From assembly GCF_988242995.1 (NCBI RefSeq), contig NZ_OZ547043.1: a stretch of DNA of 64,000 bases; one strand, given 5' to 3'. Both the position numbers and the translations under genes were made by a program. Below are positions 1 through 64,000 of the stretch, piece by piece; the first letter of the stretch is position 1, and every line of letters starts with the position of its first letter. Below the pieces are notes generated by a model. It saw nothing but the letters and a program-made list of their open reading frames with translations. It did not search any database and had not been told where the DNA came from.

Positions 1-473
1 CACCTGTTGGATGCACTGGCGTGTCAAAGGGCCAACCATACTTTCGCTTTTTTTCTGGTACACGCCACCGAGCAAAATAACTTCACAAGGCGCGTCTTTC
101 AGCAAATGCGCGATGTAGCTGCTGACCGTGATGATAGTGACATTTTTCTTCTGCTCGCCCAGAGTCCGGGCGAGCAGGGCATTGCTGCTGCCATTTTCGA
201 TAAAGATGGTTTCGCCCGGTTGAACCAGTGACGCGGCAAACTCGGCGAGTTCACGCTTCAGCGTATAGTTGCTCATCATACGAGTTTCGACGTCATCACT
301 ATCAAGCGATACTGCAAAGCCATGTGCACGGCGGAGGTAACTCAGTTTTTCGAGGGTGTTGAGATCCTGGCGAATGGTAACTTCAGAAACTCCAGTGGCT
401 TTTGCCAGATCGGTTACGCTAACCTGACCCTGGTCAATGACCATCTGTAGAATAGTTTGTTGTCGGGAATTCA
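1..473 (-). CDS. yciT: DeoR-family transcriptional regulator YciT, N-terminal ~157 codons (3' end lies beyond window start)
   Basis: Minus-strand frame from ATG at 473 translates [38 protein letters not shown]... (DeoR-type HTH); sits next to yciZ/pdeR as in E. coli. Confidence 0.75.
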
Positions 474-563
474 TCGCTGTAATTCTTATAACGTTATAAT
501 ACTAAATAAAAAAATACTGACGCGCCGGGCATCCTCAAATAGGAAAACCTGAAGGCACGATTG

Positions 564-737
564 TTAAATCTCCCACGGTGCCTTCGGGATGTCTGGCGTA
601 GATTCAGCAACCTGGCGCAAGAGTTCTGCTTTAAGTATCTCGAGATTATGGATCGCAGAGTGGTAATCGCCTGCCACAAGGATATCTAACACAATATCAA
701 TACGTTCGGCAACGCGCTGGGCATCAAATTCAGACAT
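564..737 (-). CDS. yciZ: Small UPF0509-family protein YciZ (57 aa)
   Basis: ORF track 564..779; internal Met gives [57 protein letters not shown]; conserved neighbour of pdeR. Confidence 0.7.
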
Positions 738-883
738 CAAGGACATCCTTATAGCAAAAGTGGAAAAGGAATAATGCAAAAATTGCCGCTAAAAGAGAAG
801 TGTTTAACAGCAACGGCTAATTATCATCCAGTAATACGATATATAATGACGGAATATATCGCTAAGTATATATATTCATCTAC

Positions 884-2869
884 TTATGCGCGCTTCAGAT
901 AGCGTTTATACCAACGTTCGAAGGCGACGGCGGGCATCGGTTTGGCAAACAAAAATCCTTGCCGCTCATTGATCCCGTTCTTGGTTAAAAAAGCATCTTC
1001 CTTTTTACTCTCCACTCCTTCAGCGATCACCTGAAGATTCAATGCCTGGGCCACAGCGACGATCGCCCGGACCAGTGACTGCGAGACAGGTTGTTTGTGA
1101 ATATCCCGAACAAAAACCTGGTCAAGTTTGATGGCATCGATCGGAAAGCGCGCCAGTTGCGAAAGTGAAGAGTAGCCGGTACCAAAATCGTCCAGATGCA
1201 CTTGCGCACCTAGTTGGCTAAATTGTTGAATAACAGAAAGTGCCAGTTCATCATTCTCAATCAGGCAGCTCTCCGTCAGTTCAACATCAATAGGGCAGTA
1301 TTCAAAATTGAGTTCCTGGAGAACCTGTTTCAGGGCGGTGAAAATGGTTTGATCGGCGAGCTGACGTGCAGAAATGTTTACCGCCACTCGCAGGTTAATG
1401 CCTTTATCCCGCCACTTTGCCACCTGGCGTACGACATCGAGAATCACCCAACGGCCTAAAGGCACAATTAGCCCTGACTCTTCGGCGTAGGAAATGAAGT
1501 CCAACGGTGGAATCAACCCACGTTCAGGTGACTGCCAACGTACTAGTGCTTCCAGACTGCGCACTTCGCCACGCCAGGTGATTTTCGGTTGATAGTGAAT
1601 AACCAACTGATCGTTTTCCAGTGCTTTACGCAAGTTGGTATCCAGCCAGAGATATTCAAATACCCGCTGATTCATTTCTGGAGTAAAAACGCAAAATTGT
1701 CCTCGTCCGCCTTCCTTCGCTGTGTACATTGCTGTGTCGGCGTGACGAATAATAGTTGCGCTGTCCGAACCATGTTCGGGAGAGAGCGAAATACCTACTG
1801 AACAGCTGGTATAAACTTCAATTAAACCAATACGAAAGGGGAGCCGTAAGCGAGTCAAAATTCGTGATGCCATTGCTTCCAGCGCGCTTTGTGAGGTATT
1901 GGATGCGAGTACCAAAAACTCATCGCCACCTGGACGCGCCAACACCTGGTCATGTTCGAGACAGCTTAAAATAGCCAATGACACGTCGCGTAATAGCTGG
2001 TCACCAAACAAATGCCCATAGGCGTCGTTGACCTTTTTAAAATTATCCAAATCAAGATACACAACCCCAACTTTATTGTTATCTGTATGATTAATTGCGT
2101 GATCGATTAACTCCTGCATTGCGTTACGATTCGGCAGTCCGGTGATACTGTCGGTATTTGCCAGAATACGCAGTCGCTCCTGAGCGCGGCGCTCTTCGGT
2201 AATGTCGGTGCCGGAACAGATTAAAAAAATCTCGTTTTTGCCACTGCCGCTGTGGACAAATTTATTGCGAAACAGAAACAGCCGCTGGCCTTTACGTGTT
2301 GGTATCCACAGTTCGACTTCATATGCATTGCCGCTTCGAAAAAATACACGGTTATTGCGCCTGGATGCCGCAGCTTCACGACGGCTCATAAACAGTTTAA
2401 ACACGCTTTGCCCAATGACGTCGTGTTCTTTCAACCCTGTGTAATCTTCACATAACCGATTGAAGCGTTGGATATTCCCCCGGCTGTCGAGAATCACTAT
2501 TGCGGAATGTGCTTCAGAAACTACCTGCTCAGCAAAGGAAAGCCCGTGTGATAAATCACGAGCAACTGCTGGTGTGTCATGCCATGCAGACGCGTTGCCA
2601 GCCCATTCCCGTTTATTGATTTTTCGTCCTACCAGATGCACAGAAAGATCGCTTTCATCGACGGTCAGACTCATCATCAGACTGGAAGTGATGACAGTCA
2701 TTTCCCTGATGCGAGCAGCCTGTTCGGCAGATAACTGCAACGTACGTTCAGGTTCTGTGGTTTCGGTGGTAGAAAAGCGCAAAACATCGCTGCTTTCCGT
2801 TAACCGCCAGTATGGATTGTGCGATCCGAGAAAGTTGTACAACGTTGTGGACTCCCTAACGGTTTTCAT
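884..2869 (-). CDS. pdeR: c-di-GMP phosphodiesterase PdeR (PAS-GGDEF-EAL), 661 aa
   Basis: 661-aa ORF with GGDEF-like and EAL motifs (ELTES, QGF) and E. coli PdeR/YciR length and context. Confidence 0.9.
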   Translation of the reverse strand: MKTVRESTTLYNFLGSHNPYWRLTESSDVLRFSTTETTEPERTLQLSAEQAARIREMTVITSSLMMSLTVDESDLSVHLVGRKINKREWAGNASAWHDTPAVARDLSHGLSFAEQVVSEAHSAIVILDSRGNIQRFNRLCEDYTGLKEHDVIGQSVFKLFMSRREAAASRRNNRVFFRSGNAYEVELWIPTRKGQRLFLFRNKFVHSGSGKNEIFLICSGTDITEERRAQERLRILANTDSITGLPNRNAMQELIDHAINHTDNNKVGVVYLDLDNFKKVNDAYGHLFGDQLLRDVSLAILSCLEHDQVLARPGGDEFLVLASNTSQSALEAMASRILTRLRLPFRIGLIEVYTSCSVGISLSPEHGSDSATIIRHADTAMYTAKEGGRGQFCVFTPEMNQRVFEYLWLDTNLRKALENDQLVIHYQPKITWRGEVRSLEALVRWQSPERGLIPPLDFISYAEESGLIVPLGRWVILDVVRQVAKWRDKGINLRVAVNISARQLADQTIFTALKQVLQELNFEYCPIDVELTESCLIENDELALSVIQQFSQLGAQVHLDDFGTGYSSLSQLARFPIDAIKLDQVFVRDIHKQPVSQSLVRAIVAVAQALNLQVIAEGVESKKEDAFLTKNGINERQGFLFAKPMPAVAFERWYKRYLKRA

Positions 2870-3055
2870 GATGCATATCCTCCGGTTAACAGCGGAGTCC
2901 GCGGTTAAATAAAAGGAACAACATGACTTACATGAAATTAACGGCGGCTAAACGCATTGTTTTTTTTATATATTTATTTGTAATCCAGTTTTGGAAAAAC
3001 GCCAGTTTTCAAACGAAAGTCAGTTAAAAATCTGCCGGGATATGACGAAGGTGGA

Positions 3056-3093
3056 GCGGGGAAATAAACGGCCCATTCATGAGGAATGGGCCG
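3056..3093 (-). terminator. Intrinsic terminator downstream of rnb
   Basis: Perfect stem CGGCCCATT/AATGGGCCG (3069-3077 / 3085-3093) followed on the minus strand by a U-rich run, just 3' of the rnb stop. Confidence 0.5.
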
Positions 3094-3103
3094 TGAAAGG
3101 AGA

Positions 3104-5038
3104 TTACGCGACCGGGCGCGCAATAATGCTGCGGGTTTCCATGCGGACTTCGGCAATGGTGACGTCAATAACGTCAGTCACTTTATAAGCCGTTTCACCT
3201 TTAATTTGTACAGTGCCGTTTTCCTGGCTGCAAACCAGTTCATCGCGCACAGCGTGTAAGAAAGGTGCCGGAATAAAGGCAATAGCGCCGTTATCAACCA
3301 AACGCACACGCATGCCGCCACGGCTGATATCGACAATTTCCGCCGCGAAACGGGTGTCAGTCCCGGCTTTGTCTTTCAGGAAGCGTGCGTATAACCAGTC
3401 GCCAACATCACGTTCTGCCATTCGGTTGAGACGGCGACGCTCGGCCATTTGGACAGTGATTTCATCCTGCGGACGCGTCGCAGTTTCGCCTTTGATAACC
3501 GCTTTCAGCAGACGGTGGTTGATCATGTCGCCATATTTACGGATCGGCGAAGTCCAGGTGGCGTATGCCTCCAGACCGAGGCCAAAGTGAGGACCGGGTT
3601 CAGTGCTAATTTCAGCAAATGACTGGAAGCGACGAATGCGGCTGTCGAGGAAACCAGTTGGTTGCGCATCCAGTTCACGACGCAGTTTGCAGAAACCGTC
3701 CAGCGTGAGCACTTCTTCGGCATCGACATGCAGACCGTGGGTTTTCAGCAACGCTGCCAGCGCGTCGGCATTCGCCGGATCAAAGCCCATATGCACGTTA
3801 TAGATGCCAAAACCGAGCTTATCGCGCAGTACGCGGGCCGCACAAATGTTAGCGGCAATCATCGCTTCTTCGACGATACGATTGGCAATGCGACGAGGCT
3901 CGGCGACGATATCCAGCACTTCACCTTTTTCACCGAGAATAAAGCGGTAATCCGGGCGATCTTTAAATACCAGTGCGTGGTTATGACGCCACTCGCCGCG
4001 GCGTTGGCAAATTTGCGCTAACAAACGGACTTGTTCGGCAATTGCTTCACTTTCAGGCTGCCAGTCACCGGTATTTTCCAGCCAGTCAGAGACCTGGTCA
4101 TACACCAGCTTCGCTTTGGATTCGATGGTGGCGGCAAAGAATTCGATATTATCTTCAATGGTGCCATCAGCGGAGAGCGTCATGCGGCATGCCAGTACCG
4201 GGCGGACTTCATTGGCGCGCAGTGAGCAGAGATCGTCAGAAAGCTCGCGAGGCAGCATAGGGATGTTGAAGCCAGGCAGATAGTTGGTGAATGCGCGAAT
4301 TTTCGCGGCTTTGTCCAGCTTGCTGCCTTCAGCAATCCACGCGGTTGGATCGGCAATCGCCACAATCAGCTGAAGTTTGTCATCCGGCAACGCCTTAGCG
4401 AAAAGGGCGTCATCCATATCTTCTGTGCTGGCACTGTCGATGGTGACAAAATCCAGCGCGGTCAGATCTTCACGAACCAGACCTTCATCGAGCATTTCGG
4501 TAGCGACGCCGTCTGGTGCTTCTTTTTCCAGATTATGGCGCGCAAGGGTAACCCACCACGGTACAAAGTGGTCGTCACCAAAAGTGATGTATTGTGTTAG
4601 TTCAGCATAGAAAGAACGATCGCCTTTCAGCGGATGACGGCGCATTTCGGCAACCGCCCAGTCGCCTTCTTTAAACTCGTGGTTCAGGCCACGGGCTGCG
4701 CGGCAAGGAATGGCGTCTTTTAAGAGTGGATGATCAGGAACGATGGCCAGACGGTCATGTTTGCCCTGAACTTTACCCACGAAACGAGTCAGAAACGGTT
4801 CAACCAGTTCTTCTGGCTCTGCGGATTCACGTTCTTTTTCACTGTGGATAACCGCGATAATTCGGTCGCCATGCATGACTTTTTTCATCTGCGGCGGCGG
4901 AATGAAATAACTTTTTTGCGCGTCGACTTCCAGGAAGCCAAAGCCTTTTTCTGTGGCTTTTACCACCCCTTCAGCGCGTGGCGTCTGGGAATGCAGTTGC
5001 TGTTTAAGCTGCGCTAGCAGCGGGTTGTCCTGAAACAT
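3104..5038 (-). CDS. rnb: Exoribonuclease II (RNase II), 644 aa
   Basis: 644-aa ORF starting [48 protein letters not shown]; matches RNase II length and neighbourhood. Confidence 0.92.
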
Positions 5039-5105
5039 AATTGTCTATTTTGGTGGCCATTAGAGCGGCTGACAGTTTTACGCGAATCTGTCTGACGCGG
5101 CAAGG

Positions 5106-6233
5106 TTAATATGTCTCACCCAACGCGATTTTTAAGCGATTTATCCAGCCACACAGCCCGCTCCATACCAGCAGATTAATAATCTGCGTTGATGATTTTT
5201 CGTGTTCGAGTAAAGGGCTGAACTGGGCGGCGCTAAAGCGATCGGGTGCTCGGGTCAGCCATTGTATCGCCTGAACGGTAGCGCGCTCAACAGAATGACG
5301 GTCAGCCCATTGGTTAATTTCATTTTCGCCCTTGCGCATAAGGGTGCTGATTTTTTTATATTCATTTGATGAATCCATACAGGTGGCAAAACAAGCAGGA
5401 CTGCCATTTATACGCGCGCATAACAACGCCGCAAGCTGATTATCCGGCTGTGTATTGACCCGTGTGCTGTTTAACAACTTTTCGAGAAGGGAAAGTGAAA
5501 TAGGGTGGAGAGAGAGTATTTCGGCCAGTTGGCAAAGTTCTGCAGTTGAACTTTTTGTGTGTTCTTCAGGTAGTTTTTCCACCTCATAGCTGCTTCGCCA
5601 GCGTAATGATTCATCAGCAAACAGTGACGCGTCGGCGTAGTTTTGTATCTCCAGACCGGGTAACCAGCGTACCGGATGCCCGAGATAAGCCTGAAATGTC
5701 GCAATTGACCGCGCCTGAAAGCCAATAAAACCAATGATTTGGTTAATGATTACACAGTCCCAGACAGTAAGACCGACGTCATTCAGATGCTGGCGCGATC
5801 GGTTGTCGATAATAGAAGGCGAGCTAGCCAGTTGGCGGGCATATTGCGTGATTTGTGCTAACCGATGATTACTTTCCCTGGAGGAATCAGGCCCGGGGAG
5901 CGGCGTAAGTCGCGCCGAATAGTAGTTACATAACCGCTGGACGCCGCAAACCTGAGCAACCGTCAGGGCAGTAGACAAGCGTTCATAAGCGGTGAAGGTC
6001 TGTGAACGGGTCACGGTAAGCTGGTCAGGGAATAACTCCGCTGCAAGAACGCGCGCCGGGACCAGCCATGAAAGGAAGGGGGCCAGCGTTTTTTCATCAA
6101 GGATCACGTCGAGCAGAAAGGGATCGCTAACCTTTGCGGCTTCCGGGACCAGAGGCAGAACGTCATTCTCCGTAGTACTGGATTGCGTTTCATGATACCA
6201 GTGGCTTTTGCCGGTGATGTGGCGTTGTTCCAT
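5106..6233 (-). CDS. yciW: YciW, putative oxidoreductase (carboxymuconolactone decarboxylase-like); start uncertain (ORF extends to 6311)
   Basis: 401-aa ORF; internal Met ([15 protein letters not shown]...) gives the ~375-aa form; conserved position between rnb and fabI. Confidence 0.75.
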
Positions 6234-6337
6234 GGGCGCTCCTTGGTCGTAAAGGAAATCGTTATCCTGACGCAAGGCGGGAAGGGGAGAAAGACGGATC
6301 GGCGATAACAAATATCAGAAAGGTATAACAGAGATAA

Positions 6338-6358
6338 CGGGCGGCAGAACGCCGCCCG
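6338..6358 (-). terminator. Candidate intrinsic terminator of fabI
   Basis: Stem CGGGCGGC/GCCGCCCG with 5-nt loop, 19 nt 3' of the fabI stop, followed on the minus strand by U-rich sequence. Confidence 0.45.
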
Positions 6359-6376
6359 TCTTGACCAACAGAACGA

Positions 6377-7165
6377 TTATTTCAGTTCGAGTTCGTTCAT
6401 TGCAGCGATGCTGAAACCGCCGTCAACGTGGACCACTTCACCGGAGATACCGGCAGAGAGATCGGAGCACAGGAATGCCGCAGAGTTACCCACATCTTCA
6501 ATGGTAACGGTACGGCGAATCGGGGTAACGGCTTCGCAATGAGCCAGCATTTTGCGGAAGTCTTTGATACCGGAAGCCGCCAGAGTACGGATCGGACCCG
6601 CAGAGATGGCGTTAACACGCACACCTTCCGGACCCATCGCGTTCGCCATATAGCGCACGTTTGCTTCCAGAGACGCTTTTGCCAGACCCATAACGTTGTA
6701 GTTCGGGATAGCGCGCTCAGCGCCAAGGTAGGAAAGGGTCAGCAGGGCAGAACCCGGATTCAGCATGGAGCGGCAAGCTTTTGCCATTGCAACGAAGCTG
6801 TAGGAGCTGATGTCGTGGGCAATTTTGAAGCCTTCACGGGTAACGGCATTAACATAGTCACCATCCAGCTGATCGCCAGGTGCAAAACCAATAGAGTGTA
6901 CGAAACCGTCAAATTTCGGCCAAACTTTCGCCAGTTCAGCGAACATGGTGTCGATGCTGGTATCTTCTGCAACATCGCACTGCAGAACGATGTCAGAACC
7001 CAATTGAGCGGCAAATTCTTCTACGCGGCCTTTCAGTTTGTCGTTCTGGTAGGTGAATGCCAGTTCAGCTCCTTCGCGGTGCATCGCCTGAGCGATACCG
7101 TAGGCGATGGACAGTTTGCTGGCAACACCGGTTACCAGAATGCGCTTACCGGAAAGAAAACCCAT
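6377..7165 (-). CDS. fabI: Enoyl-ACP reductase FabI, 262 aa
   Basis: 262-aa [59 protein letters not shown]... recognised as FabI. Confidence 0.95.
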
Positions 7166-7599
7166 AGCTTTAATCCTTATTGTTGATGCTTGTTGTGCCT
7201 GAAAATCAGGCGATTCGTCGTTTTAGTAAACAGTACGAACAGATAAACGGTTATTATAATCAACCTGGCTGTGGGTGGCTATAGTTGCGCTTTCTGTAGC
7301 GGAGAGAAGCTGCGGTACAGAGCATTTTGCGTTATCTACTCTTGACGCCTGCAAGGGGTAGGTTGGGGAAATATCTTATAGAATCTGACTCTGAAACTAT
7401 TCGTATTAGCTCCGATAAGTTTGATGATGAAAACAGAACTGGTGACAACAAGTAGCAGCCTTTCTGATGAATTGACCCCAACTTAATATTGTCAACTATC
7501 TTCACAGAATCTCCACAATCTCTTCATTATCAGAATATGCACCATGAATAAGATAAAAATACTTTCCATTACTTTGGAGAAACGTATAATCAGCAAAAA

Positions 7600-7617
7600 T
7601 GAGAACGATCATTCTCA
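7600..7617 (+). promoter_or_regulatory. Candidate promoter/operator of the TetR gene (TATAAT at 7585-7590, then imperfect palindrome TGAGAA-cgatca-TTCTCA)
   Basis: Seen in sequence: consensus -10 hexamer followed by an 18-bp imperfect inverted repeat 26 bp upstream of the ATG at 7643. Confidence 0.35.
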
Positions 7618-7642
7618 CCAAGTGATAGGCCAGGAGACAGAA

Positions 7643-8209
7643 ATGACCAGCAAACTGGAGATACGCCACAAACAGCGTCAGGATGAAATCATTAACGCCG
7701 CCCGTCGGTGTTTTCGTCGCTGCGGGTTTCATGCCGCCAGTATGTCGCAAATTGCCAGCGAAGCTCAGCTTAGCGTGGGTCAGATATATCGTTACTTCGC
7801 CAACAAAGACGCCATTATTGAAGAGATGGTTCGCCGTATCATCGACTTTCGTATTGCCCAAATGGACATTGACGCGCGTACCGATCACTTCCCGGAAGTC
7901 CTTGCCTTGCGTAAATCCTTAAATGAGGACGACGACGCGCTGATGCTGGAAGTGGCTGCAGAAGCCACACGCAATCCGCGGGTTATGGCAATGCTTGAAG
8001 AAGCTGACGCCAGAATGTTCGCTAACGGTTGTGCACATATGAAAAGAATGCATCCCCATCTTAGCGACGAGCACATTCGTTGCTGCGTTGAAGTGTTTGC
8101 TACCATGATGGAAGGTACGGTTTATCGTCGTTTAACACCGCAAAAAAGCGATCCACAACATCTGCAGGAAATATATCAGGATATTGTTAGTATGTTGATA
8201 AATAAATAA
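7643..8209 (+). CDS. TetR/AcrR-family transcriptional regulator (~188 aa)
   Basis: N-terminal TetR HTH (EIINAARRCFRRCGFHAASMSQIASEAQLSVGQIYRYFANKDAI); start chosen at ATG 7643 with GGAG Shine-Dalgarno 6 nt upstream rather than the unsupported ATG at 7544. Confidence 0.8.
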   Translation: MTSKLEIRHKQRQDEIINAARRCFRRCGFHAASMSQIASEAQLSVGQIYRYFANKDAIIEEMVRRIIDFRIAQMDIDARTDHFPEVLALRKSLNEDDDALMLEVAAEATRNPRVMAMLEEADARMFANGCAHMKRMHPHLSDEHIRCCVEVFATMMEGTVYRRLTPQKSDPQHLQEIYQDIVSMLINK

Positions 8210-8229
8210 GAACAGAATTAACCAATAGC

Positions 8230-8253
8230 GGGGGATATTAATCCCCCTTATTT
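8230..8253 (+). terminator. Intrinsic terminator after the TetR gene
   Basis: Stem GGGGGAT/ATCCCCC with ATTA loop followed by TTATTT. Confidence 0.6.
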
Positions 8254-8309
8254 CATTGCGAAATTCATTTCGCGATGCGGGTTCGTTATAACTGAATATC
8301 CCTGACATA

Positions 8310-8331
8310 TCCTCATTAATTTTAATGAGGA
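8310..8331 (+). promoter_or_regulatory. 22-bp perfect palindrome TCCTCATTAA-tt-TTAATGAGGA, candidate operator upstream of the efflux operon
   Basis: 10-bp perfect arms, 27 bp upstream of the MFP start codon and downstream of the TetR terminator. Confidence 0.4.
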
Positions 8332-8357
8332 GGGTATTTCTCACCCTGGAGAAAATA

Positions 8358-9479
8358 ATGAAGTATATAGCAACATCTGTAGTGGCAATGCTGCTCTTAT
8401 CTGGTTGTGATAATACGCAAAGTAACAATTCATCCCCGTCAGAAACAGAAGTCGGCGTTGTTACAGTCAAATCTCAACCGGTCTCGGTAGTCAGTGAATT
8501 AACCGGACGCACCAGTGCTGCGCTCAGTGCCGAAGTACGTCCGCAGGTTGGGGGAATTATCCAGAAACGCTTATTTAAGGAAGGTGATCTGGTCAAGGCT
8601 GGACAGCCGCTCTACCAGATTGATGCGGCCAGTTATCAGGCTGCATGGAATGAAGCTCGGGCAGCATTACAACAAGCACAGGCACTGGTAAAAGCCGATT
8701 GCCAGAAAGCGCAGCGTTATGCCCGACTGGTGAAAGAGAACGGTGTTTCACAACAGGATGCTGATGATGCTCAGTCTACCTGTGCACAAGATAAAGCCAG
8801 TGTAGAGGCGAAAAAAGCCGCACTGGAAACTGCGCGCATTAATCTTGACTGGACCACGGTAACCGCACCGATTTCAGGGCGCATTGGCATTTCGTCGGTA
8901 ACCCCTGGCGCACTGGTGACCGCGTCGCAAGATACAGCGTTAACGACTATTCGTGGTCTGGATACAATGTATGTCGACCTCACTCGCTCCAGTGTCGATT
9001 TATTACGTCTGCGTAAACAGTCACTGGCGACCAACAGTGACACCATGAGCGTCTCACTTATTCTGGAAGATGGCACAACCTACAGCGAAAAAGGGCGTCT
9101 GGAACTCACCGAAGTCGCTGTAGATGAGTCTACCGGTTCGGTGACATTACGGGCGATTTTCCCCAATCCACAACAGCAGTTATTACCGGGAATGTTTGTT
9201 CGCGCTCGTGTCGATGAAGGCGTGATGGAAGACGCTATTCTCGCGCCGCAACAGGGCGTCACGCGCGATGCTAAAGGCAATGCAACTGCGCTGGTGGTCA
9301 ATAAAGACAATAAAGTAGAGCAGCGAACGCTCGAAACGGGAGAAACGTATGGTGATAAATGGCTGGTGCTGAACGGCCTGCACAACGGCGACCGACTGAT
9401 TGTTGAAGGTTCTGCCAAAGTCACTTCAGGGCAGACCGTCAAGGCTGTTGAAGTTCAGGCTAATGGAGGCAACGCCTGA
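8358..9479 (+). CDS. RND efflux periplasmic adaptor (membrane fusion lipoprotein), ~373 aa
   Basis: Start ATG 8358 with GGAG Shine-Dalgarno; lipoprotein signal MKYIATSVVAMLLLSGC; HlyD/AcrA-like sequence; stop overlaps next start (TGATG). Confidence 0.8.
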   Translation: MKYIATSVVAMLLLSGCDNTQSNNSSPSETEVGVVTVKSQPVSVVSELTGRTSAALSAEVRPQVGGIIQKRLFKEGDLVKAGQPLYQIDAASYQAAWNEARAALQQAQALVKADCQKAQRYARLVKENGVSQQDADDAQSTCAQDKASVEAKKAALETARINLDWTTVTAPISGRIGISSVTPGALVTASQDTALTTIRGLDTMYVDLTRSSVDLLRLRKQSLATNSDTMSVSLILEDGTTYSEKGRLELTEVAVDESTGSVTLRAIFPNPQQQLLPGMFVRARVDEGVMEDAILAPQQGVTRDAKGNATALVVNKDNKVEQRTLETGETYGDKWLVLNGLHNGDRLIVEGSAKVTSGQTVKAVEVQANGGNA

Positions 9480-12400
9480 TGTTTTCGCGCTTTTTTGTTC
9501 GCCGCCCGGTCTTTGCCTGGGTTATCGCCATTTTGATTATGTTGGCGGGGATTCTGGCTATTCGCACATTGCCCGTCGCGCAATATCCTGACGTTGCGCC
9601 ACCGACCATTAAAATTTCAGCCACTTATACTGGTGCTTCTGCCGAAACGCTGGAGAACAGCGTGACTCAGGTTATCGAGCAACAACTCACTGGGCTTGAT
9701 AATTTACTCTATTTCAGCTCAACCAGCAGCTCTGATGGTTCGGTCAGTATTAATGTGACCTTTGAACAAGGTACCGATCCAGATACTGCACAGGTTCAGG
9801 TGCAGAATAAAATTCAGCAGGCGGAGTCGCGCCTACCCAGCGAAGTGCAGCAAACGGGTGTTACGGTGGAGAAATCACAAAGCAACTTTTTGCTGATTGC
9901 TGCCGTGTATGACACCACTGACAAAGCCTCCAGTTCGGATATCGCCGACTGGTTGGTTAGTAACGTTCAGGACCCACTTGCGCGTGTTGAAGGTGTGGGG
10001 AGTCTGCAAGTCTTTGGCGCGGAATACGCTATGCGCATCTGGCTTGACCCGGCCAAACTGGCGTCTTACTCGCTAATGCCTTCAGACGTGCAAAGTGCTA
10101 TTGAAGCGCAAAACGTGCAGGTTACTGCCGGGAAAATAGGGGCATTGCCTTCACCGAATACTCAGCAACTGACCGCAACGGTACGTGCGCAGTCTCGCTT
10201 GCAGACGGTGGATCAGTTCAAAAATATTATCGTGAAAAGCCAGTCAGACGGCGCAGTTGTTCGTATAAAAGATGTGGCTCGCGTTGAGATGGGCAGTGAA
10301 GATTATACCGCTATCGGCAAACTTAACGGTCACCCGTCTGCCGGGGTTGCTGTAATGCTTTCGCCCGGTGCGAATGCGCTGAATACGGCGACGCTGGTCA
10401 AGGATAAGATTGCCGAATTCCAGCGGAACATGCCGCAGGGATACGACATCGCATACCCGAAAGACAGCACTGAATTTATTAAAATCTCTGTAGAGGACGT
10501 AATTCAGACGCTGTTTGAAGCCATCGTATTGGTGGTTTGCGTGATGTATTTATTCCTGCAAAACCTGCGTGCCACACTGATTCCGGCGTTAGCTGTCCCC
10601 GTCGTTTTGCTGGGCACATTCGGCGTTCTTGCGTTGTTTGGCTATTCGATTAATACCCTGACGTTGTTTGCAATGGTGCTGGCGATCGGCTTGCTGGTGG
10701 ACGATGCCATTGTGGTGGTGGAGAACGTCGAACGCATTATGCGTGACGAAGGGTTGCCCGCGCGTGAAGCCACGGAAAAATCAATGGGCGAGATTTCTGG
10801 CGCACTGGTTGCCATTGCGCTGGTGTTGTCAGCCGTATTCCTGCCTATGGCCTTCTTTGGGGGATCTACGGGGGTAATTTATCGTCAGTTTTCGATAACC
10901 ATTATCTCCGCAATGCTGCTTTCCGTGGTAGTGGCATTGACCTTGACTCCCGCCCTGTGCGGTTCCGTCCTCCAGCATGTTCCGCCACATAAAAAAGGCT
11001 TTTTCGGCGCATTTAACCGCTTTTACCGCCGTACTGAAGATAAATATCAGCGAGGCGTAATTTATGTCCTGCGCCGTGCAGCCCGAACGATGGGGCTTTA
11101 TGTCGTGCTGGGTGGTGGAATGGCCCTGATGATGTGGAAACTGCCGGGCAGTTTCTTACCCACTGAAGACCAGGGCGAAATCATGGTGCAGTACACGCTG
11201 CCGGCTGGGGCGACCGCTGCCCGTACAGCAGAAGTGAATCGCCAGATTGTTGACTGGTTCCTGATTAACGAGAAAGCAAATACCGATGTCATCTTTACCG
11301 TTGATGGTTTCAGTTTTAGCGGTAGCGGACAGAACACCGGGATGGCGTTTGTTTCGTTGAAAAACTGGTCTCAACGTAAAGGGGCAGAAAACACCGCCCA
11401 GGCTATCGCCCTACGGGCAACCAAAGAGCTGGGCACAATTCGTGATGCCACGGTATTTGCGATGACGCCGCCAGCCGTTGATGGGCTGGGGCAAAGCAAT
11501 GGTTTTACGTTTGAATTGTTAGCTAACGGTGGAACCGATCGCGAAACACTACTGCAAATGCGTAATCAGTTGATAGAAAAAGCGAATCAAAGTCCGGAGT
11601 TACATTCTGTGCGTGCCAATGATTTGCCACAAATGCCGCAATTGCAGGTAGATATTGATAGTAATAAAGCGGTGTCATTAGGGTTGAGTTTGAATGATGT
11701 CACCGACACCCTGTCCAGTGCGTGGGGCGGTACTTATGTGAATGACTTTATTGACCGTGGTCGTGTGAAAAAAGTCTACATTCAGGGCGACAGTGAATTT
11801 CGTTCCGCGCCGTCAGACTTAGGTAAATGGTTTGTGCGCGGTAGCGATAACGCCATGACACCATTCTCTGCTTTTGCGACCACCCGCTGGCTGTATGGAC
11901 CGGAAAGACTGGTGCGCTACAACGGCTCGGCAGCCTATGAAATTCAGGGCGAAAACGCGACTGGCTTTAGTTCCGGCGATGCAATGACAAAAATGGAGGA
12001 ACTGGCAAACAGTCTTCCTGCGGGAACAACATGGGCCTGGAGTGGTTTGTCATTGCAGGAGAAACTGGCCAGCGGTCAGGCATTAAGTCTGTATGCAGTT
12101 TCTATTTTGGTGGTTTTCCTCTGCCTTGCAGCACTGTACGAAAGCTGGTCAGTCCCGTTCTCGGTCATTCTGGTGATCCCTCTGGGGCTTCTTGGCGCGG
12201 CGCTGGCGGCCTGGATGCGTGATTTAAACAACGACGTTTACTTCCAGGTAGCGCTATTAACTACTATCGGCTTGTCGTCGAAAAACGCCATTCTGATTGT
12301 GGAATTTGCTGAAGCGGCGGTTGCAGAGGGCTATTCCTTGAGTCGTGCGGCATTACGCGCGGCGCAGACTCGTTTACGCCCAATCATCATGACCTCGCTG

Positions 12401-12586
12401 GCGTTTATTGCGGGGGTAATGCCGCTGGCGATAGCAACCGGCGCAGGGGCGAACAGCCGCATCGCCATTGGTACGGGCATTATTGGCGGCACGCTGACCG
12501 CTACATTACTGGCCATTTTCTTCGTTCCTCTGTTTTTTGTACTGGTGAAACGTTTGTTTGCCGGTAAACCGCGCCGTCAGGAGTAA
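9479..12586 (+). CDS. RND (HAE1-family, AcrB/OqxB-like) inner-membrane efflux pump, 1035 aa
   Basis: 1035-aa ORF with hallmark RND N-terminus MFSRFFVRRPVFAWVIAILIMLAGILAIRTLPVAQYPDVAPPTI and conserved VDDAIVVVENVER motif. Confidence 0.9.
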   Translation: MFSRFFVRRPVFAWVIAILIMLAGILAIRTLPVAQYPDVAPPTIKISATYTGASAETLENSVTQVIEQQLTGLDNLLYFSSTSSSDGSVSINVTFEQGTDPDTAQVQVQNKIQQAESRLPSEVQQTGVTVEKSQSNFLLIAAVYDTTDKASSSDIADWLVSNVQDPLARVEGVGSLQVFGAEYAMRIWLDPAKLASYSLMPSDVQSAIEAQNVQVTAGKIGALPSPNTQQLTATVRAQSRLQTVDQFKNIIVKSQSDGAVVRIKDVARVEMGSEDYTAIGKLNGHPSAGVAVMLSPGANALNTATLVKDKIAEFQRNMPQGYDIAYPKDSTEFIKISVEDVIQTLFEAIVLVVCVMYLFLQNLRATLIPALAVPVVLLGTFGVLALFGYSINTLTLFAMVLAIGLLVDDAIVVVENVERIMRDEGLPAREATEKSMGEISGALVAIALVLSAVFLPMAFFGGSTGVIYRQFSITIISAMLLSVVVALTLTPALCGSVLQHVPPHKKGFFGAFNRFYRRTEDKYQRGVIYVLRRAARTMGLYVVLGGGMALMMWKLPGSFLPTEDQGEIMVQYTLPAGATAARTAEVNRQIVDWFLINEKANTDVIFTVDGFSFSGSGQNTGMAFVSLKNWSQRKGAENTAQAIALRATKELGTIRDATVFAMTPPAVDGLGQSNGFTFELLANGGTDRETLLQMRNQLIEKANQSPELHSVRANDLPQMPQLQVDIDSNKAVSLGLSLNDVTDTLSSAWGGTYVNDFIDRGRVKKVYIQGDSEFRSAPSDLGKWFVRGSDNAMTPFSAFATTRWLYGPERLVRYNGSAAYEIQGENATGFSSGDAMTKMEELANSLPAGTTWAWSGLSLQEKLASGQALSLYAVSILVVFLCLAALYESWSVPFSVILVIPLGLLGAALAAWMRDLNNDVYFQVALLTTIGLSSKNAILIVEFAEAAVAEGYSLSRAALRAAQTRLRPIIMTSLAFIAGVMPLAIATGAGANSRIAIGTGIIGGTLTATLLAIFFVPLFFVLVKRLFAGKPRRQE

Positions 12587-12589
12587 GTT

Positions 12590-13963
12590 ATGTTGCGTCG
12601 TTCTCTTATTTTTCTGGTGTTGTTGAGTGCGGGATGTGTCTCGCTCGATCCTCACTACAGTACGCCTGAATCCCCAATCCCGGCGACCTTGCCGGGAGCA
12701 CAGGGCCAGGGGAAGGCAATCAGCCATGACTGGCAGCAGGTGATCCACGATCCCCGATTGCAGCAGGTAGTAACCATTGCACTGAACAGTAACCGCGATG
12801 TGCAAAAAGCGATTGCTGATATTGACTCAGCACGGGCGCTCTATGGGCAAACTAATGCGTCGTTATTTCCGACGGTGAATGCGGCCTTAAGTTCGACTCG
12901 CAGTCGTTCGCTGGCGAATGGTACGGGAACAACTGCCGAGGCTGACGGCACGGTGTCCAGTTATACGTTAGATCTGTTTGGTCGTAATCAGAGTTTATCT
13001 CGGGCGGCGCGGGAAACCTGGCTTGCCAGTGAATTTACAGCCCAGAACACTCGTTTAACGCTGATTGCTGAAATCAGCACCGCCTGGCTGACACTGGCGG
13101 CTGATAACAGCAACCTGGCCCTGGCAAAAGAAACGATGGCCAGTGCAGAAAACTCATTGAAAATTATCCAGCGCCAGCAACAGGTTGGCACGGCGGCAGC
13201 GACAGATGTCAGTGAGGCGATGAGTGTTTATCAGCAAGCGCGCGCCAGCGTTGCCAGCTATCAGACACAAGTGATGCAGGATAAAAATGCGCTGAACTTA
13301 CTGGCAGGTACAACGCTTGCGGAAAATCTGCTACCGGGAACACTGGAAAGCCTGCCGGAACAAATGATAAGTCTGGTTCCTGCGGGAGTATCATCTGATG
13401 TTCTGCTGCGTCGCCCGGATATCCAGGAAGCGGAACATAATTTGAAGAGCGCCAATGCAGATATTGGCGCGGCGCGGGCTAACTTTTTCCCGACGATTTC
13501 GCTGACTGCCAGTGCCGGTGTTGGCAGTGACGCATTGTCGTCGTTGTTCAGCCACGGAATGCAGATCTGGTCATTTGCGCCATCGGTCACATTACCGCTG
13601 TTCACTGGCGGAAGTAATCTGGCGCAGCTTCGTTACGCAGAAGCACAAAAGCGTGGGCTCATTGCCACCTATGAAAAAACCGTTCAGACCGCATTTAAAG
13701 ATGTCGCTAACGGACTGGCGCGGCGGACCACGCTTGAAGAGCAACTGGATGCACAACGCCAGTATGTTAAAGCTGAGCAACAAACGGTCGATGTTGGCTT
13801 GCGTCGCTATCAGGCGGGTGTTGGTGATTACCTGACCGTGTTGACGGCGCAGCGCAGCTTGTGGATCGCACAGCAGGAGCTGCTGGCACTGCAACTGACT
13901 GATTTTACAAACCGAATCACGCTCTGGCAGTCGCTGGGCGGCGGCATGTCATCACTCAAGTAA
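12590..13963 (+). CDS. Outer-membrane efflux lipoprotein (NodT/OprM family), 457 aa
   Basis: Lipobox LLSAGC in signal peptide; starts 4 nt after the RND stop; TolC/OprM-like length and repeats. Confidence 0.85.
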   Translation: MLRRSLIFLVLLSAGCVSLDPHYSTPESPIPATLPGAQGQGKAISHDWQQVIHDPRLQQVVTIALNSNRDVQKAIADIDSARALYGQTNASLFPTVNAALSSTRSRSLANGTGTTAEADGTVSSYTLDLFGRNQSLSRAARETWLASEFTAQNTRLTLIAEISTAWLTLAADNSNLALAKETMASAENSLKIIQRQQQVGTAAATDVSEAMSVYQQARASVASYQTQVMQDKNALNLLAGTTLAENLLPGTLESLPEQMISLVPAGVSSDVLLRRPDIQEAEHNLKSANADIGAARANFFPTISLTASAGVGSDALSSLFSHGMQIWSFAPSVTLPLFTGGSNLAQLRYAEAQKRGLIATYEKTVQTAFKDVANGLARRTTLEEQLDAQRQYVKAEQQTVDVGLRRYQAGVGDYLTVLTAQRSLWIAQQELLALQLTDFTNRITLWQSLGGGMSSLK

Positions 13964-13971
13964 GGAATAAT

Positions 13972-15135
13972 ATGGCTAGAGTCTCTCTTTCATGGGCATT
14001 GATTCTTGGTCTTTTAGCCGGTATAGGCCCGATGTGTACCGATCTTTATTTGCCGGCTTTGCCGGAGATGTCTGAGCAACTGGCGGCAACCACGACCATA
14101 ACGCAATTAACCCTGACCGCATCACTGATCGGTCTTGGCGTCGGACAACTGTTATTTGGCCCTCTGAGCGACAAAATAGGGCGTAAACGTCCGTTAATCT
14201 TGTCGTTGCTATTGTTTATTGTTTCTTCCATTTTGTGCGCGACAACGAACAATATTTACTGGCTGGTGGTCTGGCGTTTTATTCAAGGGATCGCGGGGGC
14301 GGGTGGTTCGGTGCTCTCTCGTTCTATTGCTCGTGACAAATATCAGGGAGTAACGTTGACCCAGTTTTTTGCGCTGTTAATGACGGTGAATGGCCTGGCA
14401 CCGGTGTTGTCGCCAGTGCTGGGCGGGTACATTGTTAGCACTTTTGACTGGCGCACTTTATTCTGGGTAATGGCTGAAATTAGCACCGTATTGTTGCTGG
14501 GCTGCGTGTTATTTATTAATGAGACCTTGCCAGAAAATAAAAGGGGCTCATCATTGCTATTAACCGGACGAAGCGTGGTGCAGAACCGCCGTTTTATGCG
14601 CTTTTGCCTGATTCAAAGTTTTATGCTGGCAGGCTTGTTTGCATATATCGGCTCTTCGTCGTTCGTGTTGCAGAAGGAATTTGGCTTTAGTCCAATGCAA
14701 TTTAGCCTGGTGTTTGGCCTTAACGGCATCGGACTTATCATTGCTTCATGGATCTTTTCGCGCCTGGCTCGACGGATTAACGCGATGACATTGTTGCGAG
14801 GTGGCCTGATAGCGGCAATTTTGTGTGCATTGCTCACGGTCTTATGCGCATGGATACAATTGCCCATTCCGGCACTGGTGGCATTATTTTTCACCATCGC
14901 ATTTTGTAGCGGCATCGGCACTGTTGGCGGGGCAGAGGCTATGAGTGCAGTAGGGACGCAGGAATCTGGAACGGCGTCTGCGTTGATGGGGATGAGCATG
15001 TTTGTCTTCGGCGGTATAGCCGCGCCATTGTCGGGAATTGGCGGAGAAACACTGTTAAAAATGAGTCTGGCAATTACGGTGTGTTATACGCTGGCATTGC
15101 TGGTTGCTCTCACCAGAATCGACAATCAAAAGTAA
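13972..15135 (+). CDS. MFS (DHA1, Bcr/CflA-like) transporter, 387 aa
   Basis: 387-aa hydrophobic ORF with MFS motif GPLSDKIGRKRP; tightly coupled to the upstream OMP gene. Confidence 0.8.
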   Translation: MARVSLSWALILGLLAGIGPMCTDLYLPALPEMSEQLAATTTITQLTLTASLIGLGVGQLLFGPLSDKIGRKRPLILSLLLFIVSSILCATTNNIYWLVVWRFIQGIAGAGGSVLSRSIARDKYQGVTLTQFFALLMTVNGLAPVLSPVLGGYIVSTFDWRTLFWVMAEISTVLLLGCVLFINETLPENKRGSSLLLTGRSVVQNRRFMRFCLIQSFMLAGLFAYIGSSSFVLQKEFGFSPMQFSLVFGLNGIGLIIASWIFSRLARRINAMTLLRGGLIAAILCALLTVLCAWIQLPIPALVALFFTIAFCSGIGTVGGAEAMSAVGTQESGTASALMGMSMFVFGGIAAPLSGIGGETLLKMSLAITVCYTLALLVALTRIDNQK

Positions 15136-15139
15136 TGAA

Positions 15140-15177
15140 CACCTCATCCTGAGGGGGGCCCCTGTCAGGATGAGGTG
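15140..15177. terminator. Long perfect hairpin between the convergent MFS gene and sapF (probable bidirectional terminator)
   Basis: CACCTCATCCTGA...TCAGGATGAGGTG 13-bp perfect arms around a GC-rich centre; lies in the 49-bp gap between convergent stops. Confidence 0.5.
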
Positions 15178-15184
15178 CAAAGCA

Positions 15185-15991
15185 CTAACGGTCCTTACGC
15201 CACGCATCCGCCGTCAATGCCTCGCCAAAATGACCGGCGATCAGCCGTTTGGTGAGTTCATGCAGCGGCGATGCCAGCACATCGGCGGTGCTGCCTCGCT
15301 CGACAACCTCGCCCTGATGCATCACCAGCACCTGGTCGCTAATGTGCTTCATCATTCCGATATGCTGGGTAACATAAATATACGAAATGCCCTGTTTTTC
15401 CTGTAACTCAAGCATCAGATTAATCAACTGCGAACGCATCGACATATCCAGTGAGGCGAGGGCTTCATCGGCAATAATGACTTTTGGGCGCAATATCAGC
15501 GCGCGCGCCAGCCCCAGACGCTGTTTTTGCCCGGGTGCCAACATATGCGGATAGTAACTGACGTGATCCGGTAGCAGCCCAACCATACGCATCGTTTCAA
15601 TAATCTGTTTGCGACGCTGTTCCGGTTCCAGGTCGGTGTTCAGACGCAGTGGAAAATCCAGGATTTGCGAGATACGTTGACGGGGATTCAACGATGTCGA
15701 AGGATCCTGAAAAATCATGCGAATACGCTGACTACGGAAGGAATAATCGCCAAAATGCAGCGGATGATCGTCAATTAATAACTCGCCGCTGGTAGGTTCT
15801 ATCATTCCCGCCAGCATTTTTGCCAGCGTGGATTTACCCGAACCATTCTCGCCAATAATCGCCAGTGTCTGGCCTTCACGTAGCGTAAAGCTCAAGGGTT
15901 TTACCGCTTCTACGGTCTGACGACGAAACCAACCGGTCCGGTAGCGGAACGTTTTACTTAAATTACGCACTTCAAGCAGCGTTTCGATCAT
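15185..15991 (-). CDS. sapF: Peptide ABC transporter ATP-binding protein SapF, 268 aa
   Basis: Walker A GENGSGKST, ABC signature; fifth gene of the sapABCDF operon. Confidence 0.9.
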   Translation of the reverse strand: MIETLLEVRNLSKTFRYRTGWFRRQTVEAVKPLSFTLREGQTLAIIGENGSGKSTLAKMLAGMIEPTSGELLIDDHPLHFGDYSFRSQRIRMIFQDPSTSLNPRQRISQILDFPLRLNTDLEPEQRRKQIIETMRMVGLLPDHVSYYPHMLAPGQKQRLGLARALILRPKVIIADEALASLDMSMRSQLINLMLELQEKQGISYIYVTQHIGMMKHISDQVLVMHQGEVVERGSTADVLASPLHELTKRLIAGHFGEALTADAWRKDR

Positions 15992-15992
15992 C

Positions 15993-16985
15993 TCATTCTT
16001 TCTCCATGTTCAGCGGGAAATGACAGGCATAGAGATGATTTTTCGCCCCCGTCAAACGTGGCGTCACAATGCATTCTCGTTGTGCATACGGGCAACGCGG
16101 CCCCAGACGACACCCAATCGGTAACTGTTCCAGCAGTGGGATAGCGCCGGGCAGCGTATTGAGGCGACTTTTATGCGGCATCGCGCTGCCGAAGTCTGGT
16201 ATCGCGCGGATCAGCGCCTGGGTATAAGGATGATGTGGCATTGTCACCAACTCCTTACTTGGCGCGGTTTCCACCGTTTGACCGCAGTAAAGCACGTTAA
16301 TTTTATCCGCCCATTGGCTAAGCATTTGTAAGTCATGGCTGATAAGCAAAATAGTGGTATTGCTGTTTTGGTTGAGACGCGTCAGGAGGCGAAAGATTTG
16401 CGCCTGGGTTGTTGGCTCCATTGAGTTTGTCGGTTCGTCAGCAATCAGCAGACGCGGTTGATTCGCCAGTGCAATGGCTATCATCACTTTCTGACATTCA
16501 CCTTCGGTCAACTCATAGGGAAAACTGCGCATCGCATCTTTGTGATCTTTAATCCCCACGCGGTGCAGCAGTTCAATGGCACGGCGTTTGCGCCAGCCAA
16601 AACGCTGCCACCAACGGCCTTTATAGGTCCAGGCTGGGATGTTTTGCATCAACTGGCGACCCACACGTTCTGAAGGATCAAGACACGACTGCGGTTCCTG
16701 GAAAATCATCGACACGTTGTGACCTACCAGCTTGCGCCGTTCGCGTGCGGAGAGACGCAGCAAATCGATATCATCAAAACGCATACGGTCAGCAGTAACA
16801 CGCCAGTTATCTTTATTCACCCCACAAATCGCTTTCGCAATCAAACTTTTGCCGGAACCTGATTCGCCAACAAGACCGCGGATTTCACCTTCGGTTAAGG
16901 TCATACTTACGCGGTCGACGGCTTTAACCCACTCATCACCGGTTTTAAATTCAATGGTCAGGTTACGAATATCGAGTAATGGCAT
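15993..16985 (-). CDS. sapD: Peptide ABC transporter ATP-binding protein SapD, 330 aa
   Basis: Walker A GESGSGKS; operon context. Confidence 0.9.
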
Positions 16986-17875
16986 TATTCCACCCCCGCA
17001 ATAATTGCACGACGGACACCGTCGCCAAGGAGGTTAACCAACAGCACGCTAATCATAATTGCCGCACCTGGCAGCATGACAGTCCACGGGGCGACATAAA
17101 TCAGTTCCAGCGCATCACCGAGCATCGCTCCCCATTCAGGCGAGGGGAGTTGTGCGCCGAGATCGAGAAAGCCCAGCGCGGCGATATCGAGAATTGCCAT
17201 CGACAGTGCGCGGGTGATCTCGGTGACCAGCCCAGCGGTGATGTTTGGCATCACAGCAAACCAGAGAATATTCAGCGTTGATGCGCCATCCAGACGGGCG
17301 GCGATAACGTACTCTTTTTCCAGTTCGTCATGCACCATGCTGTAAATCGAACGTACCATACGAGGCAGCAGCGCCAGCCAGACGGCAAACATGGCGTGAG
17401 ACAAACTCGGTCCGGCAAACGCTACAACGATAATTGCCAGCAGCAGCGAAGGGATCGCCAGTAAGGTATCCAGAATATGGTTAAGCACCGCTGAGCGTAG
17501 GCCGTGGGTCGCCCCGGCGAAGGTGCCCAGTACCAGGCCACAGATCGTCGCGGCAAGCGTCACCACAAATGCGCCGCCTACGGTTGGCGCAGCTCCGCTC
17601 AGTAAACGGCTTAAAACATCGCGTCCGAGGTCGTCAGTCCCAAGGAAGAAAGAAACTTCGCCATAGCGCGACCATGACGGTGGCAATAATTGATAACCGA
17701 GAAATTGCTGATCGATGCCGTAAGGCGCAAACCAGCCGCCAAAAATACACAGTACAGCCAGCCCCGCGCAGCCGTACAGGCCGACCATCGCAGAGGCGTC
17801 ACTATAAAATTTGCGCCAGGCGGTACGCAGCGTGCCCGGCGGGCGCTTTTCGCTGTATACGCTATCGTAAGGCAT
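16985..17875 (-). CDS. sapC: Peptide ABC transporter permease SapC, 296 aa
   Basis: DppC/OppC-like permease; overlapping start/stop with neighbours. Confidence 0.9.
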
Positions 17876-18827
17876 ACCATTCCTTATGTTTCAGAGGGTT
17901 AGCCATGGCACCCAAAATATCAGAAATCACGTTAACAATAATGACCAGTGAGCCACACACCATCACTCCGGCGGAAATGGCTGCGTAATCCTGCTGGCGG
18001 ATAGCGTTAATTAACCAGCGCCCTAAACCCGGCCAGCTAAAAACCATTTCGGTGATCATCGCCAGCGTCAGCATGGTAGAAAACTGTAAGCCCAGGCGAG
18101 GAATAACCGGAGGTAACGCGTTATGCAGAACGTGGCGACGCAAAATAGTAAAGCGCGACAAACCGCGGGTCGCCGCTGCTTTAACATAGTTCTGGTCATA
18201 CACTTCGATAGTGCTAATACGCATCAGTCGGATCACTTCAGTTGTTGGCGCAACCGACAGGGTGATCACGGGCAATATCATATGGCGGATTGCGCTCATG
18301 ACCATTTCATCCCGCCATGGTGAGTCCGAAAGCCAGGCATCAATCAACGCAAAACCGGTAATCGGTTTCACTTCGTAGAGCAGATCGAAACGTCCTGAAA
18401 CGGGCAACCAACCTAGCGTGAGTGAACAAAACAGCGTCAACAGAAGCGCCAGCCAGAACACCGGGATTGAAAAGCCCAGTAAGGCGATGGCGTTGATCAA
18501 GTTATCCTGCCACTTATGGCGCGTAATCCCGGCAATCATCCCCACGGGGATGCCAACAATCAGCGCAAAACCGAAGGCGAGGATGCACAGTTCCATCGTC
18601 GCCGGGAAGACCTCTTTTAACTGTTCGGCAATCGGTTGACCGTTAATGCTGGAAACACCAAAATCCCAGTGGATCAGGCCATTAAACCAGAACACCCAGG
18701 CATTCCACAGTGACGCGCCTTGTAACGGCGCATGTGGGGTGAAATAGCTCAAGCTGAAGCCAACAAAGGTCAGCAGGAACAAGGTGACAATCAATAACAA
18801 AATGCGGCGTAAGGTGAAGATAATCAT
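17862..18827 (-). CDS. sapB: Peptide ABC transporter permease SapB, 321 aa
   Basis: DppB/OppB-like permease; operon context. Confidence 0.9.
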
Positions 18828-20467
18828 GGTTTTTTCACCTCATCCTGTTTCTCGCGATACACCCCAGCAAAGGAGGCGTTACCAAACGGGCTAAGTACCA
18901 GACCTTTGATATCGTACCGATAGGCCTGCAAACGCAATGACGACGCCAGCGGCAAAATGGGCAATTCCTGCGCCAGAATACTCTGCGCTTCGTCATAGGC
19001 TTCAATACGCGCCGCCAGCTGCTGCGAGGAGAGCGCCTTACGCAACACGCTGTCGAATTTCGGATCGCACCAGTGGGCGAGGTTGGTCTGTGAATGAATT
19101 GCCGCGCAGCTCAGTAAAGGACGGAAGAAACTGTCCGGGTCGTTACTGTCCGTCGCCCAACCGGATAACGTCAGATCATGGCTCATATCCATCAACCGCG
19201 CCTCCTGAAAGCGACCTTCTACCGGCACAATCACCACTTTTACGCCAACCTGCGCCATATCCGCCTGAATCAGTTCGGCAGTTTTCAGTGGACTGGGGTT
19301 CCACGCCTGCGAACGTGTGGGCACCCACAGTTTCAGCGTTAAGTTTTCCAGCCCCAACGCCTTCAACTGTTCGCGCGATTTCGCCGGATTGTATTCAGTA
19401 ATTTTAGCCTCGTTGTCATAGGCCCACGAGGCGCGCGGTAAAATAGAGGCCGCCGTTTCAGCCGTACCATAATAGATGGATTGCATCAGGCGCTGGTTAT
19501 TAATCGCCAGTGCCAGTGCATGGCGGACAGCGGGATTATTTAGCGGCGGTTTGGCGGTGTTAAATGCCAGATAGGCGACGTTCATCCCAGGACGCAGCGT
19601 TAAACGCAAGCGCGGGTCGTCACGCAAAATGGATAGCTGGCTGGCAGCAGGCCAGGCCAGAACGTCGCATTCCCCGGTCAGGAGTTTCGACAGACGTCCG
19701 GTGCCGCCGGAGCCTAAATCCACCACTACCTGCGGCATTAACGGTTTACCGCGCCAGAAGTCATCATGACGTTGTAGGCGAATAAATTGCCCGGCGCGGT
19801 ATTCCGACAACTGATACGGACCGGTGCCGACCGGTTGACGGTCGAGTTGCTCCTGGCGATCTTCTTTCTCTAACTTCCGGGCATATTCTGCCGACATGAC
19901 CGATGCATAATGGGTCGCCAGGTGCCACAAAAAAGAAGCATCCGGCTGGGCGAGTCGGAACTCAACGGTATGATTATCCAGTTTGCGGACGCTTTTCACG
20001 TTATCGGCAAATTGCAGGCTGTCGAAGTAGGGGAAGTTGCTGCCGTTGACGTTATGCCACGGGTTGTTGCGGTCAAAAATTCGCTGGAAGGTAAACACCA
20101 CATCGTCGGCATTCATTTTACGAGTGGGAGTAAACCAGTCGGTTTTTTGAAACGGAACATCGCGACGCAGGTGGAAGCGATAGGTCGCGCCGTTGTCGAG
20201 AACTTCCCAGCTTTCGGCAAGTTCCGGCATCAGGCGATAGGTATAGGGATCGACATCCAGCAGTCGATCATAAAACTGGGCGGCAAGGGTATCGACAATT
20301 AACCCACTGCTCGCTTTGGATGGGTTAAAGGTGTTGACTTGCCCGCTGACGCAATAGACAAAACCGCTGTCGCGGATATCAGCATGCGGGGGGGATTCAG
20401 GCGCGGCGATTGCCTGACCACTCACAAGTCCAGCAATCACCAAAAGAGACGATAATACCTGGCGCAT
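18824..20467 (-). CDS. sapA: Periplasmic peptide-binding protein SapA, 547 aa
   Basis: 547-aa family-5 solute-binding protein with signal peptide [21 protein letters not shown]. Confidence 0.9.
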
Positions 20468-20714
20468 AATATTAATGGATTTTATGTAAAGAGGCTATCT
20501 TACTAATATTTAATGACATTTGCCATTACCGTTTGTGTTCAGGGGTCGTAATGAGGGCCGTGTGGTTGGTCGTTGAACAGGTGACGTCGCCATCTGTTCA
20601 ACATTCGTACCCGTGATTTCTCTATAACTATAACTCACAGAACAACTTAGCGAGGAGCAGAGCGGTACGATCGTGAGAAACCCATTAAAGCACGCTGCAG
20701 TGCGTGTCATTTTT

Positions 20715-20745
20715 AGCCGGATGCGGCGTGAACGCTTTATCCGGG
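20715..20745. repeat. REP/palindromic unit
   Basis: GCCGGATGCGGCGTGAACGCTTTATCCGGGC matches the E. coli REP consensus; located 3' of ymjA. Confidence 0.6.
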
Positions 20746-20779
20746 CAACGATACTGACCGAGCGTCTGCAATGAAATAA

Positions 20780-21025
20780 TTACTCATTACCCCATTGATT
20801 CAAAAACTCTGCGATCTCATCAATGCGTACGGGATTAATCCCCGCTTCAGCAGCCATTTCATGTTGGGCTTCTTCGCTGATCTCTTCATTGTTCATCAAA
20901 CGGGTGAGCAGTAACTGGAAGTAGAGGGCCAGCGGTGTGCGTTCAGCGTCTGCGACAGGCTCTGCGCATTCGGTCGCGTACTCATCGGCAATATCAAAAT
21001 ATTTTAGCGGGATATCGTGGTTCAT
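20780..21025 (-). CDS. ymjA: Small protein YmjA (DUF2543), 81 aa
   Basis: 81-aa [27 protein letters not shown]... in the conserved sapA-puuP position. Confidence 0.85.
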
Positions 21026-21158
21026 TATTTGCCCCTGGGGTTAATGCGCTAAGCATAAGGGCGGATGATAGCACTCGTGATCCGGGTCATACATCTTTTT
21101 ATAGTTAATGGCGCGGTGCATTACCCTCAGGCAGGATAATGCGCCGCGAATCCGGCTA

Positions 21159-22544
21159 TTACGTTTCGCTCACCGGCGCTCTGTCACCATCATACAACGG
21201 CACTTTGCGATAGCGGCGGATCAGATACCACAAATATGCGCCGCCTAACGAAGCCCATACCAGACCGAGTGTCAGTGACGTTGACTCGAGGTTAACCCAC
21301 AGCACACCCACCGTCAGCGCGCCAACCAGCGGCATCAGCAAATAGTGGAAGTGATCCTTCCAGCTTTTATTCATTCCTTTACGCCGCCAGAAATGATTAA
21401 ACACCGACAGATTTACGAAGGTAAACGCCACCAGAGCACCGAAGTTAATCAATGCTGTCGCGGTGACTAAATCAAAGAACAGCGCTGACAACGCGACAAT
21501 CCCGACCATAATGACGTTCAGTGCCGGAGTCCGCCATTTCGGGTGCACATAGCCAAACACGCGCTCCGGAAACACATTGTCACGCCCCATCACATACAGC
21601 AGACGCGACACGCTGGCGTGCGACGCCAGGCCAGACGCTAACGTGTTCACAAACGTGGTACAGAGGAAAATCGACTGGAAGAGCTTGCCGCCGACGTATA
21701 GCGCAATTTCAGGCAGTGCGGCGTCCGGGTCTTTAAAGCGGCTGATATCGGGAAAGAACAGCTGCATAAAGAACGACGCAGCGATAAAGATAACGCCGCC
21801 GTATACCGCCGTCAGGAAGATGGCTTTCGGGATCACGCGTGCGGCGTCCGGCGTCTCTTCCGAAAGCGTGGTCACCGCATCGAAACCGAGGAAGGAGAAA
21901 CAGACAATCGTCGCCCCGGTAATAATCGGGATCAGGTGCGCGTTCTCGCTGATAAACGGCTGAAGTGACCAGACGGTGCCAACGCCTTCTCCTTTATGCA
22001 GTCCCTGAACCACCAGGAAGATAAACACCACCATGATGGAGATTTGCACCAGTACAAACAGGGTATTGAAGTTTGCGACCAGGTTGACGCTCTTCAGATT
22101 CGCGGCGGTTAAAATGGCGACGAAGGTTACCACCCACACCCACGGCGGCACTTCCGGGAAGAGGGCGGAGAGATAGATTTTCGCCAACAAGACGTTGATC
22201 ATCGGCAAAAAGAGATAATCCAGCAGCGATGACCAGCCGACCATAAATCCGACGTGCGGGTTAATCGACTTTTGCGCGTAGGTATAGGCCGAACCGGCTT
22301 CCGGAAACTGGCGAACCAGTTTGCCGTAGCTGATAGCGGTAAACAGCACGCCCGCCAGCGCCAGCAAATAGGACGCCGGAACGTGACCGTCGCTAATGCC
22401 GGAGACAATACCAAAGGTATCGAACACAGTCATCGGCGTGAGATAGGCCAGACCCATCATCACCACCTGCCACAATTTCAGTGATTTTCGCAGACGGGTT
22501 TTGCCGGGTTGCGCAGCAATATTCAGTGGTGAATTAATAGCCAT
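21159..22544 (-). CDS. puuP: Putrescine importer PuuP (APC family), 461 aa
   Basis: APC-family permease; start set at [12 protein letters not shown] (the ORF track has an 18-codon in-frame extension). Confidence 0.9.
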
Positions 22545-22846
22545 AATTGCTGCCTCCCCTGCGTAATAAGGTTTGCGGTCGTGTCGACCTGAAATCAAAC
22601 CTGTTTAGCAAGGGAAGCAAAGGGGGCGGAGTCCAGTCAGTCGCAGGAGGGGCGCATACGCAGCCTCCCTCGCCATGCGGGGATTTAATCATCGGCATCA
22701 TCTCATTTCCTCGTCACAGTCTTAATCGTTAACGGAAGCCCGTTGCCGCCTGCGCTCCATAACGCGACATCCGGAAAATGTCTGGATTACCAGCAAATGT
22801 CAGGCCTGGCTCCGCTCAGGCCGATGAAACAACCCCGCAAGGGGTA

Positions 22847-24265
22847 TTACGCGTTTTTCAACATCCACTCAATTTCTGTTTCTGTGATGAGGCGCTCAAA
22901 CTGCAACAGCTCATCATTTTTACAGGCGTGATAGACATGGCAGAAGCGTTCGCCTAAATAGCGGCGCAGGTGATCATTCTCGATAAACTCACCCAGGGCA
23001 TCGCTCTGGCGAATCGGGAAGGGTAAGCCTTCCTGTTCCAGCCCGTTACCTTCGACTTCTTCCTGTAATGGCAGTTCGTTATCAAGGCCATGCAAAATAC
23101 CGGCAAAAATCGCCGCCATCACCAGATACGGGTTGGCATCGGCACCCGCCACGCGATATTCCACGCGGTGATTATGGCGATCGCCGCAGGGAATACGCAG
23201 GGCGACGGTGCGGTTGTTATGGCCCCACGACGCCTGCGTCGGTACATACATCCCCGGCTGGAAGCGGCGATACGAGTTCACGTTTGGTGCCAGCAACGCC
23301 ATTGATGACGGCATCAGGTCAATCATCCCGGCGAGCATCTTTTTCAGCAGCGGCGAATCTTCGCCTTCCGCGTCAGAAAGCACGTTCTCGCCACGGTTAT
23401 TTTGCATACTGATATGGATATGCATCCCGCTGCCCGCGTGCTCTTCATACGGCTTCGCCATAAAAGTGGCGTGCATCTTATGCTTTTCTGCCATCAGACG
23501 CACCAGGCGTTTTAGTGCCAGCGCATCATCGCAAGCTTCCAGCACGTTATCGGTATGGTAAAGATTGATTTCAAACTGACCTGGCGAGGCCTCGGCGACC
23601 GCGCCATCTGCCGGAATCAGCTGTAACTGCGCCAGCTCATCAATATCATTGAGCACGTCGGCGAAGTGGTTGAGGTTATCAACGGAGTAAACCTGGCTTT
23701 GTGTATTGCGGTCATCGGTGCCGGGCGCGCAGGGCGGTTGCAGATATCCTTCAGCGTCGCGCTGGCGATCCAGTAAATAGAACTCCAGCTCTACCGCTAC
23801 GATCGGGAACAATCCGCGCTGGCGCAGCTGCTGCCACAGGCGGTTAAGAACGTTCCGCGGCTCAACGTCAAAGGGAGCGCCATCTTCATCGACCATGGTC
23901 AGGAGCATCTGACCGATAAACTCTGGATCGGCGGCAGAAGGGGTTAAGGAACCGAGAACAGGAACACAGGTACGATCCGGCTCGCCCATTTCCTGACCCA
24001 GGCCCGCTTCTTCTACTACGTTGCCCAGAATATCCATTGCAAACACCGAGGCCGGGAAATAACACCCTTTCTCGAGCTTCTTCAGGCTTGAAACAGGAAT
24101 ACGTTTTCCACGGAAGCAACCATTCAAATCGGTAAGTAAAACATCAACATATTGCGTATTCGGGTAGCGCTCCAGGTAGCGTTTCACTTCCTGCGTAAAG
24201 GCGCTACCCCGCCTCTCTTCTGACTGCTGAACAAAGTTCTCTACTTCAACGATATTGGTTTCCAT
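22847..24265 (-). CDS. puuA: Gamma-glutamylputrescine synthetase PuuA, 472 aa
   Basis: Glutamine-synthetase-like sequence; start METNIVEVENF; first gene of the puu cluster. Confidence 0.9.
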   Translation of the reverse strand: METNIVEVENFVQQSEERRGSAFTQEVKRYLERYPNTQYVDVLLTDLNGCFRGKRIPVSSLKKLEKGCYFPASVFAMDILGNVVEEAGLGQEMGEPDRTCVPVLGSLTPSAADPEFIGQMLLTMVDEDGAPFDVEPRNVLNRLWQQLRQRGLFPIVAVELEFYLLDRQRDAEGYLQPPCAPGTDDRNTQSQVYSVDNLNHFADVLNDIDELAQLQLIPADGAVAEASPGQFEINLYHTDNVLEACDDALALKRLVRLMAEKHKMHATFMAKPYEEHAGSGMHIHISMQNNRGENVLSDAEGEDSPLLKKMLAGMIDLMPSSMALLAPNVNSYRRFQPGMYVPTQASWGHNNRTVALRIPCGDRHNHRVEYRVAGADANPYLVMAAIFAGILHGLDNELPLQEEVEGNGLEQEGLPFPIRQSDALGEFIENDHLRRYLGERFCHVYHACKNDELLQFERLITETEIEWMLKNA

Positions 24266-24476
24266 GATTCTTCGCCTTTGGTTTGTTTTCCGCTCGTTAT
24301 CAAAGCGTAAAATATAATGACCACTATTCGAATCTGTATGCAAACTAAATGTTTGTCAAATGTTAAATTGAGTTTGCAAAAATGAAAACCCACTGCTAGA
24401 TTGAAAAAATATTGAACATAAAGGTCATTTAAAGCGCAGTAATGGCGATAATTTAGTCCACTTTGTGAGATTGAGC

Positions 24477-25241
24477 ATGGAAAATATAATGAACAATCCG
24501 GTTATCGGTGTCGTAATGTGCAGGAACAGGCTTAAGGGTCATGCGACCCAGACTCTGCAAGAAAAGTACCTGAATGCCATCATCCACGCAGGCGGCTTGC
24601 CAATTGCGCTGCCACATGCGCTGGCGGAACCGTCATTACTTGAACAACTTTTGCCGAAACTCGATGGTATTTATCTTCCTGGTAGTCCCAGCAATGTGCA
24701 GCCGCACCTATATGGTGAAAACGGCGATGAGCCTGACGCCGATCCCGGGCGTGATCTTCTGAGCATGGCGTTAATTAATGCCGCACTCGAAAGGCGCATC
24801 CCCATTTTCGCCATCTGCCGGGGTTTACAGGAACTGGTGGTGGCAACCGGTGGTTCGTTGCATCGCAAGCTGTGCGAACAGCCTGAATTGCTGGAACATC
24901 GGGAAGATCCCGAACTGCCGGTGGAGCAGCAATATGCGCCGTCGCATGAAGTTCAGGTTGAAGAGGGGGGATTACTGTCTGCGTTGTTACCTGAATGTAG
25001 CAACTTTTGGGTAAACTCTCTGCATGGACAAGGGGCGAAGGTCGTTAGCCCACGGTTGCGTGTTGAAGCTCGCTCGCCGGATGGCTTAGTTGAGGCGGTT
25101 AGCGTCATCAATCATCCTTTTGCGCTGGGCGTACAGTGGCACCCGGAATGGAACAGTAGCGAGTACGCGCTTTCGCGTATATTGTTCGAGGGCTTTATCA
25201 CCGCTTGTCAGCACCATATCGCTGAAAAACAGCGACTCTGA
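24477..25241 (+). CDS. puuD: Gamma-glutamyl-GABA hydrolase PuuD, 254 aa
   Basis: Class-I glutamine amidotransferase-like; start MENIMNNPVIGVV. Confidence 0.9.
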   Translation: MENIMNNPVIGVVMCRNRLKGHATQTLQEKYLNAIIHAGGLPIALPHALAEPSLLEQLLPKLDGIYLPGSPSNVQPHLYGENGDEPDADPGRDLLSMALINAALERRIPIFAICRGLQELVVATGGSLHRKLCEQPELLEHREDPELPVEQQYAPSHEVQVEEGGLLSALLPECSNFWVNSLHGQGAKVVSPRLRVEARSPDGLVEAVSVINHPFALGVQWHPEWNSSEYALSRILFEGFITACQHHIAEKQRL

Positions 25242-25267
25242 CCACTACAGTTTAAGGAAATGCAAAT

Positions 25268-25825
25268 ATGAGTGATGAGGGACTGGCGCCAGGAAAACGC
25301 TTGTCGGAAATCCGCCAGCAGCAGGGGCTTTCACAACGTCGTGCCGCCGAACTCTCCGGGCTGACTCACAGTGCTATCAGTACGATAGAACAAGATAAAG
25401 TCAGCCCTGCCATCAGTACGCTGCAAAAGCTGCTGAAGGTGTATGGTCTGTCACTCTCGGAATTCTTTTCCGAGCCGGAAAAACCTGATGAGCCGCAGGT
25501 CGTCATTAATCAGGACGACTTAATTGAGATGGGCAGTCAGGGTGTGTCAATGAAGCTGGTTCATAACGGTAATCCGAATCGCACGCTGGCGATGATCTTT
25601 GAAACTTACCAGCCGGGCACAACCACTGGGGAAAGAATTAAGCATCAGGGTGAGGAAATAGGCACTGTACTGGAAGGTGAAATTGTTCTGACGATTAATG
25701 GTCAGGATTACCACCTCGTCGCGGGGCAAAGTTATGCCATTAATACCGGCATCCCGCACAGTTTCAGTAATACGTCGGCAGGTATTTGCCGAATTATCAG
25801 CGCCCATACGCCCACCACGTTTTAA
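25268..25825 (+). CDS. puuR: HTH repressor PuuR, 185 aa
   Basis: XRE-type HTH plus cupin; puu cluster context. Confidence 0.9.
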   Translation: MSDEGLAPGKRLSEIRQQQGLSQRRAAELSGLTHSAISTIEQDKVSPAISTLQKLLKVYGLSLSEFFSEPEKPDEPQVVINQDDLIEMGSQGVSMKLVHNGNPNRTLAMIFETYQPGTTTGERIKHQGEEIGTVLEGEIVLTINGQDYHLVAGQSYAINTGIPHSFSNTSAGICRIISAHTPTTF

Positions 25826-25974
25826 TCTTTTTGTTCTGTAAGCCGGGTAAGCGCAATGCGCCCGGCAATCCATAAAGAATGTCGCCAGAAATAAACGGGC
25901 ATGCGGCCCGGGGATCTCTGCGCCCTGACGTTCACAAACTGCATATATCTGATAGACGTGAAACAGGAGTCATA

Positions 25975-27462
25975 ATGAATTTTCATCATCTGGCTTACTG
26001 GCAGGATAAAGCGTTAAGTCTCGCCATTGAAACCCGCTTATTTATTAACGGTGAATATACTGCTGCGGCGGAAAATGAAACTTTTGAAACCGTTGATCCG
26101 GTCACCCAGGCACCGCTGGCGAAAATTGCCCGCGGCAAGAGCGTCGATATCGACCGTGCGGTGAGCGCAGCACGCGGCGTATTTGAACGCGGCGACTGGT
26201 CACTCTCTTCTCCGGCTAAACGTAAAGCGGTGCTGAATAAACTCGCCGATTTAATGGAAGCCAACGCCGAAGAGCTGGCACTGCTGGAAACTCTCGACAC
26301 CGGCAAACCGATTCGTCACAGTCTGCGTGATGATATTCCCGGCGCGGCGCGCGCCATTCGCTGGTACGCCGAAGCGATCGACAAAGTGTATGGCGAAGTG
26401 GCGACCACCAGTAGCCATGAGCTGGCGATGATCGTGCGTGAACCGGTCGGCGTGATTGCCGCCATCGTGCCGTGGAACTTCCCGCTGCTGCTGACTTGCT
26501 GGAAACTCGGCCCGGCGCTGGCGGCGGGAAACAGCGTGATTCTAAAACCGTCTGAAAAATCACCGCTCAGTGCGATTCGTCTCGCCGGGCTGGCGAAAGA
26601 AGCAGGTCTGCCGGATGGCGTGTTGAACGTGGTGACGGGTTTTGGTCATGAAGCGGGGCAGGCGCTGTCGCGTCATAACGATATCGATGCCATCGCCTTT
26701 ACCGGTTCGACCCGTACCGGGAAACAGCTGCTGAAAGATGCAGGCGACAGCAACATGAAACGCGTCTGGCTGGAAGCGGGCGGCAAAAGCGCCAACATCG
26801 TTTTCGCCGACTGTCCGGATTTACAACAGGCAGCAAGCGCCACCGCAGCAGGCATCTTCTACAACCAGGGGCAGGTGTGTATCGCTGGAACGCGCCTGTT
26901 GCTGGAAGAGAGCATCGCCGATGAATTCTTAGACCTGTTAAAACAGCAGGCGCAAAACTGGCAGCCGGGCCATCCACTTGATCCCGCAACCACCATGGGC
27001 ACCTTAATCGACTGCGCCCACGCCGACTCGGTGCATAGCTTTATTCGGGAAGGCGAAAGCAAAGGGCAACTGCTGCTGGATGGCCGTAACGCCGAGCTGG
27101 CTGCCGCCATCGGCCCGACCATCTTTGTGGATGTAGACCCGAATGCGTCCTTAAGCCGCGAAGAGATTTTCGGCCCGGTGTTGGTGGTCACGCGTTTCAC
27201 ATCAGAAGATCAGGCGCTTCAGCTTGCTAACGACAGCCAGTACGGCCTCGGCGCGGCAGTATGGACGCGCGACCTCTCCCGCGCGCACCGCATGAGTCGC
27301 CGCCTAAAAGCCGGTTCCGTCTTTGTCAATAACTACAACGACGGCGATATGACCGTGCCGTTTGGCGGCTATAAGCAGAGCGGCAACGGTCGCGACAAAT
27401 CCCTGCACGCCCTTGAAAAATTCACCGAACTGAAAACTATCTGGATAAGCCTGGAGGCCTGA
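25975..27462 (+). CDS. puuC: Gamma-glutamyl-gamma-aminobutyraldehyde dehydrogenase PuuC, 495 aa
   Basis: Aldehyde dehydrogenase family; start MNFHHLAYWQDKAL. Confidence 0.9.
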   Translation: MNFHHLAYWQDKALSLAIETRLFINGEYTAAAENETFETVDPVTQAPLAKIARGKSVDIDRAVSAARGVFERGDWSLSSPAKRKAVLNKLADLMEANAEELALLETLDTGKPIRHSLRDDIPGAARAIRWYAEAIDKVYGEVATTSSHELAMIVREPVGVIAAIVPWNFPLLLTCWKLGPALAAGNSVILKPSEKSPLSAIRLAGLAKEAGLPDGVLNVVTGFGHEAGQALSRHNDIDAIAFTGSTRTGKQLLKDAGDSNMKRVWLEAGGKSANIVFADCPDLQQAASATAAGIFYNQGQVCIAGTRLLLEESIADEFLDLLKQQAQNWQPGHPLDPATTMGTLIDCAHADSVHSFIREGESKGQLLLDGRNAELAAAIGPTIFVDVDPNASLSREEIFGPVLVVTRFTSEDQALQLANDSQYGLGAAVWTRDLSRAHRMSRRLKAGSVFVNNYNDGDMTVPFGGYKQSGNGRDKSLHALEKFTELKTIWISLEA

Positions 27463-27463
27463 A

Positions 27464-28744
27464 ATGACCGAACATACCAGCAGTTACTACGCCGCCAGTG
27501 CGAATAAATACGCGCCATTCGACACGCTGAATGAGTCGATTTCCTGCGACGTTTGCGTGGTCGGTGGCGGCTATACCGGGCTGTCTTCCGCGCTGCATCT
27601 GGCGGAAGCGGGCTTTGACGTGGTGGTTCTTGAAGCCTCACGCATCGGCTTCGGCGCAAGCGGACGCAACGGCGGGCAGCTTGTGAACTCCTACAGCCGC
27701 GACATCGACGTCATTGAAAAAAGCTACGGCATGGACACCGCCCGTATGCTCGGCAGCATGATGTTCGAAGGCGGCGAGATCATCCGCGAACGTATCAAAC
27801 GTTATCAGATTGACTGCGACTACCGCCCCGGCGGCCTGTTTGTGGCGATGAATGATAAACAGCTCGCGACTCTGGAAGAGCAGAAAGAGAACTGGGAACG
27901 CTACGGCAATAAACAGCTGGAGCTGCTGGACGCCAACGCTATTCGCCGCGAGGTCGCCAGCGATCGCTACACTGGTGCGCTTCTGGATCACAGCGGTGGG
28001 CATATTCATCCGCTAAACCTCGCCATTGGCGAAGCGGACGCCATCCGCCTGAACGGAGGGCGCGTGTATGAGCTTTCTGCCGTGACGCAGATCCAGCACA
28101 CCACGCCAGCCGTGGTGCGGACTGCCAATGGTCAGGTGACGGCGAAGTATGTGATTGTCGCCGGGAATGCGTATCTGGGCGATAAAGTAGAGCCGGAACT
28201 AGCGAAACGCAGCATGCCGTGCGGCACGCAGGTGATCACCACCGAGCGGCTGTCGGAAGATTTAGCTCGTTCGCTGATCCCGAAAAACTACTGCGTGGAA
28301 GACTGTAACTATCTGCTTGATTACTATCGTCTTACCGCCGATAACCGCCTGCTGTACGGCGGCGGCGTGGTCTACGGCGCGCGCGACCCGGACGATGTTG
28401 AGCGCCTTGTGGTGCCGAAACTGCTGAAAACCTTCCCGCAACTGAAGGGCGTGAAAATTGATTACCGCTGGACGGGCAACTTCCTGCTGACCCTGTCACG
28501 CATGCCGCAGTTTGGTCGCCTCGATACCAACATCTACTACATGCAGGGCTACAGCGGCCACGGCGTCACCTGTACCCACCTCGCCGGGCGTTTGATTGCT
28601 GAACTGCTGCGCGGTGACGCCGAGCGTTTCGATGCCTTCGCCAATCTGCCGCATTACCCGTTCCCCGGCGGGCGCACGCTGCGCGTTCCGTTTACCGCGA
28701 TGGGCGCGGCTTATTACAGCCTGCGCGATCGTCTGGGCGTTTAA
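27464..28744 (+). CDS. puuB: Gamma-glutamylputrescine oxidase PuuB, 426 aa
   Basis: FAD-dependent oxidoreductase with GGGYTG dinucleotide motif. Confidence 0.9.
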   Translation: MTEHTSSYYAASANKYAPFDTLNESISCDVCVVGGGYTGLSSALHLAEAGFDVVVLEASRIGFGASGRNGGQLVNSYSRDIDVIEKSYGMDTARMLGSMMFEGGEIIRERIKRYQIDCDYRPGGLFVAMNDKQLATLEEQKENWERYGNKQLELLDANAIRREVASDRYTGALLDHSGGHIHPLNLAIGEADAIRLNGGRVYELSAVTQIQHTTPAVVRTANGQVTAKYVIVAGNAYLGDKVEPELAKRSMPCGTQVITTERLSEDLARSLIPKNYCVEDCNYLLDYYRLTADNRLLYGGGVVYGARDPDDVERLVVPKLLKTFPQLKGVKIDYRWTGNFLLTLSRMPQFGRLDTNIYYMQGYSGHGVTCTHLAGRLIAELLRGDAERFDAFANLPHYPFPGGRTLRVPFTAMGAAYYSLRDRLGV

Positions 28745-28781
28745 TTTCCGATTAACAGTGAAGAGTCAAAAGGTGTGAAAC

Positions 28782-30047
28782 ATGAGCAACAATGAATTCC
28801 ATCAGCGTCGTCTTTCTGCTACCCCACGCGGGGTTGGCGTGATGTGTAACTTCTTCGCCCAGTCGGCAGAAAACGCTACGCTGAAGGACGTAGAGGGCAA
28901 CGAATACATCGATTTCGCCGCAGGCATTGCGGTGCTGAATACCGGGCATCGCCACCCTGATCTGGTCGCGGCGGTGGAGCAGCAATTGCAACAGTTTACC
29001 CACACGGCGTATCAGATTGTGCCGTACGAAAGCTACGTCACGCTGGCGGAGAAAATTAACGCCCTTGCCCCGGTGAGCGGGCAGGCTAAAACTGCGTTCT
29101 TCACCACCGGTGCGGAAGCGGTTGAGAACGCGGTGAAAATCGCCCGCGCCCATACCGGACGCCCTGGCGTGATTGCGTTTAGCGGCGGCTTCCACGGTCG
29201 TACATATATGACCATGGCGCTGACCGGAAAGGTCGCGCCGTACAAAATCGGCTTCGGCCCGTTCCCCGGTTCGGTGTATCACGTACCTTATCCGTCAGAT
29301 TTACATGGCGTTTCAACGCAGGACTCCCTCGACGCCATCGAACGCTTGTTTAAATCGGACATTGAAGCGAAGCAGGTGGCGGCGATTATTTTCGAACCGG
29401 TGCAGGGCGAAGGCGGTTTCAACGTTGCACCAAAAGAGCTGGTTGCCGCCATTCGCCGCCTGTGCGACGAGCACGGCATTGTGATGATTGCCGATGAAGT
29501 GCAAAGCGGTTTTGCGCGTACCGGCAAACTGTTTGCCATGGATCACTATGCCGATAAGCCGGACTTAATGACGATGGCGAAAAGCCTCGCAGGCGGGATG
29601 CCGCTTTCGGGCGTGGTCGGTAACGCGAATATTATGGACGCGCCCGCGCCGGGCGGGTTGGGTGGTACTTACGCCGGGAACCCGCTGGCGGTGGCTGCCG
29701 CGCACGCTGTGCTCAACATTATCGACAAAGAATCACTCTGTGAACGCGCGAATCAACTGGGCCAGCGCCTGACAAACACGTTGATTGATGCCAAAGAAAG
29801 CGTTCCGGCCATCGCGGCGGTACGCGGTCTGGGGTCTATGATTGCGGCAGAGTTTAACGATCCGCAAACGGGCGAGCCGTCAGCGGCGATTGCACAGAAA
29901 ATCCAGCAACGCGCGCTGGCGCAGGGGCTGCTTCTGCTGACCTGTGGCGCATACGGCAACGTGATTCGTTTCCTGTATCCGCTGACCATCCCGGATGCGC
30001 AATTCGATGCGGCAATGAAAATTTTGCAGGATGCGCTGAACGATTAA
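28782..30047 (+). CDS. puuE: 4-aminobutyrate aminotransferase PuuE, 421 aa
   Basis: Class-III PLP aminotransferase; end of puu cluster. Confidence 0.9.
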   Translation: MSNNEFHQRRLSATPRGVGVMCNFFAQSAENATLKDVEGNEYIDFAAGIAVLNTGHRHPDLVAAVEQQLQQFTHTAYQIVPYESYVTLAEKINALAPVSGQAKTAFFTTGAEAVENAVKIARAHTGRPGVIAFSGGFHGRTYMTMALTGKVAPYKIGFGPFPGSVYHVPYPSDLHGVSTQDSLDAIERLFKSDIEAKQVAAIIFEPVQGEGGFNVAPKELVAAIRRLCDEHGIVMIADEVQSGFARTGKLFAMDHYADKPDLMTMAKSLAGGMPLSGVVGNANIMDAPAPGGLGGTYAGNPLAVAAAHAVLNIIDKESLCERANQLGQRLTNTLIDAKESVPAIAAVRGLGSMIAAEFNDPQTGEPSAAIAQKIQQRALAQGLLLLTCGAYGNVIRFLYPLTIPDAQFDAAMKILQDALND

Positions 30048-30655
30048 TAGCCCAACGCAATAATGTCTGATGCGCTGCGCTTATCAGGCCTGCAAACGAC
30101 GTATTGATTATGTATGCCGGACAAAGCATTCTGAACTGCACCCCAAATGTTGGACATAATCTGACATCTGAAGGTGCAGTTTATGAAACATTCATTTGAA
30201 GTAAAACTTGCCGCTGTAAATCATTACCTGGCTGGTCATGCAGGCATCATTTCTACGGCAAAACTCTTTCAACTTTCTCACACCAGCCTCTCACACTGGA
30301 TTAATCTTTTTCTTCTTCACGGTCCTCGGGCACTGGATTGCAGACACAAGCGTAGCTATTCTCCTGAAGATAAACTTTGCGTGGTTCTTTATGCTCTCGG
30401 GCATTCTGAGTCTCTACCCCGGGTAGCTGCCCGGTTTAACATTCCCAGCCACAACACGGTTAAAAACTGGATAAAAGGCTACCGCAAATCTGGTAATGAG
30501 GCCTTTATCAGGCGCAGGAAGGAGAAAAGCATGACCCGTTCTGATGATACCCATGAAAACGAGGCAAACATGACGCCGGAAGAGATGAAGAATGAGCTGC
30601 GTTATCTTCGCGCAGAAAATGCATATCTGAAAGCCATGCAGGAGCATCTCCTGGA

Positions 30656-31563
<908 letters not shown>

Positions 31564-31602
31564 ATTCACGCCGCATCCGGCAAGTTGTATTGCCCAACTT
31601 CG

Positions 31603-32580
31603 CTAAATCTGGTGCTTTTTCAACAACGCGCGGAACTGATGATAGGTTAACCCCAGTAATTTAGCCGCGCGCTTCTGGTTATATTTCCCTTGTTGCAAAC
31701 TGAGTTGCAGCAACTCTTTTTCCTGCTGCATCTGAAACTCACGTAAATCCAGCGGCAGTGTTGGAAGCGAGGTGGTTTCTGAAACGGCGATAGCGTCTTC
31801 AGGCGGACGCCGTTTAAAGGGATCAATAATAATGTCATCAAGCGGATAATCGCTGGTGCCATGGCGATATACTGAACGTTCCACCACGTTTTTCAATTCA
31901 CGAATATTTCCCGGCCAGCGATAATTCAGCAATGTTTCTCTGGCGCGCTCCGTAAACCCCGGGAACAGAGGCAGCTTGATTTCCCGACACATCTGAATGG
32001 CAAAGTGTTCTGCCATCAGCATAATGTCGCTTTCGCGCTCGCGCAGGGGCGGCAGTTGCACTACATCGAAAGCCAGCCGGTCGAGCAGGTCAGCGCGAAA
32101 AGTACCTTCATTGACCATCGCCGGGAGATCGGCATTCGTCGCGCATACCAACCGCACATTCACCTGCAATGGCTGGCTGCCGCCAACGCGCTCCAGTTCA
32201 CCGTACTCAATCACGCGCAATAATTTCTCCTGCACCATCATCGGTGCCGTAGCGAGTTCATCAAGAAATAGCGTACCGCCGTCGGCACGTTCAAATCTCC
32301 CTGGATGACGTTTTTGCGCACCGGTAAACGCGCCCGCTTCGTGACCAAACAGTTCGGAATCCAGCAGATTTTCATTTAACGCCGCGCAGTTAAGGGAAAT
32401 AAACGGCCCCTGCCAACGGGAGGAGAGATAATGCAGACGGCTGGCAATCAGCTCTTTACCTGTGCCGCGCTCGCCGATGATGAGCACCGGTTTGTCCAGC
32501 GGTGCGAGATGCGAAACCTGTTCCAGCACTTCGAGAAAGCTGTTTGCCTCACCAAGTAAATTATCTTTGTATTCTGCCAT
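31603..32580 (-). CDS. pspF: Sigma-54 enhancer-binding activator PspF, 325 aa
   Basis: AAA+ sigma-54 activator motifs (GERGTGKE, GAFTGA); start MAEYKDNLLGE; divergent from pspA. Confidence 0.9.
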   Translation of the reverse strand: MAEYKDNLLGEANSFLEVLEQVSHLAPLDKPVLIIGERGTGKELIASRLHYLSSRWQGPFISLNCAALNENLLDSELFGHEAGAFTGAQKRHPGRFERADGGTLFLDELATAPMMVQEKLLRVIEYGELERVGGSQPLQVNVRLVCATNADLPAMVNEGTFRADLLDRLAFDVVQLPPLRERESDIMLMAEHFAIQMCREIKLPLFPGFTERARETLLNYRWPGNIRELKNVVERSVYRHGTSDYPLDDIIIDPFKRRPPEDAIAVSETTSLPTLPLDLREFQMQQEKELLQLSLQQGKYNQKRAAKLLGLTYHQFRALLKKHQI

Positions 32581-32674
32581 GATGAAATTCGCCACTTGTT
32601 AGTGTAATTCGCTAACTCATCCTGGCATGTTGCTGTTGATTCTTCAATCAGATCTTTATAAATCAAAAAGATAA

Positions 32675-33415
<741 letters not shown>

Positions 33416-33468
33416 TAACATCCAGGCGGCGTCCGAACGCGCCGCCGCTCATCGTCTAAGGAGTCCTT

Positions 33469-33693
33469 ATGAGCGCGCTATTTCTGGCTATTCCGTTAAC
33501 CATTTTTGTGCTGTTTGTTTTACCGATCTGGTTATGGCTGCATTACAGCAATCGTTCTGGTCGCAGTGAATTGTCGCAAAGTGAGCAGCAGCGATTAGCG
33601 CAACTGGCTGATGAAGCAAAACGGATGCGCGAACGTATTCAGGCGCTGGAATCCATTCTTGATGCAGAACATCCGAACTGGAGGGATCGCTAA
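33469..33693 (+). CDS. pspB: Phage shock protein B, 74 aa
   Basis: Single-transmembrane small protein MSALFLAIPLTIFVLFVLPIWLWLHY. Confidence 0.9.
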   Translation: MSALFLAIPLTIFVLFVLPIWLWLHYSNRSGRSELSQSEQQRLAQLADEAKRMRERIQALESILDAEHPNWRDR

Positions 33694-34052
33694 TGGCGGG
33701 CATTAATCTCAATAAAAAATTATGGCGTATTCCACAGCAGGGTATGGTACGCGGCGTCTGCGCCGGGATTGCCAACTATTTTGATGTACCAGTAAAACTG
33801 GTGCGTATCCTGGTGGTGCTGTCGATTTTCTTCGGTCTGGCGCTGTTTACCCTGGTTGCTTACATCATTTTGTCATTTGCGCTTGATCCAATGCCGGACA
33901 ACATGGCCTTTGGTGAGCAGCTACCTTCCAGCAGCGAATTGCTGGATGAAGTCGACCGTGAACTGGCGGCAAGTGAAACGCGTTTACGCGAGATGGAACG
34001 TTATGTCACTTCCGATACTTTCACGTTACGTAGCCGTTTCCGTCAACTGTGA
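33693..34052 (+). CDS. pspC: Phage shock protein C, 119 aa
   Basis: Start overlaps the pspB stop; PspC family. Confidence 0.9.
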
Positions 34053-34060
34053 GGAAAGTT

Positions 34061-34282
34061 ATGAATACTCGCTGGCAACAGGCCGGGCAAAAGGTGAAGC
34101 CTGGTTTCAAATTAGCAGGCAAGCTGGTACTTCTTACCGCACTGCGCTATGGCCCGGCGGGTGTAGCTGGCTGGGCGATAAAATCAGTTGCTCGCCGACC
34201 ACTGAAAATGTTGCTGGCCGTGGCGCTGGAACCGCTGTTAAGTCGGGCTGCCAATAAACTGGCGCAGCGTTATAAAAGGTGA
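34061..34282 (+). CDS. pspD: Phage shock protein D, ~73 aa
   Basis: Start [20 protein letters not shown]; operon context. Confidence 0.85.
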
Positions 34283-34356
34283 GGGGAGTTTCGCAAAAAT
34301 TGTTAAAGCTAAGGCATATTATGGATGGCAATTTTCATCCATAGAAGGACGCTTAC

Positions 34357-34671
34357 ATGTTTAAAAAAGGCTTACTTGCTCTGACACTGGTGTTTTCACT
34401 GCCCGTTTTCGCCGCTGAACACTGGATCGATGTTCGTGTTCCAGAGCAGTATCAGCAAGAGCACGTTCAGGGGGCCATCAATATTCCCCTGAAGGAAGTA
34501 AAAGAGCGCATTGCCACCGCCGTTTCGGATAAAAACGACACCGTGAAAGTGTATTGCAATGCCGGACGCCAGTCAGGGCAGGCAAAAGAGATCCTTAGCG
34601 AGATGGGATATACTCACGTTGAGAACGCCGGTGGCCTGAAAGACATCGCAATGCCGAAGGTCAAAGGTTAA
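34357..34671 (+). CDS. pspE: Thiosulfate sulfurtransferase (rhodanese) PspE, 104 aa
   Basis: Signal peptide plus rhodanese active-site region (VKVYCNAGRQS). Confidence 0.9.
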   Translation: MFKKGLLALTLVFSLPVFAAEHWIDVRVPEQYQQEHVQGAINIPLKEVKERIATAVSDKNDTVKVYCNAGRQSGQAKEILSEMGYTHVENAGGLKDIAMPKVKG

Positions 34672-34713
34672 CAAATTACTTATTGAGCGGTGTAAACAAC
34701 GCCGCTTATTCAT

Positions 34714-34739
34714 TTGATAAATCAAAATTAACCCACATT
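34714..34739 (+). promoter_or_regulatory. Candidate sigma-32 (heat-shock) promoter of ycjX
   Basis: TTGATAA ... CCCACATT resembles the sigma-32 consensus (TTGAAA / CCCCATnT) ~50 bp upstream of ycjX; spacing approximate. Confidence 0.35.
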
Positions 34740-34789
34740 ATTATCTCCAGTATCTAATCCTTTCTACAGCTTTCTGGCACAGGACAGCA

Positions 34790-36187
34790 ATGAAGCGACT
34801 TAAAAATGAACTCAATGCGCTGGTGAATCGGGGTGTCGACAGACATCTGCGCCTCGCTGTAACCGGACTTAGCCGTAGCGGCAAAACAGCGTTTATCACC
34901 GCGATGGTTAATCAGTTGCTCAATATTCATGCCGGAGCACGTTTGCCGCTTTTAAGTGCGGTGCGTGAAGAGCGCCTGCTGGGCGTAAAACGCATTCCCC
35001 AGCGTGACTTTGGCATTCCGCGCTTCACCTATGATGAAGGACTGGCGCAGTTATATGGCGATCCTCCTGCCTGGCCGACGCCAACGCGCGGCGTCAGTGA
35101 AATCCGCCTGGCGCTACGTTTTAAATCGAACGATTCGCTGCTACGCCACTTCAAGGACACCTCCACGCTGTATCTGGAGATTGTGGATTATCCCGGCGAA
35201 TGGCTGCTCGATCTGCCGATGTTGGCGCAGGACTATTTAAGCTGGTCGCGCCAGATGACGGGCTTACTTAATGGTCAGCGCGGCGAATGGTCGGGGAAAT
35301 GGCGAATGATGTGCGAAGGGCTGGACCCGCTAGCGCCTGCCGACGAAAACCGGCTGGCAGACATTGCCGCTGCGTGGACCGATTATCTCCACCACTGTAA
35401 ACAGCAGGGGCTGCACTTTATTCAGCCAGGGCGCTTTGTCTTGCCGGGAGATATGGCAGGTGCGCCCGCGCTGCAATTCTTCCCGTGGCCGGATATCGAT
35501 GCCTGGGGCGAGTCCAAACTGGCGCAGGCCGATAAGCATACCAATGCCGGAATGCTGCGCGAGCGGTTTAATTATTACTGCGAGAAAGTGGTGAAGGGGT
35601 TCTATAAGAATCATTTTCTGCGCTTTGACCGCCAGATTGTGCTGGTGGATTGCCTGCAGCCTCTCAACAGTGGGCCACAGGCATTTAATGATATGCGTCT
35701 GGCGCTGACGCAGCTGATGCAAAGTTTCCACTACGGGCAGCGAACCCTGTTCCGGCGTTTGTTTTCGCCGGTTATCGATAAGCTATTGTTTGCTGCCACT
35801 AAAGCAGACCATGTGACCATCGATCAGCACGCCAATATGGTTTCATTACTGCAACAACTAATTCAGGATGCCTGGCAAAATGCGGCGTTCGAAGGGATCA
35901 GCATGGATTGCCTGGGGCTGGCGTCTGTTCAGGCGACCACCAGCGGAATTATTGATGTTAACGGTGAGAAAATCCCGGCGCTGCGCGGTAATCGACTCAG
36001 CGATGGCGCACCGCTCACTGTTTATCCTGGCGAAGTTCCCGCACGTTTGCCAGGTCAGGCGTTCTGGGATAAGCAAGGCTTCCAGTTTGAGGCGTTTCGT
36101 CCGCAGGTGATGGATGTCGACAAACCGCTGCCGCATATTCGTCTTGATGCTGCGCTGGAATTTTTAATAGGAGATAAATTGCGATGA
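34790..36187 (+). CDS. ycjX: YcjX, P-loop NTPase (DUF463), 465 aa
   Basis: Walker A GLSRSGKT; matches E. coli YcjX length. Confidence 0.88.
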
Positions 36188-37245
36188 CCGAACCGTTAAA
36201 ACCACGTATTGATTTCGACGGTCCACTGGAGGTTGATCAGAATCCAAAATTCAGGGCGCAACAGACCTTTGACGAAAATCAGGCGCAAAATTTTGCCCCG
36301 GCCACGCTCGACGAAGCGCAGGAAGAAGAGGGGCAAGTTGAAGCGGTGATGGACGCAGCGTTACGTCCGAAACGCAGCCTGTGGCGCAAAATGGTGATGG
36401 GCGGGTTGGCTCTGTTTGGCGCAAGCGTTGTCGGGCAGGGCGTGCAGTGGACAATGAACGCCTGGCAAACTCAGGATTGGGTAGCGCTGGGTGGATGTGC
36501 CGCTGGGGCATTGATTATCGGCGCTGGCGTAGGTTCTGTGGTAACAGAGTGGCGGCGCTTATGGCGCTTGCGACAGCGCGCCCATGAACGCGACGAAGCG
36601 CGCGATTTGTTGCACAGTCACGGTACGGGTAAAGGCCGCGCATTTTGCGAAAAACTGGCGCAGCAGGCGGGCATCGACCAGTCGCATCCGGCACTGCAAC
36701 GCTGGTATGCCTCAATCCATGAAACGCAAAACGATCGTGAAGTGGTCAGCCTGTATGCTCATCTGGTCCAGCCGGTTTTAGATGCCCAGGCGCGGCGCGA
36801 AATCAGCCGTTCGGCGGCGGAATCAACGTTGATGATTGCGGTCAGCCCGCTGGCGCTGGTGGATATGGCATTTATCGCCTGGCGCAATCTGCGTTTGATC
36901 AATCGCATCGCCACGCTGTATGGCATTGAACTGGGATATTACAGCCGTTTGCGCCTGTTTAAGCTGGTATTGCTGAATATCGCTTTCGCCGGAGCCAGCG
37001 AACTGGTGCGCGAAGTGGGGATGGACTGGATGTCGCAAGATCTCGCTGCGCGTTTGTCTACCCGGGCAGCTCAGGGGATTGGTGCAGGACTTCTGACGGC
37101 ACGACTGGGGATTAAAGCTATGGAGCTTTGCCGCCCTCTGCCGTGGATTGACGATGACAAACCTCGCCTCGGGGATTTCCGTCGTCAGCTTATCGGTCAG
37201 GTGAAAGAGACGCTGCAAAAAGGCAAAACGCCCAGCGAAAAATAA
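36184..37245 (+). CDS. ycjF: YcjF, inner-membrane protein (UPF0283), 353 aa
   Basis: Start overlaps the ycjX stop; membrane protein of the ycjXF pair. Confidence 0.88.
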
Positions 37246-37304
37246 TGCAATATCGGGTGCTGACCGGATATCTTTACGCCGAAGTGCCCGTTTTTCCGTC
37301 TTTG

Positions 37305-37322
37305 TGTCAATGATTGTTGACA
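37305..37322 (+). promoter_or_regulatory. TyrR box (TGTCAA-N6-TTGACA) in the tyrR promoter
   Basis: Near-consensus TyrR box palindrome ~70 bp upstream of the tyrR ATG. Confidence 0.6.
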
Positions 37323-37392
37323 GAAACCTTCCTGCTATCCAAATAGTGTCATATCATCATATTAATTGTTCTTTTTTCAGGTGAAGGTTCCC

Positions 37393-38934
37393 ATGCGTCT
37401 GGAAGTCTTTTGTGAAGACCGACTCGGTCTGACCCGCGAATTACTCGATCTACTCGTGCTAAGAGGCATTGATTTACGCGGTATTGAGATTGACCCCATT
37501 GGGCGAATCTACCTCAATTTTGCTGAACTGGAGTTTGAGAGTTTCAGCAGTCTGATGGCCGAAATACGCCGTATTGCAGGTGTTACCGATGTCCGTACTG
37601 TCCCGTGGATGCCTTCTGAACGTGAGCATCTGGCGTTGAGCGCGTTACTGGAAGCGTTGCCTGAACCTGTGCTCTCTGTCGATATGAAAAGCAAAGTGGA
37701 TATGGCGAACCCGGCGAGCTGTCAGCTTTTTGGGCAAAAATTGGATCGCCTGCGCAACCATACCGCCGCGCAATTGATTAACGGCTTTAATTTTTTGCGT
37801 TGGCTGGAAAGCGAACCGCAGGATTCGCATAACGAGCATGTCGTTATTAATGGGCAGAATTTCCTGATGGAGATTACGCCTGTTTATCTTCAGGATGAAA
37901 ATGATCAACACGTCCTGACCGGTGCGGTGGTGATGTTGCGATCAACGATTCGTATGGGTCGTCAGTTGCAAAATGTCGCCGCCCAGGACGTCAGCGCCTT
38001 TAGTCAAATTGTCGCCGTCAGCCCGAAAATGAAGCATGTTGTCGAACAGGCGCAGAAACTGGCGATGCTAAGCGCGCCATTGCTGATAACCGGTGATACC
38101 GGCACCGGAAAAGATCTCTTTGCGTATGCCTGTCATCAGGCAAGCCCACGCGCGGGCAAACCCTATCTGGCGCTGAACTGTGCTTCTATCCCGGAAGATG
38201 CGGTCGAGAGTGAACTGTTTGGTCATGCTCCGGAAGGGAAGAAAGGGTTCTTTGAGCAGGCGAACGGTGGTTCGGTACTGCTGGATGAAATAGGTGAGAT
38301 GTCACCACGGATGCAGGCGAAATTACTGCGTTTCCTTAATGATGGCACTTTCCGTCGGGTTGGCGAAGACCATGAGGTGCATGTCGATGTGCGGGTGATT
38401 TGCGCTACGCAGAAGAATCTGGTCGAACTGGTGCAAAAAGGCGTGTTCCGTGAAGATCTCTATTATCGTCTGAACGTGTTGACGCTCAATCTGCCGCCGC
38501 TACGTGACTGTCCGCAGGACATCATGCCTTTAACCGAGCTGTTCGTCGCCCGCTTTGCCGACGAGCAGGGCGTGCCGCGTCCGAAACTGGCCGCTGACCT
38601 GAATACTGTACTTACGCGTTATGCGTGGCCGGGAAATGTGCGGCAGTTAAAGAACGCTATTTATCGCGCACTAACACAACTGGACGGTTATGAGCTGCGT
38701 CCTCAGGATATTTTGTTGCCGGATTATGACGCCGCAACGGTAGCCGTGGGCGAAGATGCGATGGAAGGTTCGCTGGACGAAATCACCAGCCGTTTTGAAC
38801 GCTCGGTATTAACCCAGCTTTATCGCAATTATCCCAGCACGCGCAAACTGGCAAAACGTCTCGGCGTTTCGCATACCGCGATTGCCAATAAGTTGCGGGA
38901 ATATGGTCTGAGTCAGAAGAAGAACGAAGAGTAA
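37393..38934 (+). CDS. tyrR: Transcriptional regulator TyrR, 513 aa
   Basis: Start MRLEVFCEDRLGLTRELLDLLVLRGIDLRGIEIDPIGRIYLNF; AAA+ domain with C-terminal HTH. Confidence 0.93.
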   Translation: MRLEVFCEDRLGLTRELLDLLVLRGIDLRGIEIDPIGRIYLNFAELEFESFSSLMAEIRRIAGVTDVRTVPWMPSEREHLALSALLEALPEPVLSVDMKSKVDMANPASCQLFGQKLDRLRNHTAAQLINGFNFLRWLESEPQDSHNEHVVINGQNFLMEITPVYLQDENDQHVLTGAVVMLRSTIRMGRQLQNVAAQDVSAFSQIVAVSPKMKHVVEQAQKLAMLSAPLLITGDTGTGKDLFAYACHQASPRAGKPYLALNCASIPEDAVESELFGHAPEGKKGFFEQANGGSVLLDEIGEMSPRMQAKLLRFLNDGTFRRVGEDHEVHVDVRVICATQKNLVELVQKGVFREDLYYRLNVLTLNLPPLRDCPQDIMPLTELFVARFADEQGVPRPKLAADLNTVLTRYAWPGNVRQLKNAIYRALTQLDGYELRPQDILLPDYDAATVAVGEDAMEGSLDEITSRFERSVLTQLYRNYPSTRKLAKRLGVSHTAIANKLREYGLSQKKNEE

Positions 38935-38940
38935 GCGCGA

Positions 38941-38973
38941 ATATGCCTGATGGTGCAACACCATCAGGCATAT
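38941..38973. terminator. Bidirectional terminator hairpin between tyrR and tpx
   Basis: ATATGCCTGATGGTG-caa-CACCATCAGGCATAT perfect 15-bp arms between convergent stops. Confidence 0.6.
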
Positions 38974-38977
38974 TAAC

Positions 38978-39484
38978 TTATGCTTTCAGTACAGCCAGAG
39001 CTGCTTCGTAATCCGGCTCGGTGGTGATTTCATCCACCAGTTGGCTGAAAATCACATTGTCATTTTCATCAATAACCACAACGGCACGCGCTGCCAGACC
39101 TTTCAGTGGGCCATCAGCAATTGCCACACCGTAGGCTTGCAGGAATTCAGCGTTACGGAAAGTGGAGAGGGTGATAACGTTGTTCAGACCTTCTGCGCCG
39201 CAGAAACGAGACTGGGCGAACGGCAGATCGGCAGAAATACACAGCACAACGGTGTTGTCGATCTCGGTTGCCAGTTGGTTAAACTTACGTACTGATGCGG
39301 CGCAAACACCGGTATCAATACTCGGGAAAATGTTCAGCACTTTGCGTTTACCCGCAAACTGACCGAGGGTGACGTCAGACAGATCTTTTGCCACGAGAGT
39401 AAAAGTCTGCGCTTTGCTACCCGCCTGCGGGATGGAATTGGCGACTGTAACCGGGTTGCCCTGGAAATGAACGGTTTGTGACAT
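38978..39484 (-). CDS. tpx: Thiol peroxidase Tpx, 168 aa
   Basis: [70 protein letters not shown] recognised as Tpx. Confidence 0.93.
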
Positions 39485-39592
39485 GATTATCTTTCCTGTT
39501 TACATATAGTTAACGTCACACCTAGTTTATGCTAACTGTCAATAACACAGCAAACGCTATTTGCGCTTAATCCGCAGACCACCGCGACAACA

Positions 39593-40542
<950 letters not shown>

Positions 40543-40568
<26 letters not shown>

Positions 40569-41271
40569 GATGCCAGCGCAGCAAGTTTGCCATCGCAAAG
40601 AGATATTTTTCGCTGGCTTCGTCGGAGGAGATGGGGGGAAACTCTGCGGTGATGCAATGCAGGTTGAGATCCGCACACCAACTACCGAAAGAGCCAGGTG
40701 TTTCATAACCGACGCTGGTTACCAGAGGCAATTCAAACGCCTGGGCCAGCCATTCGCCTAATTCGCTGTGTCTGGGATCTTCAATACAGGCCAGCGGATC
40801 GTGGAATGAGACCACCCAGGCGGGTTGAATGCGGTGTATAAGCTGGCACAGCGCCTGGGTTTCAGGTTCAGAGCCAGGTTTGTCACCTGTCAGCAATACG
40901 ACATCACGTTCTTCAGCGGCGCTGTTCCAGCGATAAACGGTTTCACCTTCCTTCCAGTTCGCCGCCGGAAAGTTTCTGTTTAAATCCACACCATTAGCAT
41001 TGGCCCGTAACCCCAACTGGCAGCCGTCAGGATTCACACACAGCACCACATGATGGCGGCGCAAAGACGGTGTCAAAGTCCGCAGAGCACAGGAGAGCGT
41101 GACGACCGAAGAGTTTTCATCACCGTGAGTGCCAGCCAGAATCAAACCACTTTCGCGGCTGGCTGCAGGGGCCGGAAACCAGATTAACGGCGCGCCCAAT
41201 AATGAACGTCCGTAATGTTCTGTTCCGGGCGGAAATGCGCCGCGTTCGGCGCGTGGGCGAGTTACGGTCAT
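40543..41271 (-). CDS. mpaA: Murein peptide amidase A (gamma-D-Glu-Dap amidase), 242 aa
   Basis: Zinc carboxypeptidase-like; start MTVTRPRAERG; 3' end overlaps ycjG by 26 bp. Confidence 0.88.
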
Positions 41272-41516
41272 GATCGTCTCTGGTTCAGGAAGTATTACAG
41301 GCAGTGTTGTGCAAATTTTGCGGATTATCAAATCCTTTTCTTCAACGCTATGTCATCGATCTTGTATCACCTTTTTGCCGGAAGTTGTTTGCATTTTCAT
41401 TGATGGTCAGATATTAGAATTGTCGTAATGTTATATACATGGCGTATTTTATTCTTACTGGTTCTACACATGTTAATCGCATCTGATTGATCAGTTCACC
41501 TTAATAAGTTTAATAA

Positions 41517-41543
41517 ATCGTACTGCACATAGTACAGTACGAT
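41517..41543 (-). terminator. Candidate terminator of the ymjC-like gene
   Basis: 9-bp perfect stem ATCGTACTG/CAGTACGAT with 9-nt loop, followed on the minus strand by UUAUUAAAC. Confidence 0.4.
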
Positions 41544-41561
41544 GGTAGCTATATAATTGAT

Positions 41562-42200
41562 TTACATGAAGAATGGCTTGTCGCCATCAGTCCCGGGTTG
41601 ATTGATTCCTATATTCTCACCAATGTGTTTCTCAGGTTTATCGATGATATCTGTAATTAATGCTGCGACACTCTTACGTGATACGATCGTACCTTTGAAT
41701 GGTTCATTGCGTGAGGTAAGCTCATAATCAATAATATCTTCATCGGTCAGCCAGGCAGGGCGAAGAATTGTATATTCCAGTCCAGAAGCCTCAATTGCAT
41801 CCGCAGCCCTGCGGAATGGTTTTAGGGGTTCACCAATAACTGCATTATTCCATTCGCCAAATTTTCCTGGAACTTCATCATAAATACCGAGGGAAAGAAC
41901 AAAGATCAGACGTTTAACATCACAGGCTTTCATCGCAGCGATCACTGAATTTGCCTGAATATCTAAATCTTCCCCCGTAAGGTTGGCATACACAACATCC
42001 TGTCCCTGCATGGCCTGCTTCAGTGCTGCATGATTCAGTACATCCCCCATAATAATCTTGCTATTAGTGGGATAGGGTTTGTGGATTTTTGCTGGCTGAC
42101 GGGCAAATAAAGTTTGTTTAATGGTTTGTTTATCTGCCAGTTGATTAATCACATGGCGGGCTATCTGACCGCCAGCACCAAGAATCAGTACATTTTTCAT
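41562..42200 (-). CDS. ymjC: NAD(P)-binding (NmrA/atypical SDR-like) oxidoreductase, 212 aa; intact counterpart of K-12 ymjC
   Basis: Rossmann motif LILGAGGQIA near the N-terminus; full-length ORF between mpaA and ycjY. Confidence 0.65.
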   Translation of the reverse strand: MKNVLILGAGGQIARHVINQLADKQTIKQTLFARQPAKIHKPYPTNSKIIMGDVLNHAALKQAMQGQDVVYANLTGEDLDIQANSVIAAMKACDVKRLIFVLSLGIYDEVPGKFGEWNNAVIGEPLKPFRRAADAIEASGLEYTILRPAWLTDEDIIDYELTSRNEPFKGTIVSRKSVAALITDIIDKPEKHIGENIGINQPGTDGDKPFFM

Positions 42201-42270
42201 GAAACTTTTCCCAGATTATTGGCAGCAATATGCCAGGCCATATCACTATTACGGATTTGAATATGTTTCA

Positions 42271-43191
42271 TTACAGAGTTTCCTCAAAGAACGGAGCTAA
42301 TACTGAAATTGCTTCAGCCACATAGACTTTGCCGTCATAAAGATCCATATGGTTTGCGCCTTCAACAATGTGATAGCGTTTATCCTGGCTTGATGCTCGA
42401 TCGTACAGGTCGTCACTCATCCATTTGCTCCCAGCCTGGCTGCCCGCCACAATCTGTATCGGCTGAGTCAGGTACACTTCCGCCATATGGTAAGCATCAT
42501 AGGTAATAATCTGGTTAAGGCTGCGCAAAGTAGCGTAACCCGGTGCTGTTGGGTACTGCGCGCGAGGGGTGTGGTAATACTCCCAGGCCTGACGCAGTTC
42601 TTCGTTCGGCGCATCGGACTCCTTCATTGGTGCCAGTGGCATAGTGGCGTATTCTCCGCTGCTAATATCGCTGGTTCGGGCGTTTGAACCCGCGTCAACG
42701 TATGGTAGGGCATCAATAGATTTCACATTGTTTTCCCAACCATTACGGAACATCGAACCAATATTGACCGCACTAACAGTACCGATGGCCTTGATGCGGC
42801 GATCCTGAATTGCAGCATTGGCTGTATATCCTGCACCGGCACAAATTCCCATCGCACCAATTCGGCTATTGTCGACATAAGAAAGCGTTGTCAGGTAATC
42901 AATCACGGCACTGACGTCTTCAGTACGAATGTATGGGTTTTCTAACTGACGCGGCTCGCCGCCGCTTTCACCTTGATAAGATGCGTCATAAGCAATAGTG
43001 ACAAATCCCTTTTCCGCCAGTTTTTCGGCATAGGTTCCGGCCGTTTGCTCTTTAACGCCCCCACCTGGGTGAGATACCACAATTGCCGGATACTGACGGG
43101 TTTCATCAAATTTTGGAGGGAAATAGATCACTGCAGACAAAGAGATGGTTGGATTATTGCTGTTAGTGAAGCTGACTTTATTATTCATCAT
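42271..43191 (-). CDS. ycjY: YcjY, alpha/beta hydrolase (dienelactone hydrolase/S9-like), ~306 aa
   Basis: Hydrolase fold with GICAGAG nucleophile elbow; start approximate (ORF extends to 43203). Confidence 0.8.
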   Translation of the reverse strand: MMNNKVSFTNSNNPTISLSAVIYFPPKFDETRQYPAIVVSHPGGGVKEQTAGTYAEKLAEKGFVTIAYDASYQGESGGEPRQLENPYIRTEDVSAVIDYLTTLSYVDNSRIGAMGICAGAGYTANAAIQDRRIKAIGTVSAVNIGSMFRNGWENNVKSIDALPYVDAGSNARTSDISSGEYATMPLAPMKESDAPNEELRQAWEYYHTPRAQYPTAPGYATLRSLNQIITYDAYHMAEVYLTQPIQIVAGSQAGSKWMSDDLYDRASSQDKRYHIVEGANHMDLYDGKVYVAEAISVLAPFFEETL

Positions 43192-43328
43192 TCCGTTCCT
43201 CATGGAGTTGTCGGTTCGTTTTAACGGTTGGTGATATCACTATAGATATTGATCATTAAGTTGATTAGACCCAAAATCATGATTAGACCTATCATTTAAA
43301 TGATTAATAGATTGTATGGAGATACTGA

Positions 43329-44228
43329 ATGAAGCGTGAAGAAATCGCTGATCTGATGGCGTTTGTCGTCGTTGCAGAGGAGCGTAGCTTCACTCGCGCA
43401 GCAGCCCGCCTGAGCATGGCGCAGTCAGCTTTAAGCCAGATAGTGCGCCGTATAGAAGAACGATTGGGATTGCGGCTTCTGACGCGAACCACGCGCAGCG
43501 TTGTACCCACTGAAGCGGGCGAGCATCTTTTGTCTGTTCTTGGCCCTATGTTGCATGACATAGATTCTGCCCTGACATCCCTGAGCGATCTGCAGAACCG
43601 CCCATCCGGGACAATACGTATTACTACTGTAGAACATGCAGCAAAAACGATATTGTTACCAGCTATGCGCACATTCCTGAAATCGCATCCTGAAATTGAT
43701 ATCCAGCTTACCATTGATTATGGTTTGACCGATGTCGTTTCTGAACGTTTTGATGCAGGCGTCCGTCTGGGTGGGGAGATGGATAAAGATATGATCGCCA
43801 TTCGAATCGGGCCAGATATACCAATGGCTATTGTTGGCTCACCGGATTATTTTTCTCGTCGAAGTGCTCCAACGTCAGTGTCACAATTAATAGATCATCA
43901 GGCAATTAATTTGTATCTTCCCACATCGGGTACAGCAAATCGCTGGAGATTAATACGCGGTGGACGTGAAGTTCGTGTTCGCATGGAAGGTCAGCTTTTA
44001 CTGAATACGATAGACCTGATCATTGATGCTGCAATTGATGGGCATGGATTGGCGTATCTACCTTATGATCAGGTTGAGCGGGCTATTAAAGAAAAAAAAC
44101 TGATACGTGTTTTGGATAAATTCACACCAGATTTACCCGGTTATCACCTGTACTATCCACACCGTCGACATGCTGGCTCGGCATTCTCATTATTTATAGA
44201 TAGGCTGAAGTATAAAGGTGCTGTTTAG
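43329..44228 (+). CDS. pgrR: LysR-type regulator PgrR (YcjZ), 299 aa
   Basis: LysR HTH (FTRAAARLSMAQSALSQIVRRIEERLGLRLLTR); divergent from ycjY. Confidence 0.88.
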   Translation: MKREEIADLMAFVVVAEERSFTRAAARLSMAQSALSQIVRRIEERLGLRLLTRTTRSVVPTEAGEHLLSVLGPMLHDIDSALTSLSDLQNRPSGTIRITTVEHAAKTILLPAMRTFLKSHPEIDIQLTIDYGLTDVVSERFDAGVRLGGEMDKDMIAIRIGPDIPMAIVGSPDYFSRRSAPTSVSQLIDHQAINLYLPTSGTANRWRLIRGGREVRVRMEGQLLLNTIDLIIDAAIDGHGLAYLPYDQVERAIKEKKLIRVLDKFTPDLPGYHLYYPHRRHAGSAFSLFIDRLKYKGAV

Positions 44229-44564
44229 CACTACTTGCTGATACATTAATTTAATTCTTCTCTTAACGTATTCTCAGTTCCTTTCAACGTTTTGGTCATT
44301 TTTTATTCTTCGTACAATGGCGACAGATGCTGATTATGATACCGAAAACGGGTTTGAACGTGCGAAGCCCGAACGTAGTGTTCGGAGTTCTATGTGCTTT
44401 ACCGCATTTTGGAGACTATTATTTACACTAAATCTGATTTGATATATTGATACTTAAAACATTTGATGCTTCCTTTGTCACTTTTTTGATGGAAGTTGTT
44501 TGCATTTCTTTAAGGCGAAACAAATAATTACGCATCAATTTTAATGTCGGTTAGAGGGAAACTT

Positions 44565-46178
44565 ATGAAGCACTCTGTTTCAGTCACGTGTTGTGCGCTG
44601 TTGGTCAGCAGCATTTCTCTTTCGTATGCTGCTGAAGTTCCGAGCGGCACAGTACTGGCAGAGAAGCAGGAGCTGGTGCGCCACATTAAAGATGAGCCAG
44701 CGTCGCTGGATCCCGCTAAAGCCGTGGGCCTGCCGGAGATTCAGGTCATTCGCGATCTGTTTGAAGGACTGGTGAATCAGAACGAGAAAGGGGAGATTGT
44801 CCCCGGCGTTGCGACTCAGTGGAAAAGTAATGACAACCGTATCTGGACTTTTACCCTGCGCGATAACGCAAAATGGGCGGATGGCACACCGGTAACGACG
44901 CAAGATTTTGTCTACAGCTGGCAACGTCTGGTGGACCCAAAAACATTGTCGCCATTTGCATGGTTTGCCGCGCTGGCGGGAATCAACAACGCACAGGCGA
45001 TTATTGATGGTAAAGCCACGCCTGACCAGCTTGGCGTCACCGCAGTTGATGCCCATACTTTGAAAATCCAGCTTGATAAACCGTTGCCGTGGTTTGTGAA
45101 TTTAACCGCTAACTTTGCCTTCTTCCCGGTGCAAAAAGCCAACGTAGAAAGCAGTAAAGAGTGGACGAAACCCGGAAATCTGATCGGCAATGGCGCTTAT
45201 GTTCTTAAAGAGCGCGTAGTCAATGAAAAACTGGTCGTGGTACCGAATACCCATTATTGGGATAACGCCAAAACGGTGCTGCAAAAAGTGACCTTCCTGC
45301 CAATTAATCAGGAATCCGCAGCCACTAAGCGTTACCTCGCGGGGGATATTGATATCACCGAATCCTTCCCGAAAAATATGTATCAGAAGCTGTTGAAGGA
45401 TATTCCGGGGCAGGTTTATACGCCGCCGCAGCTCGGGACCTATTATTATGCGTTTAACACGCAAAAAGGGCCGACGGCCGATCAGCGTGTTCGCCTGGCA
45501 TTAAGTATGACGATAGATCGCCGCCTGATGACCGAAAAAGTGTTGGGGACGGGGGAAAAGCCAGCGTGGCATTTTACACCAGATGTTACTGCCGGTTTTA
45601 CGCCGGAGCCTTCGCCGTTTGAACAAATGAGTCAGGAAGAACTGAATGCGCAGGCAAAAACTTTGTTGAGCGCAGCTGGTTATGGTCCGCAAAAACCGCT
45701 GAAGCTGACGCTTTTGTATAACACTTCAGAAAACCATCAAAAAATTGCGATTGCTGTAGCATCGATGTGGAAAAAGAACCTTGGCGTAGATGTTAAATTG
45801 CAGAATCAGGAATGGAAAACCTATATCGATAGCCGTAACACCGGCAATTTTGATGTTATCCGCGCCTCATGGGTAGGGGATTATAATGAACCCTCCACTT
45901 TCCTTACGTTGTTAACGTCAACGCATTCAGGGAATATTTCACGCTTTAACAATCCGGCATACGACAAAGTACTGGCCCAGGCATCAACGGAAAATACCGT
46001 TAAAGCGCGTAATGCCGATTACAATGCGGCAGAAAAAATCCTCATGGAGCAAGCACCGATTGCACCAATTTATCAATATACCAATGGACGATTAATCAAG
46101 CCGTGGCTGAAAGGTTATCCCATTAATAACCCGGAAGATGTGGCGTACAGTCGGACTATGTATATTGTGAAGCATTGA
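44565..46178 (+). CDS. mppA: Periplasmic murein tripeptide-binding protein MppA, 537 aa
   Basis: OppA-like solute-binding protein with signal peptide; start MKHSVSVTCCALLVSSISLSYA. Confidence 0.9.
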   Translation: MKHSVSVTCCALLVSSISLSYAAEVPSGTVLAEKQELVRHIKDEPASLDPAKAVGLPEIQVIRDLFEGLVNQNEKGEIVPGVATQWKSNDNRIWTFTLRDNAKWADGTPVTTQDFVYSWQRLVDPKTLSPFAWFAALAGINNAQAIIDGKATPDQLGVTAVDAHTLKIQLDKPLPWFVNLTANFAFFPVQKANVESSKEWTKPGNLIGNGAYVLKERVVNEKLVVVPNTHYWDNAKTVLQKVTFLPINQESAATKRYLAGDIDITESFPKNMYQKLLKDIPGQVYTPPQLGTYYYAFNTQKGPTADQRVRLALSMTIDRRLMTEKVLGTGEKPAWHFTPDVTAGFTPEPSPFEQMSQEELNAQAKTLLSAAGYGPQKPLKLTLLYNTSENHQKIAIAVASMWKKNLGVDVKLQNQEWKTYIDSRNTGNFDVIRASWVGDYNEPSTFLTLLTSTHSGNISRFNNPAYDKVLAQASTENTVKARNADYNAAEKILMEQAPIAPIYQYTNGRLIKPWLKGYPINNPEDVAYSRTMYIVKH

Positions 46179-46228
46179 TGTGATGGGAATTGGCGTTACC
46201 CTTGTGGATAACGCCAGTGATGTCTGAT

Positions 46229-47260
46229 TTAGCGACCCTGGTCCGGCGGTGTAATGTTATCCATATACAGCGTCTGGCTGGGGAAGGCAAAGTCCGCGCC
46301 GTGTGACTGTACAATATCGATAATCTTCAAATAAACGTCTTGCTGTGCAGCAAGCCATTCAGCCCATACCGTGGTTTTGGTAAAGCAATAAACCATAATA
46401 TTTAATGACGAATCGGCAAACTGGTTGAAATAAACCAGTAAGGTTTGTCGCTGGTCGATGGCCGGGTGATTTTTCAGCATCTCACGTACGGCTTCGACAA
46501 TAACGCCCACTTTTGCCGCATCCTCATAACGTAAACCAATGGTCGTGGTAATGCGCCGGTTGGTCATTCGTCCAGGATTTTCTACGCTGATCGACGAAAA
46601 CAGCGAGTTCGGTACGTACAATGGACGATTATCAAAGGTCGTAATTTTGGTAATTCGCCAGCCAATTTCCGCTACTGTACCTTCGATATTTCTGTCCGGT
46701 GAACGGATCCAGTCGCCAATACTAAAAGGACGGTCGAAATAGAGCATAATCCCGGAAAAGAAGTTACTCAGAATATCTTTACCGGCCATACCGACAGCCA
46801 GACCACCAATACCACCAAAGGTCAACAAGCCAGAAAGGCTCATGCCGAAATGTTCGCCATAAAGCAGAACAAGCACCACAATAATGGTGATTTTGATGAT
46901 ACGCGACATAATCCGCGCACTGGTGATATCGCGACCTTTTTTAATCTGCTGTTTTTCAAACTGATTAATCAGCAGAAATAGCTTAATCGTCAGAATAACC
47001 GCAATCAGGGACGTACAGATAAAATCGATAACGCCTGGGGTGATAAATTTGAGTTTATAGTTTTCTATAACATAATTAATGATGCTACCAACAGCACTGA
47101 TAATTATGGTGTAGATTAAAAATTGCACCGCATGGAATAAAAAACCTTTTCTTTTACGATTTCCGCGGCGAAACCAAAAGCTCATCAGAATCAATGCTGC
47201 GCAGCTACCGAAAATAATGACCAGATTAAGCGCATTATTTGTAAACAGTTCAGCGATCAT
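46229..47260 (-). CDS. ynaI: MscS-family mechanosensitive channel YnaI, 343 aa
   Basis: MscS-like transmembrane and beta domains; 343 aa as in E. coli YnaI. Confidence 0.88.
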
Positions 47261-47503
47261 TGTTTTATCAGGCTCCTCCAGATAATTGTCGTCATGCCGG
47301 AAACCCCTGGCGGGGCTATTTTACCGCGACAATTCATTCAGATCATCAATAGTCAGGGAAGGAAGTAGCAACATTAGCTAACTAATCAATGCGTTGATTG
47401 TAAATCCAGCTAAGAGGTAAGGTTTTCAGAGCAGACAACGGTAAAATGTCATGGTATTGTTACGTTTAGGTAACAAGAAATTTGTCTGCACAAGGATTAC
47501 ATC

Positions 47504-47761
47504 ATGATTATGGCGAAACTGAAGTCAGCGAAAGGGAAGAAATTTCTCTTTGGTTTGTTGGCGGTTTTCATTATTGCGGCGTCGGTTGTGACTCGCGCGA
47601 CCATCGGCGGCGTTATAGAACAGTACAATATTCCGCTGTCTGAGTGGACGACATCAATGTATGTGATTCAGTCATCGATGATTTTTGTTTATAGCCTGGT
47701 CTTTACTGTGTTGCTGGCAATACCGTTGGGAATTTATTTTCTTGGCGGCGAAGAGCAGTAA
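47504..47761 (+). CDS. ynaJ: Small membrane protein YnaJ, 85 aa
   Basis: 85-aa two-helix ORF; divergent from ynaI; bidirectional terminator downstream (47772-47795). Confidence 0.8.
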   Translation: MIMAKLKSAKGKKFLFGLLAVFIIAASVVTRATIGGVIEQYNIPLSEWTTSMYVIQSSMIFVYSLVFTVLLAIPLGIYFLGGEEQ

Positions 47762-47810
47762 GTAAAAAATAGGCCCGATAACTCGGGCCTTGTCAGTTAT
47801 TGAAGAGTCG

Positions 47811-48761
47811 TTAATCGTCTTCTTCGTCATCCAGTTCAACGGGTGTCTGATACTGGTCAGGTTTAATGACCAGCAGGTCGCAGCGAAGATGATCAATCAC
47901 CTGTTCCGCCGTGTTGCCGAGGAATGCTGCTGAAATACCGGTGCGTCCGACCGTGCCCAGAACCACAATCCCCGCCTGTAAATGCTCCGCCAAATCAGGA
48001 ATCACCTCTTCTGGCAGACCTTTTTCTACGTGCGTCATGTTTTCATTAATGCCGAATTTCTGCCGCAGGGCTTTCATTGCCAGCAAATGTTGCCCACGAA
48101 TGGCATCGTTATAAACGCTCGGATCAAATTCCGGCAGTTCAATCGCGATATTAATTGGCGTTACCGGATAAGCGCCAACCAGATGAACTTCAGTATGGTT
48201 GACTTGTTCTGCCAGTTCGATCGTCTCTTTGACCAGTTTTTCATTGAGCGCATTATGGTACGGCTCTTCACTGGCGAGATTCACCGCCACCAGCGCCTTA
48301 CCCCCTTCCGGCCACGGCTGGTCTTTCACCATCCACACCGGGCTTGGGCATTTGCGTAACAGATGCCAGTCCGTTGGCGTAAAAATCACCGCTTCCAGAC
48401 GGTCATGTTGGTGCGCCATTTTTAGCACCAAATCGTGCCCGCCGCTGATCACTTCCTGAATGATGGCTTCGAAAGGACGGTTATGCCAGACCACTTTAAT
48501 TTCAATGGGAACGCCAGCATTGAGATAATATTTTGCCTGCTCGTGGATCCAGGCTGTACGCTGGCTGATGACGCCCTGACGCATAGCGGTACGTTCGTCC
48601 GGAGAGAGCAGGGTGGTCATTTCGTATGAGAAGTCATAGATCGGCAAAAAGGCTTTAATTTTGCCACCAATCCGTTGATGTAAATAAACAGCTCGCCGCA
48701 ATGCTGGTTGGTCGTCCTGGTTAGGATCGATAACAACGAGCATGTTCTGATACATAGCCAT
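47811..48761 (-). CDS. uspE: Universal stress protein E (tandem Usp domains), 316 aa
   Basis: Start [27 protein letters not shown]; tandem UspA domains. Confidence 0.9.
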
Positions 48762-48912
48762 ACAGGGTCTCCTTACAACAACTGTCAACGCAGTTTGTAA
48801 TTAAAAGATTAACCCATATCTGGTGAATGAAACAGTGATGAACCTTCTGCCAGATCAATAAATCAGAAAAATTTAATGATATGACAGAAGGATAGTGAGT
48901 TATGCGGAAAAA

Positions 48913-49665
48913 TCAGGCAACGTTACGCGTATGACCAGCAAGCTGGGCCAGCGCATCGTTATTTTCGATGGTGATGTATTTACCTTTGACTGCCAGCATA
49001 CCGCTTTTCTGGAAGCGACCCAGCAGACGGCTGATGGTTTCTACCGTCAGGCCCAGATAGTTACCGATATCGCCACGAGTCATCGTCAGGCGGAATTCAC
49101 GAGGGGAGAAGCCGCGTTGGGCAAAACGACGGGACAGGTTGTAGATGAATGCAGCCAGACGTTCCTCGGCATTTTTCTTCGACAACAGCAGGATCATGTC
49201 CTGATCGCCTTTGATTTCACCGCTCATCAGACGCATCATCTGCTGACGCAGATTCGGCATTTTACCGGACAAATCGTCCAGCGTTTCGAACGGGATTTCA
49301 CATACCATCGAGGTTTCCAGCGCCTGCGCGAAGCTCGGGTGATGACCGCTGCCGATTGCATCAAATCCCACCAGGTCACCAGCTAAATGGAAACCAGTGA
49401 TTTGCTCGTCGCCTTGCTCAGTAATGGTATAACTTTTAATCGTACCGGAGCGGATGGCATAAAGCGATTTTAGTTCATCACCAGCCTTAAACAGCGTCTG
49501 GCCTTTCTGAATAGGCTTCTTCCGCTCAATGATATTATCAAGCTGATCAAGCTCATGTTCGTTGAGTGTGAACGGGATGCAAAGCTGGCTGATGCTGCAA
49601 TCCTGGCAATGGATAGCACAACCGCCAGACTGAATGCGCCGTATAATTCGCTTTTCCGGGATCAT
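48913..49665 (-). CDS. fnr: Anaerobic global regulator FNR, 250 aa
   Basis: [42 protein letters not shown]... N-terminal Cys cluster and CRP-family HTH. Confidence 0.95.
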
Positions 49666-49684
49666 AGGTCTGCTCAAGCCGTAA

Positions 49685-49698
49685 TTGATATTTGTCAA
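49685..49698. promoter_or_regulatory. FNR site (TTGATATTTGTCAA) in the fnr promoter
   Basis: Near-consensus TTGAT-N4-ATCAA palindrome 20-33 bp upstream of the fnr start codon. Confidence 0.6.
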
Positions 49699-49859
49699 TT
49701 TTAACATCTTTTTAGGGAGCAAGTAAGTCTAAGCAAACCTTAACAGCAGAGAATTCCGATATTAGATGTAAATATATGTCTATCTATTTGAAAACCCTTA
49801 AGTTGTTAAGGGTAACTTTACATAAAAGTGTGAACAAGCTGGCACAAATTGTTTAATGT

Positions 49860-50375
49860 TTACAGCAAAAGATAACCTTCGTGGCGTAATAACCACTCTT
49901 TTCGCTGAACTCTGCCTGCATATCCGGTCATGGTACCGTTTCTGCCAATGACCCGATGACAAGGCACAACAATGCTGATGGGATTCGATCCATTTGCCGC
50001 ACCTACGGCACGCGCCGCACCGGGGCGGCCCAATTGTTCAGCCAGTTGGCCGTAATGCATTACCTGCCCGCAGGGGATAGTACGTAGTGTTTTCCAGACT
50101 TCGCGCTGAAATGGCGTCCCCCCCGTGGCAGTGGGAAGCGTATCAATAATGCTAAGATTACCGGCAAAATATTCACGAAGCTTGTCACTTAAACCACCTG
50201 GGTTGGTGGCAGAAATGCGTTCATAGCCTTCTTTGCGGTAATGGATGTCCAGCAGCTGCACCATGCGTTCGCTGTACTCTTCCCATTCAACCGCCCGCAG
50301 GCGAAATTGCTCATCGCAAATCACCCACAGTGGACCCAGTGGCGTGACAATTTTTTCTTCAAGTAATCTCAGCAT
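49860..50375 (-). CDS. ogt: O6-methylguanine-DNA methyltransferase Ogt, 171 aa
   Basis: PCHRVIG active-site motif. Confidence 0.92.
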
Positions 50376-50385
50376 CCGTTCTCTC

Positions 50386-51912
50386 TTAAGACAAACGTGG
50401 GTAAATCCCCGGACCTATCGGCAGACCGACAAGATACCACGCCAGCAACATCAGCAGCCATACCACCAAAAAGATAAGTGGATAGGGCAAAACTAACGAA
50501 TAGTAAGTACCCAGTTTCGCGTCTGGTTTGTAGCGTTGCAGGAATCCAAGAAACAGTGGAACAAAAGGAGATACCGGCGCTAAAGGCAATACGGATGAGT
50601 CGGCAATACGAAAGAGGATTTGCGCAAATGCCGGGTGAAAGCCAAGTAGCATAAACATCGGTACGAAAATGGGGGCCAGAATCGACCAGATTGCGGAACC
50701 GCTGGCGATAAACATGCATAAGAAAGAGGAAAGCAACTCCAGACCGACAAACGCCGGGATGCCGCTAAGCCCTGAACTTTCCAGTATATCGGTCAGCCCC
50801 ACGGCGATGAATTTCCCCATGTTGCTCCAGTTAAACATGGCGACAAACTGGGCGAGGGGAAAAACCATCACGATAAATCCCGCCATCTCTTTCATCGGTT
50901 CAATCATTAATTGCGGTAAATCCGCCTGATGTCGAATTGTGCGGGTAGCGATGCCATAAGCCAGCGAGACCACAAAGAAAAAAAGAATGATCAGTGGCAC
51001 GATACCTTTAATAAAGGGTGATGGCATCACGGTGTGATTAATTGGATCGCGCAATATCCCGTTTTCCGGGATCACCATCAGCGCAATCGCAGCAATAAAA
51101 AGTAGCGATACGACACCTGCTATGCGTAAACCAAAACGCTGACTTTCGGTCAATGTCTGCAGTTTCTCATCGCTGTTTCCCTGCCATTGACCTAACCGTG
51201 GCTCGATGATTTTGTCGGTTATCAGGCCGCCAACAATCGTCAGTACGACTACGGAGCTGGCCATAAAATACCAGTTATCAATTACACTGACGTGCATTTG
51301 CGGATTGAACGCAGCCGCCGCTTCCGTGCTGATCCCCGACAGCAACACGTCGGTTGTGACAATCAGTAAATTAGCCGTAAAGCCGCAACCTACGCCTGCA
51401 ATGGCGGCAAGTAAACCTGCAACTGGATGCCTGCCCACCGCCAGAAAAATTAGCGCACCCATCGGTGGCATGATCACTAACGCCGCATCGGAAGAAATGT
51501 GGCTGAAAAAAGCAATAAACAGCACCATATAACTGGCGTAGCGGGCATTCACATGCGATGCCATTTTAACCATCAACGCTGGCAGTAAGCCGACGCGCTC
51601 CGCCAGACCGGCACCTAAAACCAGCGCCAGGATCGCACCAAGTGGAGCAAAACCGCTAAAGTTTTTAATAACATTGGGTAAAAACCAGTGTAATCCTTCC
51701 ACACTGAGCAGGTTTTTCACGACCACCGGCGTACCATCGGTCGGGTTTTTCGCACTGACGCCAAAGGCCGACAAAATTGCCGTCGTCACCATGAGTACGA
51801 TAATCAAATAGATAAAGAGCAAAAAAGGATGGGGAACCTTGTTACCAATTCTTTCGACCCAGCCATAGAGCTTCCCGGATTGGGAGGACGACGGTATGGA
51901 TGACATACTCAT
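50386..51912 (-). CDS. abgT: p-aminobenzoyl-glutamate transporter AbgT, 508 aa
   Basis: AbgT-family membrane protein; start [18 protein letters not shown]. Confidence 0.9.
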
Positions 51913-51948
51913 GGGCATTCCTCGTTTGTTGTGTTTGCGTTGTTGTTG

Positions 51949-53394
51949 TTATTTTAAAGGTGACGGTGTCACGTTTTTCGGGATAGGGCAGTGATACGGT
52001 TGCGTGTCCGTAACTTGCTGATGCTCTTGTTGGCATTCTTGCAATAGCCCTGAATCAATGAAGAGATTAAGTGTGGTTGCTGCCATAGTTTTCGCCGCCA
52101 GCAGCATTCCTTTATGAGCAATAGATGTTCGCCCCTGGCTAACCAGTTGCCACGTATGTAGCGGGGTACCGACGGCAAAGCAGGGGCTGAAACACTGGGC
52201 AACAGGCAGTTTCCAACTGACGTCGCCGACATCAGTCGATGCCGCAAGCACGTTATCGGTGGCGGCATATGGAGCGACTTCATTCGCCAGTACCGTTTCA
52301 CGATGACGTAGTGCAAAAGCCTTGCCGTTTTCGCCACCGGTTGCAGCGATATTATTCAGACTGTTTTGCCGATCGTTGGGGGTGAGCGTAGCCTGAATTT
52401 GTTTCGCAAAAGCCAGTTCTTCGCAGTTCCATTCCGGAGTACCAAAATGGGATAGGGCCTGGTACATGGCATTTTCTAAGGTGCGATTCGGGAGATAACT
52501 GGAACAGGCTTTGTCGAAGCGGCATTCAACCGTGGTTTCGGTCATCAATGCCGCACCTTCGGCGATTTTGGCGACCCGATCATAAATATGCTGCACATCG
52601 GTCATTTCGGGGGCGCGGATAAGATAAAGCACTTCTGCCTGCGCCTGGACCACGTTGGGCGAGATCCCGCCGCTATCTATGATGGCATAGTGTACGCGCG
52701 CTTTTTCAATAATATGTTCGTTGAGGAAGTTGGTGCCAGTGGTCATCAACGTTACGGCATCAAGGGCGCTGCGTCCCAAATGAGGGGAGTTCGCGGCATG
52801 TGCTGCGATCCCTTTAAAGCGCCATGATGCCTGAATGTTTGCCAGCGTGCGGGTATTGAACATACCGGCAAAGGCTTCCGGGTGCCAGGTGAGTGCCGCA
52901 TCCACATCATCAAATACCCCCTCGCGGACCATGAACGCTTTACCCGAGCCGCCTTCTTCGCCAGGACAACCATAAAAGCGCACCGTGCCGCCTTGCCCAT
53001 ATTGTTCCAGCCATTTCTTGACGGCTATTGCTGCGGCAAAGGCGGCGGTTCCCAGCAAATTGTGTCCGCAACCGTGACCATTTTCACCGGGCGTCGCGGA
53101 TGTAGGTTGCGCGCAACCTGCTTGCTGACTTAAACCTGCCAGGGCGTCATATTCCCCCAGCAGGGCGATAACCGGTTTGCCTTGACCAAACGAAGCAATA
53201 AAGGCATTTGGGATATTGCCTACGTTGCGGGTAACGGTGAAGCCTGCAGACTCCAGCGCCGAAGCCAGATGCTCCGCTGACCAGAACTCTTCAAAACGTG
53301 TTTCTGGATGATCCCAGATTTGATCGGCAATATCGGTATAACGTTGGCGATCGGCTTCAATCGCATCGTCGATAAAACGATAGATTTCCTGCAT
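51949..53394 (-). CDS. abgB: p-aminobenzoyl-glutamate hydrolase subunit B (M20 peptidase), 481 aa
   Basis: M20-family metallopeptidase; abg operon context. Confidence 0.9.
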   Translation of the reverse strand: MQEIYRFIDDAIEADRQRYTDIADQIWDHPETRFEEFWSAEHLASALESAGFTVTRNVGNIPNAFIASFGQGKPVIALLGEYDALAGLSQQAGCAQPTSATPGENGHGCGHNLLGTAAFAAAIAVKKWLEQYGQGGTVRFYGCPGEEGGSGKAFMVREGVFDDVDAALTWHPEAFAGMFNTRTLANIQASWRFKGIAAHAANSPHLGRSALDAVTLMTTGTNFLNEHIIEKARVHYAIIDSGGISPNVVQAQAEVLYLIRAPEMTDVQHIYDRVAKIAEGAALMTETTVECRFDKACSSYLPNRTLENAMYQALSHFGTPEWNCEELAFAKQIQATLTPNDRQNSLNNIAATGGENGKAFALRHRETVLANEVAPYAATDNVLAASTDVGDVSWKLPVAQCFSPCFAVGTPLHTWQLVSQGRTSIAHKGMLLAAKTMAATTLNLFIDSGLLQECQQEHQQVTDTQPYHCPIPKNVTPSPLK

Positions 53395-54704
53395 CAGATA
53401 CCTCGCGTCCAGGGAAAATTGAGCGCGGTGCGCGCCAGCGTTTCGACGGCAATAGCGAGAACCTGCTCGTCAAAATCGAATTTTTCGTTGTGATGACCTG
53501 CCGCCAGCTGTGTGCCAAACACCATATAGGAGGCTTGCCCTTGATGTTGCTGCACGCGGGCCATCATTAATGTGGCATCTTCGGAACCCGCAGGCGCTTC
53601 AACACGTTCAATGGCCTGATTGACCCCCGCGACCTGAGCTGCCTGACTTTGCAACCATGCGACCCATTGCGGCGAAGGAGAACTGGCGGTAGCTGCACCC
53701 ATCAGACGAGTTTCAACGCCGACACCATACATGGTTGCTGCGCCCTGAATCGCTTGTTGTGCACGGTCAAAAACATATTGATTAATGACGTCGCTGGCCC
53801 CGCGTGTTTCCACTTTCAGCAACGCTGAGGCGGGAACAACATTACGACCGCTTCCTGCCTGCATAACGCCCACGTTTACTCTGGAAGCGCCTTCGCTGTG
53901 CGGGGCGATTGCATGCAGTGCAAGAGTTGCTTGTGCTGCCGCCAACAAGGCATTGTGACCGTCTTCTGGTTTTGCGCCTGCGTGAGCGGCGGTCCCGGTG
54001 AAGTGCGCGTCAAATTTGGTGGTTGCCATAAAATTATCACTGCCGCACACCACGGTGCCCGCAGGTACGCCAGTGCCAATGTGCACGGCAGTAAAATAAT
54101 CAACATCATCCACTACACCTGCATCGACCATCGCCCGCGCGCCACGCGTACCTTCTTCTGCAGGTTGAAAAATCAGTTTGATGACGCCATGTAGTCCGGA
54201 CTCGAACTGTTTAAGGGTATGCGCCAGCCCAAGCCCAATGGTGGTATGTCCATCATGACCACAGGCATGCATCATTCCGGCGTTACATGACGCAAAACCG
54301 TCGCGGTAGGGGCGATGGCTGACATCCTGCTCTTCACTGAGATCCAGCGCGTCCATATCGACACGGAAAGCCATCACCGGACCGGGGCGACCGGTATCCA
54401 GGGTGGCGACGATACCAGTGAAACCGCCTTCAAAAGCCGCAATCCATTGTTCTAGCGCACCCTGTTGACGAGCGCGCTCGAATTCGCGTTGTAGAGTGAA
54501 TTCATCAGGTAATCCCATCCGGCTACTTTCATTAACTACTTCGCGGCCCAGCGCCAGTGAATAACCGAGCTGGTGCAATTCTTCCGCAACAAGGGTGGCA
54601 GTGCGGAATTCCACCCAGCCAGACTCTGCATAGTGGTGAAAATCACGTCGCCAGTGCGATAATTTTGGGGCAAGCGAATTAATAAATTGATTCAAAGACT
54701 CCAT
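53394..54704 (-). CDS. abgA: p-aminobenzoyl-glutamate hydrolase subunit A (M20 peptidase), 436 aa
   Basis: Start MESLNQFINSLAPKLSHWRRDFHHYAESGW; M20 family. Confidence 0.9.
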   Translation of the reverse strand: MESLNQFINSLAPKLSHWRRDFHHYAESGWVEFRTATLVAEELHQLGYSLALGREVVNESSRMGLPDEFTLQREFERARQQGALEQWIAAFEGGFTGIVATLDTGRPGPVMAFRVDMDALDLSEEQDVSHRPYRDGFASCNAGMMHACGHDGHTTIGLGLAHTLKQFESGLHGVIKLIFQPAEEGTRGARAMVDAGVVDDVDYFTAVHIGTGVPAGTVVCGSDNFMATTKFDAHFTGTAAHAGAKPEDGHNALLAAAQATLALHAIAPHSEGASRVNVGVMQAGSGRNVVPASALLKVETRGASDVINQYVFDRAQQAIQGAATMYGVGVETRLMGAATASSPSPQWVAWLQSQAAQVAGVNQAIERVEAPAGSEDATLMMARVQQHQGQASYMVFGTQLAAGHHNEKFDFDEQVLAIAVETLARTALNFPWTRGI

Positions 54705-54879
54705 AACCTTTCCCGTCATCAGTAAAAAGTGTGACCCGGTTCACGTAGCGATAGTTTTTACTTATCACTAACTGATTTTTCACAGTTTTAACCGTTCATA
54801 AATTACCCTGACACAATCATCTGCATTAAAGTAGATGCCAGTTTCTTTGGTCTGATAAATAACGGTTATCGGTGGCGTC

Positions 54880-55788
54880 ATGGCTTTTCAGGTAAAAATT
54901 CATCAAATTCGGGCTTTTGTTGAAGTGGCTCGTCAGGGCAGCATTCGCGGAGCGAGCCGAATGTTGAATATGTCGCAACCGGCACTGAGTAAATCTATTC
55001 AGGAGCTGGAAGAAGGGTTGGCGGCACAACTCTTTTTTCGCCGTAGTAAAGGCGTGACGTTAACTGATGCCGGCGAAAGTTTTTATCAGCACGCCAGTCT
55101 TATTCTTGAAGAGCTGCGCGCAGCGCAAGAGGATATTCGCCAACGACAAGGGCAACTGGCAGGGCAAATTAATATCGGCATGGGGGCCAGTATTTCCCGC
55201 AGTCTGATGCCAGCTGTCATATCTCGTTTTCATCAGCAGCATCCGCAGGTAAAAGTACGCATTATGGAAGGGCAACTGGTATCGATGATTAATGAATTGC
55301 GCCAGGGGGAACTGGATTTCACCATCAATACCTATTATCAGGGACCCTACGACCACGAATTTACTTTTGAGAAATTACTGGAAAAGCAATTCGCGATCTT
55401 TTGCCGCCCGGGACACCCCGCCATTGGTGTCCGTTCGATCAAACAGTTACTGGACTACAGCTGGACAATGCCGACGCCACACGGCAGCTACTACAAACAG
55501 TTGAGTGAATTGCTTGACGATCAGGCGCAAACGCCACAGGTCGGTGTAGTCTGCGAGACGTTCTCAGCCTGTATCAGTCTGGTGGCAAAAAGCGATTTTC
55601 TCAGCATACTGCCTGAAGAAATGGGCTGCGATCCCTTGCACGGACAGGGGCTGGTGATGTTGCCGGTTAGCGAAATTTTACCGAAAGCGACCTATTATTT
55701 GATTCAGCGGCGTGATAGTCGCCAGACACCACTGACCGCGTCATTAATCACGCAATTTCGGCGAGAATGCGGCTATCTGCAAAGTTAA
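54880..55788 (+). CDS. abgR: LysR-type regulator AbgR, 302 aa
   Basis: LysR HTH; divergent from abgA. Confidence 0.9.
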   Translation: MAFQVKIHQIRAFVEVARQGSIRGASRMLNMSQPALSKSIQELEEGLAAQLFFRRSKGVTLTDAGESFYQHASLILEELRAAQEDIRQRQGQLAGQINIGMGASISRSLMPAVISRFHQQHPQVKVRIMEGQLVSMINELRQGELDFTINTYYQGPYDHEFTFEKLLEKQFAIFCRPGHPAIGVRSIKQLLDYSWTMPTPHGSYYKQLSELLDDQAQTPQVGVVCETFSACISLVAKSDFLSILPEEMGCDPLHGQGLVMLPVSEILPKATYYLIQRRDSRQTPLTASLITQFRRECGYLQS

Positions 55789-55795
55789 AACTGCA

Positions 55796-55890
55796 TAAAA
55801 AAATAGAGCCTGTCGACATCCGCCAGACTCTACAGTACACACAGCAGTGCATCCTCGTCTTAAATCCGGCCTGGTCTCCTCTGTGCCGGT
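55796..55890 (-). ncRNA. mcaS: McaS (IsrA) small regulatory RNA, ~95 nt
   Basis: Minus-strand sequence ACCGGCACAGAGGAGACCAGGCCGGAUUUAAGACGAGGAUGCACUGCUGUGUGUACUGUAGAGUCUGGCGGAUGUCGACAGGCUCUAUUUUUUUAU with GGA motifs and intrinsic terminator, in the abgR-smrA intergenic region. Confidence 0.8.
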
Positions 55891-56117
55891 GACTGTGTTA
55901 TAACGGTTTTAACCTTTAGTTGCCAATTTTCTTCAGTGACAGATTTCACGAAAATATAAGTTACATTATTAATATCGTGAATGAATAATCATGCATAAGC
56001 ATTTTGCTTAAAATATCGGCAACATTTGGAACTCATTACTGGAAATTTGGGTAATACGTTGTTGGACCGACCCGGTCTGGTTATCATATCGCGCTCTTAA
56101 TTGCGGGAGGATGTAAC

Positions 56118-56681
56118 ATGAACCTTGACGACAAATCGCTGTTTCTTGACGCCATGGAAGATGTCCAGCCGCTGAAACGTGCTACAGATGTCCACTGGCA
56201 TCCAACGCGTAACCAACGTGCGCCGCAGCGTATCGACACGCTGCAACTTGATAATTTCCTCACCACCGGATTTCTCGACATCATCCCGCTAAGTCAGCCG
56301 CTGGAGTTTCGGCGGGAAGGGTTGCAACATGGGGTGCTGGATAAGCTGCGCAGTGGTAAATATCCGCAACAGGCGAGCCTGAATCTTTTGCGCCAGCCGG
56401 TGGAAGAGTGCCGCAAAATGATGTTCAGTTTCATTCAACAAGCCATGGCGGATGGTTTGCGTAACGTGCTGATTATTCATGGTAAAGGGCGGGATGATAA
56501 ATCGCATGCCAATATTGTCCGCAGCTATGTGGCGCGCTGGCTGACCGAATTTGATGATGTTCAGGCATATTGCACCGCGCTACCGCATCATGGCGGCAGC
56601 GGGGCGTGTTACGTCGCACTACGTAAAACGGCGCAGGCGAAGCAAGAAAACTGGGAGCGCCACGCTAAGCGCAGCCGTTGA
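56118..56681 (+). CDS. smrA: Smr-domain endonuclease SmrA (YdaL), 187 aa
   Basis: Smr domain (LIIHGKG motif); 187 aa. Confidence 0.88.
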   Translation: MNLDDKSLFLDAMEDVQPLKRATDVHWHPTRNQRAPQRIDTLQLDNFLTTGFLDIIPLSQPLEFRREGLQHGVLDKLRSGKYPQQASLNLLRQPVEECRKMMFSFIQQAMADGLRNVLIIHGKGRDDKSHANIVRSYVARWLTEFDDVQAYCTALPHHGGSGACYVALRKTAQAKQENWERHAKRSR

Positions 56682-56701
56682 TCTCGAGACGCATCCGCGG
56701 C

Positions 56702-57934
56702 TTATGCCGCCAGCACGCGGTTGCGTCCATCATTTTTCGCCCGATACAAAGCATCATCAACGCGTTTAAACAGTTCATCGATGCTTTCATTTCCTTCGTG
56801 ATGCGCCACACCAATGCTGACGGTAAAGCGTGGTAAGCCTGAAATACTCACTTTTGCCACGCTTACGCGGATAGTTTCAGCCAGCGAAAGCGCGGTATCC
56901 AGTGGGGTTCTTGGTAGCAATAAGACAAACTCTTCGCCTCCCCAACGAAACACCAAATCGCCTTTGCGAGCGCAACTTTCGAGAGTGCGGGCGAGGGCGC
57001 ATAACACCTCATCACCTTTAGAATGCCCATAGAGATCGTTAATGTGTTTAAAACGATCTGTGTCGATGAGCAATAAGCTGTAATCCTGAGCGATGGCGAG
57101 GTGCTGCATTTGGCCTGGCTCGGTAATGTGATAAAACTGTCGCCGATTCAGTAATCCGGTCATCGCGTCATGGTGGGCAGCATGTTCCAGCTGCTCCTCC
57201 AGCCGTTTTTGCTCAGTAATATCATGCACAATACATAACATGAGCTTGTCGCCATAAATTTCAATCGGCCCGGCATAGGTCTGCACATGACGAGTCGAAC
57301 CATCCGCCAGTTTATGAACAAAATTCAAAGGCTTATGACCGCCTGGTAAATGCGAAATTTCATGCATGATAGGCATGACGCGACGCCCGAGCATATTTAT
57401 TTCCCAGGTATGTTTCTGGCACATCGTTTCATGGTTATAACCATAGAAATTGAGCGCGGCGAGGTTAGCATCGACGATTTGGCCATCTCGTGAGGGGTCA
57501 ATCAACAACATTGGTGCAGAGTTAGTCAGAAAAAAGCGCGCATAAAAACCTTGTTTTTTGCGCTGATAATTTGCCGAGCGACTGGCTTTTAAACCCAGCG
57601 TTGCCGGCGCTTCGATACCTTCGAAAATAATCACCGGTTCTGCTTCTGTCAGCTCTCGCAAAACAAGCCGACAGCTCAATGCTGTTTCCTCTTCATTGCG
57701 CTGAACGGTGAGGATTTCGATAATATCGTGTTGGTTTTGCAGATCGGAGAGGTATTTCGGCAGTTCTTTTTGTGAGGAGACGGAATAGGGACCGGTTCGT
57801 AGCTGACTAAACGTGAGGTCTTGCATCAACAGTCGCGCCGCGCTGTTGGCATAAATTAACTGTTCCTCAAATGGCGAAACGATCCAGACAGGACTGGTGA
57901 GTAAGTCCAGGGTATTGAAGTTGTGCGTAATCAT
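56702..57934 (-). CDS. dgcM: Diguanylate cyclase DgcM (YdaM; PAS-PAS-GGDEF), 410 aa
   Basis: Start MITHNFNTLDLLTSPVWIVSPFEE; GGEEF active-site motif. Confidence 0.9.
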   Translation of the reverse strand: MITHNFNTLDLLTSPVWIVSPFEEQLIYANSAARLLMQDLTFSQLRTGPYSVSSQKELPKYLSDLQNQHDIIEILTVQRNEEETALSCRLVLRELTEAEPVIIFEGIEAPATLGLKASRSANYQRKKQGFYARFFLTNSAPMLLIDPSRDGQIVDANLAALNFYGYNHETMCQKHTWEINMLGRRVMPIMHEISHLPGGHKPLNFVHKLADGSTRHVQTYAGPIEIYGDKLMLCIVHDITEQKRLEEQLEHAAHHDAMTGLLNRRQFYHITEPGQMQHLAIAQDYSLLLIDTDRFKHINDLYGHSKGDEVLCALARTLESCARKGDLVFRWGGEEFVLLLPRTPLDTALSLAETIRVSVAKVSISGLPRFTVSIGVAHHEGNESIDELFKRVDDALYRAKNDGRNRVLAA

Positions 57935-58167
57935 TGAGATCCCGTTATTTTTATCAATTTTTGTTGCTATCCGATCGCAAAAAAGCCACGTCATATGATC
58001 AGATAATTCTGATAATGATAGACGCTATTTAACACTTCACACGGTTTGTATATGGAAAAGCATTTTGCTTTTTGTATTCAATTTAGACAGAATTTTATTA
58101 ATCATTTCAGGGTAATGGGGGGATGAGATGTTGCGTAACAGGGCCAGAAGGCTAGACTACAAAATAA

Positions 58168-59172
<1,005 letters not shown>

Positions 59173-59218
59173 CAAAAGCAATTTTTCCGGCTATCTGTAT
59201 ACAAAAACGCCGCAAAGT

Positions 59219-59232
59219 TTGAGCGAAGTCAA
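59219..59232 (+). promoter_or_regulatory. FNR box (TTGAGCGAAGTCAA) of the fnrS promoter
   Basis: FNR-type palindrome centred ~42 bp upstream of the FnrS 5' end (class II position). Confidence 0.7.
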
Positions 59233-59267
59233 TAAACTCTCTACCCATTCAGGGCAATATCTCTCTT

Positions 59268-59389
59268 GCAGGTGAATGCAACGTCAAGCGATGGGCGTTG
59301 CGCTCCATATTGTCTTACTTCCTTTTTTGAATTACTGCATAGCACAATTGATTCGTACGACGCCGACTTTGATGAGTCGGCTTTTTTTT
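59268..59389 (+). ncRNA. fnrS: FnrS small regulatory RNA, 122 nt
   Basis: GCAGGUGAAUGCAACGUCAAGCGAUGGGCGUUGCGCUCCAUAUUGUCUUACUUCCUUUUUUGAAUUACUGCAUAGCACAAUUGAUUCGUACGACGCCGACUUUGAUGAGUCGGCUUUUUUUU with terminator hairpin and U8 tract, between zntB and dbpA. Confidence 0.85.
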
Positions 59390-59446
59390 GCCTGTTATTT
59401 ATCAGCGTCTACCCTTTAAGAGTCCACCCAATGACCGGAGGGAAAT

Positions 59447-59620
59447 ATGACGACACTTATTTATTTGCAAATTCCTGTCCCTGAACCGATTCCTGGCGAT
59501 CCTGTTCCAGTGCCCGATCCGATCCCTCGCCCGCAACCCATGCCTGACCCACCACCCGATGAAGAACCGATTAAATTGTCGCATCGTGAGCGTAGATCTG
59601 CGAGGATACGCGCCTGCTAA
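59447..59620 (+). CDS. Candidate small proline-rich protein (57 aa), not in the ORF track because it is under 60 aa
   Basis: ATG with GGAGGG Shine-Dalgarno; translation MTTLIYLQIPVPEPIPGDPVPVPDPIPRPQPMPDPPPDEEPIKLSHRERRSARIRAC; stop lies 29 nt upstream of the dbpA GTG start. Confidence 0.4.
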   Translation: MTTLIYLQIPVPEPIPGDPVPVPDPIPRPQPMPDPPPDEEPIKLSHRERRSARIRAC

Positions 59621-59649
59621 CTTTGCGTCGATGACCACGAGAATAGATT

Positions 59650-61023
59650 GTGACCGCTTTTTCTACCCTGAATGTTTTGCCTCCCGCCCAACTCACGAAC
59701 CTTAATGAGTTGGGTTATTTAACCATGACGCCGGTGCAGGCCGCCGCGCTTCCGGCGATCCTTGCCGGAAAAGATGTTCGCGTGCAGGCGAAAACCGGCA
59801 GCGGCAAAACGGCGGCTTTTGGCCTCGGCTTGTTACAGCAAATTGATGCGTCGCTATTTCAAACCCAGGCTTTAGTGCTGTGTCCTACGCGTGAACTGGC
59901 GGATCAGGTGGCAGGTGAATTGCGTCGGCTGGCGCGTTTTCTGCCAAATACCAAAATTTTGACGTTGTGCGGTGGTCAACCGTTCGGTATGCAGCGTGAT
60001 TCGTTGCAACATGCGCCGCATATTATCGTGGCAACGCCGGGCCGTTTGTTGGATCATCTGCAAAAAGGCACGGTATCACTGGATGCGTTGAATACGCTGG
60101 TGATGGATGAGGCCGACCGCATGCTGGATATGGGATTTAGCGACGCCATTGATGATGTCATCCGTTTTGCGCCTGCATCTCGACAGACGCTTCTGTTTTC
60201 GGCAACCTGGCCGGAAGCCATCGCCGCAATCAGCGGACGAGTGCAACGCGATCCTTTGGCGATTGAAATTGACTCAACAGATGCTTTGCCACCCATTGAA
60301 CAACAATTTTATGAGACATCCAGTAAAGGCAAAATTCCTCTGTTGCAACGGTTATTAAGCTTGCATCAGCCATCCTCTTGTGTGGTGTTTTGCAATACCA
60401 AAAAAGATTGCCAGGCTGTCTGCGACGCGCTGAATGAAGTAGGGCAAAGTGCATTGTCGTTACACGGCGATCTGGAGCAACGTGATCGCGATCAGACCCT
60501 GGTACGTTTTGCTAACGGTAGCGCCCGTGTACTGGTTGCGACTGATGTTGCTGCGCGAGGTCTGGATATTAAATCGCTTGAGCTGGTGGTGAACTTTGAG
60601 CTGGCGTGGGATCCTGAAGTTCATGTGCATCGCATCGGTCGTACAGCGCGTGCAGGAAATAGCGGTCTGGCGATCAGTTTCTGTGCCCCGGAAGAAGCAC
60701 AGCGGGCCAATATCATTTCTGACATGTTGCAGATAAAACTTAACTGGCAAACGCCGCCAGTTAATAGTTCCATTGTGCCGCTGGAAGCCGAAATGGCAAC
60801 GTTATGTATCGATGGCGGGAAAAAAGCCAAAATGCGCCCGGGTGATGTATTAGGTGCGCTGACAGGAGATATCGGGCTTGATGGCGCAGATATTGGCAAA
60901 ATCGCCGTGCATCCGGCGCATGTCTATGTCGCGGTGCGTCAGGCTGTTGCTCATAAAGCATGGAAACAGTTACAGGGCGGGAAGATTAAAGGAAAAACGT
61001 GCCGGGTGCGGTTATTAAAATAA
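59650..61023 (+). CDS. dbpA: ATP-dependent RNA helicase DbpA (DEAD-box), 457 aa, GTG start
   Basis: DEAD-box motifs (AKTGSGKT, DEAD, SAT, HRIGRTAR) and C-terminal RNA-binding domain. Confidence 0.93.
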   Translation: MTAFSTLNVLPPAQLTNLNELGYLTMTPVQAAALPAILAGKDVRVQAKTGSGKTAAFGLGLLQQIDASLFQTQALVLCPTRELADQVAGELRRLARFLPNTKILTLCGGQPFGMQRDSLQHAPHIIVATPGRLLDHLQKGTVSLDALNTLVMDEADRMLDMGFSDAIDDVIRFAPASRQTLLFSATWPEAIAAISGRVQRDPLAIEIDSTDALPPIEQQFYETSSKGKIPLLQRLLSLHQPSSCVVFCNTKKDCQAVCDALNEVGQSALSLHGDLEQRDRDQTLVRFANGSARVLVATDVAARGLDIKSLELVVNFELAWDPEVHVHRIGRTARAGNSGLAISFCAPEEAQRANIISDMLQIKLNWQTPPVNSSIVPLEAEMATLCIDGGKKAKMRPGDVLGALTGDIGLDGADIGKIAVHPAHVYVAVRQAVAHKAWKQLQGGKIKGKTCRVRLLK

Positions 61024-61071
61024 TGAAATGTTGAATTGCAGGGTGCAAGAGTAAACATCTTCTTCGGGATT

Positions 61072-61145
61072 GCCGGATGCGACGCTGGCCGCGTCTTATC
61101 CGGCCTCCATAAGAGTAGCCCGATAAGCTTGCGCATCGGGCGCTA
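61072..61145. repeat. BIME/REP cluster between dbpA and ttcA
   Basis: TGCCGGATGCGACGCTGGCCGCGTCTTATCCGGCCTCC matches the REP consensus, followed by a second palindrome GCCCGAT...ATCGGGC. Confidence 0.6.
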
Positions 61146-61151
61146 TCCTGG

Positions 61152-62087
61152 TTATTTCACTTCAACCACATTCAGTCGTAACTCATCCAACTGATTTTCA
61201 TCTTCTTCAGGCTGCCAACCCGCCGGTTGTAGAGGGAGCTCTTCGCGATCAAACGCCAGATCACCCCCGTTAACAACTTCAGAACCGTGGGTAATGCCTT
61301 TGAAATCGAACAGGTTGGTATCGCACAGATGCGACGGCACCACATTCTGCATCGCGCTGAACATCGTCTCGATACGCCCCGGATAACGTTTATCCCAATC
61401 ACGCAACATGTCAGCAATCACCTGACGTTGCAGGTTAGGCTGTGAACCGCACAGGTTGCACGGAATAATCGGGAACGCTTTTGCATCGGCAAAGCGCTGA
61501 ATATCTTTCTCGCGGCAGTAGGCCAGCGGACGAATCACAATATGCTTGCCATCATCGCTCATCAGTTTCGGAGGCATACCTTTCATCTTGCCGCCGTAGA
61601 ACATATTTAAGAACAACGTTTGCAGGATATCGTCACGATGGTGACCCAGCGCGATCTTCGTCGCTCCCAGTTCCGTTGCGGTACGATAAAGGATACCGCG
61701 ACGAAGACGAGAACACAGTGAGCAAGTGGTTTTGCCCTCTGGAATTTTCTCTTTCACGATACCGTAAGTGTTCTCTTCCACAATCTTGTACTCAACGCCC
61801 AGCTTTTCAAGATACTCGGGCAGAACGTGTTCCGGGAAGCCCGGTTGCTTTTGATCGAGGTTAACAGCCACCAGCGAAAAATTGATTGGCGCGCTTTGCT
61901 GCAAATTGCGCAGAATCTCCAGCATGGTATAGCTGTCTTTACCCCCGGAGAGGCAAACCATGATGCGATCGCCTTCTTCAATCATATTGAAGTCAGCAAT
62001 GGCTTCGCCCACGTTACGACGCAGACGTTTTTGTAATTTGTTCAGGTTGTATTGTTCTTTCTTTGTAATTTGTTGATTTTCTTGCAT
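61152..62087 (-). CDS. ttcA: tRNA 2-thiocytidine biosynthesis protein TtcA, 311 aa
   Basis: PP-loop motif CLSGGKDS and paired CxxC motifs; start [30 protein letters not shown]. Confidence 0.92.
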
Positions 62088-62138
62088 TATTTCAGTTCTC
62101 TGGTACTAAATGGGGCAAATTGGGGGCAAACTTTGCAA

Positions 62139-63374
62139 CTACGATAACCGCGCATTCAACATGGCTATCTGTTCGTCGTTCATGTCATCAATCCACATAC
62201 CGTAAATTTCATACACCATCTGCGCAGTTTCATGCCCCATTTGGCTGGCTATAAATGCCGGGTTCGCTCCTGCCGTCAACAGCCAGCAGGCAAAAGTATG
62301 CCGCGTATGGTACGGATTACGGCGGCGAATACCAGCACGTTTTACTGCTGCATTCCACCTTGCCCCCAAACTGCTTACCGAGTAATAAGGTTTTTGTTTT
62401 CCGTTACACACCCTGGGCATGAAAACAAAATGCAGTTTTTGCTTTTCGGTTCTGCCGTACTCCCGATGATAAAAGGTGATTTCGCTTTTGCGATGATGCC
62501 CGGTCAGTTTGTATTGCTCCTTCAGTGCTTCAAGAGCAGGCTGCAGTAGTGTTACTGTTCGGATCCCGGCATTTGTTTTTGGGGGACCGAACATATCAAG
62601 TATCGTCAGGTTTCTTCTGACATTCACTATTCCCTTTTCGAGATCCACATCCTCCCACGCCAGAGCTGCCAGTTCCCCGTGACGAAGTCCTGAGTAAACG
62701 GCAAATTTCCACAAGTTCTGGCTCTGTCCTTTTTCACTTTCCATTAATGCATTGAATTCTGTTTTAGATAACGGATCAGGCTTTATTCTGTTTCGCTGTA
62801 ATTTTTTTACTCCTTCAAATGGTTTGGTTGATATAAATCCCGACTGATACGCAAAACGCAACAGCGAACAGAGCAGGGCGATATAGTTATCAACTGTGCG
62901 CACGGTTCTTCCTTTTTTGTTGGATCTTGGATTATCCAGGTAAAGCGTTTCTCCATGCAGCAGTTCATTCCGGTAGTTTAAGATATCGCTATAACGAATA
63001 TGTGATATCGGGGTACTTTCACAAATTATTATTCTGAGTGTTTTTAATTGTGATTTCGTTTTCTTCATTGTGTTTGTTGTTAACTCTGTCTCTTTAATTT
63101 TTGTCCAGATATCACAAAGCTCTCCGAACGTTTTTATGACTCTCGTTGTCACCATTTTTGCCCCAGTGCTGGACTGGGGAAAACGTCTTAAATACTCAAA
63201 TTCACCGGAGTTTATTTCATGAACTATCAGCGCTCTTAAATTTCCGGCCTTTTTAATATTACTGTTTGTAATCTCCCAGCCTTTTAATGTTTCCCGACAT
63301 CGTTTTCCTCGAAACATGAACCAGATGCGAATGTATCTACCTCTAATCTCGACACCTGTTGGTAATTTAGACAT
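62139..63374 (-). CDS. intR: Rac-like prophage integrase (tyrosine recombinase), 411 aa
   Basis: Tyrosine recombinase C-terminal region (HTRHTFACWLLTAGANPAFIASQMGHETAQMVYEIYGMW); AT-rich; immediately next to the ttcA 5' end. Confidence 0.88.
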   Translation of the reverse strand: MSKLPTGVEIRGRYIRIWFMFRGKRCRETLKGWEITNSNIKKAGNLRALIVHEINSGEFEYLRRFPQSSTGAKMVTTRVIKTFGELCDIWTKIKETELTTNTMKKTKSQLKTLRIIICESTPISHIRYSDILNYRNELLHGETLYLDNPRSNKKGRTVRTVDNYIALLCSLLRFAYQSGFISTKPFEGVKKLQRNRIKPDPLSKTEFNALMESEKGQSQNLWKFAVYSGLRHGELAALAWEDVDLEKGIVNVRRNLTILDMFGPPKTNAGIRTVTLLQPALEALKEQYKLTGHHRKSEITFYHREYGRTEKQKLHFVFMPRVCNGKQKPYYSVSSLGARWNAAVKRAGIRRRNPYHTRHTFACWLLTAGANPAFIASQMGHETAQMVYEIYGMWIDDMNDEQIAMLNARLS

Positions 63375-63375
63375 A

Positions 63376-63591
63376 TCATGAGTCTTTGATAAACTGATTT
63401 ATCTTTGGATAGTTGTACCAGATAATCCCTCGTTTGCTGTCTGGCTTACCTAAAGGAGATACTCGTTTGAAGTGGAAGCCCTCCACCCAACAGTTCTGGC
63501 GGTATGCTTCAATTTGTCTGGCCCCCAGACCAGTGCGAAGCATCAGGCCGTATTCAACCATCCACTCTTCATTAAAGATTACTTGTGCCAT
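63376..63591 (-). CDS. xisR: Prophage excisionase XisR (YdaQ), ~71 aa
   Basis: Small [38 protein letters not shown]... directly upstream of the integrase. Confidence 0.75.
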
Positions 63592-63669
63592 CGCATCACC
63601 TCTGGCAGGCGCCAATGTTAGACTGAAATTGACGCCCGATGTTGATTATTAATAATCAGCTATGAAGTT

Positions 63670-63891
63670 TTAATTTGAATACAATGCAATTCTCGAGGAC
63701 TGAAGTTTCTCGCAATTAAAATTTATCAGTTTTACTTTCTGCTCTCTGGAAACGCCTGCTTCTTTTTTACCTGAGAGCATTTTTTCGCATTCTGATTTCG
63801 TTAGTTTAGATTTTGAATATCTTGTCCAGTTAGTAGGAGTGCCACCTTCCTTTTCAATAGTGGCGGTAATTTTATACATGAACACCTCCAT
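63670..63891 (-). CDS. ydaC: Rac-like prophage small protein YdaC (DUF1187); start approximate
   Basis: MEVFMYKITATIEKEGGTPTNWTRYSKSKLTKSECEKMLSGKKEAGVSREQKVKLINFNCEKLQ...; the ORF track has an N-terminal extension. Confidence 0.65.
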   Translation of the reverse strand: MEVFMYKITATIEKEGGTPTNWTRYSKSKLTKSECEKMLSGKKEAGVSREQKVKLINFNCEKLQSSRIALYSN

Positions 63892-64000
63892 TATTATTTC
63901 CAGTGGTTCGTTTATTCCATCTTTCGAGTGCTTCTTTTTCACTTCCACCATAACCGGTTCGGGATTCGCATCCGTTACACTTCGCTCGGTAATATCCTGA

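Follow-up and report, generated by a model that had tools for sequence, protein, structure and literature searches.

An intact ymjC gene in a pgrR-ycjY block between mpaA and mppA of Escherichia coli: a putative BVR-B-like reductase in an eroding operon

Which gene lies between ycjY and mpaA in the genome studied here, and does its position among genes of murein-peptide recycling say anything about its function? The corresponding interval of Escherichia coli K-12 MG1655 contains only ymjC (60 amino acids) and ymjD (21 amino acids). The window, a stretch of 64,000 nucleotides of contig NZ_OZ547043.1 (assembly GCF_988242995.1), carries there an open reading frame of 212 codons, which was analysed together with its neighbourhood in E. 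coli and in other lineages.

The ymjC reading frame and its protein family

The frame begins with ATG, ends at a single stop codon and is transcribed from the same strand as its neighbors mpaA and ycjY (Table 1). The genes tpx and ycjG lie beyond mpaA, while pgrR and mppA follow beyond ycjY. An earlier note on this DNA had described a complete Rossmann-fold frame between ycjY and mpaA, and the coordinates, the GAGGQIA motif and the full-length Pfam match all agree with this. The encoded protein matched the family NAD_binding_10 (PF13460) with an E value of 3e-54 and 184.1 bits (cutoff of 27.2), its residues 8 to 189 covering positions 1 to 184 of the 184 in the model; membership was assigned to proteins scoring above the curated gathering threshold and covering the whole model. 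It is identical to the Shigella flexneri protein of PDB entry 3QVO at 209 of 212 positions, in a gap-free alignment (E value of 2.6e-138), and the gene shows four differences, all synonymous, from that of an "SDR family oxidoreductase" of strain 2012C-4221 (WP_000800177.1). The latter (ECs_1906 in O157 Sakai) and 3QVO represent the same gene at the same position beside mpaA and show no material difference from the protein of the window. The gene is also colinear with loci L002 and L003, and its near identity and its mpaA-proximal position in the pgrR-ycjY block place it in the ymjC orthologous group of E. coli and Shigella.

Table 1. Features of the mpaA-mppA region of the window
Feature	Coordinates	Strand	Description
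mpaA	40543..41271	-	gene flanking ymjC
Left 30-bp direct repeat copy	41367..41396	+	left edge of the insert; sequence native to the mpaA-mppA spacer
Inserted block	41397..44477	.	3081 bp in the window; ~3.97 kb where hydrolase-2 is kept
Spacer and ribosome-binding site (AAGGUG) relic	41485..41516	-	from a downstream adh_short SDR gene, present in L004 and missing in E. coli
Hairpin	41517..41543	-	18 nt past the ymjC stop; 12-bp stem, 3-nt loop
ymjC	41562..42200	-	intact, 212 aa; BVR-B-like atypical SDR of the NAD(P)H-binding Pfam family NAD_binding_10
ymjD-like 24-codon ORF	42197..42271	-	in-frame deletion stub: first ~18 hydrolase-2 codons fused to the last codon
ycjY	42271..43191	-	intact 306-aa alpha/beta (DLH / S15-like) hydrolase; first operon gene; PDB 5XB6, E value of 1.6e-200
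Divergent pgrR/ycjY control region	43192..43328	.	perfect palindromes ATCATTTAAATGAT and AATCATGATT
pgrR (ycjZ)	43329..44228	+	LysR-family regulator, intact, 299 aa
Right 30-bp direct repeat copy	44478..44507	+	right insert boundary, followed by native mppA upstream sequence
mppA	from 44544	+	beyond pgrR

We aligned the protein with 27 orthologs from other genera (Enterobacter, Raoultella, Klebsiella, Citrobacter, Kluyvera, Serratia, Stenotrophomonas, Burkholderia, Halomonas, Delftia, Pseudomonas, and Mesorhizobium). The window protein required no gap in this alignment and retains every one of the family-invariant residues, which occupy 77 columns. Since it aligns without gaps both to 3QVO and to the 27 orthologs, the frame hides no frameshift. 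Alignment with K-12 revealed no intact ymjC there, so that neither of the two findings named in the earlier note as contrary to its reading, an intact K-12 gene or a frameshift here, was obtained. The ORF is a genuine, intact ymjC. Intact alleles are under purifying selection; pN/pS ranged from 0.11 to 0.18 in most comparisons, among intact E. coli alleles and with other genera, with few substitutions to count within E. coli. The existence of an intact ymjC is already known from its RefSeq annotation in thousands of E. coli genomes, from its name in O157 Sakai and from the ortholog structure 3QVO, and the pseudogene status of the K-12 gene is likewise database knowledge.

The dinucleotide-binding motif of Rossmann type, GAGGQIA, occupies residues 8 to 14 of YmjC and fits the pattern GxxGxxG/A; G8, G11, and Q12 are invariant in the 28 sequences. 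A regular-expression search of the 212 residues for YxxxK, the catalytic motif of classical SDRs, gave no match. The invariant R34, located after strand 2, where a basic residue would bind the 2'-phosphate, aligns with the arginine of "GRQ" in a Veillonella homolog, and NADP(H) is predicted as the cofactor on this basis. The model predicted by AF2 (pLDDT of 87.9) matched 3QVO in a Foldseek search, as well as the Veillonella SDRs 3R6D and 4HNH (TM score of 0.87 to 0.88), human biliverdin-IXbeta/flavin reductase, BLVRB (1HDO; TM score of 0.79, E value of 4e-15), and the E. coli anaerobilin reductase ChuY (5FFQ; TM score of 0.82, E value of 3e-11). The nearest solved homolog outside Enterobacterales, the SDR of Veillonella parvula (3R6D, 4HNG, 4HNH, and 4IPT; E value of 1.6e-19, ~30% identity), aligns with YmjC over the whole length, down to the GTxxDKPxF tail at the C terminus; it is a structural-genomics target and adds no functional information. 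BLVRB and ChuY (5FFQ and 5GUY) are, like YmjC, compact single-domain atypical SDRs of ~205 to 215 amino acids with a GxxGQxx motif and no YxxxK. The glycine-rich motif, the lack of YxxxK and a single-domain fold that superposes on these two proteins place YmjC in the BVR-B-like compact class. Both are NADPH-dependent reductases of planar conjugated substrates and serve as our working model for YmjC; they share only 19 to 22% identity with it (sequence E value of ~1e-5), and the likeness considered here is one of fold and motif. Gene context differs too, since the ChuY gene belongs to a heme-utilisation locus while ymjC accompanies two hydrolase genes and a LysR-type regulator gene.

Other family assignments were considered and set aside. 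No NCBIfam equivalog was found for YmjC, every match lying far under its cutoff. The NAD-dependent epimerase/dehydratase family of extended SDRs (PF01370) gave a partial N-terminal match (residues 4 to 117; E value of 1.6e-07) and was rejected, YxxxK being absent as well. The match to NmrA (PF05368; E value of 1.3e-10) aligned residues 2 to 100 with positions 3 to 104 of a model of 298, and membership was rejected because the protein has 212 residues and the C-terminal part of the model is absent. Of the two groups proposed earlier for structural comparison, NmrA-like and atypical SDR proteins, the fold matched the atypical SDRs, and for NmrA the likeness stops at the N-terminal part. The same holds for the redox sensors of the NmrA/HSCARG type and the two-domain NmrA-like reductases, which resemble YmjC in the N-terminal Rossmann half and have a C-terminal part that it lacks. 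It could be argued that YmjC is not an enzyme but an NmrA-like NAD(P)(H) sensor that tunes a regulator, for example PgrR, by redox state: besides the N-terminal Pfam match, 3QVO was deposited as an "NmrA family protein" and the canonical YxxxK is missing. However, the half of NmrA-type proteins that lies beyond this match is absent, the nearest structural relatives of comparable size with a characterised function (BLVRB and ChuY) are enzymes, conservation in YmjC is strongest at residues 97 to 175, outside the N-terminal dinucleotide-binding motif, and in other genomes the gene sits within operons of catalytic genes. We regard a sensor role as improbable and retain that of a reductase.

The block between mpaA and mppA and its relatives in other lineages

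The surroundings of mpaA were annotated by tblastn at 80 loci from other species, one per species. The genes mppA and mpaA are divergent neighbors, 129 to 295 bp apart (typically ~175 bp), at more than 70 of these loci, where pgrR, ycjY, and ymjC are all absent by tblastn. This adjacency was found in E. albertii, E. whittamii and other Escherichia lineages, as well as in Citrobacter, Enterobacter, Lelliottia, Leclercia, Kluyvera, Klebsiella, Kosakonia, Pluralibacter, and Trabulsiella. No ymjC was detected by tblastn at any of the 80 loci, and pgrR-ycjY was present at a single one (L020, from Escherichia sp. E1V33). The window block is flanked by two direct repeat copies (27 of 30 positions identical) with an identical 17-bp core, GGAAGTTGTTTGCATTT. 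The sequence of the empty site, also when taken from an E. coli strain, corresponds to the left flank of the window up to ...GGAAGTTGTTTGCATTT (position 41396) joined to the right flank from CTTTAAGGCGAAAC. The insert has a GC content of 44%, versus 53% toward tpx-mpaA and 46% toward mppA, and the GC3 of ymjC is 0.37 versus 0.52 to 0.55 for tpx, ycjG, mpaA, and mppA. These data show that the pgrR-ycjY-(hydrolase-2)-ymjC block of E. coli is an insertion into a spacer in which mpaA and mppA were ancestrally adjacent.

Two other readings of the repeat core were discarded. Since it lies upstream of both mpaA and mppA, it was considered as a common regulatory site of the two genes, and the empty-site alignment identified it as a direct repeat at the insert boundaries; it was also considered as a sigma-54 promoter, with a GG-to-GC spacing one base under the consensus and a motif directed away from mpaA. 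No remnants of neighboring genes were matched at the right end of the insert, apart from a putative "queH fragment" in the RefSeq annotation of strain MB165, and the left end carries only the relic of a hairpin and ribosome-binding site described below. The same intergenic site is enlarged by ~3 kb in Salmonella enterica subsp. arizonae and subsp. diarizonae, and in subsp. arizonae, the one of the two that was examined, the expansion is a cdtABC-like islet. Such expansions suggest that the mpaA-mppA site is a recurrent landing place for foreign DNA.

A second alpha/beta-hydrolase gene (310 amino acids, hereafter hydrolase-2), whose product is ~40% identical to YcjY, separates ycjY from ymjC in many strains, O157 Sakai among them. 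The neighborhoods of YmjC homologs, checked by tblastn, revealed the same three genes elsewhere. In loci of the Klebsiella/Salmonella type (such as L004), a LysR gene is divergent from genes for YcjY (93% identity), hydrolase-2 (87%), and YmjC (83%), followed by an adh_short SDR and an Old-Yellow-Enzyme (OYE). The Serratia locus has the divergent LysR gene with YcjY (91%), hydrolase-2 (84%), and YmjC (79%). That of Halomonas combines the LysR gene with YcjY (72%), hydrolase-2 (71%), YmjC (68%), an SDR, a flavodoxin-like protein and an OYE, and that of Pseudomonas aeruginosa, which adjoins type-IV secretion genes, with YcjY (70%), hydrolase-2 (72%), YmjC (67%), and a flavodoxin-like protein. 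Stenotrophomonas has a 12-gene operon, with a divergent LysR gene, in which the trio is joined by CMD, SDR, flavodoxin-like, RibD_C, and OYE genes. The order in Burkholderia is hydrolase-2, SDR, YmjC, SDR, OYE, YcjY, and TetR, with no adjacent LysR gene, and Mesorhizobium has a lone YmjC homolog beside a Tn3 transposase. The ycjY/hydrolase-2/ymjC trio is thus passed on together in Gamma- and Betaproteobacteria, and it is usually extended by a classical SDR, an OYE ene-reductase and flavodoxin-like reductases. The pgrR-ycjY control region has a mean identity of 86% between E. coli and the Klebsiella/Salmonella and Serratia cassettes, although the synonymous sites of ymjC are ~70% diverged; regulator, operator and enzymes therefore travel together, in agreement with the location of the SELEX-defined PgrR target in the ycjY/ycjZ spacer (PMC5934670). 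In these close relatives, the regulator and operator region move with the trio.

These comparisons bear on the claim that ymjC belongs to a murein-peptide recycling neighborhood. The adjacency is the product of an insertion, and elsewhere the block occurs without murein-peptide genes: in the other lineages that were examined, none of mpaA, ycjG, and mppA was found within ±6 kb of a ymjC homolog. A conserved association of ymjC with this gene set (mpaA, ycjG, and mppA), by co-occurrence or synteny, was therefore rejected, and the claim is not supported. YmjC might still be a missing enzyme of murein-peptide recycling, acting alongside MpaA, YcjG, and MppA and lost in K-12, since its gene is positioned between mpaA and mppA. 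The block, however, interrupts a once contiguous mpaA-mppA pair, the orthologs of other module lineages adjoin reductase genes and never murein-peptide genes, and the breakdown of the tripeptide (MpaA amidase, YcjG epimerase and a dipeptidase) requires no redox step. The regulon of K-12 PgrR, named a regulator of peptidoglycan recycling, includes ycjY-ymjDC-mpaA and ycjG (PMC5934670), and overexpression of ycjY causes filamentation (PMC3614548); both could reflect a connection with the cell wall. Yet the ycjY/ycjZ spacer listed as a PgrR target by SELEX is the sole site listed at this locus (PMC5934670), which is consistent with control of mpaA by read-through. A role in murein-peptide recycling is very improbable in our assessment.

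Decay of the cassette in E. coli

Strain MB165 has an intact hydrolase-2 gene, and that of O157 Sakai is disrupted by a +1 frameshift. The window lacks 893 bp of the hydrolase-2 gene, and what remains is the ymjD-like stub (Table 1), whose start overlaps the stop of ycjY and whose stop overlaps the ATG of ymjC. The window, which had been proposed to hold the ancestral intact form, thus represents an intermediate state of decay and not the ancestral locus, since the stub is already present. The K-12 genome shares this junction and has undergone a further deletion of 660 bp, equivalent to positions 41402 to 42061 of the window (pairwise BLAST and inspection of the junction), with a microhomology of at most 4 bp. 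It took away the last ~166 codons of ymjC and 160 bp downstream, leaving a YmjC whose first 46 residues are genuine and whose last 14 are out of context. The earlier description of ymjC and ymjD as disrupted remnants in K-12 was correct for ymjC, of which 46 genuine codons are left; ymjD is not a piece of ymjC but the hydrolase-2 stub. The most economical series leads from the complete cassette to the loss of hydrolase-2 (the window) and then to the additional loss of ymjC (K-12). K-12 is the most eroded form of the cassette. Two further E. coli protein clusters (P0041 and P0042), one of 162 amino acids with an N-terminal truncation and one of 171 amino acids with a C-terminal frameshift, look like independent lesions of ymjC.

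The earlier note had also assigned ymjC its own terminator. A hairpin does follow the gene, and the 76-nt stretch around it folds with a minimum free energy of -17.2 kcal/mol (z score of -2.5), but its U-tail is poor (UUAUUAAACUUAUU) and a consensus terminator scan reported no terminator after ymjC. The homologous hairpin of L004 (-23.2 kcal/mol for the folded stretch; z score of -4.0) keeps its pairing by compensatory changes (AUCG/CGAU to CCCG/CGGG) and is intercistronic: beyond it come the same spacer, a ribosome-binding site (AAGGUG) and the start codon (ATG) of the operon's next gene. Positions 41485 to 41526 of the window align with positions 6675 to 6717 of L004 over 43 columns (88% identical) that span part of the hairpin. 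Because its L004 counterpart sits between ymjC and the next gene of the operon, we regard the structure as an inherited intercistronic hairpin rather than a demonstrated dedicated terminator. The hairpin, the spacer and the relic of the ribosome-binding site (41485 to 41543) have been kept in E. coli without the downstream SDR and OYE genes of L004, which none of the examined E. coli loci contains. The K-12 deletion removed the hairpin as well.

A census of 5,426 complete E. coli genomes revealed how these states are distributed. The site is empty, with mpaA adjoining mppA, in 174 genomes, and the cassette is complete (at least 80% of the hydrolase-2 segment present) in ~1,272. At least 80% of the ymjC region is present in 2,895, about half of the sample, a count that may include regions with small frameshifts. 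Subtracting the complete cassettes from these leaves ~1,623 genomes of the window type, which have the ymjC region without the hydrolase-2 segment. The K-12 deletion junction was found in 2,294 (42%), and ~63 have other arrangements. E. coli can clearly do without the cassette, and ymjC itself is dispensable because it has been lost recurrently, through the K-12-type deletion in 42% of the genomes and through the P0041 and P0042 truncations.

Such erosion raises the question of whether ymjC in the window is an intact-looking leftover of a pathway broken by the loss of hydrolase-2, with no selected function. The deletion stub is there, its junction is common to K-12, where ymjC was later deleted (2,294 of 5,426 genomes), further truncations arose independently, and the SDR and OYE genes are gone from the E. 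coli loci. Against this, ~1,623 genomes keep the window configuration with a full-length ymjC region, the intact alleles have a pN/pS of ~0.1 (from few substitutions), and no family-invariant residue has been lost. On balance, we find a mere leftover rather unlikely, but a reading to be taken seriously for this particular strain.

Putative function of YmjC and consequences for PgrR

No enzymology or biochemical data on YmjC, YcjY, or hydrolase-2 were found in the literature searched. A pan-genome study linked "ymjC" to lactic-acid resistance, the gene scored there being either the intact one or the K-12 fragment (PMC9602453). By their profile matches, YcjY and hydrolase-2 are DLH/S15/PETase-like alpha/beta hydrolases, and the best NCBIfam match of both, far below its cutoff, is a family of alpha/beta-fold acyl-homoserine-lactonases. 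Most likely, YmjC would be an NADPH-dependent reductase in a small-molecule pathway of hydrolases and reductases. We consider it somewhat probable that ymjC is a BVR-B-like NADP(H) reductase gene, the last of an acquired and eroding operon controlled by pgrR, whose product transfers hydride to a small electrophile in a pathway unrelated to peptidoglycan. The horizontally acquired operon comprises ycjY, hydrolase-2 and ymjC, transcribed divergently from its own LysR regulator gene, pgrR. The hydride of NADPH would be passed by YmjC to an electrophile that is small and conjugated, such as a quinone, an unsaturated lactone or an ester-derived carbonyl, and this step may precede or follow those of the two esterase/lactonase-like hydrolases. 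The whole could constitute a LysR-controlled pathway of detoxification or catabolism without relation to peptidoglycan. We infer the class of substrate and the order of the reactions from the fold and the gene neighborhood: a conjugated electrophile is suggested by the fold shared with BLVRB and ChuY, by the DLH-like hydrolases and by the company of ene-reductases, carbonyl reductases and flavodoxin-like quinone reductases.

In the window strain ymjC is probably still expressed, from a transcript that it would share with ycjY and with its translation coupled by way of the ymjD stub. A strain of the window type has YmjC without one of its two partner hydrolases, and the remaining pathway may be non-functional now that hydrolase-2 is gone. 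More tentatively, and with real doubt, we suggest that PgrR, YcjY, hydrolase-2, and YmjC form a self-contained mobile pathway for a lactone, an ester or a quinone-like compound, and that the published role of K-12 PgrR as a regulator of peptidoglycan recycling is largely a by-product of the landing site and of the 660-bp deletion. If this is true, the K-12 deletion, by removing the hairpin together with the 3' portion of ymjC, lets PgrR-controlled transcription from the ycjY promoter enter mpaA, and the control of mpaA by PgrR would be much weaker in strains with a complete or a window-type cassette.

The intact ymjC is in itself of little importance and quite ordinary, as it is routinely annotated and a crystal structure exists for the Shigella ortholog. 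What the locus adds is a modest refinement, namely, a cassette of foreign origin between mpaA and mppA, a decay series of four states and a three-enzyme module with its regulator, which do not amount to a new kind of system. The conserved YcjY/hydrolase-2/YmjC trio, for which two structures have been solved and the regulator is known, offers a tractable target for the study of three orphan enzymes. Because the present adjacency to mpaA and mppA results from an insertion, a cell-wall function should not be attributed to ymjC by guilt-by-association. There is also a possible consequence for the reading of PgrR and mpaA data from K-12: since this strain carries the most degraded allele of the locus, work on its PgrR, YcjY, and mpaA may not transfer to the approximately half of E. 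coli genomes that have a full-length ymjC region.

Boundaries of the insert and the mppA-mpaA spacer

The pgrR-ycjY-ymjC insert is flanked by two copies of a 30-bp direct repeat sharing an identical core of 17 bp (GGAAGTTGTTTGCATTT), and no integrase or transposase was found at this repeat-bracketed insert. In Salmonella enterica subsp. arizonae (locus L038), the mppA-mpaA intergenic site holds an islet of about 3 kb that encodes a CdtB-like DNase (275 aa) with a lipoprotein ORF on either side and looks like cdtABC. Because this islet occupies the same site as the E. coli block, the mppA-mpaA spacer is apparently a place of repeated insertion. A gap similar to that of the arizonae locus was seen at this site in another locus, L040. 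E. coli MB165 (L017) carries a putative queH fragment between pgrR and mppA, close to the right end of the insert; RefSeq annotates these 93 bp as internal to the gene for epoxyqueuosine reductase (QueH).

Coordinates of features in the window and in the comparison loci
Feature	Locus	Coordinates	Remark
30-bp direct repeat, two copies	window	41367-41396; 44478-44507	27/30 identical
Putative queH fragment	L017	5505-5597	
Its equivalent	window	~44326-44418	by offset from L017
35-bp near-palindrome	window	38940-38974	tyrR-tpx spacer
Extra mpaA stretch	window	41272-41331	
pgrR/ycjY control region	window	43192-43328	divergent
Arizonae islet	L038	5449-7677	
Hydrolase-2, O157 Sakai	L002	3390-4320	ECs_1907
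P. aeruginosa cassette	L014	7352-12639	
Region of the solitary ymjC homolog, Mesorhizobium	L016	2045-5768	
CBASS-like genes	L004/L005	9068-10978	
CBASS-like genes	L006	8988-10936	

Among the neighboring genes, mpaA begins at a TTG (41331, 262 aa) in the mechanical ORF list, while the K-12, Sakai, and RefSeq annotations all put the start at the equivalent of the ATG at 41271, which gives 242 aa. The near-palindrome lying immediately 3' of tpx matched itself in reverse orientation in all the E. coli loci compared and is probably a bidirectional terminator.

Lesions and control region of the E. coli cassette

Two large clusters of E. coli proteins consist of truncated YmjC variants: one of 162 aa lacking the N-terminal Rossmann motif (P0041, 332 member sequences) and one of 171 aa with a frameshift after residue ~159 (P0042, 388 member sequences). 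Therefore, ymjC has been inactivated several times. The +1 frameshift of hydrolase-2 in O157 strains (893 bp versus 892 bp elsewhere) is a further independent lesion of the cassette. The pgrR/ycjY control region showed 86% identity with the Klebsiella/Salmonella and Serratia cassettes, and within it two perfectly palindromic sequences, ATCATTTAAATGAT and AATCATGATT, are candidate operators for PgrR.

Defense genes and mobile elements near the cassette in other lineages

The Klebsiella/Salmonella form of the cassette is followed directly by CBASS-like defense genes, whose content varied between strains (AGS_C with a weak guanylate-cyclase match and PycTM in L004/L005 versus SMODS/AGS_C and SLATT_6 in L006). 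The P. aeruginosa cassette adjoins genes for type IV secretion (TrbI, CagX, VirB8, and TrbL), and the ymjC homolog of Mesorhizobium adjoins a Tn3 transposase and a resolvase, suggesting that both are carried by mobile elements.

Follow-up and report, generated by a model that had tools for sequence, protein, structure and literature searches.

What do the short direct repeat and the perfect palindrome between the divergent ycjY and pgrR genes represent: an operator for the LysR-type regulator encoded beside them, the core of two promoters, the site of some other protein, or coincidence? The window we analyzed, a 64,000-nucleotide (64-kb) stretch of Escherichia coli chromosome, has the gene order tpx, ycjG, mpaA (minus strand), an intact SDR gene, ycjY (minus strand), pgrR (plus strand), and mppA (plus strand), and a 351-bp segment containing the repeats and palindrome is matched in 5,226 of 5,426 complete E. 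coli genomes, with ycjY and pgrR as the annotated genes. Two genes delimit the spacer:

42271 to 43191, minus strand: ycjY, alpha/beta hydrolase and divergent target gene, 306 aa from the annotated start (open reading frame, RefSeq, domain match)
43329 to 44228, plus strand: pgrR (ycjZ), LysR-type transcriptional regulator, 299 aa (open reading frame, RefSeq, Pfam)

PgrR belongs to the LysR family by its Pfam domains, HTH_1 (PF00126, 1.6e-21) and LysR_substrate (PF03466, 1.5e-35), and its nearest solved structures are the full-length LysR regulators 3mz1, AphB (3szp), and CrgA (3hhg). The RefSeq start of ycjY at 43191 has a conserved GAGGAA Shine-Dalgarno sequence on the minus strand (43196 to 43201) and agrees with the alignment, while the ATG of the longest open reading frame (43203) is missing from distant orthologues. 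The spacer is therefore 137 bp long (43192 to 43328), with a G+C content of 31 to 37%; the first-pass annotation was right that the genes diverge, but its length of 125 bp holds only with the 43203 ATG. The SDR/NAD(P)H-binding gene is intact in the present strain (41562 to 42200, minus strand, 212 aa); its K-12 counterpart consists of the ymjC/ymjD pseudogene fragments, and some E. coli strains keep just a fragment of it.

The region from 43252 to 43304 is an array of ATCA/TGAT half-sites, with the following elements:

43262 to 43271, plus strand: direct repeat copy 1, TGATTAGACC (exact match), its TGAT forming the right half of site A
43280 to 43289, plus strand: direct repeat copy 2, TGATTAGACC (exact match), adjoining the palindrome, its TGAT forming the right half of weak site M
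43291 to 43304, no strand: perfect 14-bp palindrome ATCATTTAAATGAT, the dyad ATCA-N6-TGAT, proposed as the high-affinity PgrR recognition site (RS) from sequence and conservation
43252 to 43265, no strand: site A, ATCATTAAGTTGAT, a second ATCA-N6-TGAT dyad with a nonpalindromic center (8/8 half-site bases)
43270 to 43283, no strand: site M, CCCAAAATCATGAT, a weak and speculative N6-type site found in enterics only (6/8 half-site positions; sequence and alignment)

The repeat TGATTAGACC is found exactly twice within the 64-kb window. Its second copy lies where the first-pass annotation had placed it and the first copy begins one base earlier than given there; the palindrome, described as directly following the repeat, does adjoin it, with a single T (43290) intervening. 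The perfect 14-bp palindrome itself can be read directly at the positions originally reported and cannot be extended, being flanked by T on both sides; its conserved flanks are T43290 and TAAT at 43305 to 43308. The right half of site A is made up of the first four bases of repeat 1, and we propose site A as a lower-affinity, activation-site-like PgrR site; its center lies 39 bp from that of the RS, and the resulting phasing of 3.7 helical turns is unusual. Site M, which ends in the TGAT that starts repeat 2, is centered 21 bp from the RS. A mini-open reading frame of 10 codons (43300 to 43332) starts at an ATG within the right half of the palindrome, and its TGA overlaps the pgrR start codon (ATGA). 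This ATG and pgrR share a reading frame in Klebsiella and relatives, giving rise to many 309-aa database entries in place of the 299-aa protein, and since the sequence between the two starts is not conserved, the 10-aa extension is probably an annotation artifact.

How readily would such features arise by chance? Among 20,000 dinucleotide shuffles of the spacer, 138 had an exact direct repeat (10 bp or longer, within 40 bp), 283 had a perfect palindrome (14 bp or longer), and a single one had both. Across the 64-kb window, perfect palindromes of this length number 5 (4.25 expected), and 10-mers that recur within 40 bp are found at 2 loci (2.2 expected). Each feature alone is thus at chance level in a scan of this size, and it is their co-location in one LysR divergent spacer and, above all, their conservation that give them meaning. 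Other exact features of the window include the 16-bp palindromes TGATTATTAATAATCA (63643 to 63658) and AGGTTGCGCGCAACCT (53104 to 53119) and the 13-nt direct repeat TTTGTAATTTGTT, with copies 32 bp apart, at 62030 to 62075.

We assessed conservation in divergent pgrR/ycjY pairs from two sources. A scan of one genome per species located pairs in Citrobacter, Kluyvera, Pseudocitrobacter, Shimwellia, Serratia, and two MAGs. The best 120 PgrR protein matches were all at least 87% identical and hence uninformative, and mid-distance orthologues came instead via YcjY in a plasmid collection, which added pairs from Klebsiella variicola, Agrobacterium fabrum, A. pusense, Rhizobium tropici, and Kozakia (PgrR 61 to 88% identical). 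The comparison delimits one further element:

43238 to 43309 (~72 bp), no strand: conserved operator/promoter block, 81 to 92% identical to nine other genera

The genera that share this block at 81 to 92% identity are only 32 to 42% identical to E. coli at the 4-fold degenerate sites of pgrR, which corresponds to saturation, and just 3 to 6 of the 19 positions immediately before the pgrR ATG (43310 to 43328) match in other genera. Within the 11-sequence alignment, TATCATTTAAATGATTAAT is invariant in 10 sequences. Among enterics all bases of the block are conserved, and conservation does not separate operator from promoter bases. Within E. coli, the ~72-bp block is 100% identical in 4476 of 5220 genomes, including BW25113, and repeat 1 is polymorphic in some (G43268A). 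E. coli Z1323PEC0013 carries an IS1A insertion between the two repeats (equivalent to 43268 to 43276) with a 9-bp target duplication, GACCCAAAA; this insertion parts the ycjY promoter side from the palindrome and constitutes a natural operator-disruption mutant.

A dyad of the form A[TC][CT]A-N6-TGAT is present just upstream of pgrR in all 17 divergent pgrR/ycjY pairs, which span nine-plus genera and include alphaproteobacterial plasmids. The exact ATCA left half is retained in 16 of the 17 spacers, and the most distant, from gamma MAG L010 (PgrR 58% identity), reads ATTA-TTCTGG-TGAT. The half-sites are fixed, whereas the inner 6 nucleotides vary (TTTAAA, TTGAAA, CTGAGG, TTGAGA, CTGGAG, and TTCTGG), a signature of a protein dyad and not of a promoter hexamer or RNA stem. 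Anchored on the dyad, the spacers align without gaps except for those of A. pusense and gamma MAG L010. The dyad and the repeat 1 core are missing upstream of all three ycjY homologues that lack a neighboring pgrR (two from Pseudoalteromonas and one from Burkholderia). These sequences show directly that the features exist, that they are conserved, and that they co-occur with pgrR. The helix-turn-helix of PgrR is nearly identical in E. coli and A. fabrum, and the two proteins are therefore expected to share their DNA specificity. In the alphaproteobacterial loci L016, L020, L021, and L022 the dyad ends 2 nucleotides before the pgrR start codon and its variable center (CTGAGG, TTGAGA, or CTGGAG) doubles as a Shine-Dalgarno sequence; in the enteric lineage, ~22 extra unconserved bases separate dyad and ATG.

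The remaining elements are conserved to different depths. Enterics, A. fabrum, R. tropici, and Kozakia keep the repeat 1 core, GATTAGAC, at a distance of 29 nucleotides upstream of the dyad. Other enterics have TGATTGGACT at repeat 2, and alphaproteobacteria a degenerate sequence (TTrGnCC), so the exact 10/10 identity of the two repeats is specific to Escherichia. Site A is retained as ATCA/ATTA...TGAT in enterics, while alphaproteobacteria keep its right half only, as (C/G)GAT; in A. pusense a second dyad, CTATCATTCCATGATAG, is complete and lies ~31 bp from the RS. Selection acts on the palindrome and on the repeat 1 core, but not on the 10-bp repeat as an exact unit. We consider the exact repeat most likely a by-product of a TGAT half-site combined with TAGACC/TCTAAT promoter-like hexamers, duplicated or convergent in Escherichia, and probably not a separately recognized element.

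These half-sites overlap predicted promoters on both strands, for which two -10 elements are the anchors:

43290 to 43295, plus strand: TATCAT, predicted pgrR -10, over the left half of the palindrome (consensus scan 9/12)
43239 to 43244, minus strand: TATAGT, candidate ycjY -10 (invariant in the 11-sequence alignment; scan 8/12)

The predicted pgrR -35 is the TAGACC of repeat 1 (43266 to 43271), separated from TATCAT by an 18-bp spacer, and the same hexamers were predicted from genomic SELEX (gSELEX) with RpoD holoenzyme (PMC3946193). The palindrome would thus lie over the predicted -10 to about +3 of pgrR. For ycjY two incompatible promoters have been proposed, both of them consensus predictions. 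The candidate -10 TATAGT, whose alignment column keeps TAnnnT in all lineages (TAGATT, TACCAT, and TATATT in distant orthologues), pairs with a weak -35, TAATCA; the alternative, ATGATA-19-TCTAAT, places the -10 at 43265 to 43270 (PMC3946193). Repeat 1 would contribute to either, its complement supplying the predicted -10 (TCTAAT) or -35 (TAATCA) hexamer. With the -10 at 43239 to 43244, the predicted ycjY start falls at ~43232, which would center the RS near -65, site M near -44, and site A near -26. Such a predicted geometry corresponds to the textbook LysR layout, in which the RS lies upstream and weaker sites lie over the -35 (PMC11495319). Although ycjY/pgrR has been cited as RpoE dependent (PMC5493296), the best match to the sigma-E consensus GGAACTT-N15-17-TCAAA is an unconvincing 7 to 8 of 12.

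Published data place PgrR at this spacer. Genomic SELEX of PgrR (YcjZ) gave a peak at ycjY/ycjZ, and the protein is listed as a repressor of ycjY-ymjDC-mpaA, ycjG, and ycjXF-tyrR (PMC5934670). Enrichment of PgrR at the pgrR promoter in DAP-seq was 5,632-fold, similar in magnitude to the 4,413 for LacI at lacZYA (supplementary table, PMC10505187). In PPTP-seq, knockdown of pgrR raised pgrR promoter activity by log2 0.97, which was confirmed with a titratable PgrR strain, and the ycjY promoter rose by log2 0.60, 0.28, and 0.34, in the same direction and below the threshold of that study (PMC10505187). PgrR binding at this spacer, repression of ycjY, and negative autoregulation are thus already known from published data. 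The 2013 PgrR study of Shimada, Yamazaki, and Ishihama (Genes Cells 18:123) reportedly also included gel shift and DNase I footprinting. The EMSA or footprinting check that the first-pass annotation proposed has in essence already been done in published work, so the operator is not a new discovery.

Taken together, we conclude with considerable confidence that 43252 to 43304 is a PgrR operator lying within the promoter region that serves ycjY and pgrR in both directions. The original suggestion of a LysR-type autoregulatory and target operator is supported by the LysR-family membership of PgrR, by a conserved dyad that tracks pgrR (17/17 versus 0/3), by the predicted promoter overlap, and by the published binding, repression, and autoregulation. 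Given its conservation and co-occurrence with pgrR, the palindrome is likely the high-affinity PgrR site. From this arrangement we infer the bases that PgrR contacts, a tetramer geometry, the promoter positions, and a role for a ligand. We hypothesize that the palindrome would be the recognition site for one PgrR dimer, with half-site centers 10 bp apart, and that the second dimer of the same tetramer would contact a less symmetric site toward ycjY, namely site A and/or weak site M. The bound tetramer would cover the predicted -35, -10, and +1 of pgrR together with the -35/-10 region of ycjY and, lying over both predicted promoters, would repress ycjY(-SDR-mpaA) and pgrR at once; either of the proposed ycjY promoters would be covered by a tetramer spanning 43252 to 43304. 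A ligand would presumably relieve or remodel PgrR binding.

The spacing of the dyad, T43292 to A43303, is T-N10-A, in place of the canonical LysR T-N11-A. That criterion is loose within the LysR-type transcriptional regulator (LTTR) family (PMC11495319), and the difference lowers the case for a canonical LTTR box, not that for an LTTR operator. Lack of conservation in alphaproteobacteria led us to reject TGAT-N7-ATCA (43280 to 43294), which would have been a canonical LysR box of 15 bp, and the best match to an ATAC-N7-GTAT-type motif was at background level.

Could the repeats and palindrome be merely the core sequence of two face-to-face sigma-70 promoters, with PgrR binding elsewhere or nonspecifically to AT-rich DNA? 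There are reasons to ask: TAGACC occurs in both repeats, each time 18 bp upstream of a -10-like hexamer (TATCAT and TAGATT), the repeat complement TCTAAT is used in the published ycjY promoter prediction, RpoD, RpoE, and RpoH holoenzymes bind the spacer in vitro without factors, and many other gSELEX targets of PgrR are AT-rich loci. Promoter hexamers, however, do not need a perfect dyad, ATCA and TGAT stay fixed at N6 while the bases between them change, and the alphaproteobacterial left half, TATCAC, lacks the -10 T at position 6. That the dyad tracks the presence of pgrR likewise counts against a promoter-only reading, and the DAP-seq enrichment implies a specific high-affinity site, so that we regard this explanation as unlikely; the promoter and operator readings overlap in any case and are not mutually exclusive. 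A site for another DNA-binding protein, such as Fur, H-NS, or IHF, appears more improbable still. The best match to the Fur box GATAATGATAATCATTATC, 13/19 at 43275 to 43293, is equaled or exceeded at only 15 window positions, hns knockdown raised ycjY promoter activity by log2 0.88 (PMC10505187), and the low G+C content of the spacer can be counted toward a nucleoid protein. But the Fur-like stretch, which coincides with repeat 2, is not conserved across orthologous promoters outside enterics, whereas the dyad is, and we rejected it as a Fur box on that ground; matches to the CRP, LexA, and IHF consensus sequences are at background level, and co-occurrence with pgrR in both alpha- and gammaproteobacteria would be unexpected for a global regulator of the host.

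We give very little credence to the palindrome being an RNA hairpin in the pgrR 5' leader or a DNA cruciform, or to the whole pattern being chance. The palindrome is able to fold, yet the hairpin amounts to merely -1.3 kcal/mol, the leader fold has a z score of +0.29, Rfam returned no match at an E value of ≤1, and the half-sites are invariant, with no compensatory changes. As for chance, one 14-bp palindrome and one 10-bp repeat would be expected somewhere in the window, but the joint occurrence of the two in the spacer shuffles is as rare as reported above and conservation is strong. The PgrR operator reading therefore remains the one we prefer, and it pins the published PgrR binding peak to one specific dyad.

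The ATCA-N6-TGAT dyad does not explain the whole published PgrR regulon, as far as can be judged by motif searches. Of the other genes in the window reported as PgrR targets, ycjG and ycjX lack it upstream, and the upstream regions of ycjG, ycjX, tyrR, mpaA, and mppA contain no convincing match, their 7/8 half-site hits (including the sole match in the tyrR spacer) occurring at chance frequency. In the knockdown data, ycjG rose by log2 0.72, 1.0, and 0.49, and ycjX did not rise (PMC10505187). As PgrR targets, ycjG and ycjX may be weak, indirect, or reached via a different sequence.

The genomic setting of the pgrR/ycjY pair bears on what its operator is for. Outside Escherichia, the pair never adjoins mpaA, mppA, ycjG, or any murein-recycling gene (loci L002 to L013, L016, and L019 to L022). 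It is usually accompanied by a second ycjY paralogue (~40% identical) and sometimes by an SDR or flavin oxidoreductase gene, and it often resides on plasmids beside IS21, IS1, ISNCY, or integrase genes. Citrobacter and Enterobacter have no genes between mpaA and mppA, which diverge across a spacer of 184 to 185 bp; the mpaA side of that spacer is matched in E. coli by 41272 to 41396, and the mppA side by 44471 to 44564. A 37-nt segment present once in Citrobacter occurs twice in E. coli (41360 to 41396 and 44471 to 44507; 84% identical), bracketing the 3.1-kb SDR-ycjY-pgrR block. The adjacency of mpaA and mppA elsewhere and the duplication of this segment around the block indicate that the 3.1-kb SDR-ycjY-pgrR block was inserted into what had been the mpaA-mppA spacer of the ancestor, and the conserved target of PgrR is ycjY. 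The duplicated segment also contains (44477 to 44490 and 41366 to 41379) a half-dyad-like TATCAC/GTCAC...TGAT sequence, GTCACTTTTTTGAT, with 7/8 half-site bases, upstream of mppA, which is at chance frequency.

We tentatively propose, as a reading that is possible but falls short of probable, that PgrR and its ATCA-N6-TGAT operator, with its off-canon T-N10-A box, are part of a horizontally mobile pgrR/ycjY cassette natively unrelated to peptidoglycan recycling. Its landing in the mpaA-mppA spacer, with the 37-bp duplication, would be the reason that PgrR appears to control mpaA, and the real signal would be a substrate or product of YcjY. The label "peptidoglycan recycling regulator" would then rest on an Escherichia-specific insertion, and if this is true, the search for the PgrR ligand should turn to YcjY chemistry. 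We found no account in the accessible literature of the cross-genus conservation of the dyad or of its link to a mobile ycjY cassette. The element is the operator of a known regulator at a known target, a sound but ordinary case; its definition across lineages and the insertion history are modest new points that leave the understanding of LysR regulators unchanged.

The layout resembles that of classical LTTR operators such as BenM/CatM at benA (ATAC-N7-GTAT; PMC11495319). As in those systems, the regulator and its target are transcribed in opposite directions from a short common spacer, a highly symmetric dyad lies next to or over the regulator's own promoter (predicted in the present case) with negative autoregulation, less symmetric sites lie 2 to 4 turns away over the target -35/-10 (likewise predicted), and the recognition site is ~65 bp upstream of the inferred target start. 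PgrR differs in that its dyad is of even length, one base under T-N11-A, in that a second full dyad lies 39 bp away, and in that the protein has been reported solely as a repressor, without a known inducer. AmpR-ampC offers a second parallel, also pairing a LysR regulator with a divergent target and a shared operator under a label tied to murein recycling. PgrR, in contrast, is not an orthologue of AmpR (its best NCBIfam hits, all below cutoff, are YafC, GcvA, and AaeR), its conserved partner is an alpha/beta hydrolase and not a beta-lactamase, and the pair has no murein gene as a neighbor outside Escherichia. A further parallel is PtrR (YneJ) at sad, an E. coli LysR regulator for which phylogenetic footprinting likewise identified a conserved 15-bp palindrome in a divergent spacer; there the regulator is another one and the motif, TTCACnAATnGAGAA, is of odd length, and the palindrome was confirmed by ChIP-exo (PMC9068703). 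With respect to the published PgrR regulon from gSELEX, DAP-seq (Baumgart et al. 2021), and PPTP-seq (PMC10505187), the locus, the protein, and the direction of regulation are the same, and the repeats and palindrome described here are the sequence underlying the binding peaks.

Follow-up and report, generated by a model that had tools for sequence, protein, structure and literature searches.

An uninterrupted ynaI-ynaJ intergenic region, probably ancestral, at the site occupied by IS5F in Escherichia coli K-12

In Escherichia coli K-12 the intergenic region that separates ynaI from ynaJ is occupied by a copy of the insertion sequence IS5. The reference annotation of MG1655 (NC_000913.3) places 'insertion sequence:IS5F', with insH4 (b1331), at 1396044-1397238, between ynaI (b1330) and ynaJ (b1332), and a second K-12 record has the same arrangement of IS5 between the two genes. 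The element is listed as IS5 copy 4, 'ynaI/ynaJ', in BW25113 (PMC11677980) and has been described elsewhere as 'the known IS5 element b1331 to the right of ynaI' (PMC2072959); that it occupies the locus in K-12 but not elsewhere is already known, as textbook-level annotation. The copy is also a source of instability. Recombination between b1331 and a second IS5, situated on the left of ogt, is highly frequent in a W3110 stock and deletes ynaJ-uspE-fnr, and deletions of fnr had been noted earlier in stocks of MG1655 (PMC2072959). A derivative of BW25113 from which IS5(ynaI/ynaJ) is deleted has already been built (PMC11677980).

We report the anatomy of the corresponding region in a stretch of DNA of 64,000 nucleotides, referred to here as the window, together with the target site of the K-12 insertion, its distribution in the population and the state of the locus in outgroup lineages. 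The reading we favour, to which we give a probability of roughly 0.97, is that positions 47261-47503 are the divergent regulatory region shared by ynaI and ynaJ in its intact, ancestral form, and that this region never received the IS5F/insH4 (b1331) element of K-12.

The reading frames that flank the region were named by their identity to the K-12 proteins, since NCBIfam holds no model naming YnaI or YnaJ; for the same reason, the lack of a YnaI-specific model, YnaI matches the MscS, MscK and MscM models of that collection only below their curated cut-offs. YnaI is identical to b1330 at 342 of 343 residues, the sole difference being D340E, and shares with it the neighbours mppA and ynaJ-uspE-fnr, and is thus orthologous to the characterised K-12 protein. 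YnaJ, identical to b1332 over all 85 residues, is likewise orthologous to K-12 YnaJ. RefSeq annotation of matching genomes names YnaI as such and calls YnaJ a DUF2534 family protein. Between the two divergent start codons lie 243 contiguous base pairs (Table 1). A blastn search with MG1655 IS5F as the query returned no IS5 match anywhere in the 64-kb window, and a search of 47000-47900 against Rfam at E<=1 returned no family, so the spacer contains no known sRNA or leader element.

Table 1. Features of the ynaI-ynaJ locus and other positions in the window discussed in the text
Feature	Position	Strand	Description
mppA	44544-46178		Upstream; from the list of open reading frames
ynaI	46229..47260	-	343 aa; from the list of open reading frames; low-conductance MscS-family mechanosensitive channel gene
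Uninterrupted spacer between the divergent ynaI and ynaJ (empty IS5 site)	47261..47503	.	243 bp
ynaI-proximal segment	47261-47341		80% invariant; Shine-Dalgarno, short G+C-rich inverted repeat, TAAAAT hexamer
Short G+C-rich inverted repeat, presumed ynaI 5' leader	47295..47312	.	CCCCGCCAGGGG on the ynaI strand; terminator-like on the plus strand; partly conserved in outgroups
Candidate ynaI core promoter	47318..47346	-	ATGATC-17 nt-TAAAAT; weak -35, 5/6 match at -10; relaxed hexamer scan
Alternative ynaI candidate	47371 to 47342	-	TTGCTA-18-GATGAT; relaxed scan
Conserved block 1, ynaI side of the IS5 site	47342-47378		36/37 invariant
CTAA duplicated by IS5F in K-12	47378..47381	.	First CTAA of the tandem CTAACTAA at 47378-47385
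Central segment	47379-47423		18/45 invariant
Insertion point of a different, ~915-bp IS5-family element in FDAARGOS_943	47382..47384	.	CTA or TA duplication
Conserved block 2	47424-47463		37/40 invariant
Candidate ynaJ core promoter	47432..47460	+	CAGACA-17 nt-TGgTATTGT, extended -10; inside block 2; relaxed scan
ynaJ leader	47464-47503		65% invariant
ynaJ	47504..47761	+	85 aa; from the list of open reading frames; DUF2534 small membrane protein gene
Terminator-like hairpin 3' of ynaJ, between convergent ynaJ and uspE	47771-47790	scores on -	Consensus scan
uspE	47811-48761	-	Downstream, followed by fnr; from the list of open reading frames
7.9-kb island between fabI and sapF	7289-15185		Absent from MG1655, which has ycjD there
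122 bp extra in MG1655	~25873		
IS3-family element, ~1.43 kb, between puuE and pspF	30132-31563		HTH ORF and rve integrase-core ORF; absent from MG1655
Site of the 14-kb ycjM-ycjW segment of MG1655 (1370023-1384103), absent here	34690-34777		~86 bp between pspE and ycjX instead
660 bp extra in the window	41402-42061		Completes the NAD(P)H-binding gene that is the remnant ymjC/ymjD in K-12
Intact NAD(P)H-binding (NmrA-like) gene	41562-42200	-	212 aa

A first-pass annotation of this DNA, made from its letters, had placed an IS5 copy between ynaI and ynaJ in MG1655 and had described the divergent 243-bp region of the window as intact, proposing an alignment with MG1655 as the check. That alignment bears out both statements: IS5 is present at the site in MG1655, where NC_000913.3 annotates IS5F/insH4, and the open reading frames of the window bound 47261-47503 with no insertion sequence inside. 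The MG1655 locus (NC_000913.3 1394891-1397622) has the same genes in the same order and orientation, and removal from it of IS5F, which is 1195 bp long, and of one CTAA leaves exactly 243 bp, which differ from the window at two positions only, 47419 and 47443, where the window has A and MG1655 has G. What sets the two apart is the 1195-bp element itself and a second CTAA at 47378-47381, both present in MG1655 and both missing from the window. This comparison of presence with absence is deterministic, and chance plays no part in it.

The site of insertion can be read to the base. Across it the MG1655 sequence runs ...CATTAGCTAA, then the 1195 bp of IS5F with its ends GGAAGGTGCG...CGCACCTTCC, then CTAACTAATCAATG..., whereas the window runs ...CATTAGCTAACTAATCAATG..., and no element with those ends is present in its 243-bp spacer. 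Immediately around the junction MG1655 has ...GCTAA, the element and CTAACTAATC, where the window has GCTAACTAATC, without the second copy of CTAA that constitutes the target-site duplication. As one CTAA lies to the left of the K-12 element and two lie to its right, while the empty site holds the tandem CTAACTAA, the duplicated target must be the first CTAA of the tandem, and the break points of a megablast comparison with K-12, at 682 and 679 of a query covering 46700-48000 (47381 and 47378 of the window), agree with this target. The point of insertion precedes the start codon of ynaI by 117 bp and that of ynaJ by 122 bp. The K-12 element transposed into this first CTAA and duplicated the tetranucleotide in doing so.

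Conservation within the spacer, taken as the proportion of invariant columns in an alignment of four Escherichia lineages, is concentrated in two blocks, and the K-12 insertion site falls between them, at the boundary of block 1 with the least conserved, central part. Candidate promoters were sought by scanning 47100-47900 with a sigma-70 consensus, which at the standard threshold gave no promoter-like site, and the promoter positions in Table 1 were for this reason derived from a relaxed scan combined with conservation. The better ynaI candidate adjoins block 1, and both of the best candidates lie on their own gene's side of the IS5 insertion point. Block 1 probably holds the ynaI promoter or its upstream elements and, most likely, the two conserved blocks hold the two core promoters, as far as can be judged from hexamer matches and invariant columns. 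A scan for terminators over the same interval, 47100-47900, found only the hairpin between ynaJ and uspE and the plus-strand hairpin at 47295-47312, which has no plus-strand gene upstream of it to terminate. The spacer is, in short, probably an ordinary divergent promoter region.

We found no promoter or transcription start for ynaI in the literature. Reg-Seq scores the gene as (0,0), which stands for no regulator sites, and gives it an RNA polymerase site only (PMC7567609, PMC12314656), and genomic SELEX gives only a weak RpoS-holoenzyme peak, inside ynaI (PMC5493296).

It is against this arrangement that the effect of the insertion in K-12 has to be considered. Because IS5 sits where block 1 gives way to the variable centre, neither gene is parted from its own conserved block, and an insertion between the two blocks would leave each gene with its own promoter in K-12 and so be tolerated; in the window strain the two promoter regions would simply lie back to back. 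That the conserved blocks stay with their own genes fits a tolerated insertion without proving neutrality, and we infer that the K-12 insertion is close to neutral. The alternative is that IS5F separates or supplies upstream regulatory elements, such that the expression of ynaI, of ynaJ or of both differs between K-12 and strains with an intact spacer. IS5 is known to activate or alter neighbouring promoters, as at bglGFB, flhDC and glpFK, and the end of the K-12 element directly abuts block 1 and is 7 bp from the alternative -35-like hexamer TTGCTA (47371-47366). The same alternative could draw on the Reg-Seq result for ynaI, an RNA polymerase site unaccompanied by regulator sites (PMC7567609), and on a report that, of the mechanosensitive channel genes of E. 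coli, ynaI has the lowest expression, ~5% of that of mscS (PMC12314656). Another study in K-12 found more ynaI mRNA than mscS mRNA (PMC3508906), however, so that low expression in K-12 is not a consistent observation. Moreover, both of the best candidate core promoters are still attached to their own genes, and we found no published comparison of ynaI or ynaJ expression. We consider an altered expression in K-12 possible, although unlikely. Any such effect would be of modest interest to those who work on minor mechanosensitive channels.

The tandem CTAACTAA has been struck a second time. FDAARGOS_943 (NZ_CP065615.1), an IS-rich strain of 5.27 Mb that does not belong to K-12, has an element of ~915 bp (3086-4000 of the extracted locus) in the same spacer and the same tandem target region, 1-4 bp from the K-12 IS5 site. 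This element has terminal repeats GGCTGTGTCCCTTAAT... and is annotated 'IS5 family transposase, programmed frameshift', and by blastn it has no nucleotide similarity to IS5. A deletion of 10 bp (GATCATCAAT) further distinguishes the spacer of FDAARGOS_943; both the element and the deletion are absent from the window. The independent hits in K-12 and FDAARGOS_943 mark the tandem as a repeated target of this family of insertion sequences, and such repetition is to be expected because IS5 prefers the target YTAR. A stronger proposal, that IS5-family elements land in the tandem recurrently and also that the K-12 insertion measurably rewires the expression of ynaI and/or ynaJ, we regard as doubtful. 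Were it true, the data on YnaI abundance and regulation, all of which come from K-12, would not be representative of wild E. coli with an intact spacer.

A further insertion lies close by. In cS51a (NZ_CM176585.1), whose 1301 aligned bases match the window at 100% identity, an IS1 is present at the 5' end of ynaI (~2040-2810 of the extracted locus, corresponding to ~47237-47260 of the window), and ynaI is annotated 24 nt shorter.

The distribution of the empty site was followed through the complete genomes of E. coli, of which 5422 of 5426 match the region and 5055 (93%) match it in one uninterrupted place; queries of 1301 bp and of 303 bp, the latter with the spacer at its centre, gave the same count. 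Many hosts are represented among the carriers of the empty site, and examples of such strains are Nissle 1917, O157:H7 Xuzhou21, O103:H2 strain 129 and the B-strain derivative C41(DE3); in these natural empty sites the 243 bp are contiguous and 98-100% identical within E. coli, with 95.4% in the lowest record sampled. The left K-12 junction, joining the ynaI side to IS5, was found in 355 genomes and the right junction, joining IS5 to the ynaJ side, in 346. All 60 right-junction carriers among the matches listed and all four of the left-junction carriers sampled are K-12 laboratory derivatives; the carriers checked, with genomes of 4.17-4.79 Mb, include MG1655, C600, J53, DH5alpha, DH1, NCM3722, RR1, HST04 and ER/NEB strains, among others. 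Four interrupted records stand at the tail of the matches to the 303-bp query, three of them K-12 laboratory strains and the fourth FDAARGOS_943. The K-12 membership of the IS5 carriers thus rests on a sample of 60 + 4 + 4 records out of ~350.

For outgroups, we searched one genome per species with a degenerate YnaJ-motif pattern, which returned only six loci. Three of these, from Escherichia whittamii, Escherichia sp. E1V33 and the divergent E. coli SCPM-O-B-8794, have ynaI and ynaJ side by side in divergent orientation, separated by a spacer of 243 bp that aligns to the window with zero gaps. E. whittamii and E1V33 retain the two strongly conserved blocks, and the empty sites of the outgroups, like those of natural E. 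coli, differ from the window by point substitutions only. The CTAA target itself reads CTAG in SCPM-O-B-8794 and CGAA in both E. whittamii and E1V33. Hits in Enterobacter soli, in a Lelliottia sp. and in a MAG were dropped as outgroups for the spacer, since the flanks of their ynaJ contain no ynaI.

Two observations concern these searches rather than the site. The ynaJ homologues of the Proteobacteria MAG, Lelliottia sp. V86_10 and Enterobacter soli are 72-76% identical and tblastn found no ynaI homologue within 1.7-5 kb upstream of them, from which it follows that the pairing of ynaI with ynaJ is not universal in the Enterobacteriaceae. In SCPM-O-B-8794, though it is named E. coli, the identity of YnaI is only 92% over 221 aa and the spacer has diverged roughly as far as the spacers of the outgroup species, while UspE is 100% identical; this record may carry a recombinant or divergent ynaI-ynaJ segment.

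The presumption of the first-pass annotation that the uninterrupted arrangement is the ancestral one is upheld by these comparisons: the empty site in 5055 of 5426 genomes, junctions limited to K-12 in the sample examined, the CTAA duplication and the gapless outgroups. In K-12, where IS5 is flanked by the duplicated CTAA, there has been an insertion event. The converse history, in which this lineage once carried IS5 and lost it by a precise excision that restored a single CTAA, would leave no trace visible in one sequence, and the tandem CTAACTAA evidently attracts insertions, having received an independent IS5-family element only 1-4 bp away in FDAARGOS_943. It is nonetheless most improbable, for the same gapless 243-bp spacer is found in 93% of complete E. 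coli genomes and in outgroup Escherichia, so that parsimony needs no insertion in this lineage; furthermore, the IS5 junction occurs only in K-12 derivatives among the carriers sampled, IS5 is absent from the entire window, the sampled close relatives of the window strain (e.g. cS51a, T-HYM1 and CFSAN061763) lack IS5 at the site, and we saw no excision footprint in the window. That the element was instead lost to a collapsed repeat in the source assembly, as commonly happens to insertion sequences in short-read assemblies, is extremely unlikely, given that the window retains another complete insertion sequence (IS3 family, 30132-31563), that thousands of closed genomes have exactly the same junction sequence (100% over 303 bp in CFSAN061763 and Br_112_kylling) and that a collapse is not expected to take away exactly one copy of CTAA.

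The empty site, which is the normal condition of the wild type, serves as a strain marker and shows that the window does not come from a K-12 derivative. The window strain is also without the IS5 copy that is involved in the spontaneous deletions of the fnr region in K-12 stocks, and its locus lacks the IS5 homology that drives the loss of neighbouring genes, ynaJ-uspE-fnr among them, there. Two further K-12 records have segments missing on one side or the other of the element. In MG1655-pvir (NZ_CP169294.1) IS5F is joined directly to ompN, and everything from ynaJ through the Rac prophage is missing. The next IS5 copy, in lomR, is ~30 kb from the ynaI/ynaJ copy (PMC11677980), and we infer that the MG1655-pvir deletion, which fits such an event, arose by recombination between these two copies. 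In one C600 record (NZ_CM181231.1) a truncated ycjV abuts IS5-ynaJ, and ompG through ynaI are missing.

The empty site does not stand alone. Seven collinear blocks, 96.0-98.6% identical, relate the window to MG1655 1343873-1413861, and the first-pass annotation's mention of other non-K-12 features is substantiated by five further structural differences from MG1655 (Table 1). Encoded on the fabI-sapF island are a TetR-family regulator, the membrane-fusion protein, AcrB-type pump and outer-membrane factor of an RND efflux system, and an MFS transporter. The MG1655 blocks that flank the IS3-family element have 4 bp in common (MG1655 1366896-1366899), which agrees with a short duplication of the target. 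The ycjM-ycjW segment present in MG1655 comprises a sugar ABC transporter, kojibiose phosphorylase, ompG and ycjW. To judge from the intact NmrA-like gene of the window, K-12 appears to carry a 660-bp deletion at ymjC/ymjD. At its far end (~62040-64000) the window remains collinear with MG1655 (98.6%) as far as 1413861, a point ~2 kb inside the cryptic prophage Rac (intR, xisR), and the window strain therefore also has a Rac-like element integrated next to ttcA.

Follow-up and report, generated by a model that had tools for sequence, protein, structure and literature searches.

The 57-codon open reading frame (ORF) directly upstream of dbpA is the known E. coli small-protein gene ynaL and not a new gene. 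Taken together, the results make it probable that ynaL is translated independently, that its proline-rich core is selected as a peptide, and that its tail runs across the sigma-70 promoter from which dbpA itself is transcribed. All positions given below refer to the window, that is, the whole stretch of 64,000 nt that was analyzed.

Identity and conservation of ynaL

The features that define the ORF and its downstream neighbor are the following:

59437–59442, plus strand: Shine-Dalgarno (SD) motif of ynaL, GGAGGG, 4 nt before the ATG; AGAGGG in K-12 and GGAGG in most genera
59447–59620, plus strand: ynaL coding sequence (b4743), 57 codons plus TAA, encoding MTTLIYLQIPVPEPIPGDPVPVPDPIPRPQPMPDPPPDEEPIKLSHRERRSARIRAC, which is the sequence of YnaL given in PMC6001520
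59447–59497, plus strand: variable N-terminal part, residues 1–17, poorly conserved in sequence and length
59650–61023, plus strand: dbpA coding sequence with a GTG start

An initial annotation had pointed to an unlisted, proline-rich ORF between the FnrS terminator and dbpA, and its description of the layout was accurate. The terminator (stem at 59362–59381 followed by T8 in a terminator scan) precedes the ORF at 59447–59620, which starts with an ATG behind the motif GGAGGG at 59437–59442, has exactly the 57-residue translation that had been quoted, contains the reported PPP run (P35–P37, 59549–59557), and ends with TAA at 59618–59620. Then follow 29 nt (59621–59649) and, at 59650, the GTG start codon of dbpA, with TAG-ATT as the two preceding in-frame triplets. 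The proline content had been put too high at 35%; it is 16 of 57 residues (28%) overall and 50% within residues 10–41. Position 59437 is G here and A in K-12 MG1655, and therefore the very strong SD motif is strain-specific, with GGAGG still being the rule in other genera.

The ORF is not unlisted, because it is already annotated as ynaL/b4743, has its own Pfam family, and its protein product has been detected. The RefSeq product name for 59447–59620 is "proline-rich small protein YnaL", ynaL is annotated at this locus in 5392 of 5426 complete E. coli genomes (b4743 in K-12), and both the gene order fnrS-ynaL-dbpA and the YnaL sequence are the same as for the K-12 reference gene. With hmmscan, residues 1–57 aligned to positions 1–57 of the Pfam model PF23677 ('Protein YnaL-like'; E 2.2e-40, 136.8 bits), and among the matches listed PF23677 was found on 120 of 120 YnaL homologues. 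YnaL has been seen on immunoblots as a C-terminally SPA-tagged protein, with the SPA tag at the 3' end of the chromosomal gene (VanOrsdel et al., 2018; PMC6001520), and ynaL was also positive in tetracycline ribosome profiling (PMC6001520). A full-text literature search for ynaL retrieved the 2018 discovery paper as the only relevant one, a PDB sequence search with YnaL gave no matches, and the NCBIfam profiles yielded, outside the YnaL family itself, only a sub-threshold compositional match to TonB.

Conservation across Enterobacteriaceae, which had been proposed as a check on the ORF, was assessed in a sample of 80 species, 67 of which entered the selection analysis. In 68 of the 80 species, a ynaL HMM match immediately precedes dbpA; the ATG, the SD motif, and the frame are kept in 68 of the 80, and the pN/pS of the core is 0.135. 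The distance between the ynaL stop codon and the dbpA start codon is 14–30 nt in 56 species and 57–63 nt in 12 species. The linkage to dbpA is strict, as it holds in every species that has ynaL, which could point to a role of ynaL in cis. The conservation, together with the published detection of the product, supports ynaL as a genuine, translated, and conserved small ORF.

The proline-rich core

59498–59566, plus strand: proline-rich core, D18–E40 (DPVPVPDPIPRPQPMPDPPPDEE), under protein-level purifying selection, with the PPP run at 59549–59557

In the codons of the core, the first two bases hardly vary and the third is free to change. Across the 67 species, pS is 0.633 and pN is 0.086, giving the pN/pS of 0.135, compared with a pS of 0.634, a pN of 0.056, and a pN/pS of 0.088 for dbpA; the synonymous divergence of the two genes is thus the same. 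This substitution pattern indicates that residues 18–40 are selected as a peptide. An antisense ORF of 78 amino acids (59402–59638) was rejected. The first bases of its codons coincide with the third bases of ynaL codons, which vary freely, so that it is not conserved as a protein; it arises because stop codons are rare on the strand opposite CCN-rich DNA.

The segment PDPPPDEEP is invariant or nearly so in both a set of 30 and the set of 67 sequences. It includes D34-P35-P36-P37-D38, an XPPX motif with PPP flanked by aspartate, which we take, with reference to published motif hierarchies, to belong to the strong class. Since D-P-P-P-D is nearly invariant, EF-P dependence of YnaL synthesis can reasonably be inferred, and synthesis that is slow and EF-P-dependent is plausible from the motif. 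In this respect YnaL resembles CadC and EnvZ, EF-P-tuned polyproline proteins, in having a conserved XPPX motif (D-P-P-P-D) from which a need for EF-P is predicted (for background on EF-P, see PMC11611912 and PMC6023141). In those parts of the supplementary tables of the EfpL paper (PMC11611912) that were accessible, ynaL was not found.

The AF2 model of YnaL is all coil (pTM 0.22), with a pLDDT of about 90 for residues 21–40. Residues 18–40, an acidic X-Pro repeat containing D-P-P-P-D, are predicted to form an extended, polyproline-II-like rod and to lack a globular fold. The alternation of X-Pro with acidic residues and the extended conformation are shared with the proline-rich region of TonB, and weak profile matches to TonB were found (NCBIfam, E 2.9e-4; Pfam TonB_N, E 0.75). 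However, the score of 20.8 compares with a cut-off of 315 bits, and YnaL has neither the TonB domains nor a membrane anchor nor a signal peptide; the similarity is compositional. As a default reading, we tentatively infer a trans-acting role as the most likely one for YnaL, in which it would serve as a small ligand or as a spacer peptide. Sequences that cause intrinsic ribosome destabilization (IRD) are defined in bioRxiv 10.1101/2021.02.02.429294 as D/E/P-rich stretches near the N-terminus, translated before the exit tunnel has filled. In YnaL, a run rich in D, E, and P spans residues 10–41; however, full-length tagged YnaL is made.

The 3' end of ynaL and the probable promoter of dbpA

Downstream of the core, the conserved elements are organized as follows:

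59567–59584, plus strand: box 1 (CCGATTAAATTGTCGCAT; codons P41–H46), −49 to −32 relative to the dbpA transcription start site (TSS); putative A/T-rich upstream part and −35 region of the dbpA promoter
59585–59593, plus strand: promoter spacer, codons 47–49; 9 nt, fixed in length, freely variable in sequence
59594–59615, plus strand: box 2 (AGATCTGCGAGGATACGCGCC, through 59614; codons R50–A56), −22 to −2 relative to the dbpA TSS
59616, plus strand: published primary TSS of dbpA (G), within ynaL codon C57 and 2 nt ahead of the TAA
59616–59649, plus strand: 5'UTR of dbpA, 34 nt, with a weak, conserved SD motif, CGAGA, at 59638–59642

The TSS was reported at position 1407501 of NC_000913.2, with 126 reads, enrichment of 5'-triphosphate ends, and a 5'UTR of 34 nt (PMC3415461, Table S1), and was assigned 'D', that is, sigma-70, for both sigma-factor binding and binding plus motif (PMC3923258). 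It was placed on the window through its 51-nt sequence, and the coordinates of other TSSs were converted by the same offset. Both tables come from one laboratory and have exponential-phase data in common, so that the dbpA TSS is not independently replicated, and, on the tables alone, the end at 59616 might conceivably be a processed 5' end. The accessible parts of the supplements of Adams 2021, Ettwiller 2016, and Conway 2014 contained no matching TSS or ribosome-profiling entries.

The two boxes and the spacer between them evolve differently. The third-position identity of box 1 is 0.93–1.0 and its pS is 0.067, and in box 2 all three codon positions are invariant, with a pS of 0.005; the corresponding value in the flanking coding DNA is 0.63. 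For spacer codons 47–49, the pN/pS is about 0.85, and in-frame stop codons are present in 12 of the 67 species. Beyond these stop codons, both boxes are kept. They are also kept in Kluyvera, which does not have the proline-rich part of the ORF. From the positions of the boxes relative to the published TSS, together with the frozen synonymous sites, we conclude that the conserved YnaL tail "RSARIRAC" largely reflects the dbpA promoter. Over its last 17 codons (PIKLSH...RSARIRAC), the ynaL frame would thus read across this sigma-70 promoter, and the tail would be conserved at the DNA level and dispensable as protein.

Within box 2, an extended −10 element can be recognized, consisting of TG at 59599–59600 and GAGGAT at 59602–59607, followed by a G+C-rich discriminator, ACGCGCCT, at 59608–59615; the TSS is located 9 nt after GAGGAT. 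The E. coli-type dbpA promoter is non-consensus and was not called by the consensus promoter scan, but its extended −10 does have A as the second and T as the sixth base of the hexamer. A canonical −35 element was considered and rejected, since 20 nt separate the best candidate, TTGTCG, from GAGGAT, and the candidates spaced at 16–18 nt are poor; therefore, the site is described as an extended −10 promoter (TGnGAGGAT). In the outgroups, the equivalent place is occupied by ATGACC-N17-TGCTAGAAT. The homologous site of Dryocola was called by the promoter scan (ATGACC-17-TAGAAT plus TG, 9 of 12 matches) and was the only outgroup site to pass, those of Cedecea and Atlantibacter not being called.

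Promoters of the rrnB P1 type are characterized by a G+C-rich discriminator and a long distance between the −10 element and the TSS. The dbpA promoter, GAGGAT-ACGCGCCT-G(+1), has the same features, with an 8-nt G+C-rich discriminator and a start 9 nt after the −10 element, and it also precedes a ribosome-assembly gene; in contrast to the rrnB P1 type, its −10 and −35 elements are much weaker.

Several other candidates noted by eye in this region, namely a Fis-like site in box 1, a mimic of hairpin 92 of the 23S rRNA, and a minus-strand promoter (TATCCT), were unsupported by sequence or conservation. The substitutions H46R and A52E co-vary (11 species each), which does not represent Watson-Crick compensation; their co-occurrence probably stems from shared ancestry.

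With this TSS in the final sense codon of ynaL, the ynaL ORF is absent from the main dbpA mRNA. Thus dbpA would be transcribed mainly from its own promoter, as an mRNA with a 34-nt leader.

Origin of the ynaL transcript

Upstream of ynaL, and within it, additional transcription signals are found:

59268–59389, plus strand: fnrS sRNA gene with its intrinsic terminator (Rfam RF01796, 134.8 bits, match at 59268–59385)
59388–59415, plus strand: candidate weak ynaL promoter, TTGCCT, 16 nt, TACCCT; no call in the consensus scan
59502–59525, plus strand: two weak published TSSs inside ynaL (PMC3923258 supplements)

The fnrS TSS at 59268 (55305 reads; PMC3923258) is about 400-fold stronger than that of dbpA and is the only strong TSS upstream of ynaL; in two published TSS data sets, none is reported between the fnrS +1 and the ynaL ATG. 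The block CAGCGTCTACCCT at the candidate ynaL promoter is conserved non-coding DNA according to the conservation profile and the alignment. Of the two starts inside ynaL, the one at 59502 (28 reads, stationary phase and heat shock) has been assigned to the old sRNA candidate C0343, and the one at 59525 has 23 reads in heat shock (PMC3923258). The ynaL mRNA probably derives either from a weak promoter or from read-through of fnrS (or zntB) transcription, fnrS being very active, and such transcripts would extend into dbpA as a minor class of bicistronic RNA.

Alternative explanations for the arrangement

Such read-through transcripts raise the possibility of a transcriptional effect in cis. Stalled or aborted translation of the C-rich core, triggered by low EF-P or proline or by poor peptidyl transfer on transcripts from fnrS or zntB, might allow Rho to load on the exposed C-rich RNA and terminate, which would alter read-through into dbpA, relieve occlusion of its promoter, or both. 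Precedents for this are mgtL/mgtA and tnaC. The core is indeed the most C-rich and G-poor 78-nt stretch of the 64-kb window, with a C−G excess of 0.295 (maximum elsewhere, 0.269; background mean, −0.013, sd 0.08), but this C-richness follows automatically from the CCN codons. The roughly 400-fold strength of the fnrS +1, the fact that a separate ynaL TSS is not reported, and the extension of the ORF across the dbpA promoter also fit this scenario, whereas Kluyvera manages without the ORF. On balance, we consider such an effect unlikely. Its specific form, in which fnrS read-through, translated over a C-rich, EF-P-dependent, and ribosome-destabilizing core, gates the loading of Rho and thereby controls how much transcription reads into dbpA as well as occlusion of the embedded promoter, is quite improbable. 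If it were true, dbpA, which encodes a helicase of the peptidyl-transferase center, would be tied to Pro-Pro bond formation and, through the FNR-controlled fnrS, to anaerobiosis.

The initial annotation had proposed that translation of dbpA is coupled to the upstream ORF, and that the ORF might be a stalling-prone regulatory leader peptide. Ribosomes that finish or pause on ynaL would then govern initiation at the weak dbpA start, by coupling or by an arrest switch that possibly senses the performance of EF-P or the peptidyl transferase. The GTG start (59650) and the weak SD motif (CGAGA, 59638–59642) of dbpA are as had been described, the gap of 29 nt is short (14–30 nt in most species), D-P-P-P-D is nearly invariant, and the two genes are strictly linked. 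In addition, a terminator scan of 59447–59650 found no terminator-like site between ynaL and dbpA, and therefore two-gene read-through transcripts are likely. However, a role of ynaL as a classical leader peptide is unlikely, because the main dbpA transcript starts in the last ynaL codon. Moreover, the GTG codon, used in 79 of the 80 species (TTG in one), and CGAGA are the same in 12 species without ynaL, as seen in Kluyvera, Cedecea, Dryocola, Atlantibacter, and Siccibacter, and would be ancestral features that have nothing to do with ynaL. The ORF stops 57–63 nt upstream of dbpA in 12 species. The predicted folds of the short (59616–59700) and the long leader (59560–59700) were no better than shuffled sequences (MFE z of 0.34 and 0.00), and the dbpA SD motif was not sequestered in the predicted fold; based on these z-scores, an RNA switch or SD sequestration at dbpA was dropped. 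Furthermore, the conservation beside the stop codon is at the DNA and not the peptide level, and the C-terminally tagged protein accumulates to detectable levels. Neither proposal is therefore supported as the main mode for dbpA, and we regard control by a stalling-prone leader as rather improbable. Coupling could act solely on whichever share of the transcripts enters from upstream by read-through.

These differences also separate ynaL from the well-known leader peptides. MgtL (MEPDPTPLP...) and MgtP, which precede mgtA and mgtCBR in Salmonella and E. coli, are likewise encoded by short, acidic, proline-rich ORFs in front of a larger gene, and their translation is sensitive to proline, EF-P, and ribosome destabilization (for the context of the latter, see bioRxiv 10.1101/2021.02.02.429294). 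The MgtL and MgtP ORFs form part of the 5' leader of the mRNA that they regulate, via alternative RNA structures and Rho. In the case of ynaL, by contrast, the main TSS of dbpA is located after the ORF, no alternative structure could be detected, and YnaL accumulates as a protein. SecM and TnaC, which control the genes downstream of them, and YnaL all precede a gene and have a conserved C-terminal peptide adjacent to the stop or stall site; the YnaL tail, ...ARIRAC, superficially resembles the SecM motif ...GIRAGP. Yet what is conserved at the C-terminus of YnaL is the DNA sequence (pS 0.005), which outlives the loss of coding, and an SD-sequestering hairpin is absent.

It is very improbable that boxes 1 and 2 represent an RNA element, for example a site for DbpA or an RNase in a long leader, or a C-terminal peptide, instead of a promoter. 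Admittedly, 21 invariant nucleotides in a row exceed the need of a −10 region, and the frame and the second stop codon stay in register past the premature stop codons. However, the TSS is downstream of both boxes, which are therefore absent from the main dbpA mRNA; their geometry is promoter-like, with elements at −49/−32 and −22/−2 around a free spacer of fixed length; a near-consensus promoter occupies the same site in outgroups; a fold signal is absent; and the tail is untranslated in 12 species unless the stop codons are read through.

Finally, that 59447–59620 is a chance or non-functional reading frame, as its small size, low complexity, and lack of a known function might suggest, is effectively refuted by the SD motif, ATG, and frame common to 68 species, the pN/pS of 0.135 at saturated synonymous sites, indels in multiples of three, and the detected protein.

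Implications for ynaL and dbpA

As the discovery of an unannotated ORF, the observation carries no weight, because ynaL entered the annotation of K-12 in about 2018 and is covered by a Pfam family. The annotation is silent, however, about the fact that the motif conserved at the C-terminus of YnaL family members coincides with the dbpA promoter. As PIKLSH...RSARIRAC is mostly the footprint of this promoter, functional studies of YnaL belong on the proline-rich core. With the promoter embedded in the end of the gene, deleting ynaL or adding a 3' tag would disrupt transcription of dbpA as well. The regulation of dbpA has so far been essentially undescribed, and a literature search for dbpA combined with fnrS or TSS terms retrieved nothing on it. 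The G+C-rich discriminator of the dbpA promoter, in the context of ribosome assembly, and the location of ynaL between this promoter and the very strong promoter of fnrS lead to testable hypotheses about how dbpA may be regulated.

A known gene upstream of dbpA

The region between zntB and dbpA, with the fnrS sRNA gene and the proline-rich ORF, contains the following features:

58189-59172: zntB, 5' of ynaL
59268-59385: FnrS sRNA (Rfam RF01796), terminator present, 5' of ynaL
59437-59442, + strand: ynaL Shine-Dalgarno (SD) motif GGAGGG, 4 nt 5' of the ATG
59447-59620, + strand: ynaL, ATG start, 57 codons
59618-59620, + strand: ynaL stop codon TAA
59650, + strand: dbpA GTG, the earliest possible start after an in-frame TAG

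The initial annotation had presented the ORF as unlisted, which does not hold, as it is annotated already as ynaL in RefSeq, K-12, and Pfam. The observation itself is correct, and the gene is one already known. The quoted peptide is exactly the translation of 59447-59620, and 29 nt indeed separate the ynaL stop codon from the dbpA GTG, while the proline content is 28% (16 of 57 residues) instead of 35%. The SD motif, described as strong, is GGAGGG in this strain, but position 59437 is an A in K-12 MG1655 (AGAGGG). A 561-nt query around the ORF found matches in 5392 of the 5426 complete E. coli genomes, which carry it under the name "ynaL: (proline-rich small) protein YnaL". The K-12 MG1655 counterpart is b4743/YP_009518775.1 (1409308-1409481), also between fnrS and dbpA. 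In Pfam, the protein has a family of its own, PF23677 ("Protein YnaL-like"), which matches end to end (E 2.2e-40). No YnaL model was matched in NCBIfam release 20.0, the best match being a sub-threshold one to TonB, and the RefSeq name 'proline-rich small protein YnaL' probably derives from a rule type other than an NCBIfam model. The gene was named after immunoblot detection of its chromosomally 3'-SPA-tagged product; a tetracycline ribosome-profiling screen had earlier scored it as positive but unassigned, and it was noted to adjoin dbpA, possibly in an operon (VanOrsdel et al., 2018; PMC6001520). A full-text literature search found no paper describing a function of YnaL.

From 57639 to 62139, the sequence differs from MG1655 at 73 positions; therefore, the source is an E. 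coli other than K-12. Just 5' of zntB, by collinearity with K-12, should lie the 15-codon ynaN (b4773; 58128-58175, + strand).

Distribution among relatives

A protein search yielded 162 relatives, and PF23677 was present in all among the matches listed. They occur in Escherichia, Salmonella, Citrobacter, Enterobacter, Klebsiella, Raoultella, Leclercia, Lelliottia, Kosakonia, and allies. When 80 dbpA loci, one genome per species, were searched with a YnaL HMM, a strong match was found immediately 5' of dbpA in 68. Conservation of the reading frame, proposed as a check by the initial annotation, was confirmed: the SD motif (GGAGG) and the ATG are kept across relatives, and indels are multiples of three. 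The first ~17 residues are not conserved. Kluyvera has kept fnrS and dbpA and has no proline-rich segment; Cedecea, Dryocola, Atlantibacter, and Siccibacter have neither fnrS nor ynaL at the dbpA site.

The length of the proline-core repeat varies in-frame, with a 10-residue tandem duplication (PDPRPHPQPM twice) in the Salmonella enterica protein (P0053) and an 11-residue deletion in one Escherichia genome (L004, E. coli E69). One E. coli YnaL (P0112) has only 42 aa.

Two layers of constraint in ynaL

Codon-position analysis of 67 orthologues, together with pairwise Nei-Gojobori proportions of nonsynonymous (pN) and synonymous (pS) differences, divides ynaL sharply into the following segments:

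59498-59566: core, codons D18-E40; pS 0.633, pN 0.086, pN/pS 0.135; first two codon positions near-invariant, third free
59567-59584: box 1, P41-H46; pS 0.067; synonymous sites frozen
59585-59593: spacer, codons 47-49; pN/pS about 0.85; neutral evolution, in-frame stops in 12 species
59594-59614: box 2, R50-A56; pS 0.005; synonymous sites frozen

For dbpA, taken as the benchmark, pS is 0.634, pN 0.056, and pN/pS 0.088. The core is a peptide under purifying selection. Box 2 is unchanged even where it is non-coding after in-frame spacer stops, and in Kluyvera both boxes are present at the same spacing without the proline-rich ORF. Therefore, the C-terminal motif of YnaL is imposed by DNA, not by protein.

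In 12 of the 67 species, an in-frame TAG or TAA follows ...IK(L/M)S(H/R), and the 'RSARIRAC' DNA and a second in-frame stop are still kept. The dbpA loci with the early stop are L023, L027, L031, L040, L041, L047, L051, L053, L056, L057, L058, and L064. The Kluyvera-type loci (L071, L073, and L077 from Kluyvera, also L075 and L079) retain fnrS, CTACCCT, both boxes, and dbpA, and lack the ~150 nt for the SD motif, start codon, and proline-rich core (aligned to ~59416-59566); they have either lost this segment cleanly or preserve an ancestral arrangement.

A probable dbpA promoter in the tail of ynaL

A transcription start site (TSS) at NC_000913.2 1407501 (+), with 126 reads in 5'-triphosphate-enriched RNA of mid-exponential cells, has been assigned to dbpA with a 34-nt 5'UTR (Kim et al., 2012, Table S1; PMC3415461). 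The 51-nt sequence listed upstream of it has a single match, at 59566-59616, which places the start at G59616, in the final sense codon of ynaL, 2 nt 5' of the stop. For this TSS, sigma-70 binding and a sigma-70 motif have been given by the same laboratory (Cho et al., 2014; PMC3923258). Numbered from the dbpA +1, box 1 occupies -49 to -32 and box 2 -22 to -2, with the variable codons as the spacer. The sequence of box 2, TG-C-GAGGAT-ACGCGCCT, comprises an extended -10 and, after it, an 8-nt discriminator rich in G+C. Outgroups without ynaL have, at the aligned site, AAATGACC-N17-TGCTAGAAT (or TAGCAT, TAGACT) and then a GCGC-rich stretch; a consensus scan calls this promoter in Dryocola, and calls none at the aligned site in Cedecea and Atlantibacter. 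The E. coli promoter is non-consensus and is missed by the scan, so it is assigned from the published TSS together with the ChIP data and the geometry of conservation. In its G+C-rich discriminator and a start 9 nt after the -10, it may be likened to rrn P1-type promoters.

The tail of ynaL overlaps a conserved element sited at the published dbpA TSS, and conservation beyond the early ynaL stops is attributed to the dbpA promoter. The C-terminal "motif" of YnaL is largely the footprint of this promoter, which is the sole addition made here to the known annotation.

Proposed translational coupling to dbpA

The initial annotation had speculated that the ORF might encode a stalling leader peptide and that dbpA translation could be coupled to it. 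Since virtually all of ynaL lies 5' of the start of the principal dbpA transcript, this mRNA allows no coupling between ribosomes translating ynaL and initiation at dbpA, and the proposal is not supported as the dominant mode of dbpA expression. The GTG and the weak CGAGA SD motif of dbpA are identical in genera without ynaL and hence did not arise on account of ynaL. The ynaL ORF ends 57-63 nt 5' of dbpA in 12 species. A terminator scan found no terminator-like site between the two genes, and neither the 34-nt leader nor a longer RNA with the ynaL 3' end folds better than shuffled sequences (z 0.34 and 0.00); a SecM- or ErmC-like switch was not seen. Towards its end, ynaL uses the rare codons AGA, AGG, and ATA, which are accounted for by the promoter sequence and not by a role in pausing.

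Transcripts from upstream probably run on into dbpA, and a minor bicistronic ynaL-dbpA class with coupling or polarity is therefore possible. Otherwise, little of the leader-peptide model survives. The D-P-P-P-D motif is nearly invariant and, judged by its sequence, should require EF-P. The D/E/P-rich run starts at residue 10, and intrinsic ribosome destabilisation has been described in a similar context (bioRxiv 10.1101/2021.02.02.429294); full-length tagged YnaL is made nonetheless (PMC6001520).

Expression and possible role of YnaL

YnaL is the product of a conserved, translated gene. It may take the form of an extended rod, acidic and made up of X-Pro repeats: AF2 models it as coil throughout (pTM 0.22, pLDDT about 90 over residues 21-40), and no relative was found in the PDB. 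Similarity to the proline-rich region of TonB is compositional only. By default, we suppose that YnaL might act in trans.

The main alternative, that ynaL acts in cis at the level of transcription, appears improbable to us. In its favour, no other stretch of the 64-kb window is as C-rich and G-poor as the proline core (C-G = 0.295 over 78 nt at 59479-59557, + strand; elsewhere maximum 0.269, mean -0.013, sd 0.08), whose composition is plausible for Rho loading when untranslated, and the core lies between the very strong fnrS promoter and the embedded dbpA promoter. An antisense ORF (GTG, 78 codons, 59402-59638, - strand) covers all of ynaL; its first codon positions coincide with the wobble sites of ynaL, which is why it is not conserved as a protein. 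This ORF is probably an artefact, the complement of CCN-rich DNA being poor in stop codons.

The ynaL mRNA might come from fnrS or zntB read-through or from a weak promoter, for which there is one conserved candidate:

59388-59415: TTGCCT-16-TACCCT

A conserved non-coding block, CAGCGTCTACCCT, at 59404-59415 between the fnrS terminator and the ynaL SD motif, found in Kluyvera too, could be the -10 of this promoter or something else. PMC3923258 gives no TSS from beyond the fnrS start (55305 reads) up to the ynaL ATG, and the only two extra starts inside ynaL, at 59502 and 59525, are weak. These were recorded under stationary-phase and heat-shock conditions, and one was assigned to 'C0343' (PMC3923258 supplement), an old sRNA candidate that overlaps present-day ynaL. 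In one table, the fnrS TSS (59268) has 55305 reads vs 126 for the dbpA TSS (59616), so ~1% read-through of the fnrS terminator would exceed dbpA's own transcripts; ynaL and dbpA may therefore be partly controlled by FNR or anaerobiosis. In E. coli STEC388 (L082; NZ_CP041425.1 2224919-2225616), where RefSeq calls a longer ynaL of 61 codons, an IS1A between fnrS and ynaL cuts the gene off from upstream promoters, a natural test case for the origin of ynaL transcription. Since the C-terminal motif of YnaL is largely the dbpA promoter footprint, knocking out ynaL or tagging its 3' end perturbs the transcription of dbpA as well.

Follow-up and report, generated by a model that had tools for sequence, protein, structure and literature searches.

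At the right-hand end of the 64,000-nucleotide stretch of DNA analysed here (hereafter the window), a tyrosine integrase gene lies next to ttcA, the gene of the tRNA 2-thiocytidine(32) synthetase, and the question raised by this locus is whether a prophage junction runs between the two and, if so, what the integration did to ttcA. An earlier note, made from the letters alone, had proposed the left end of a Rac-like prophage. We are almost certain that this segment represents attL, where the left end of a Rac-family lambdoid prophage joins ttcA after site-specific integration into the 5' end of that gene. The attL of Rac in ttcA, XisR and the four-residue change of TtcA are already known from a publication of 2015, and RefSeq annotates the locus; a minor addition made below concerns candidate arm-type sites and the way in which they overlap the leader of ttcA.

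The genes on both sides of the supposed junction were identified by domain searches and by comparison with annotated genomes. ttcA (61152–62087, minus strand) encodes 311 aa with a PP-loop ATPase domain and is named after the matching genes in RefSeq, and its ATG occupies 62085–62087 on the same strand. It is separated by exactly 51 bp (62088–62138) from intR (62139–63374, minus strand), which encodes the Rac tyrosine integrase of 411 aa, with Arm-DNA-bind_2 at the N-terminus (E = 3.9e-26) followed by Phage_integrase (E = 6.6e-23), and whose matching gene carries the RefSeq name intR among the matching genomes listed. The distance given in the earlier note was thus right, but the integrase does not begin there, since it is the stop codon (62139–62141) that adjoins the spacer; the 3' end of intR faces ttcA and the gene is read towards it. 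The excisionase and the ydaC-like gene announced to follow are both present, as a DUF1233 and a DUF1187 gene, respectively. The former is xisR (ydaQ; 63376–63591, minus strand), the Rac excisionase of 71 aa (Pfam DUF1233 putative excisionase, E = 8.9e-21), identical to K-12 xisR; its coordinates follow the K-12 annotation, the mechanically called ORF reaching a TTG at 63615, and a single base separates its stop codon from the start codon of intR downstream. The latter is rcbA (ydaC; 63670–63879, minus strand), annotated in K-12 as a double-strand-break reduction protein (Pfam DUF1187, E = 2.7e-38). Antisense over rcbA runs ralA (63695–63873, plus strand), whose sRNA is the antitoxin in the type I toxin-antitoxin pair RalR/RalA and matches Rfam RF02694 over its full length at 225 bits (gathering score 170). 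Of ralR, the endodeoxyribonuclease toxin gene, the window includes only the 3' part before it ends (63872–64000, minus strand; RefSeq annotation, placed by coordinate transfer from K-12 ralR, 1413733–1413927, at 100% identity). ttcA, intR, xisR, rcbA and ralR are therefore all carried by the minus strand, and the early-left order xisR, rcbA, ralA and ralR 3' part is identical to that of K-12 up to position 64000, where the window stops before the positions of recT and recE. In total, 1.9 kb of the prophage lies inside the window. The drop in GC content noted earlier is real (0.507 for 1–62037 vs 0.421 for 62064–64000), but it is moderate and gradual rather than marked: the 3' half of intR still has about 0.48, and 0.35–0.40 is reached only beyond about 62750.

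The attachment core had been expected within the first ~60 bp of ttcA, and it was located there as the 26-bp sequence TTGTTCAGGTTGTATTGTTCTTTCTT at 62038–62063 (strand not applicable), the common core of attL, which corresponds to nucleotides 25–50 of ttcA and is a direct repeat at both Rac ends. It is the longest sequence common to the two ends of K-12 Rac, with copies at 1411899–1411924 (attL) and 1434959–1434984 (attR) of NC_000913, 23 kb apart. The feature 'cryptic prophage Rac' of NC_000913 starts at 1411899, corresponding to window position 62038, and the K-12 annotation gives Rac as 1411899–1434958 with the ttcC pseudogene at attR. In strain NA3664, the same 26-mer is found at both ends of a Rac-like prophage, about 52 kb apart. 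Within the 64-kb window the core is single-copy (0 matches expected by chance), and no second copy was found there even when up to three mismatches were allowed. The other prophage end lies outside the window.

The core divides ttcA into parts of different origin. Nucleotides 51–936 belong to the host, nucleotides 25–50 are the att core, and nucleotides 1–24 (62064–62087, minus strand) are a phage-borne surrogate 5' end that supplies codons 1–8, so that ttcA in the window is a hybrid gene. Its ribosome-binding region and all DNA farther upstream likewise come from the phage. When the surrogate 24 bp were compared with the native 24 bp, as preserved in the ttcC pseudogene at K-12 attR, 17 of the 24 bases matched and seven did not; beyond those 24 bp, and likewise left of the core, K-12 attL and attR are unrelated. 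A natural empty site is available in strain VCSW7, in which ttcA directly adjoins uspF. Over the 5' 540 bp of ttcA, eight positions distinguish it from the window, every one of them in 62064–62084 and none in 61546–62063. Divergence thus starts directly outside the core, which is where the boundary should fall after site-specific exchange inside the 26 bp, and strand exchange must fall inside the core.

In order to identify the element, the window was aligned with complete genomes. Its tail, from zntB to ralR, aligns gap-free to E. coli K-12 MG1655, and 61780–64000 (2,221 bp) is 100% identical to K-12, all 61 mismatches being confined to 58139–61779 (1.7% divergence). The earlier reading of a Rac arrangement at ttcA is borne out by intR, xisR, rcbA, RalA and the start of ralR, each 100% identical to the Rac of K-12 MG1655 and each also annotated by RefSeq in the best-matching genomes, and that the integrase is Rac-type, the point which had been left to an alignment, follows from the absence of any mismatch with K-12 Rac across 61780–64000, including 0 mismatches over the 1236 bp of intR in NC_000913. 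K-12 Rac (intR b1345, xisR b1346) is hence nucleotide-identical to the window from 258 bp inside ttcA through ralA into ralR, and the two agree in the core, in its position and in the hybrid N-terminus of TtcA; K-12 differs in its flank, which is 1.7% diverged, and in several insertions and deletions relative to the window. The host chromosome is not K-12, the best identity among 5,426 complete E. coli genomes being 99.2–99.4%, and a chromosome background that is 1–2% diverged accordingly harbours a Rac left end without any mismatch to K-12. The best match to the junction itself was NA3664, in which the left end of the prophage shows no difference from the window across 62088–64000; this ~52-kb prophage ends beside uspF, carries sitABCD and differs from K-12 in its late region. 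With a threshold of at least 80% coverage, the ttcA-intR junction was found in 1,836 of the 5,426 genomes and the uninterrupted ttcA-uspF site in 2,486, while 1,104 showed neither a ttcA-intR match nor an empty-site match of at least 80%; therefore, intermediate states probably exist. Hitch-hiking of host flank with the prophage was considered for the 258 bp of K-12 identity at 61780–62037, and is unsupported because VCSW7 is also identical over 61546–62063, marking this part of ttcA as well conserved. The genome KY178 differs from the window at four positions in that part of ttcA.

The earlier note had further claimed that the 5' end of ttcA is supplied by the prophage and that excision would change the N-terminus of TtcA. 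As in K-12 lysogens, and in agreement with Fig. 5 of PMC4632033, TtcA in the window begins with MQENQQIT. We rebuilt attB by joining the ttcA body and core of the window to the K-12 attR flank, which gave a TtcA of the same length beginning with MSQNQEIS, i.e. with the four substitutions Q2S, E3Q, Q6E and T8S; the natural empty-site protein of VCSW7 begins with MSQNQEFS. Such a change has been shown experimentally in K-12, where Rac is located between ttcA and ttcC': its excision changes four N-terminal residues of TtcA, the imperfect match of attL and attR being given as the cause, and the two forms of TtcA confer different fitness under carbenicillin (Liu et al. 2015, PMC4632033). The same study reported that strains without a Rac-like prophage carry the post-excision form and that YdaQ (XisR) is the Rac excisionase, which binds attR (PMC4632033). 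In a 2023 NAR paper, precise Rac deletions of 23,060 bp were recovered and only Q6E and T8S were listed (PMC11014345). This list is shorter than that of Liu et al. and than the present reconstruction, and the discrepancy may stem from the placement of the deletion inside the partially homologous stretch.

We then turned to the recombinase and its DNA sites. Alignment of the IntR catalytic domain to Tn1549 Int (6emy) placed R231, R358, H381 and Y391 at conserved catalytic positions, with the first His of the HxxR motif shifted (Y355-H356-T357-R358). On the prophage side of the core, the P' arm is laid out as in lambda and reads in the order core (62038–62063), IHF consensus, ttcA ATG, two GGGGCAAA repeats and intR stop codon. 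The IHF-binding consensus TAAnnnnTTGATW directly adjoins the core as TAATTTGTTGATT (62066–62078, plus strand) and is one of only three matches on both strands of the 64-kb window. An in-vivo IHF footprint on TAAnnnnTTGATW has been reported near the K-12 ttcA start, beside Rac attL (Kasho et al. 2021, PMC8407004), and the K-12 sequence under that footprint is identical to that of the window. The two direct GGGGCAAA repeats (62112–62119 and 62123–62130, plus strand) lie in an 11-bp register in the ttcA-intR spacer and are candidate arm-type (P') sites of IntR. Exact GGGGCAAA occurs six times in 30 kb of K-12, and all but one of these copies fall within the two att arms, in one orientation throughout: two in the attL P' arm and three, accompanied by one copy with a single mismatch, in the attR P arm at 106–154 bp from the core. 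NA3664 also has the three exact copies at attR. Because IntR has an N-terminal arm-binding domain, the GGGGCAAA repeats are probably integrase arm-type sites. No account of these repeats or of Rac arm-type sites was found in the literature searched, which leaves an earlier description possible. On these sequence features, namely the catalytic residues, the arm-binding domain, the putative arm repeats, the adjacent xis and the IHF consensus, IntR would be classed as a lambda-type arm-binding tyrosine integrase.

This arm overlaps the start and the 5' leader of ttcA, with the IHF site at codons 4–8 and the GGGGCAAA pair 25–43 bp upstream of the ATG, raising the question of how ttcA is transcribed in a lysogen. 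No candidate for a sigma-70 consensus promoter was obtained on the minus strand of the 51-bp spacer and the intR 3' end, and the number of sigma-70 hits in the region equalled the expectation from shuffled sequence. Since no consensus promoter was seen between intR and ttcA, lysogen ttcA may be transcribed from inside or through intR. A stronger version, in which lysogen ttcA expression and hence s2C32 thiolation of tRNA would depend on intR/xisR read-through and be modulated by IntR and IHF at attL, is speculative and in our estimate unlikely; if true, a host enzyme of tRNA modification would be linked to the state of prophage regulation, beyond the known four-residue change.

These features can be assembled into the following scheme. 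The attP of the phage would bear a 26-bp core identical to ttcA nucleotides 25–50, followed by an imperfect copy (17/24 bases) of the first eight codons with the start codon, and beyond this surrogate start by the P' arm, with its IHF site and its pair of GGGGCAAA repeats, and by the int-xis module. Exchange in the core, catalysed by IntR, would fuse the body of ttcA to the phage-supplied start and upstream region, so that the lysogen would make a full-length TtcA beginning with MQENQQIT, and would displace the native start and promoter to the far prophage end, where they would lie as the ttcC pseudogene lies beside uspF in K-12. Excision would require IntR and XisR, probably with IHF, and would rejoin the native 5' end to give the TtcA beginning with MSQNQEIS. 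In this reading the far end is expected to show a second TTGTTCAGGTTGTATTGTTCTTTCTT, then ACTAATTTCTTGATTTTGCGACAT and uspF, and we infer that an intact attR is still present in this strain. As to the element itself, a cryptic remnant of 23 kb like that of K-12, an apparently complete phage of ~52 kb like that of NA3664 and a shorter relic are all conceivable. Seven matches in a phage collection were also considered as records of a free-phage attP, but those inspected are prophage extractions with host genes (ON470595, the best record inspected, includes the host genes dbpA and ttcA, and the annotation of KU052037 opens with ttcA); no free-phage genome with an intact attP was found among the matching records inspected.

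Other explanations of the segment were weighed against the same data. That there is no junction at all, the integrase being a resident chromosomal gene beside an ordinary ttcA, could draw only on the fact that a single junction is visible, and we give it practically no chance: 2,486 genomes have ttcA directly beside uspF with nothing between them, the boundary between host and phage coincides exactly with the end of the 26-bp repeat, and GC content falls across it. The core at both ends of the prophage in K-12 and NA3664, together with the ttcA-uspF genomes and the VCSW7 boundary, refutes this reading. The int-xis-attP module of Rac might instead have been borrowed by some other mobile element, for instance a satellite or a hybrid lambdoid phage, in which case the DNA beyond 64000 would not be Rac-like. 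Lambdoid phages are mosaic, the KY178 module is ~1% diverged (20 of 1,913 bases) with its DUF1187 gene annotated differently, and NA3664 combines this left end with a late region unlike that of K-12 and with sitABCD; yet identity to Rac does not stop at int-xis but carries on through rcbA and ralA into ralR, where the window ends, and recT, recE, racC and kilR follow in every genome inspected, making a borrowed module very improbable.

Compared with these, the survival of a stranded remnant deserves somewhat more weight, although we still consider it unlikely. Here only the int-xis-ral left end would have been retained, the rest, including attR, having been deleted or rearranged, and excision would no longer be possible. 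K-12 Rac is itself a decayed 23-kb cryptic prophage with IS5 and pseudogenes, only 1.9 kb of the present element is seen in the window, and 1,104 of 5,426 genomes match neither junction nor empty site at the 80% level, so that intermediate states probably exist. On the other hand, the left-end genes are all intact with DNA identical to that of the excision-proficient K-12 element, and both complete genomes inspected that have the identical left end (K-12 and NA3664) keep both att cores. Because of this intact and identical left end, a remnant without attR is not the favoured reading.

Besides K-12 Rac, the known systems closest to the attL described here are full-length Rac-like prophages at ttcA. 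Sp10 (O157 Sakai), CP-933R (EDL933), Rac-SA53 and the NA3664 prophage have their integration site, core and left arm (int-xis-rcbA-ralR-recT-recE) in common, while their late regions and cargo vary; Sp10 and CP-933R have been reported at the same ttcA site (PMC4632033). Among better-known systems, lambda has its H' site in a position like that of the IHF site beside the core. Target ORFs are also kept intact by a phage-borne surrogate gene end in e14 and phage 21, both at icd, and in Gifsy-1 at lepA, whose modules share with the present one an arm-binding tyrosine integrase, an adjacent excisionase and an IHF site beside the core; the parallel with e14/icd and Gifsy-1/lepA has been drawn before (PMC4632033 and PMC6379469). 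The locus is a clean textbook case of this arrangement, in which a phage-carried surrogate 5' gene end keeps the target gene functional. Unlike in the icd and lepA cases, however, Rac replaces the 5' end of its target, so that the phage must supply the translation start and the transcription signals, and the replacement changes four amino acids, for which a phenotype has been reported.

The left end of the Rac prophage at ttcA, covering 1,913 bp at 62088–64000, was identical (100%) by sequence comparison to the corresponding regions of both E. coli K-12 MG1655 (K-12, NC_000913) and NA3664, an E. coli strain with a Rac-like prophage of ~52 kb at ttcA, whereas the chromosome adjoining the prophage (58139–61779) diverged from K-12 by 1.7%. 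At this backbone rate ~32 differences would be expected over the prophage left end, indicating that the Rac module here and that of K-12 have a much more recent common ancestry than the two host backbones do. Judged from these sequences, a recent horizontal spread of the module fits better than one ancient acquisition. Regarding the strain background, the chromosomal part of the window reached a top identity of only 99.2–99.4% among 5,426 complete RefSeq E. coli genomes, none being better, so that its strain or lineage has no representative in this set.

The chromosomal part also differed from K-12 by several insertions and deletions. A 1.4-kb insertion was found between puuE and pspF (30131–31564), containing two ORFs (30174–30704 and 30809–31531) that, from their layout and size, looked like a putative orfA/orfB pair of the IS3 family. 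The ycjM–ompG sugar-utilisation cluster (~14 kb in K-12, NC_000913 ~1370020–1384100) was missing at 34690–34777, where ycjW followed pspE almost directly. The stretch of ~660 bp at 41401–42062 was without an equivalent in K-12, where the short ymjC/ymjD ORFs occupy this position; at the corresponding place, E. coli KY178, a strain bearing a Rac module with ~1% divergence, has an intact gene for an SDR-family oxidoreductase. Also missing were the IS5F copy located between ynaI and ynaJ in K-12 (at ~47378–47381) and a 122-bp K-12 stretch between puuR and puuC (at 25872). Two sRNAs, FnrS (59268–59385, + strand, 134.8 bits) and McaS (55795–55890, − strand, 111.6 bits), were matched by Rfam at the positions expected from K-12.

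Among the 5,426 genomes, 1,104 gave neither a ttcA–intR match (Rac junction) nor a ttcA–uspF match (empty site) at ≥80%. Divergent modules or unrelated elements may sit at ttcA in these genomes, or the junction may be interrupted by an IS, as it is by IS1 in strain 2273-PO3. Host genes were present in two of the GenBank 'phage' records matching Rac; vB_EcoS-683R6 (ON470595.1) includes host dbpA and ttcA (segment examined, 12729–17691), and Rac-SA53 (KU052037.1) includes host ttcA. Judged from these host genes, both are prophage regions extracted from bacterial assemblies, not packaged phage genomes.

Published descriptions of ttcA after Rac excision disagree: Liu et al. 2015 (PMC4632033) reported that seven bases and four amino acids change, whereas a 2023 NAR paper (PMC11014345) gave 'three base changes' with Q6E/T8S. 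This discrepancy may stem from the position assigned to the deletion within the partial homology. Our reconstruction agreed with PMC4632033 on both counts, with seven bases and four amino acids altered.
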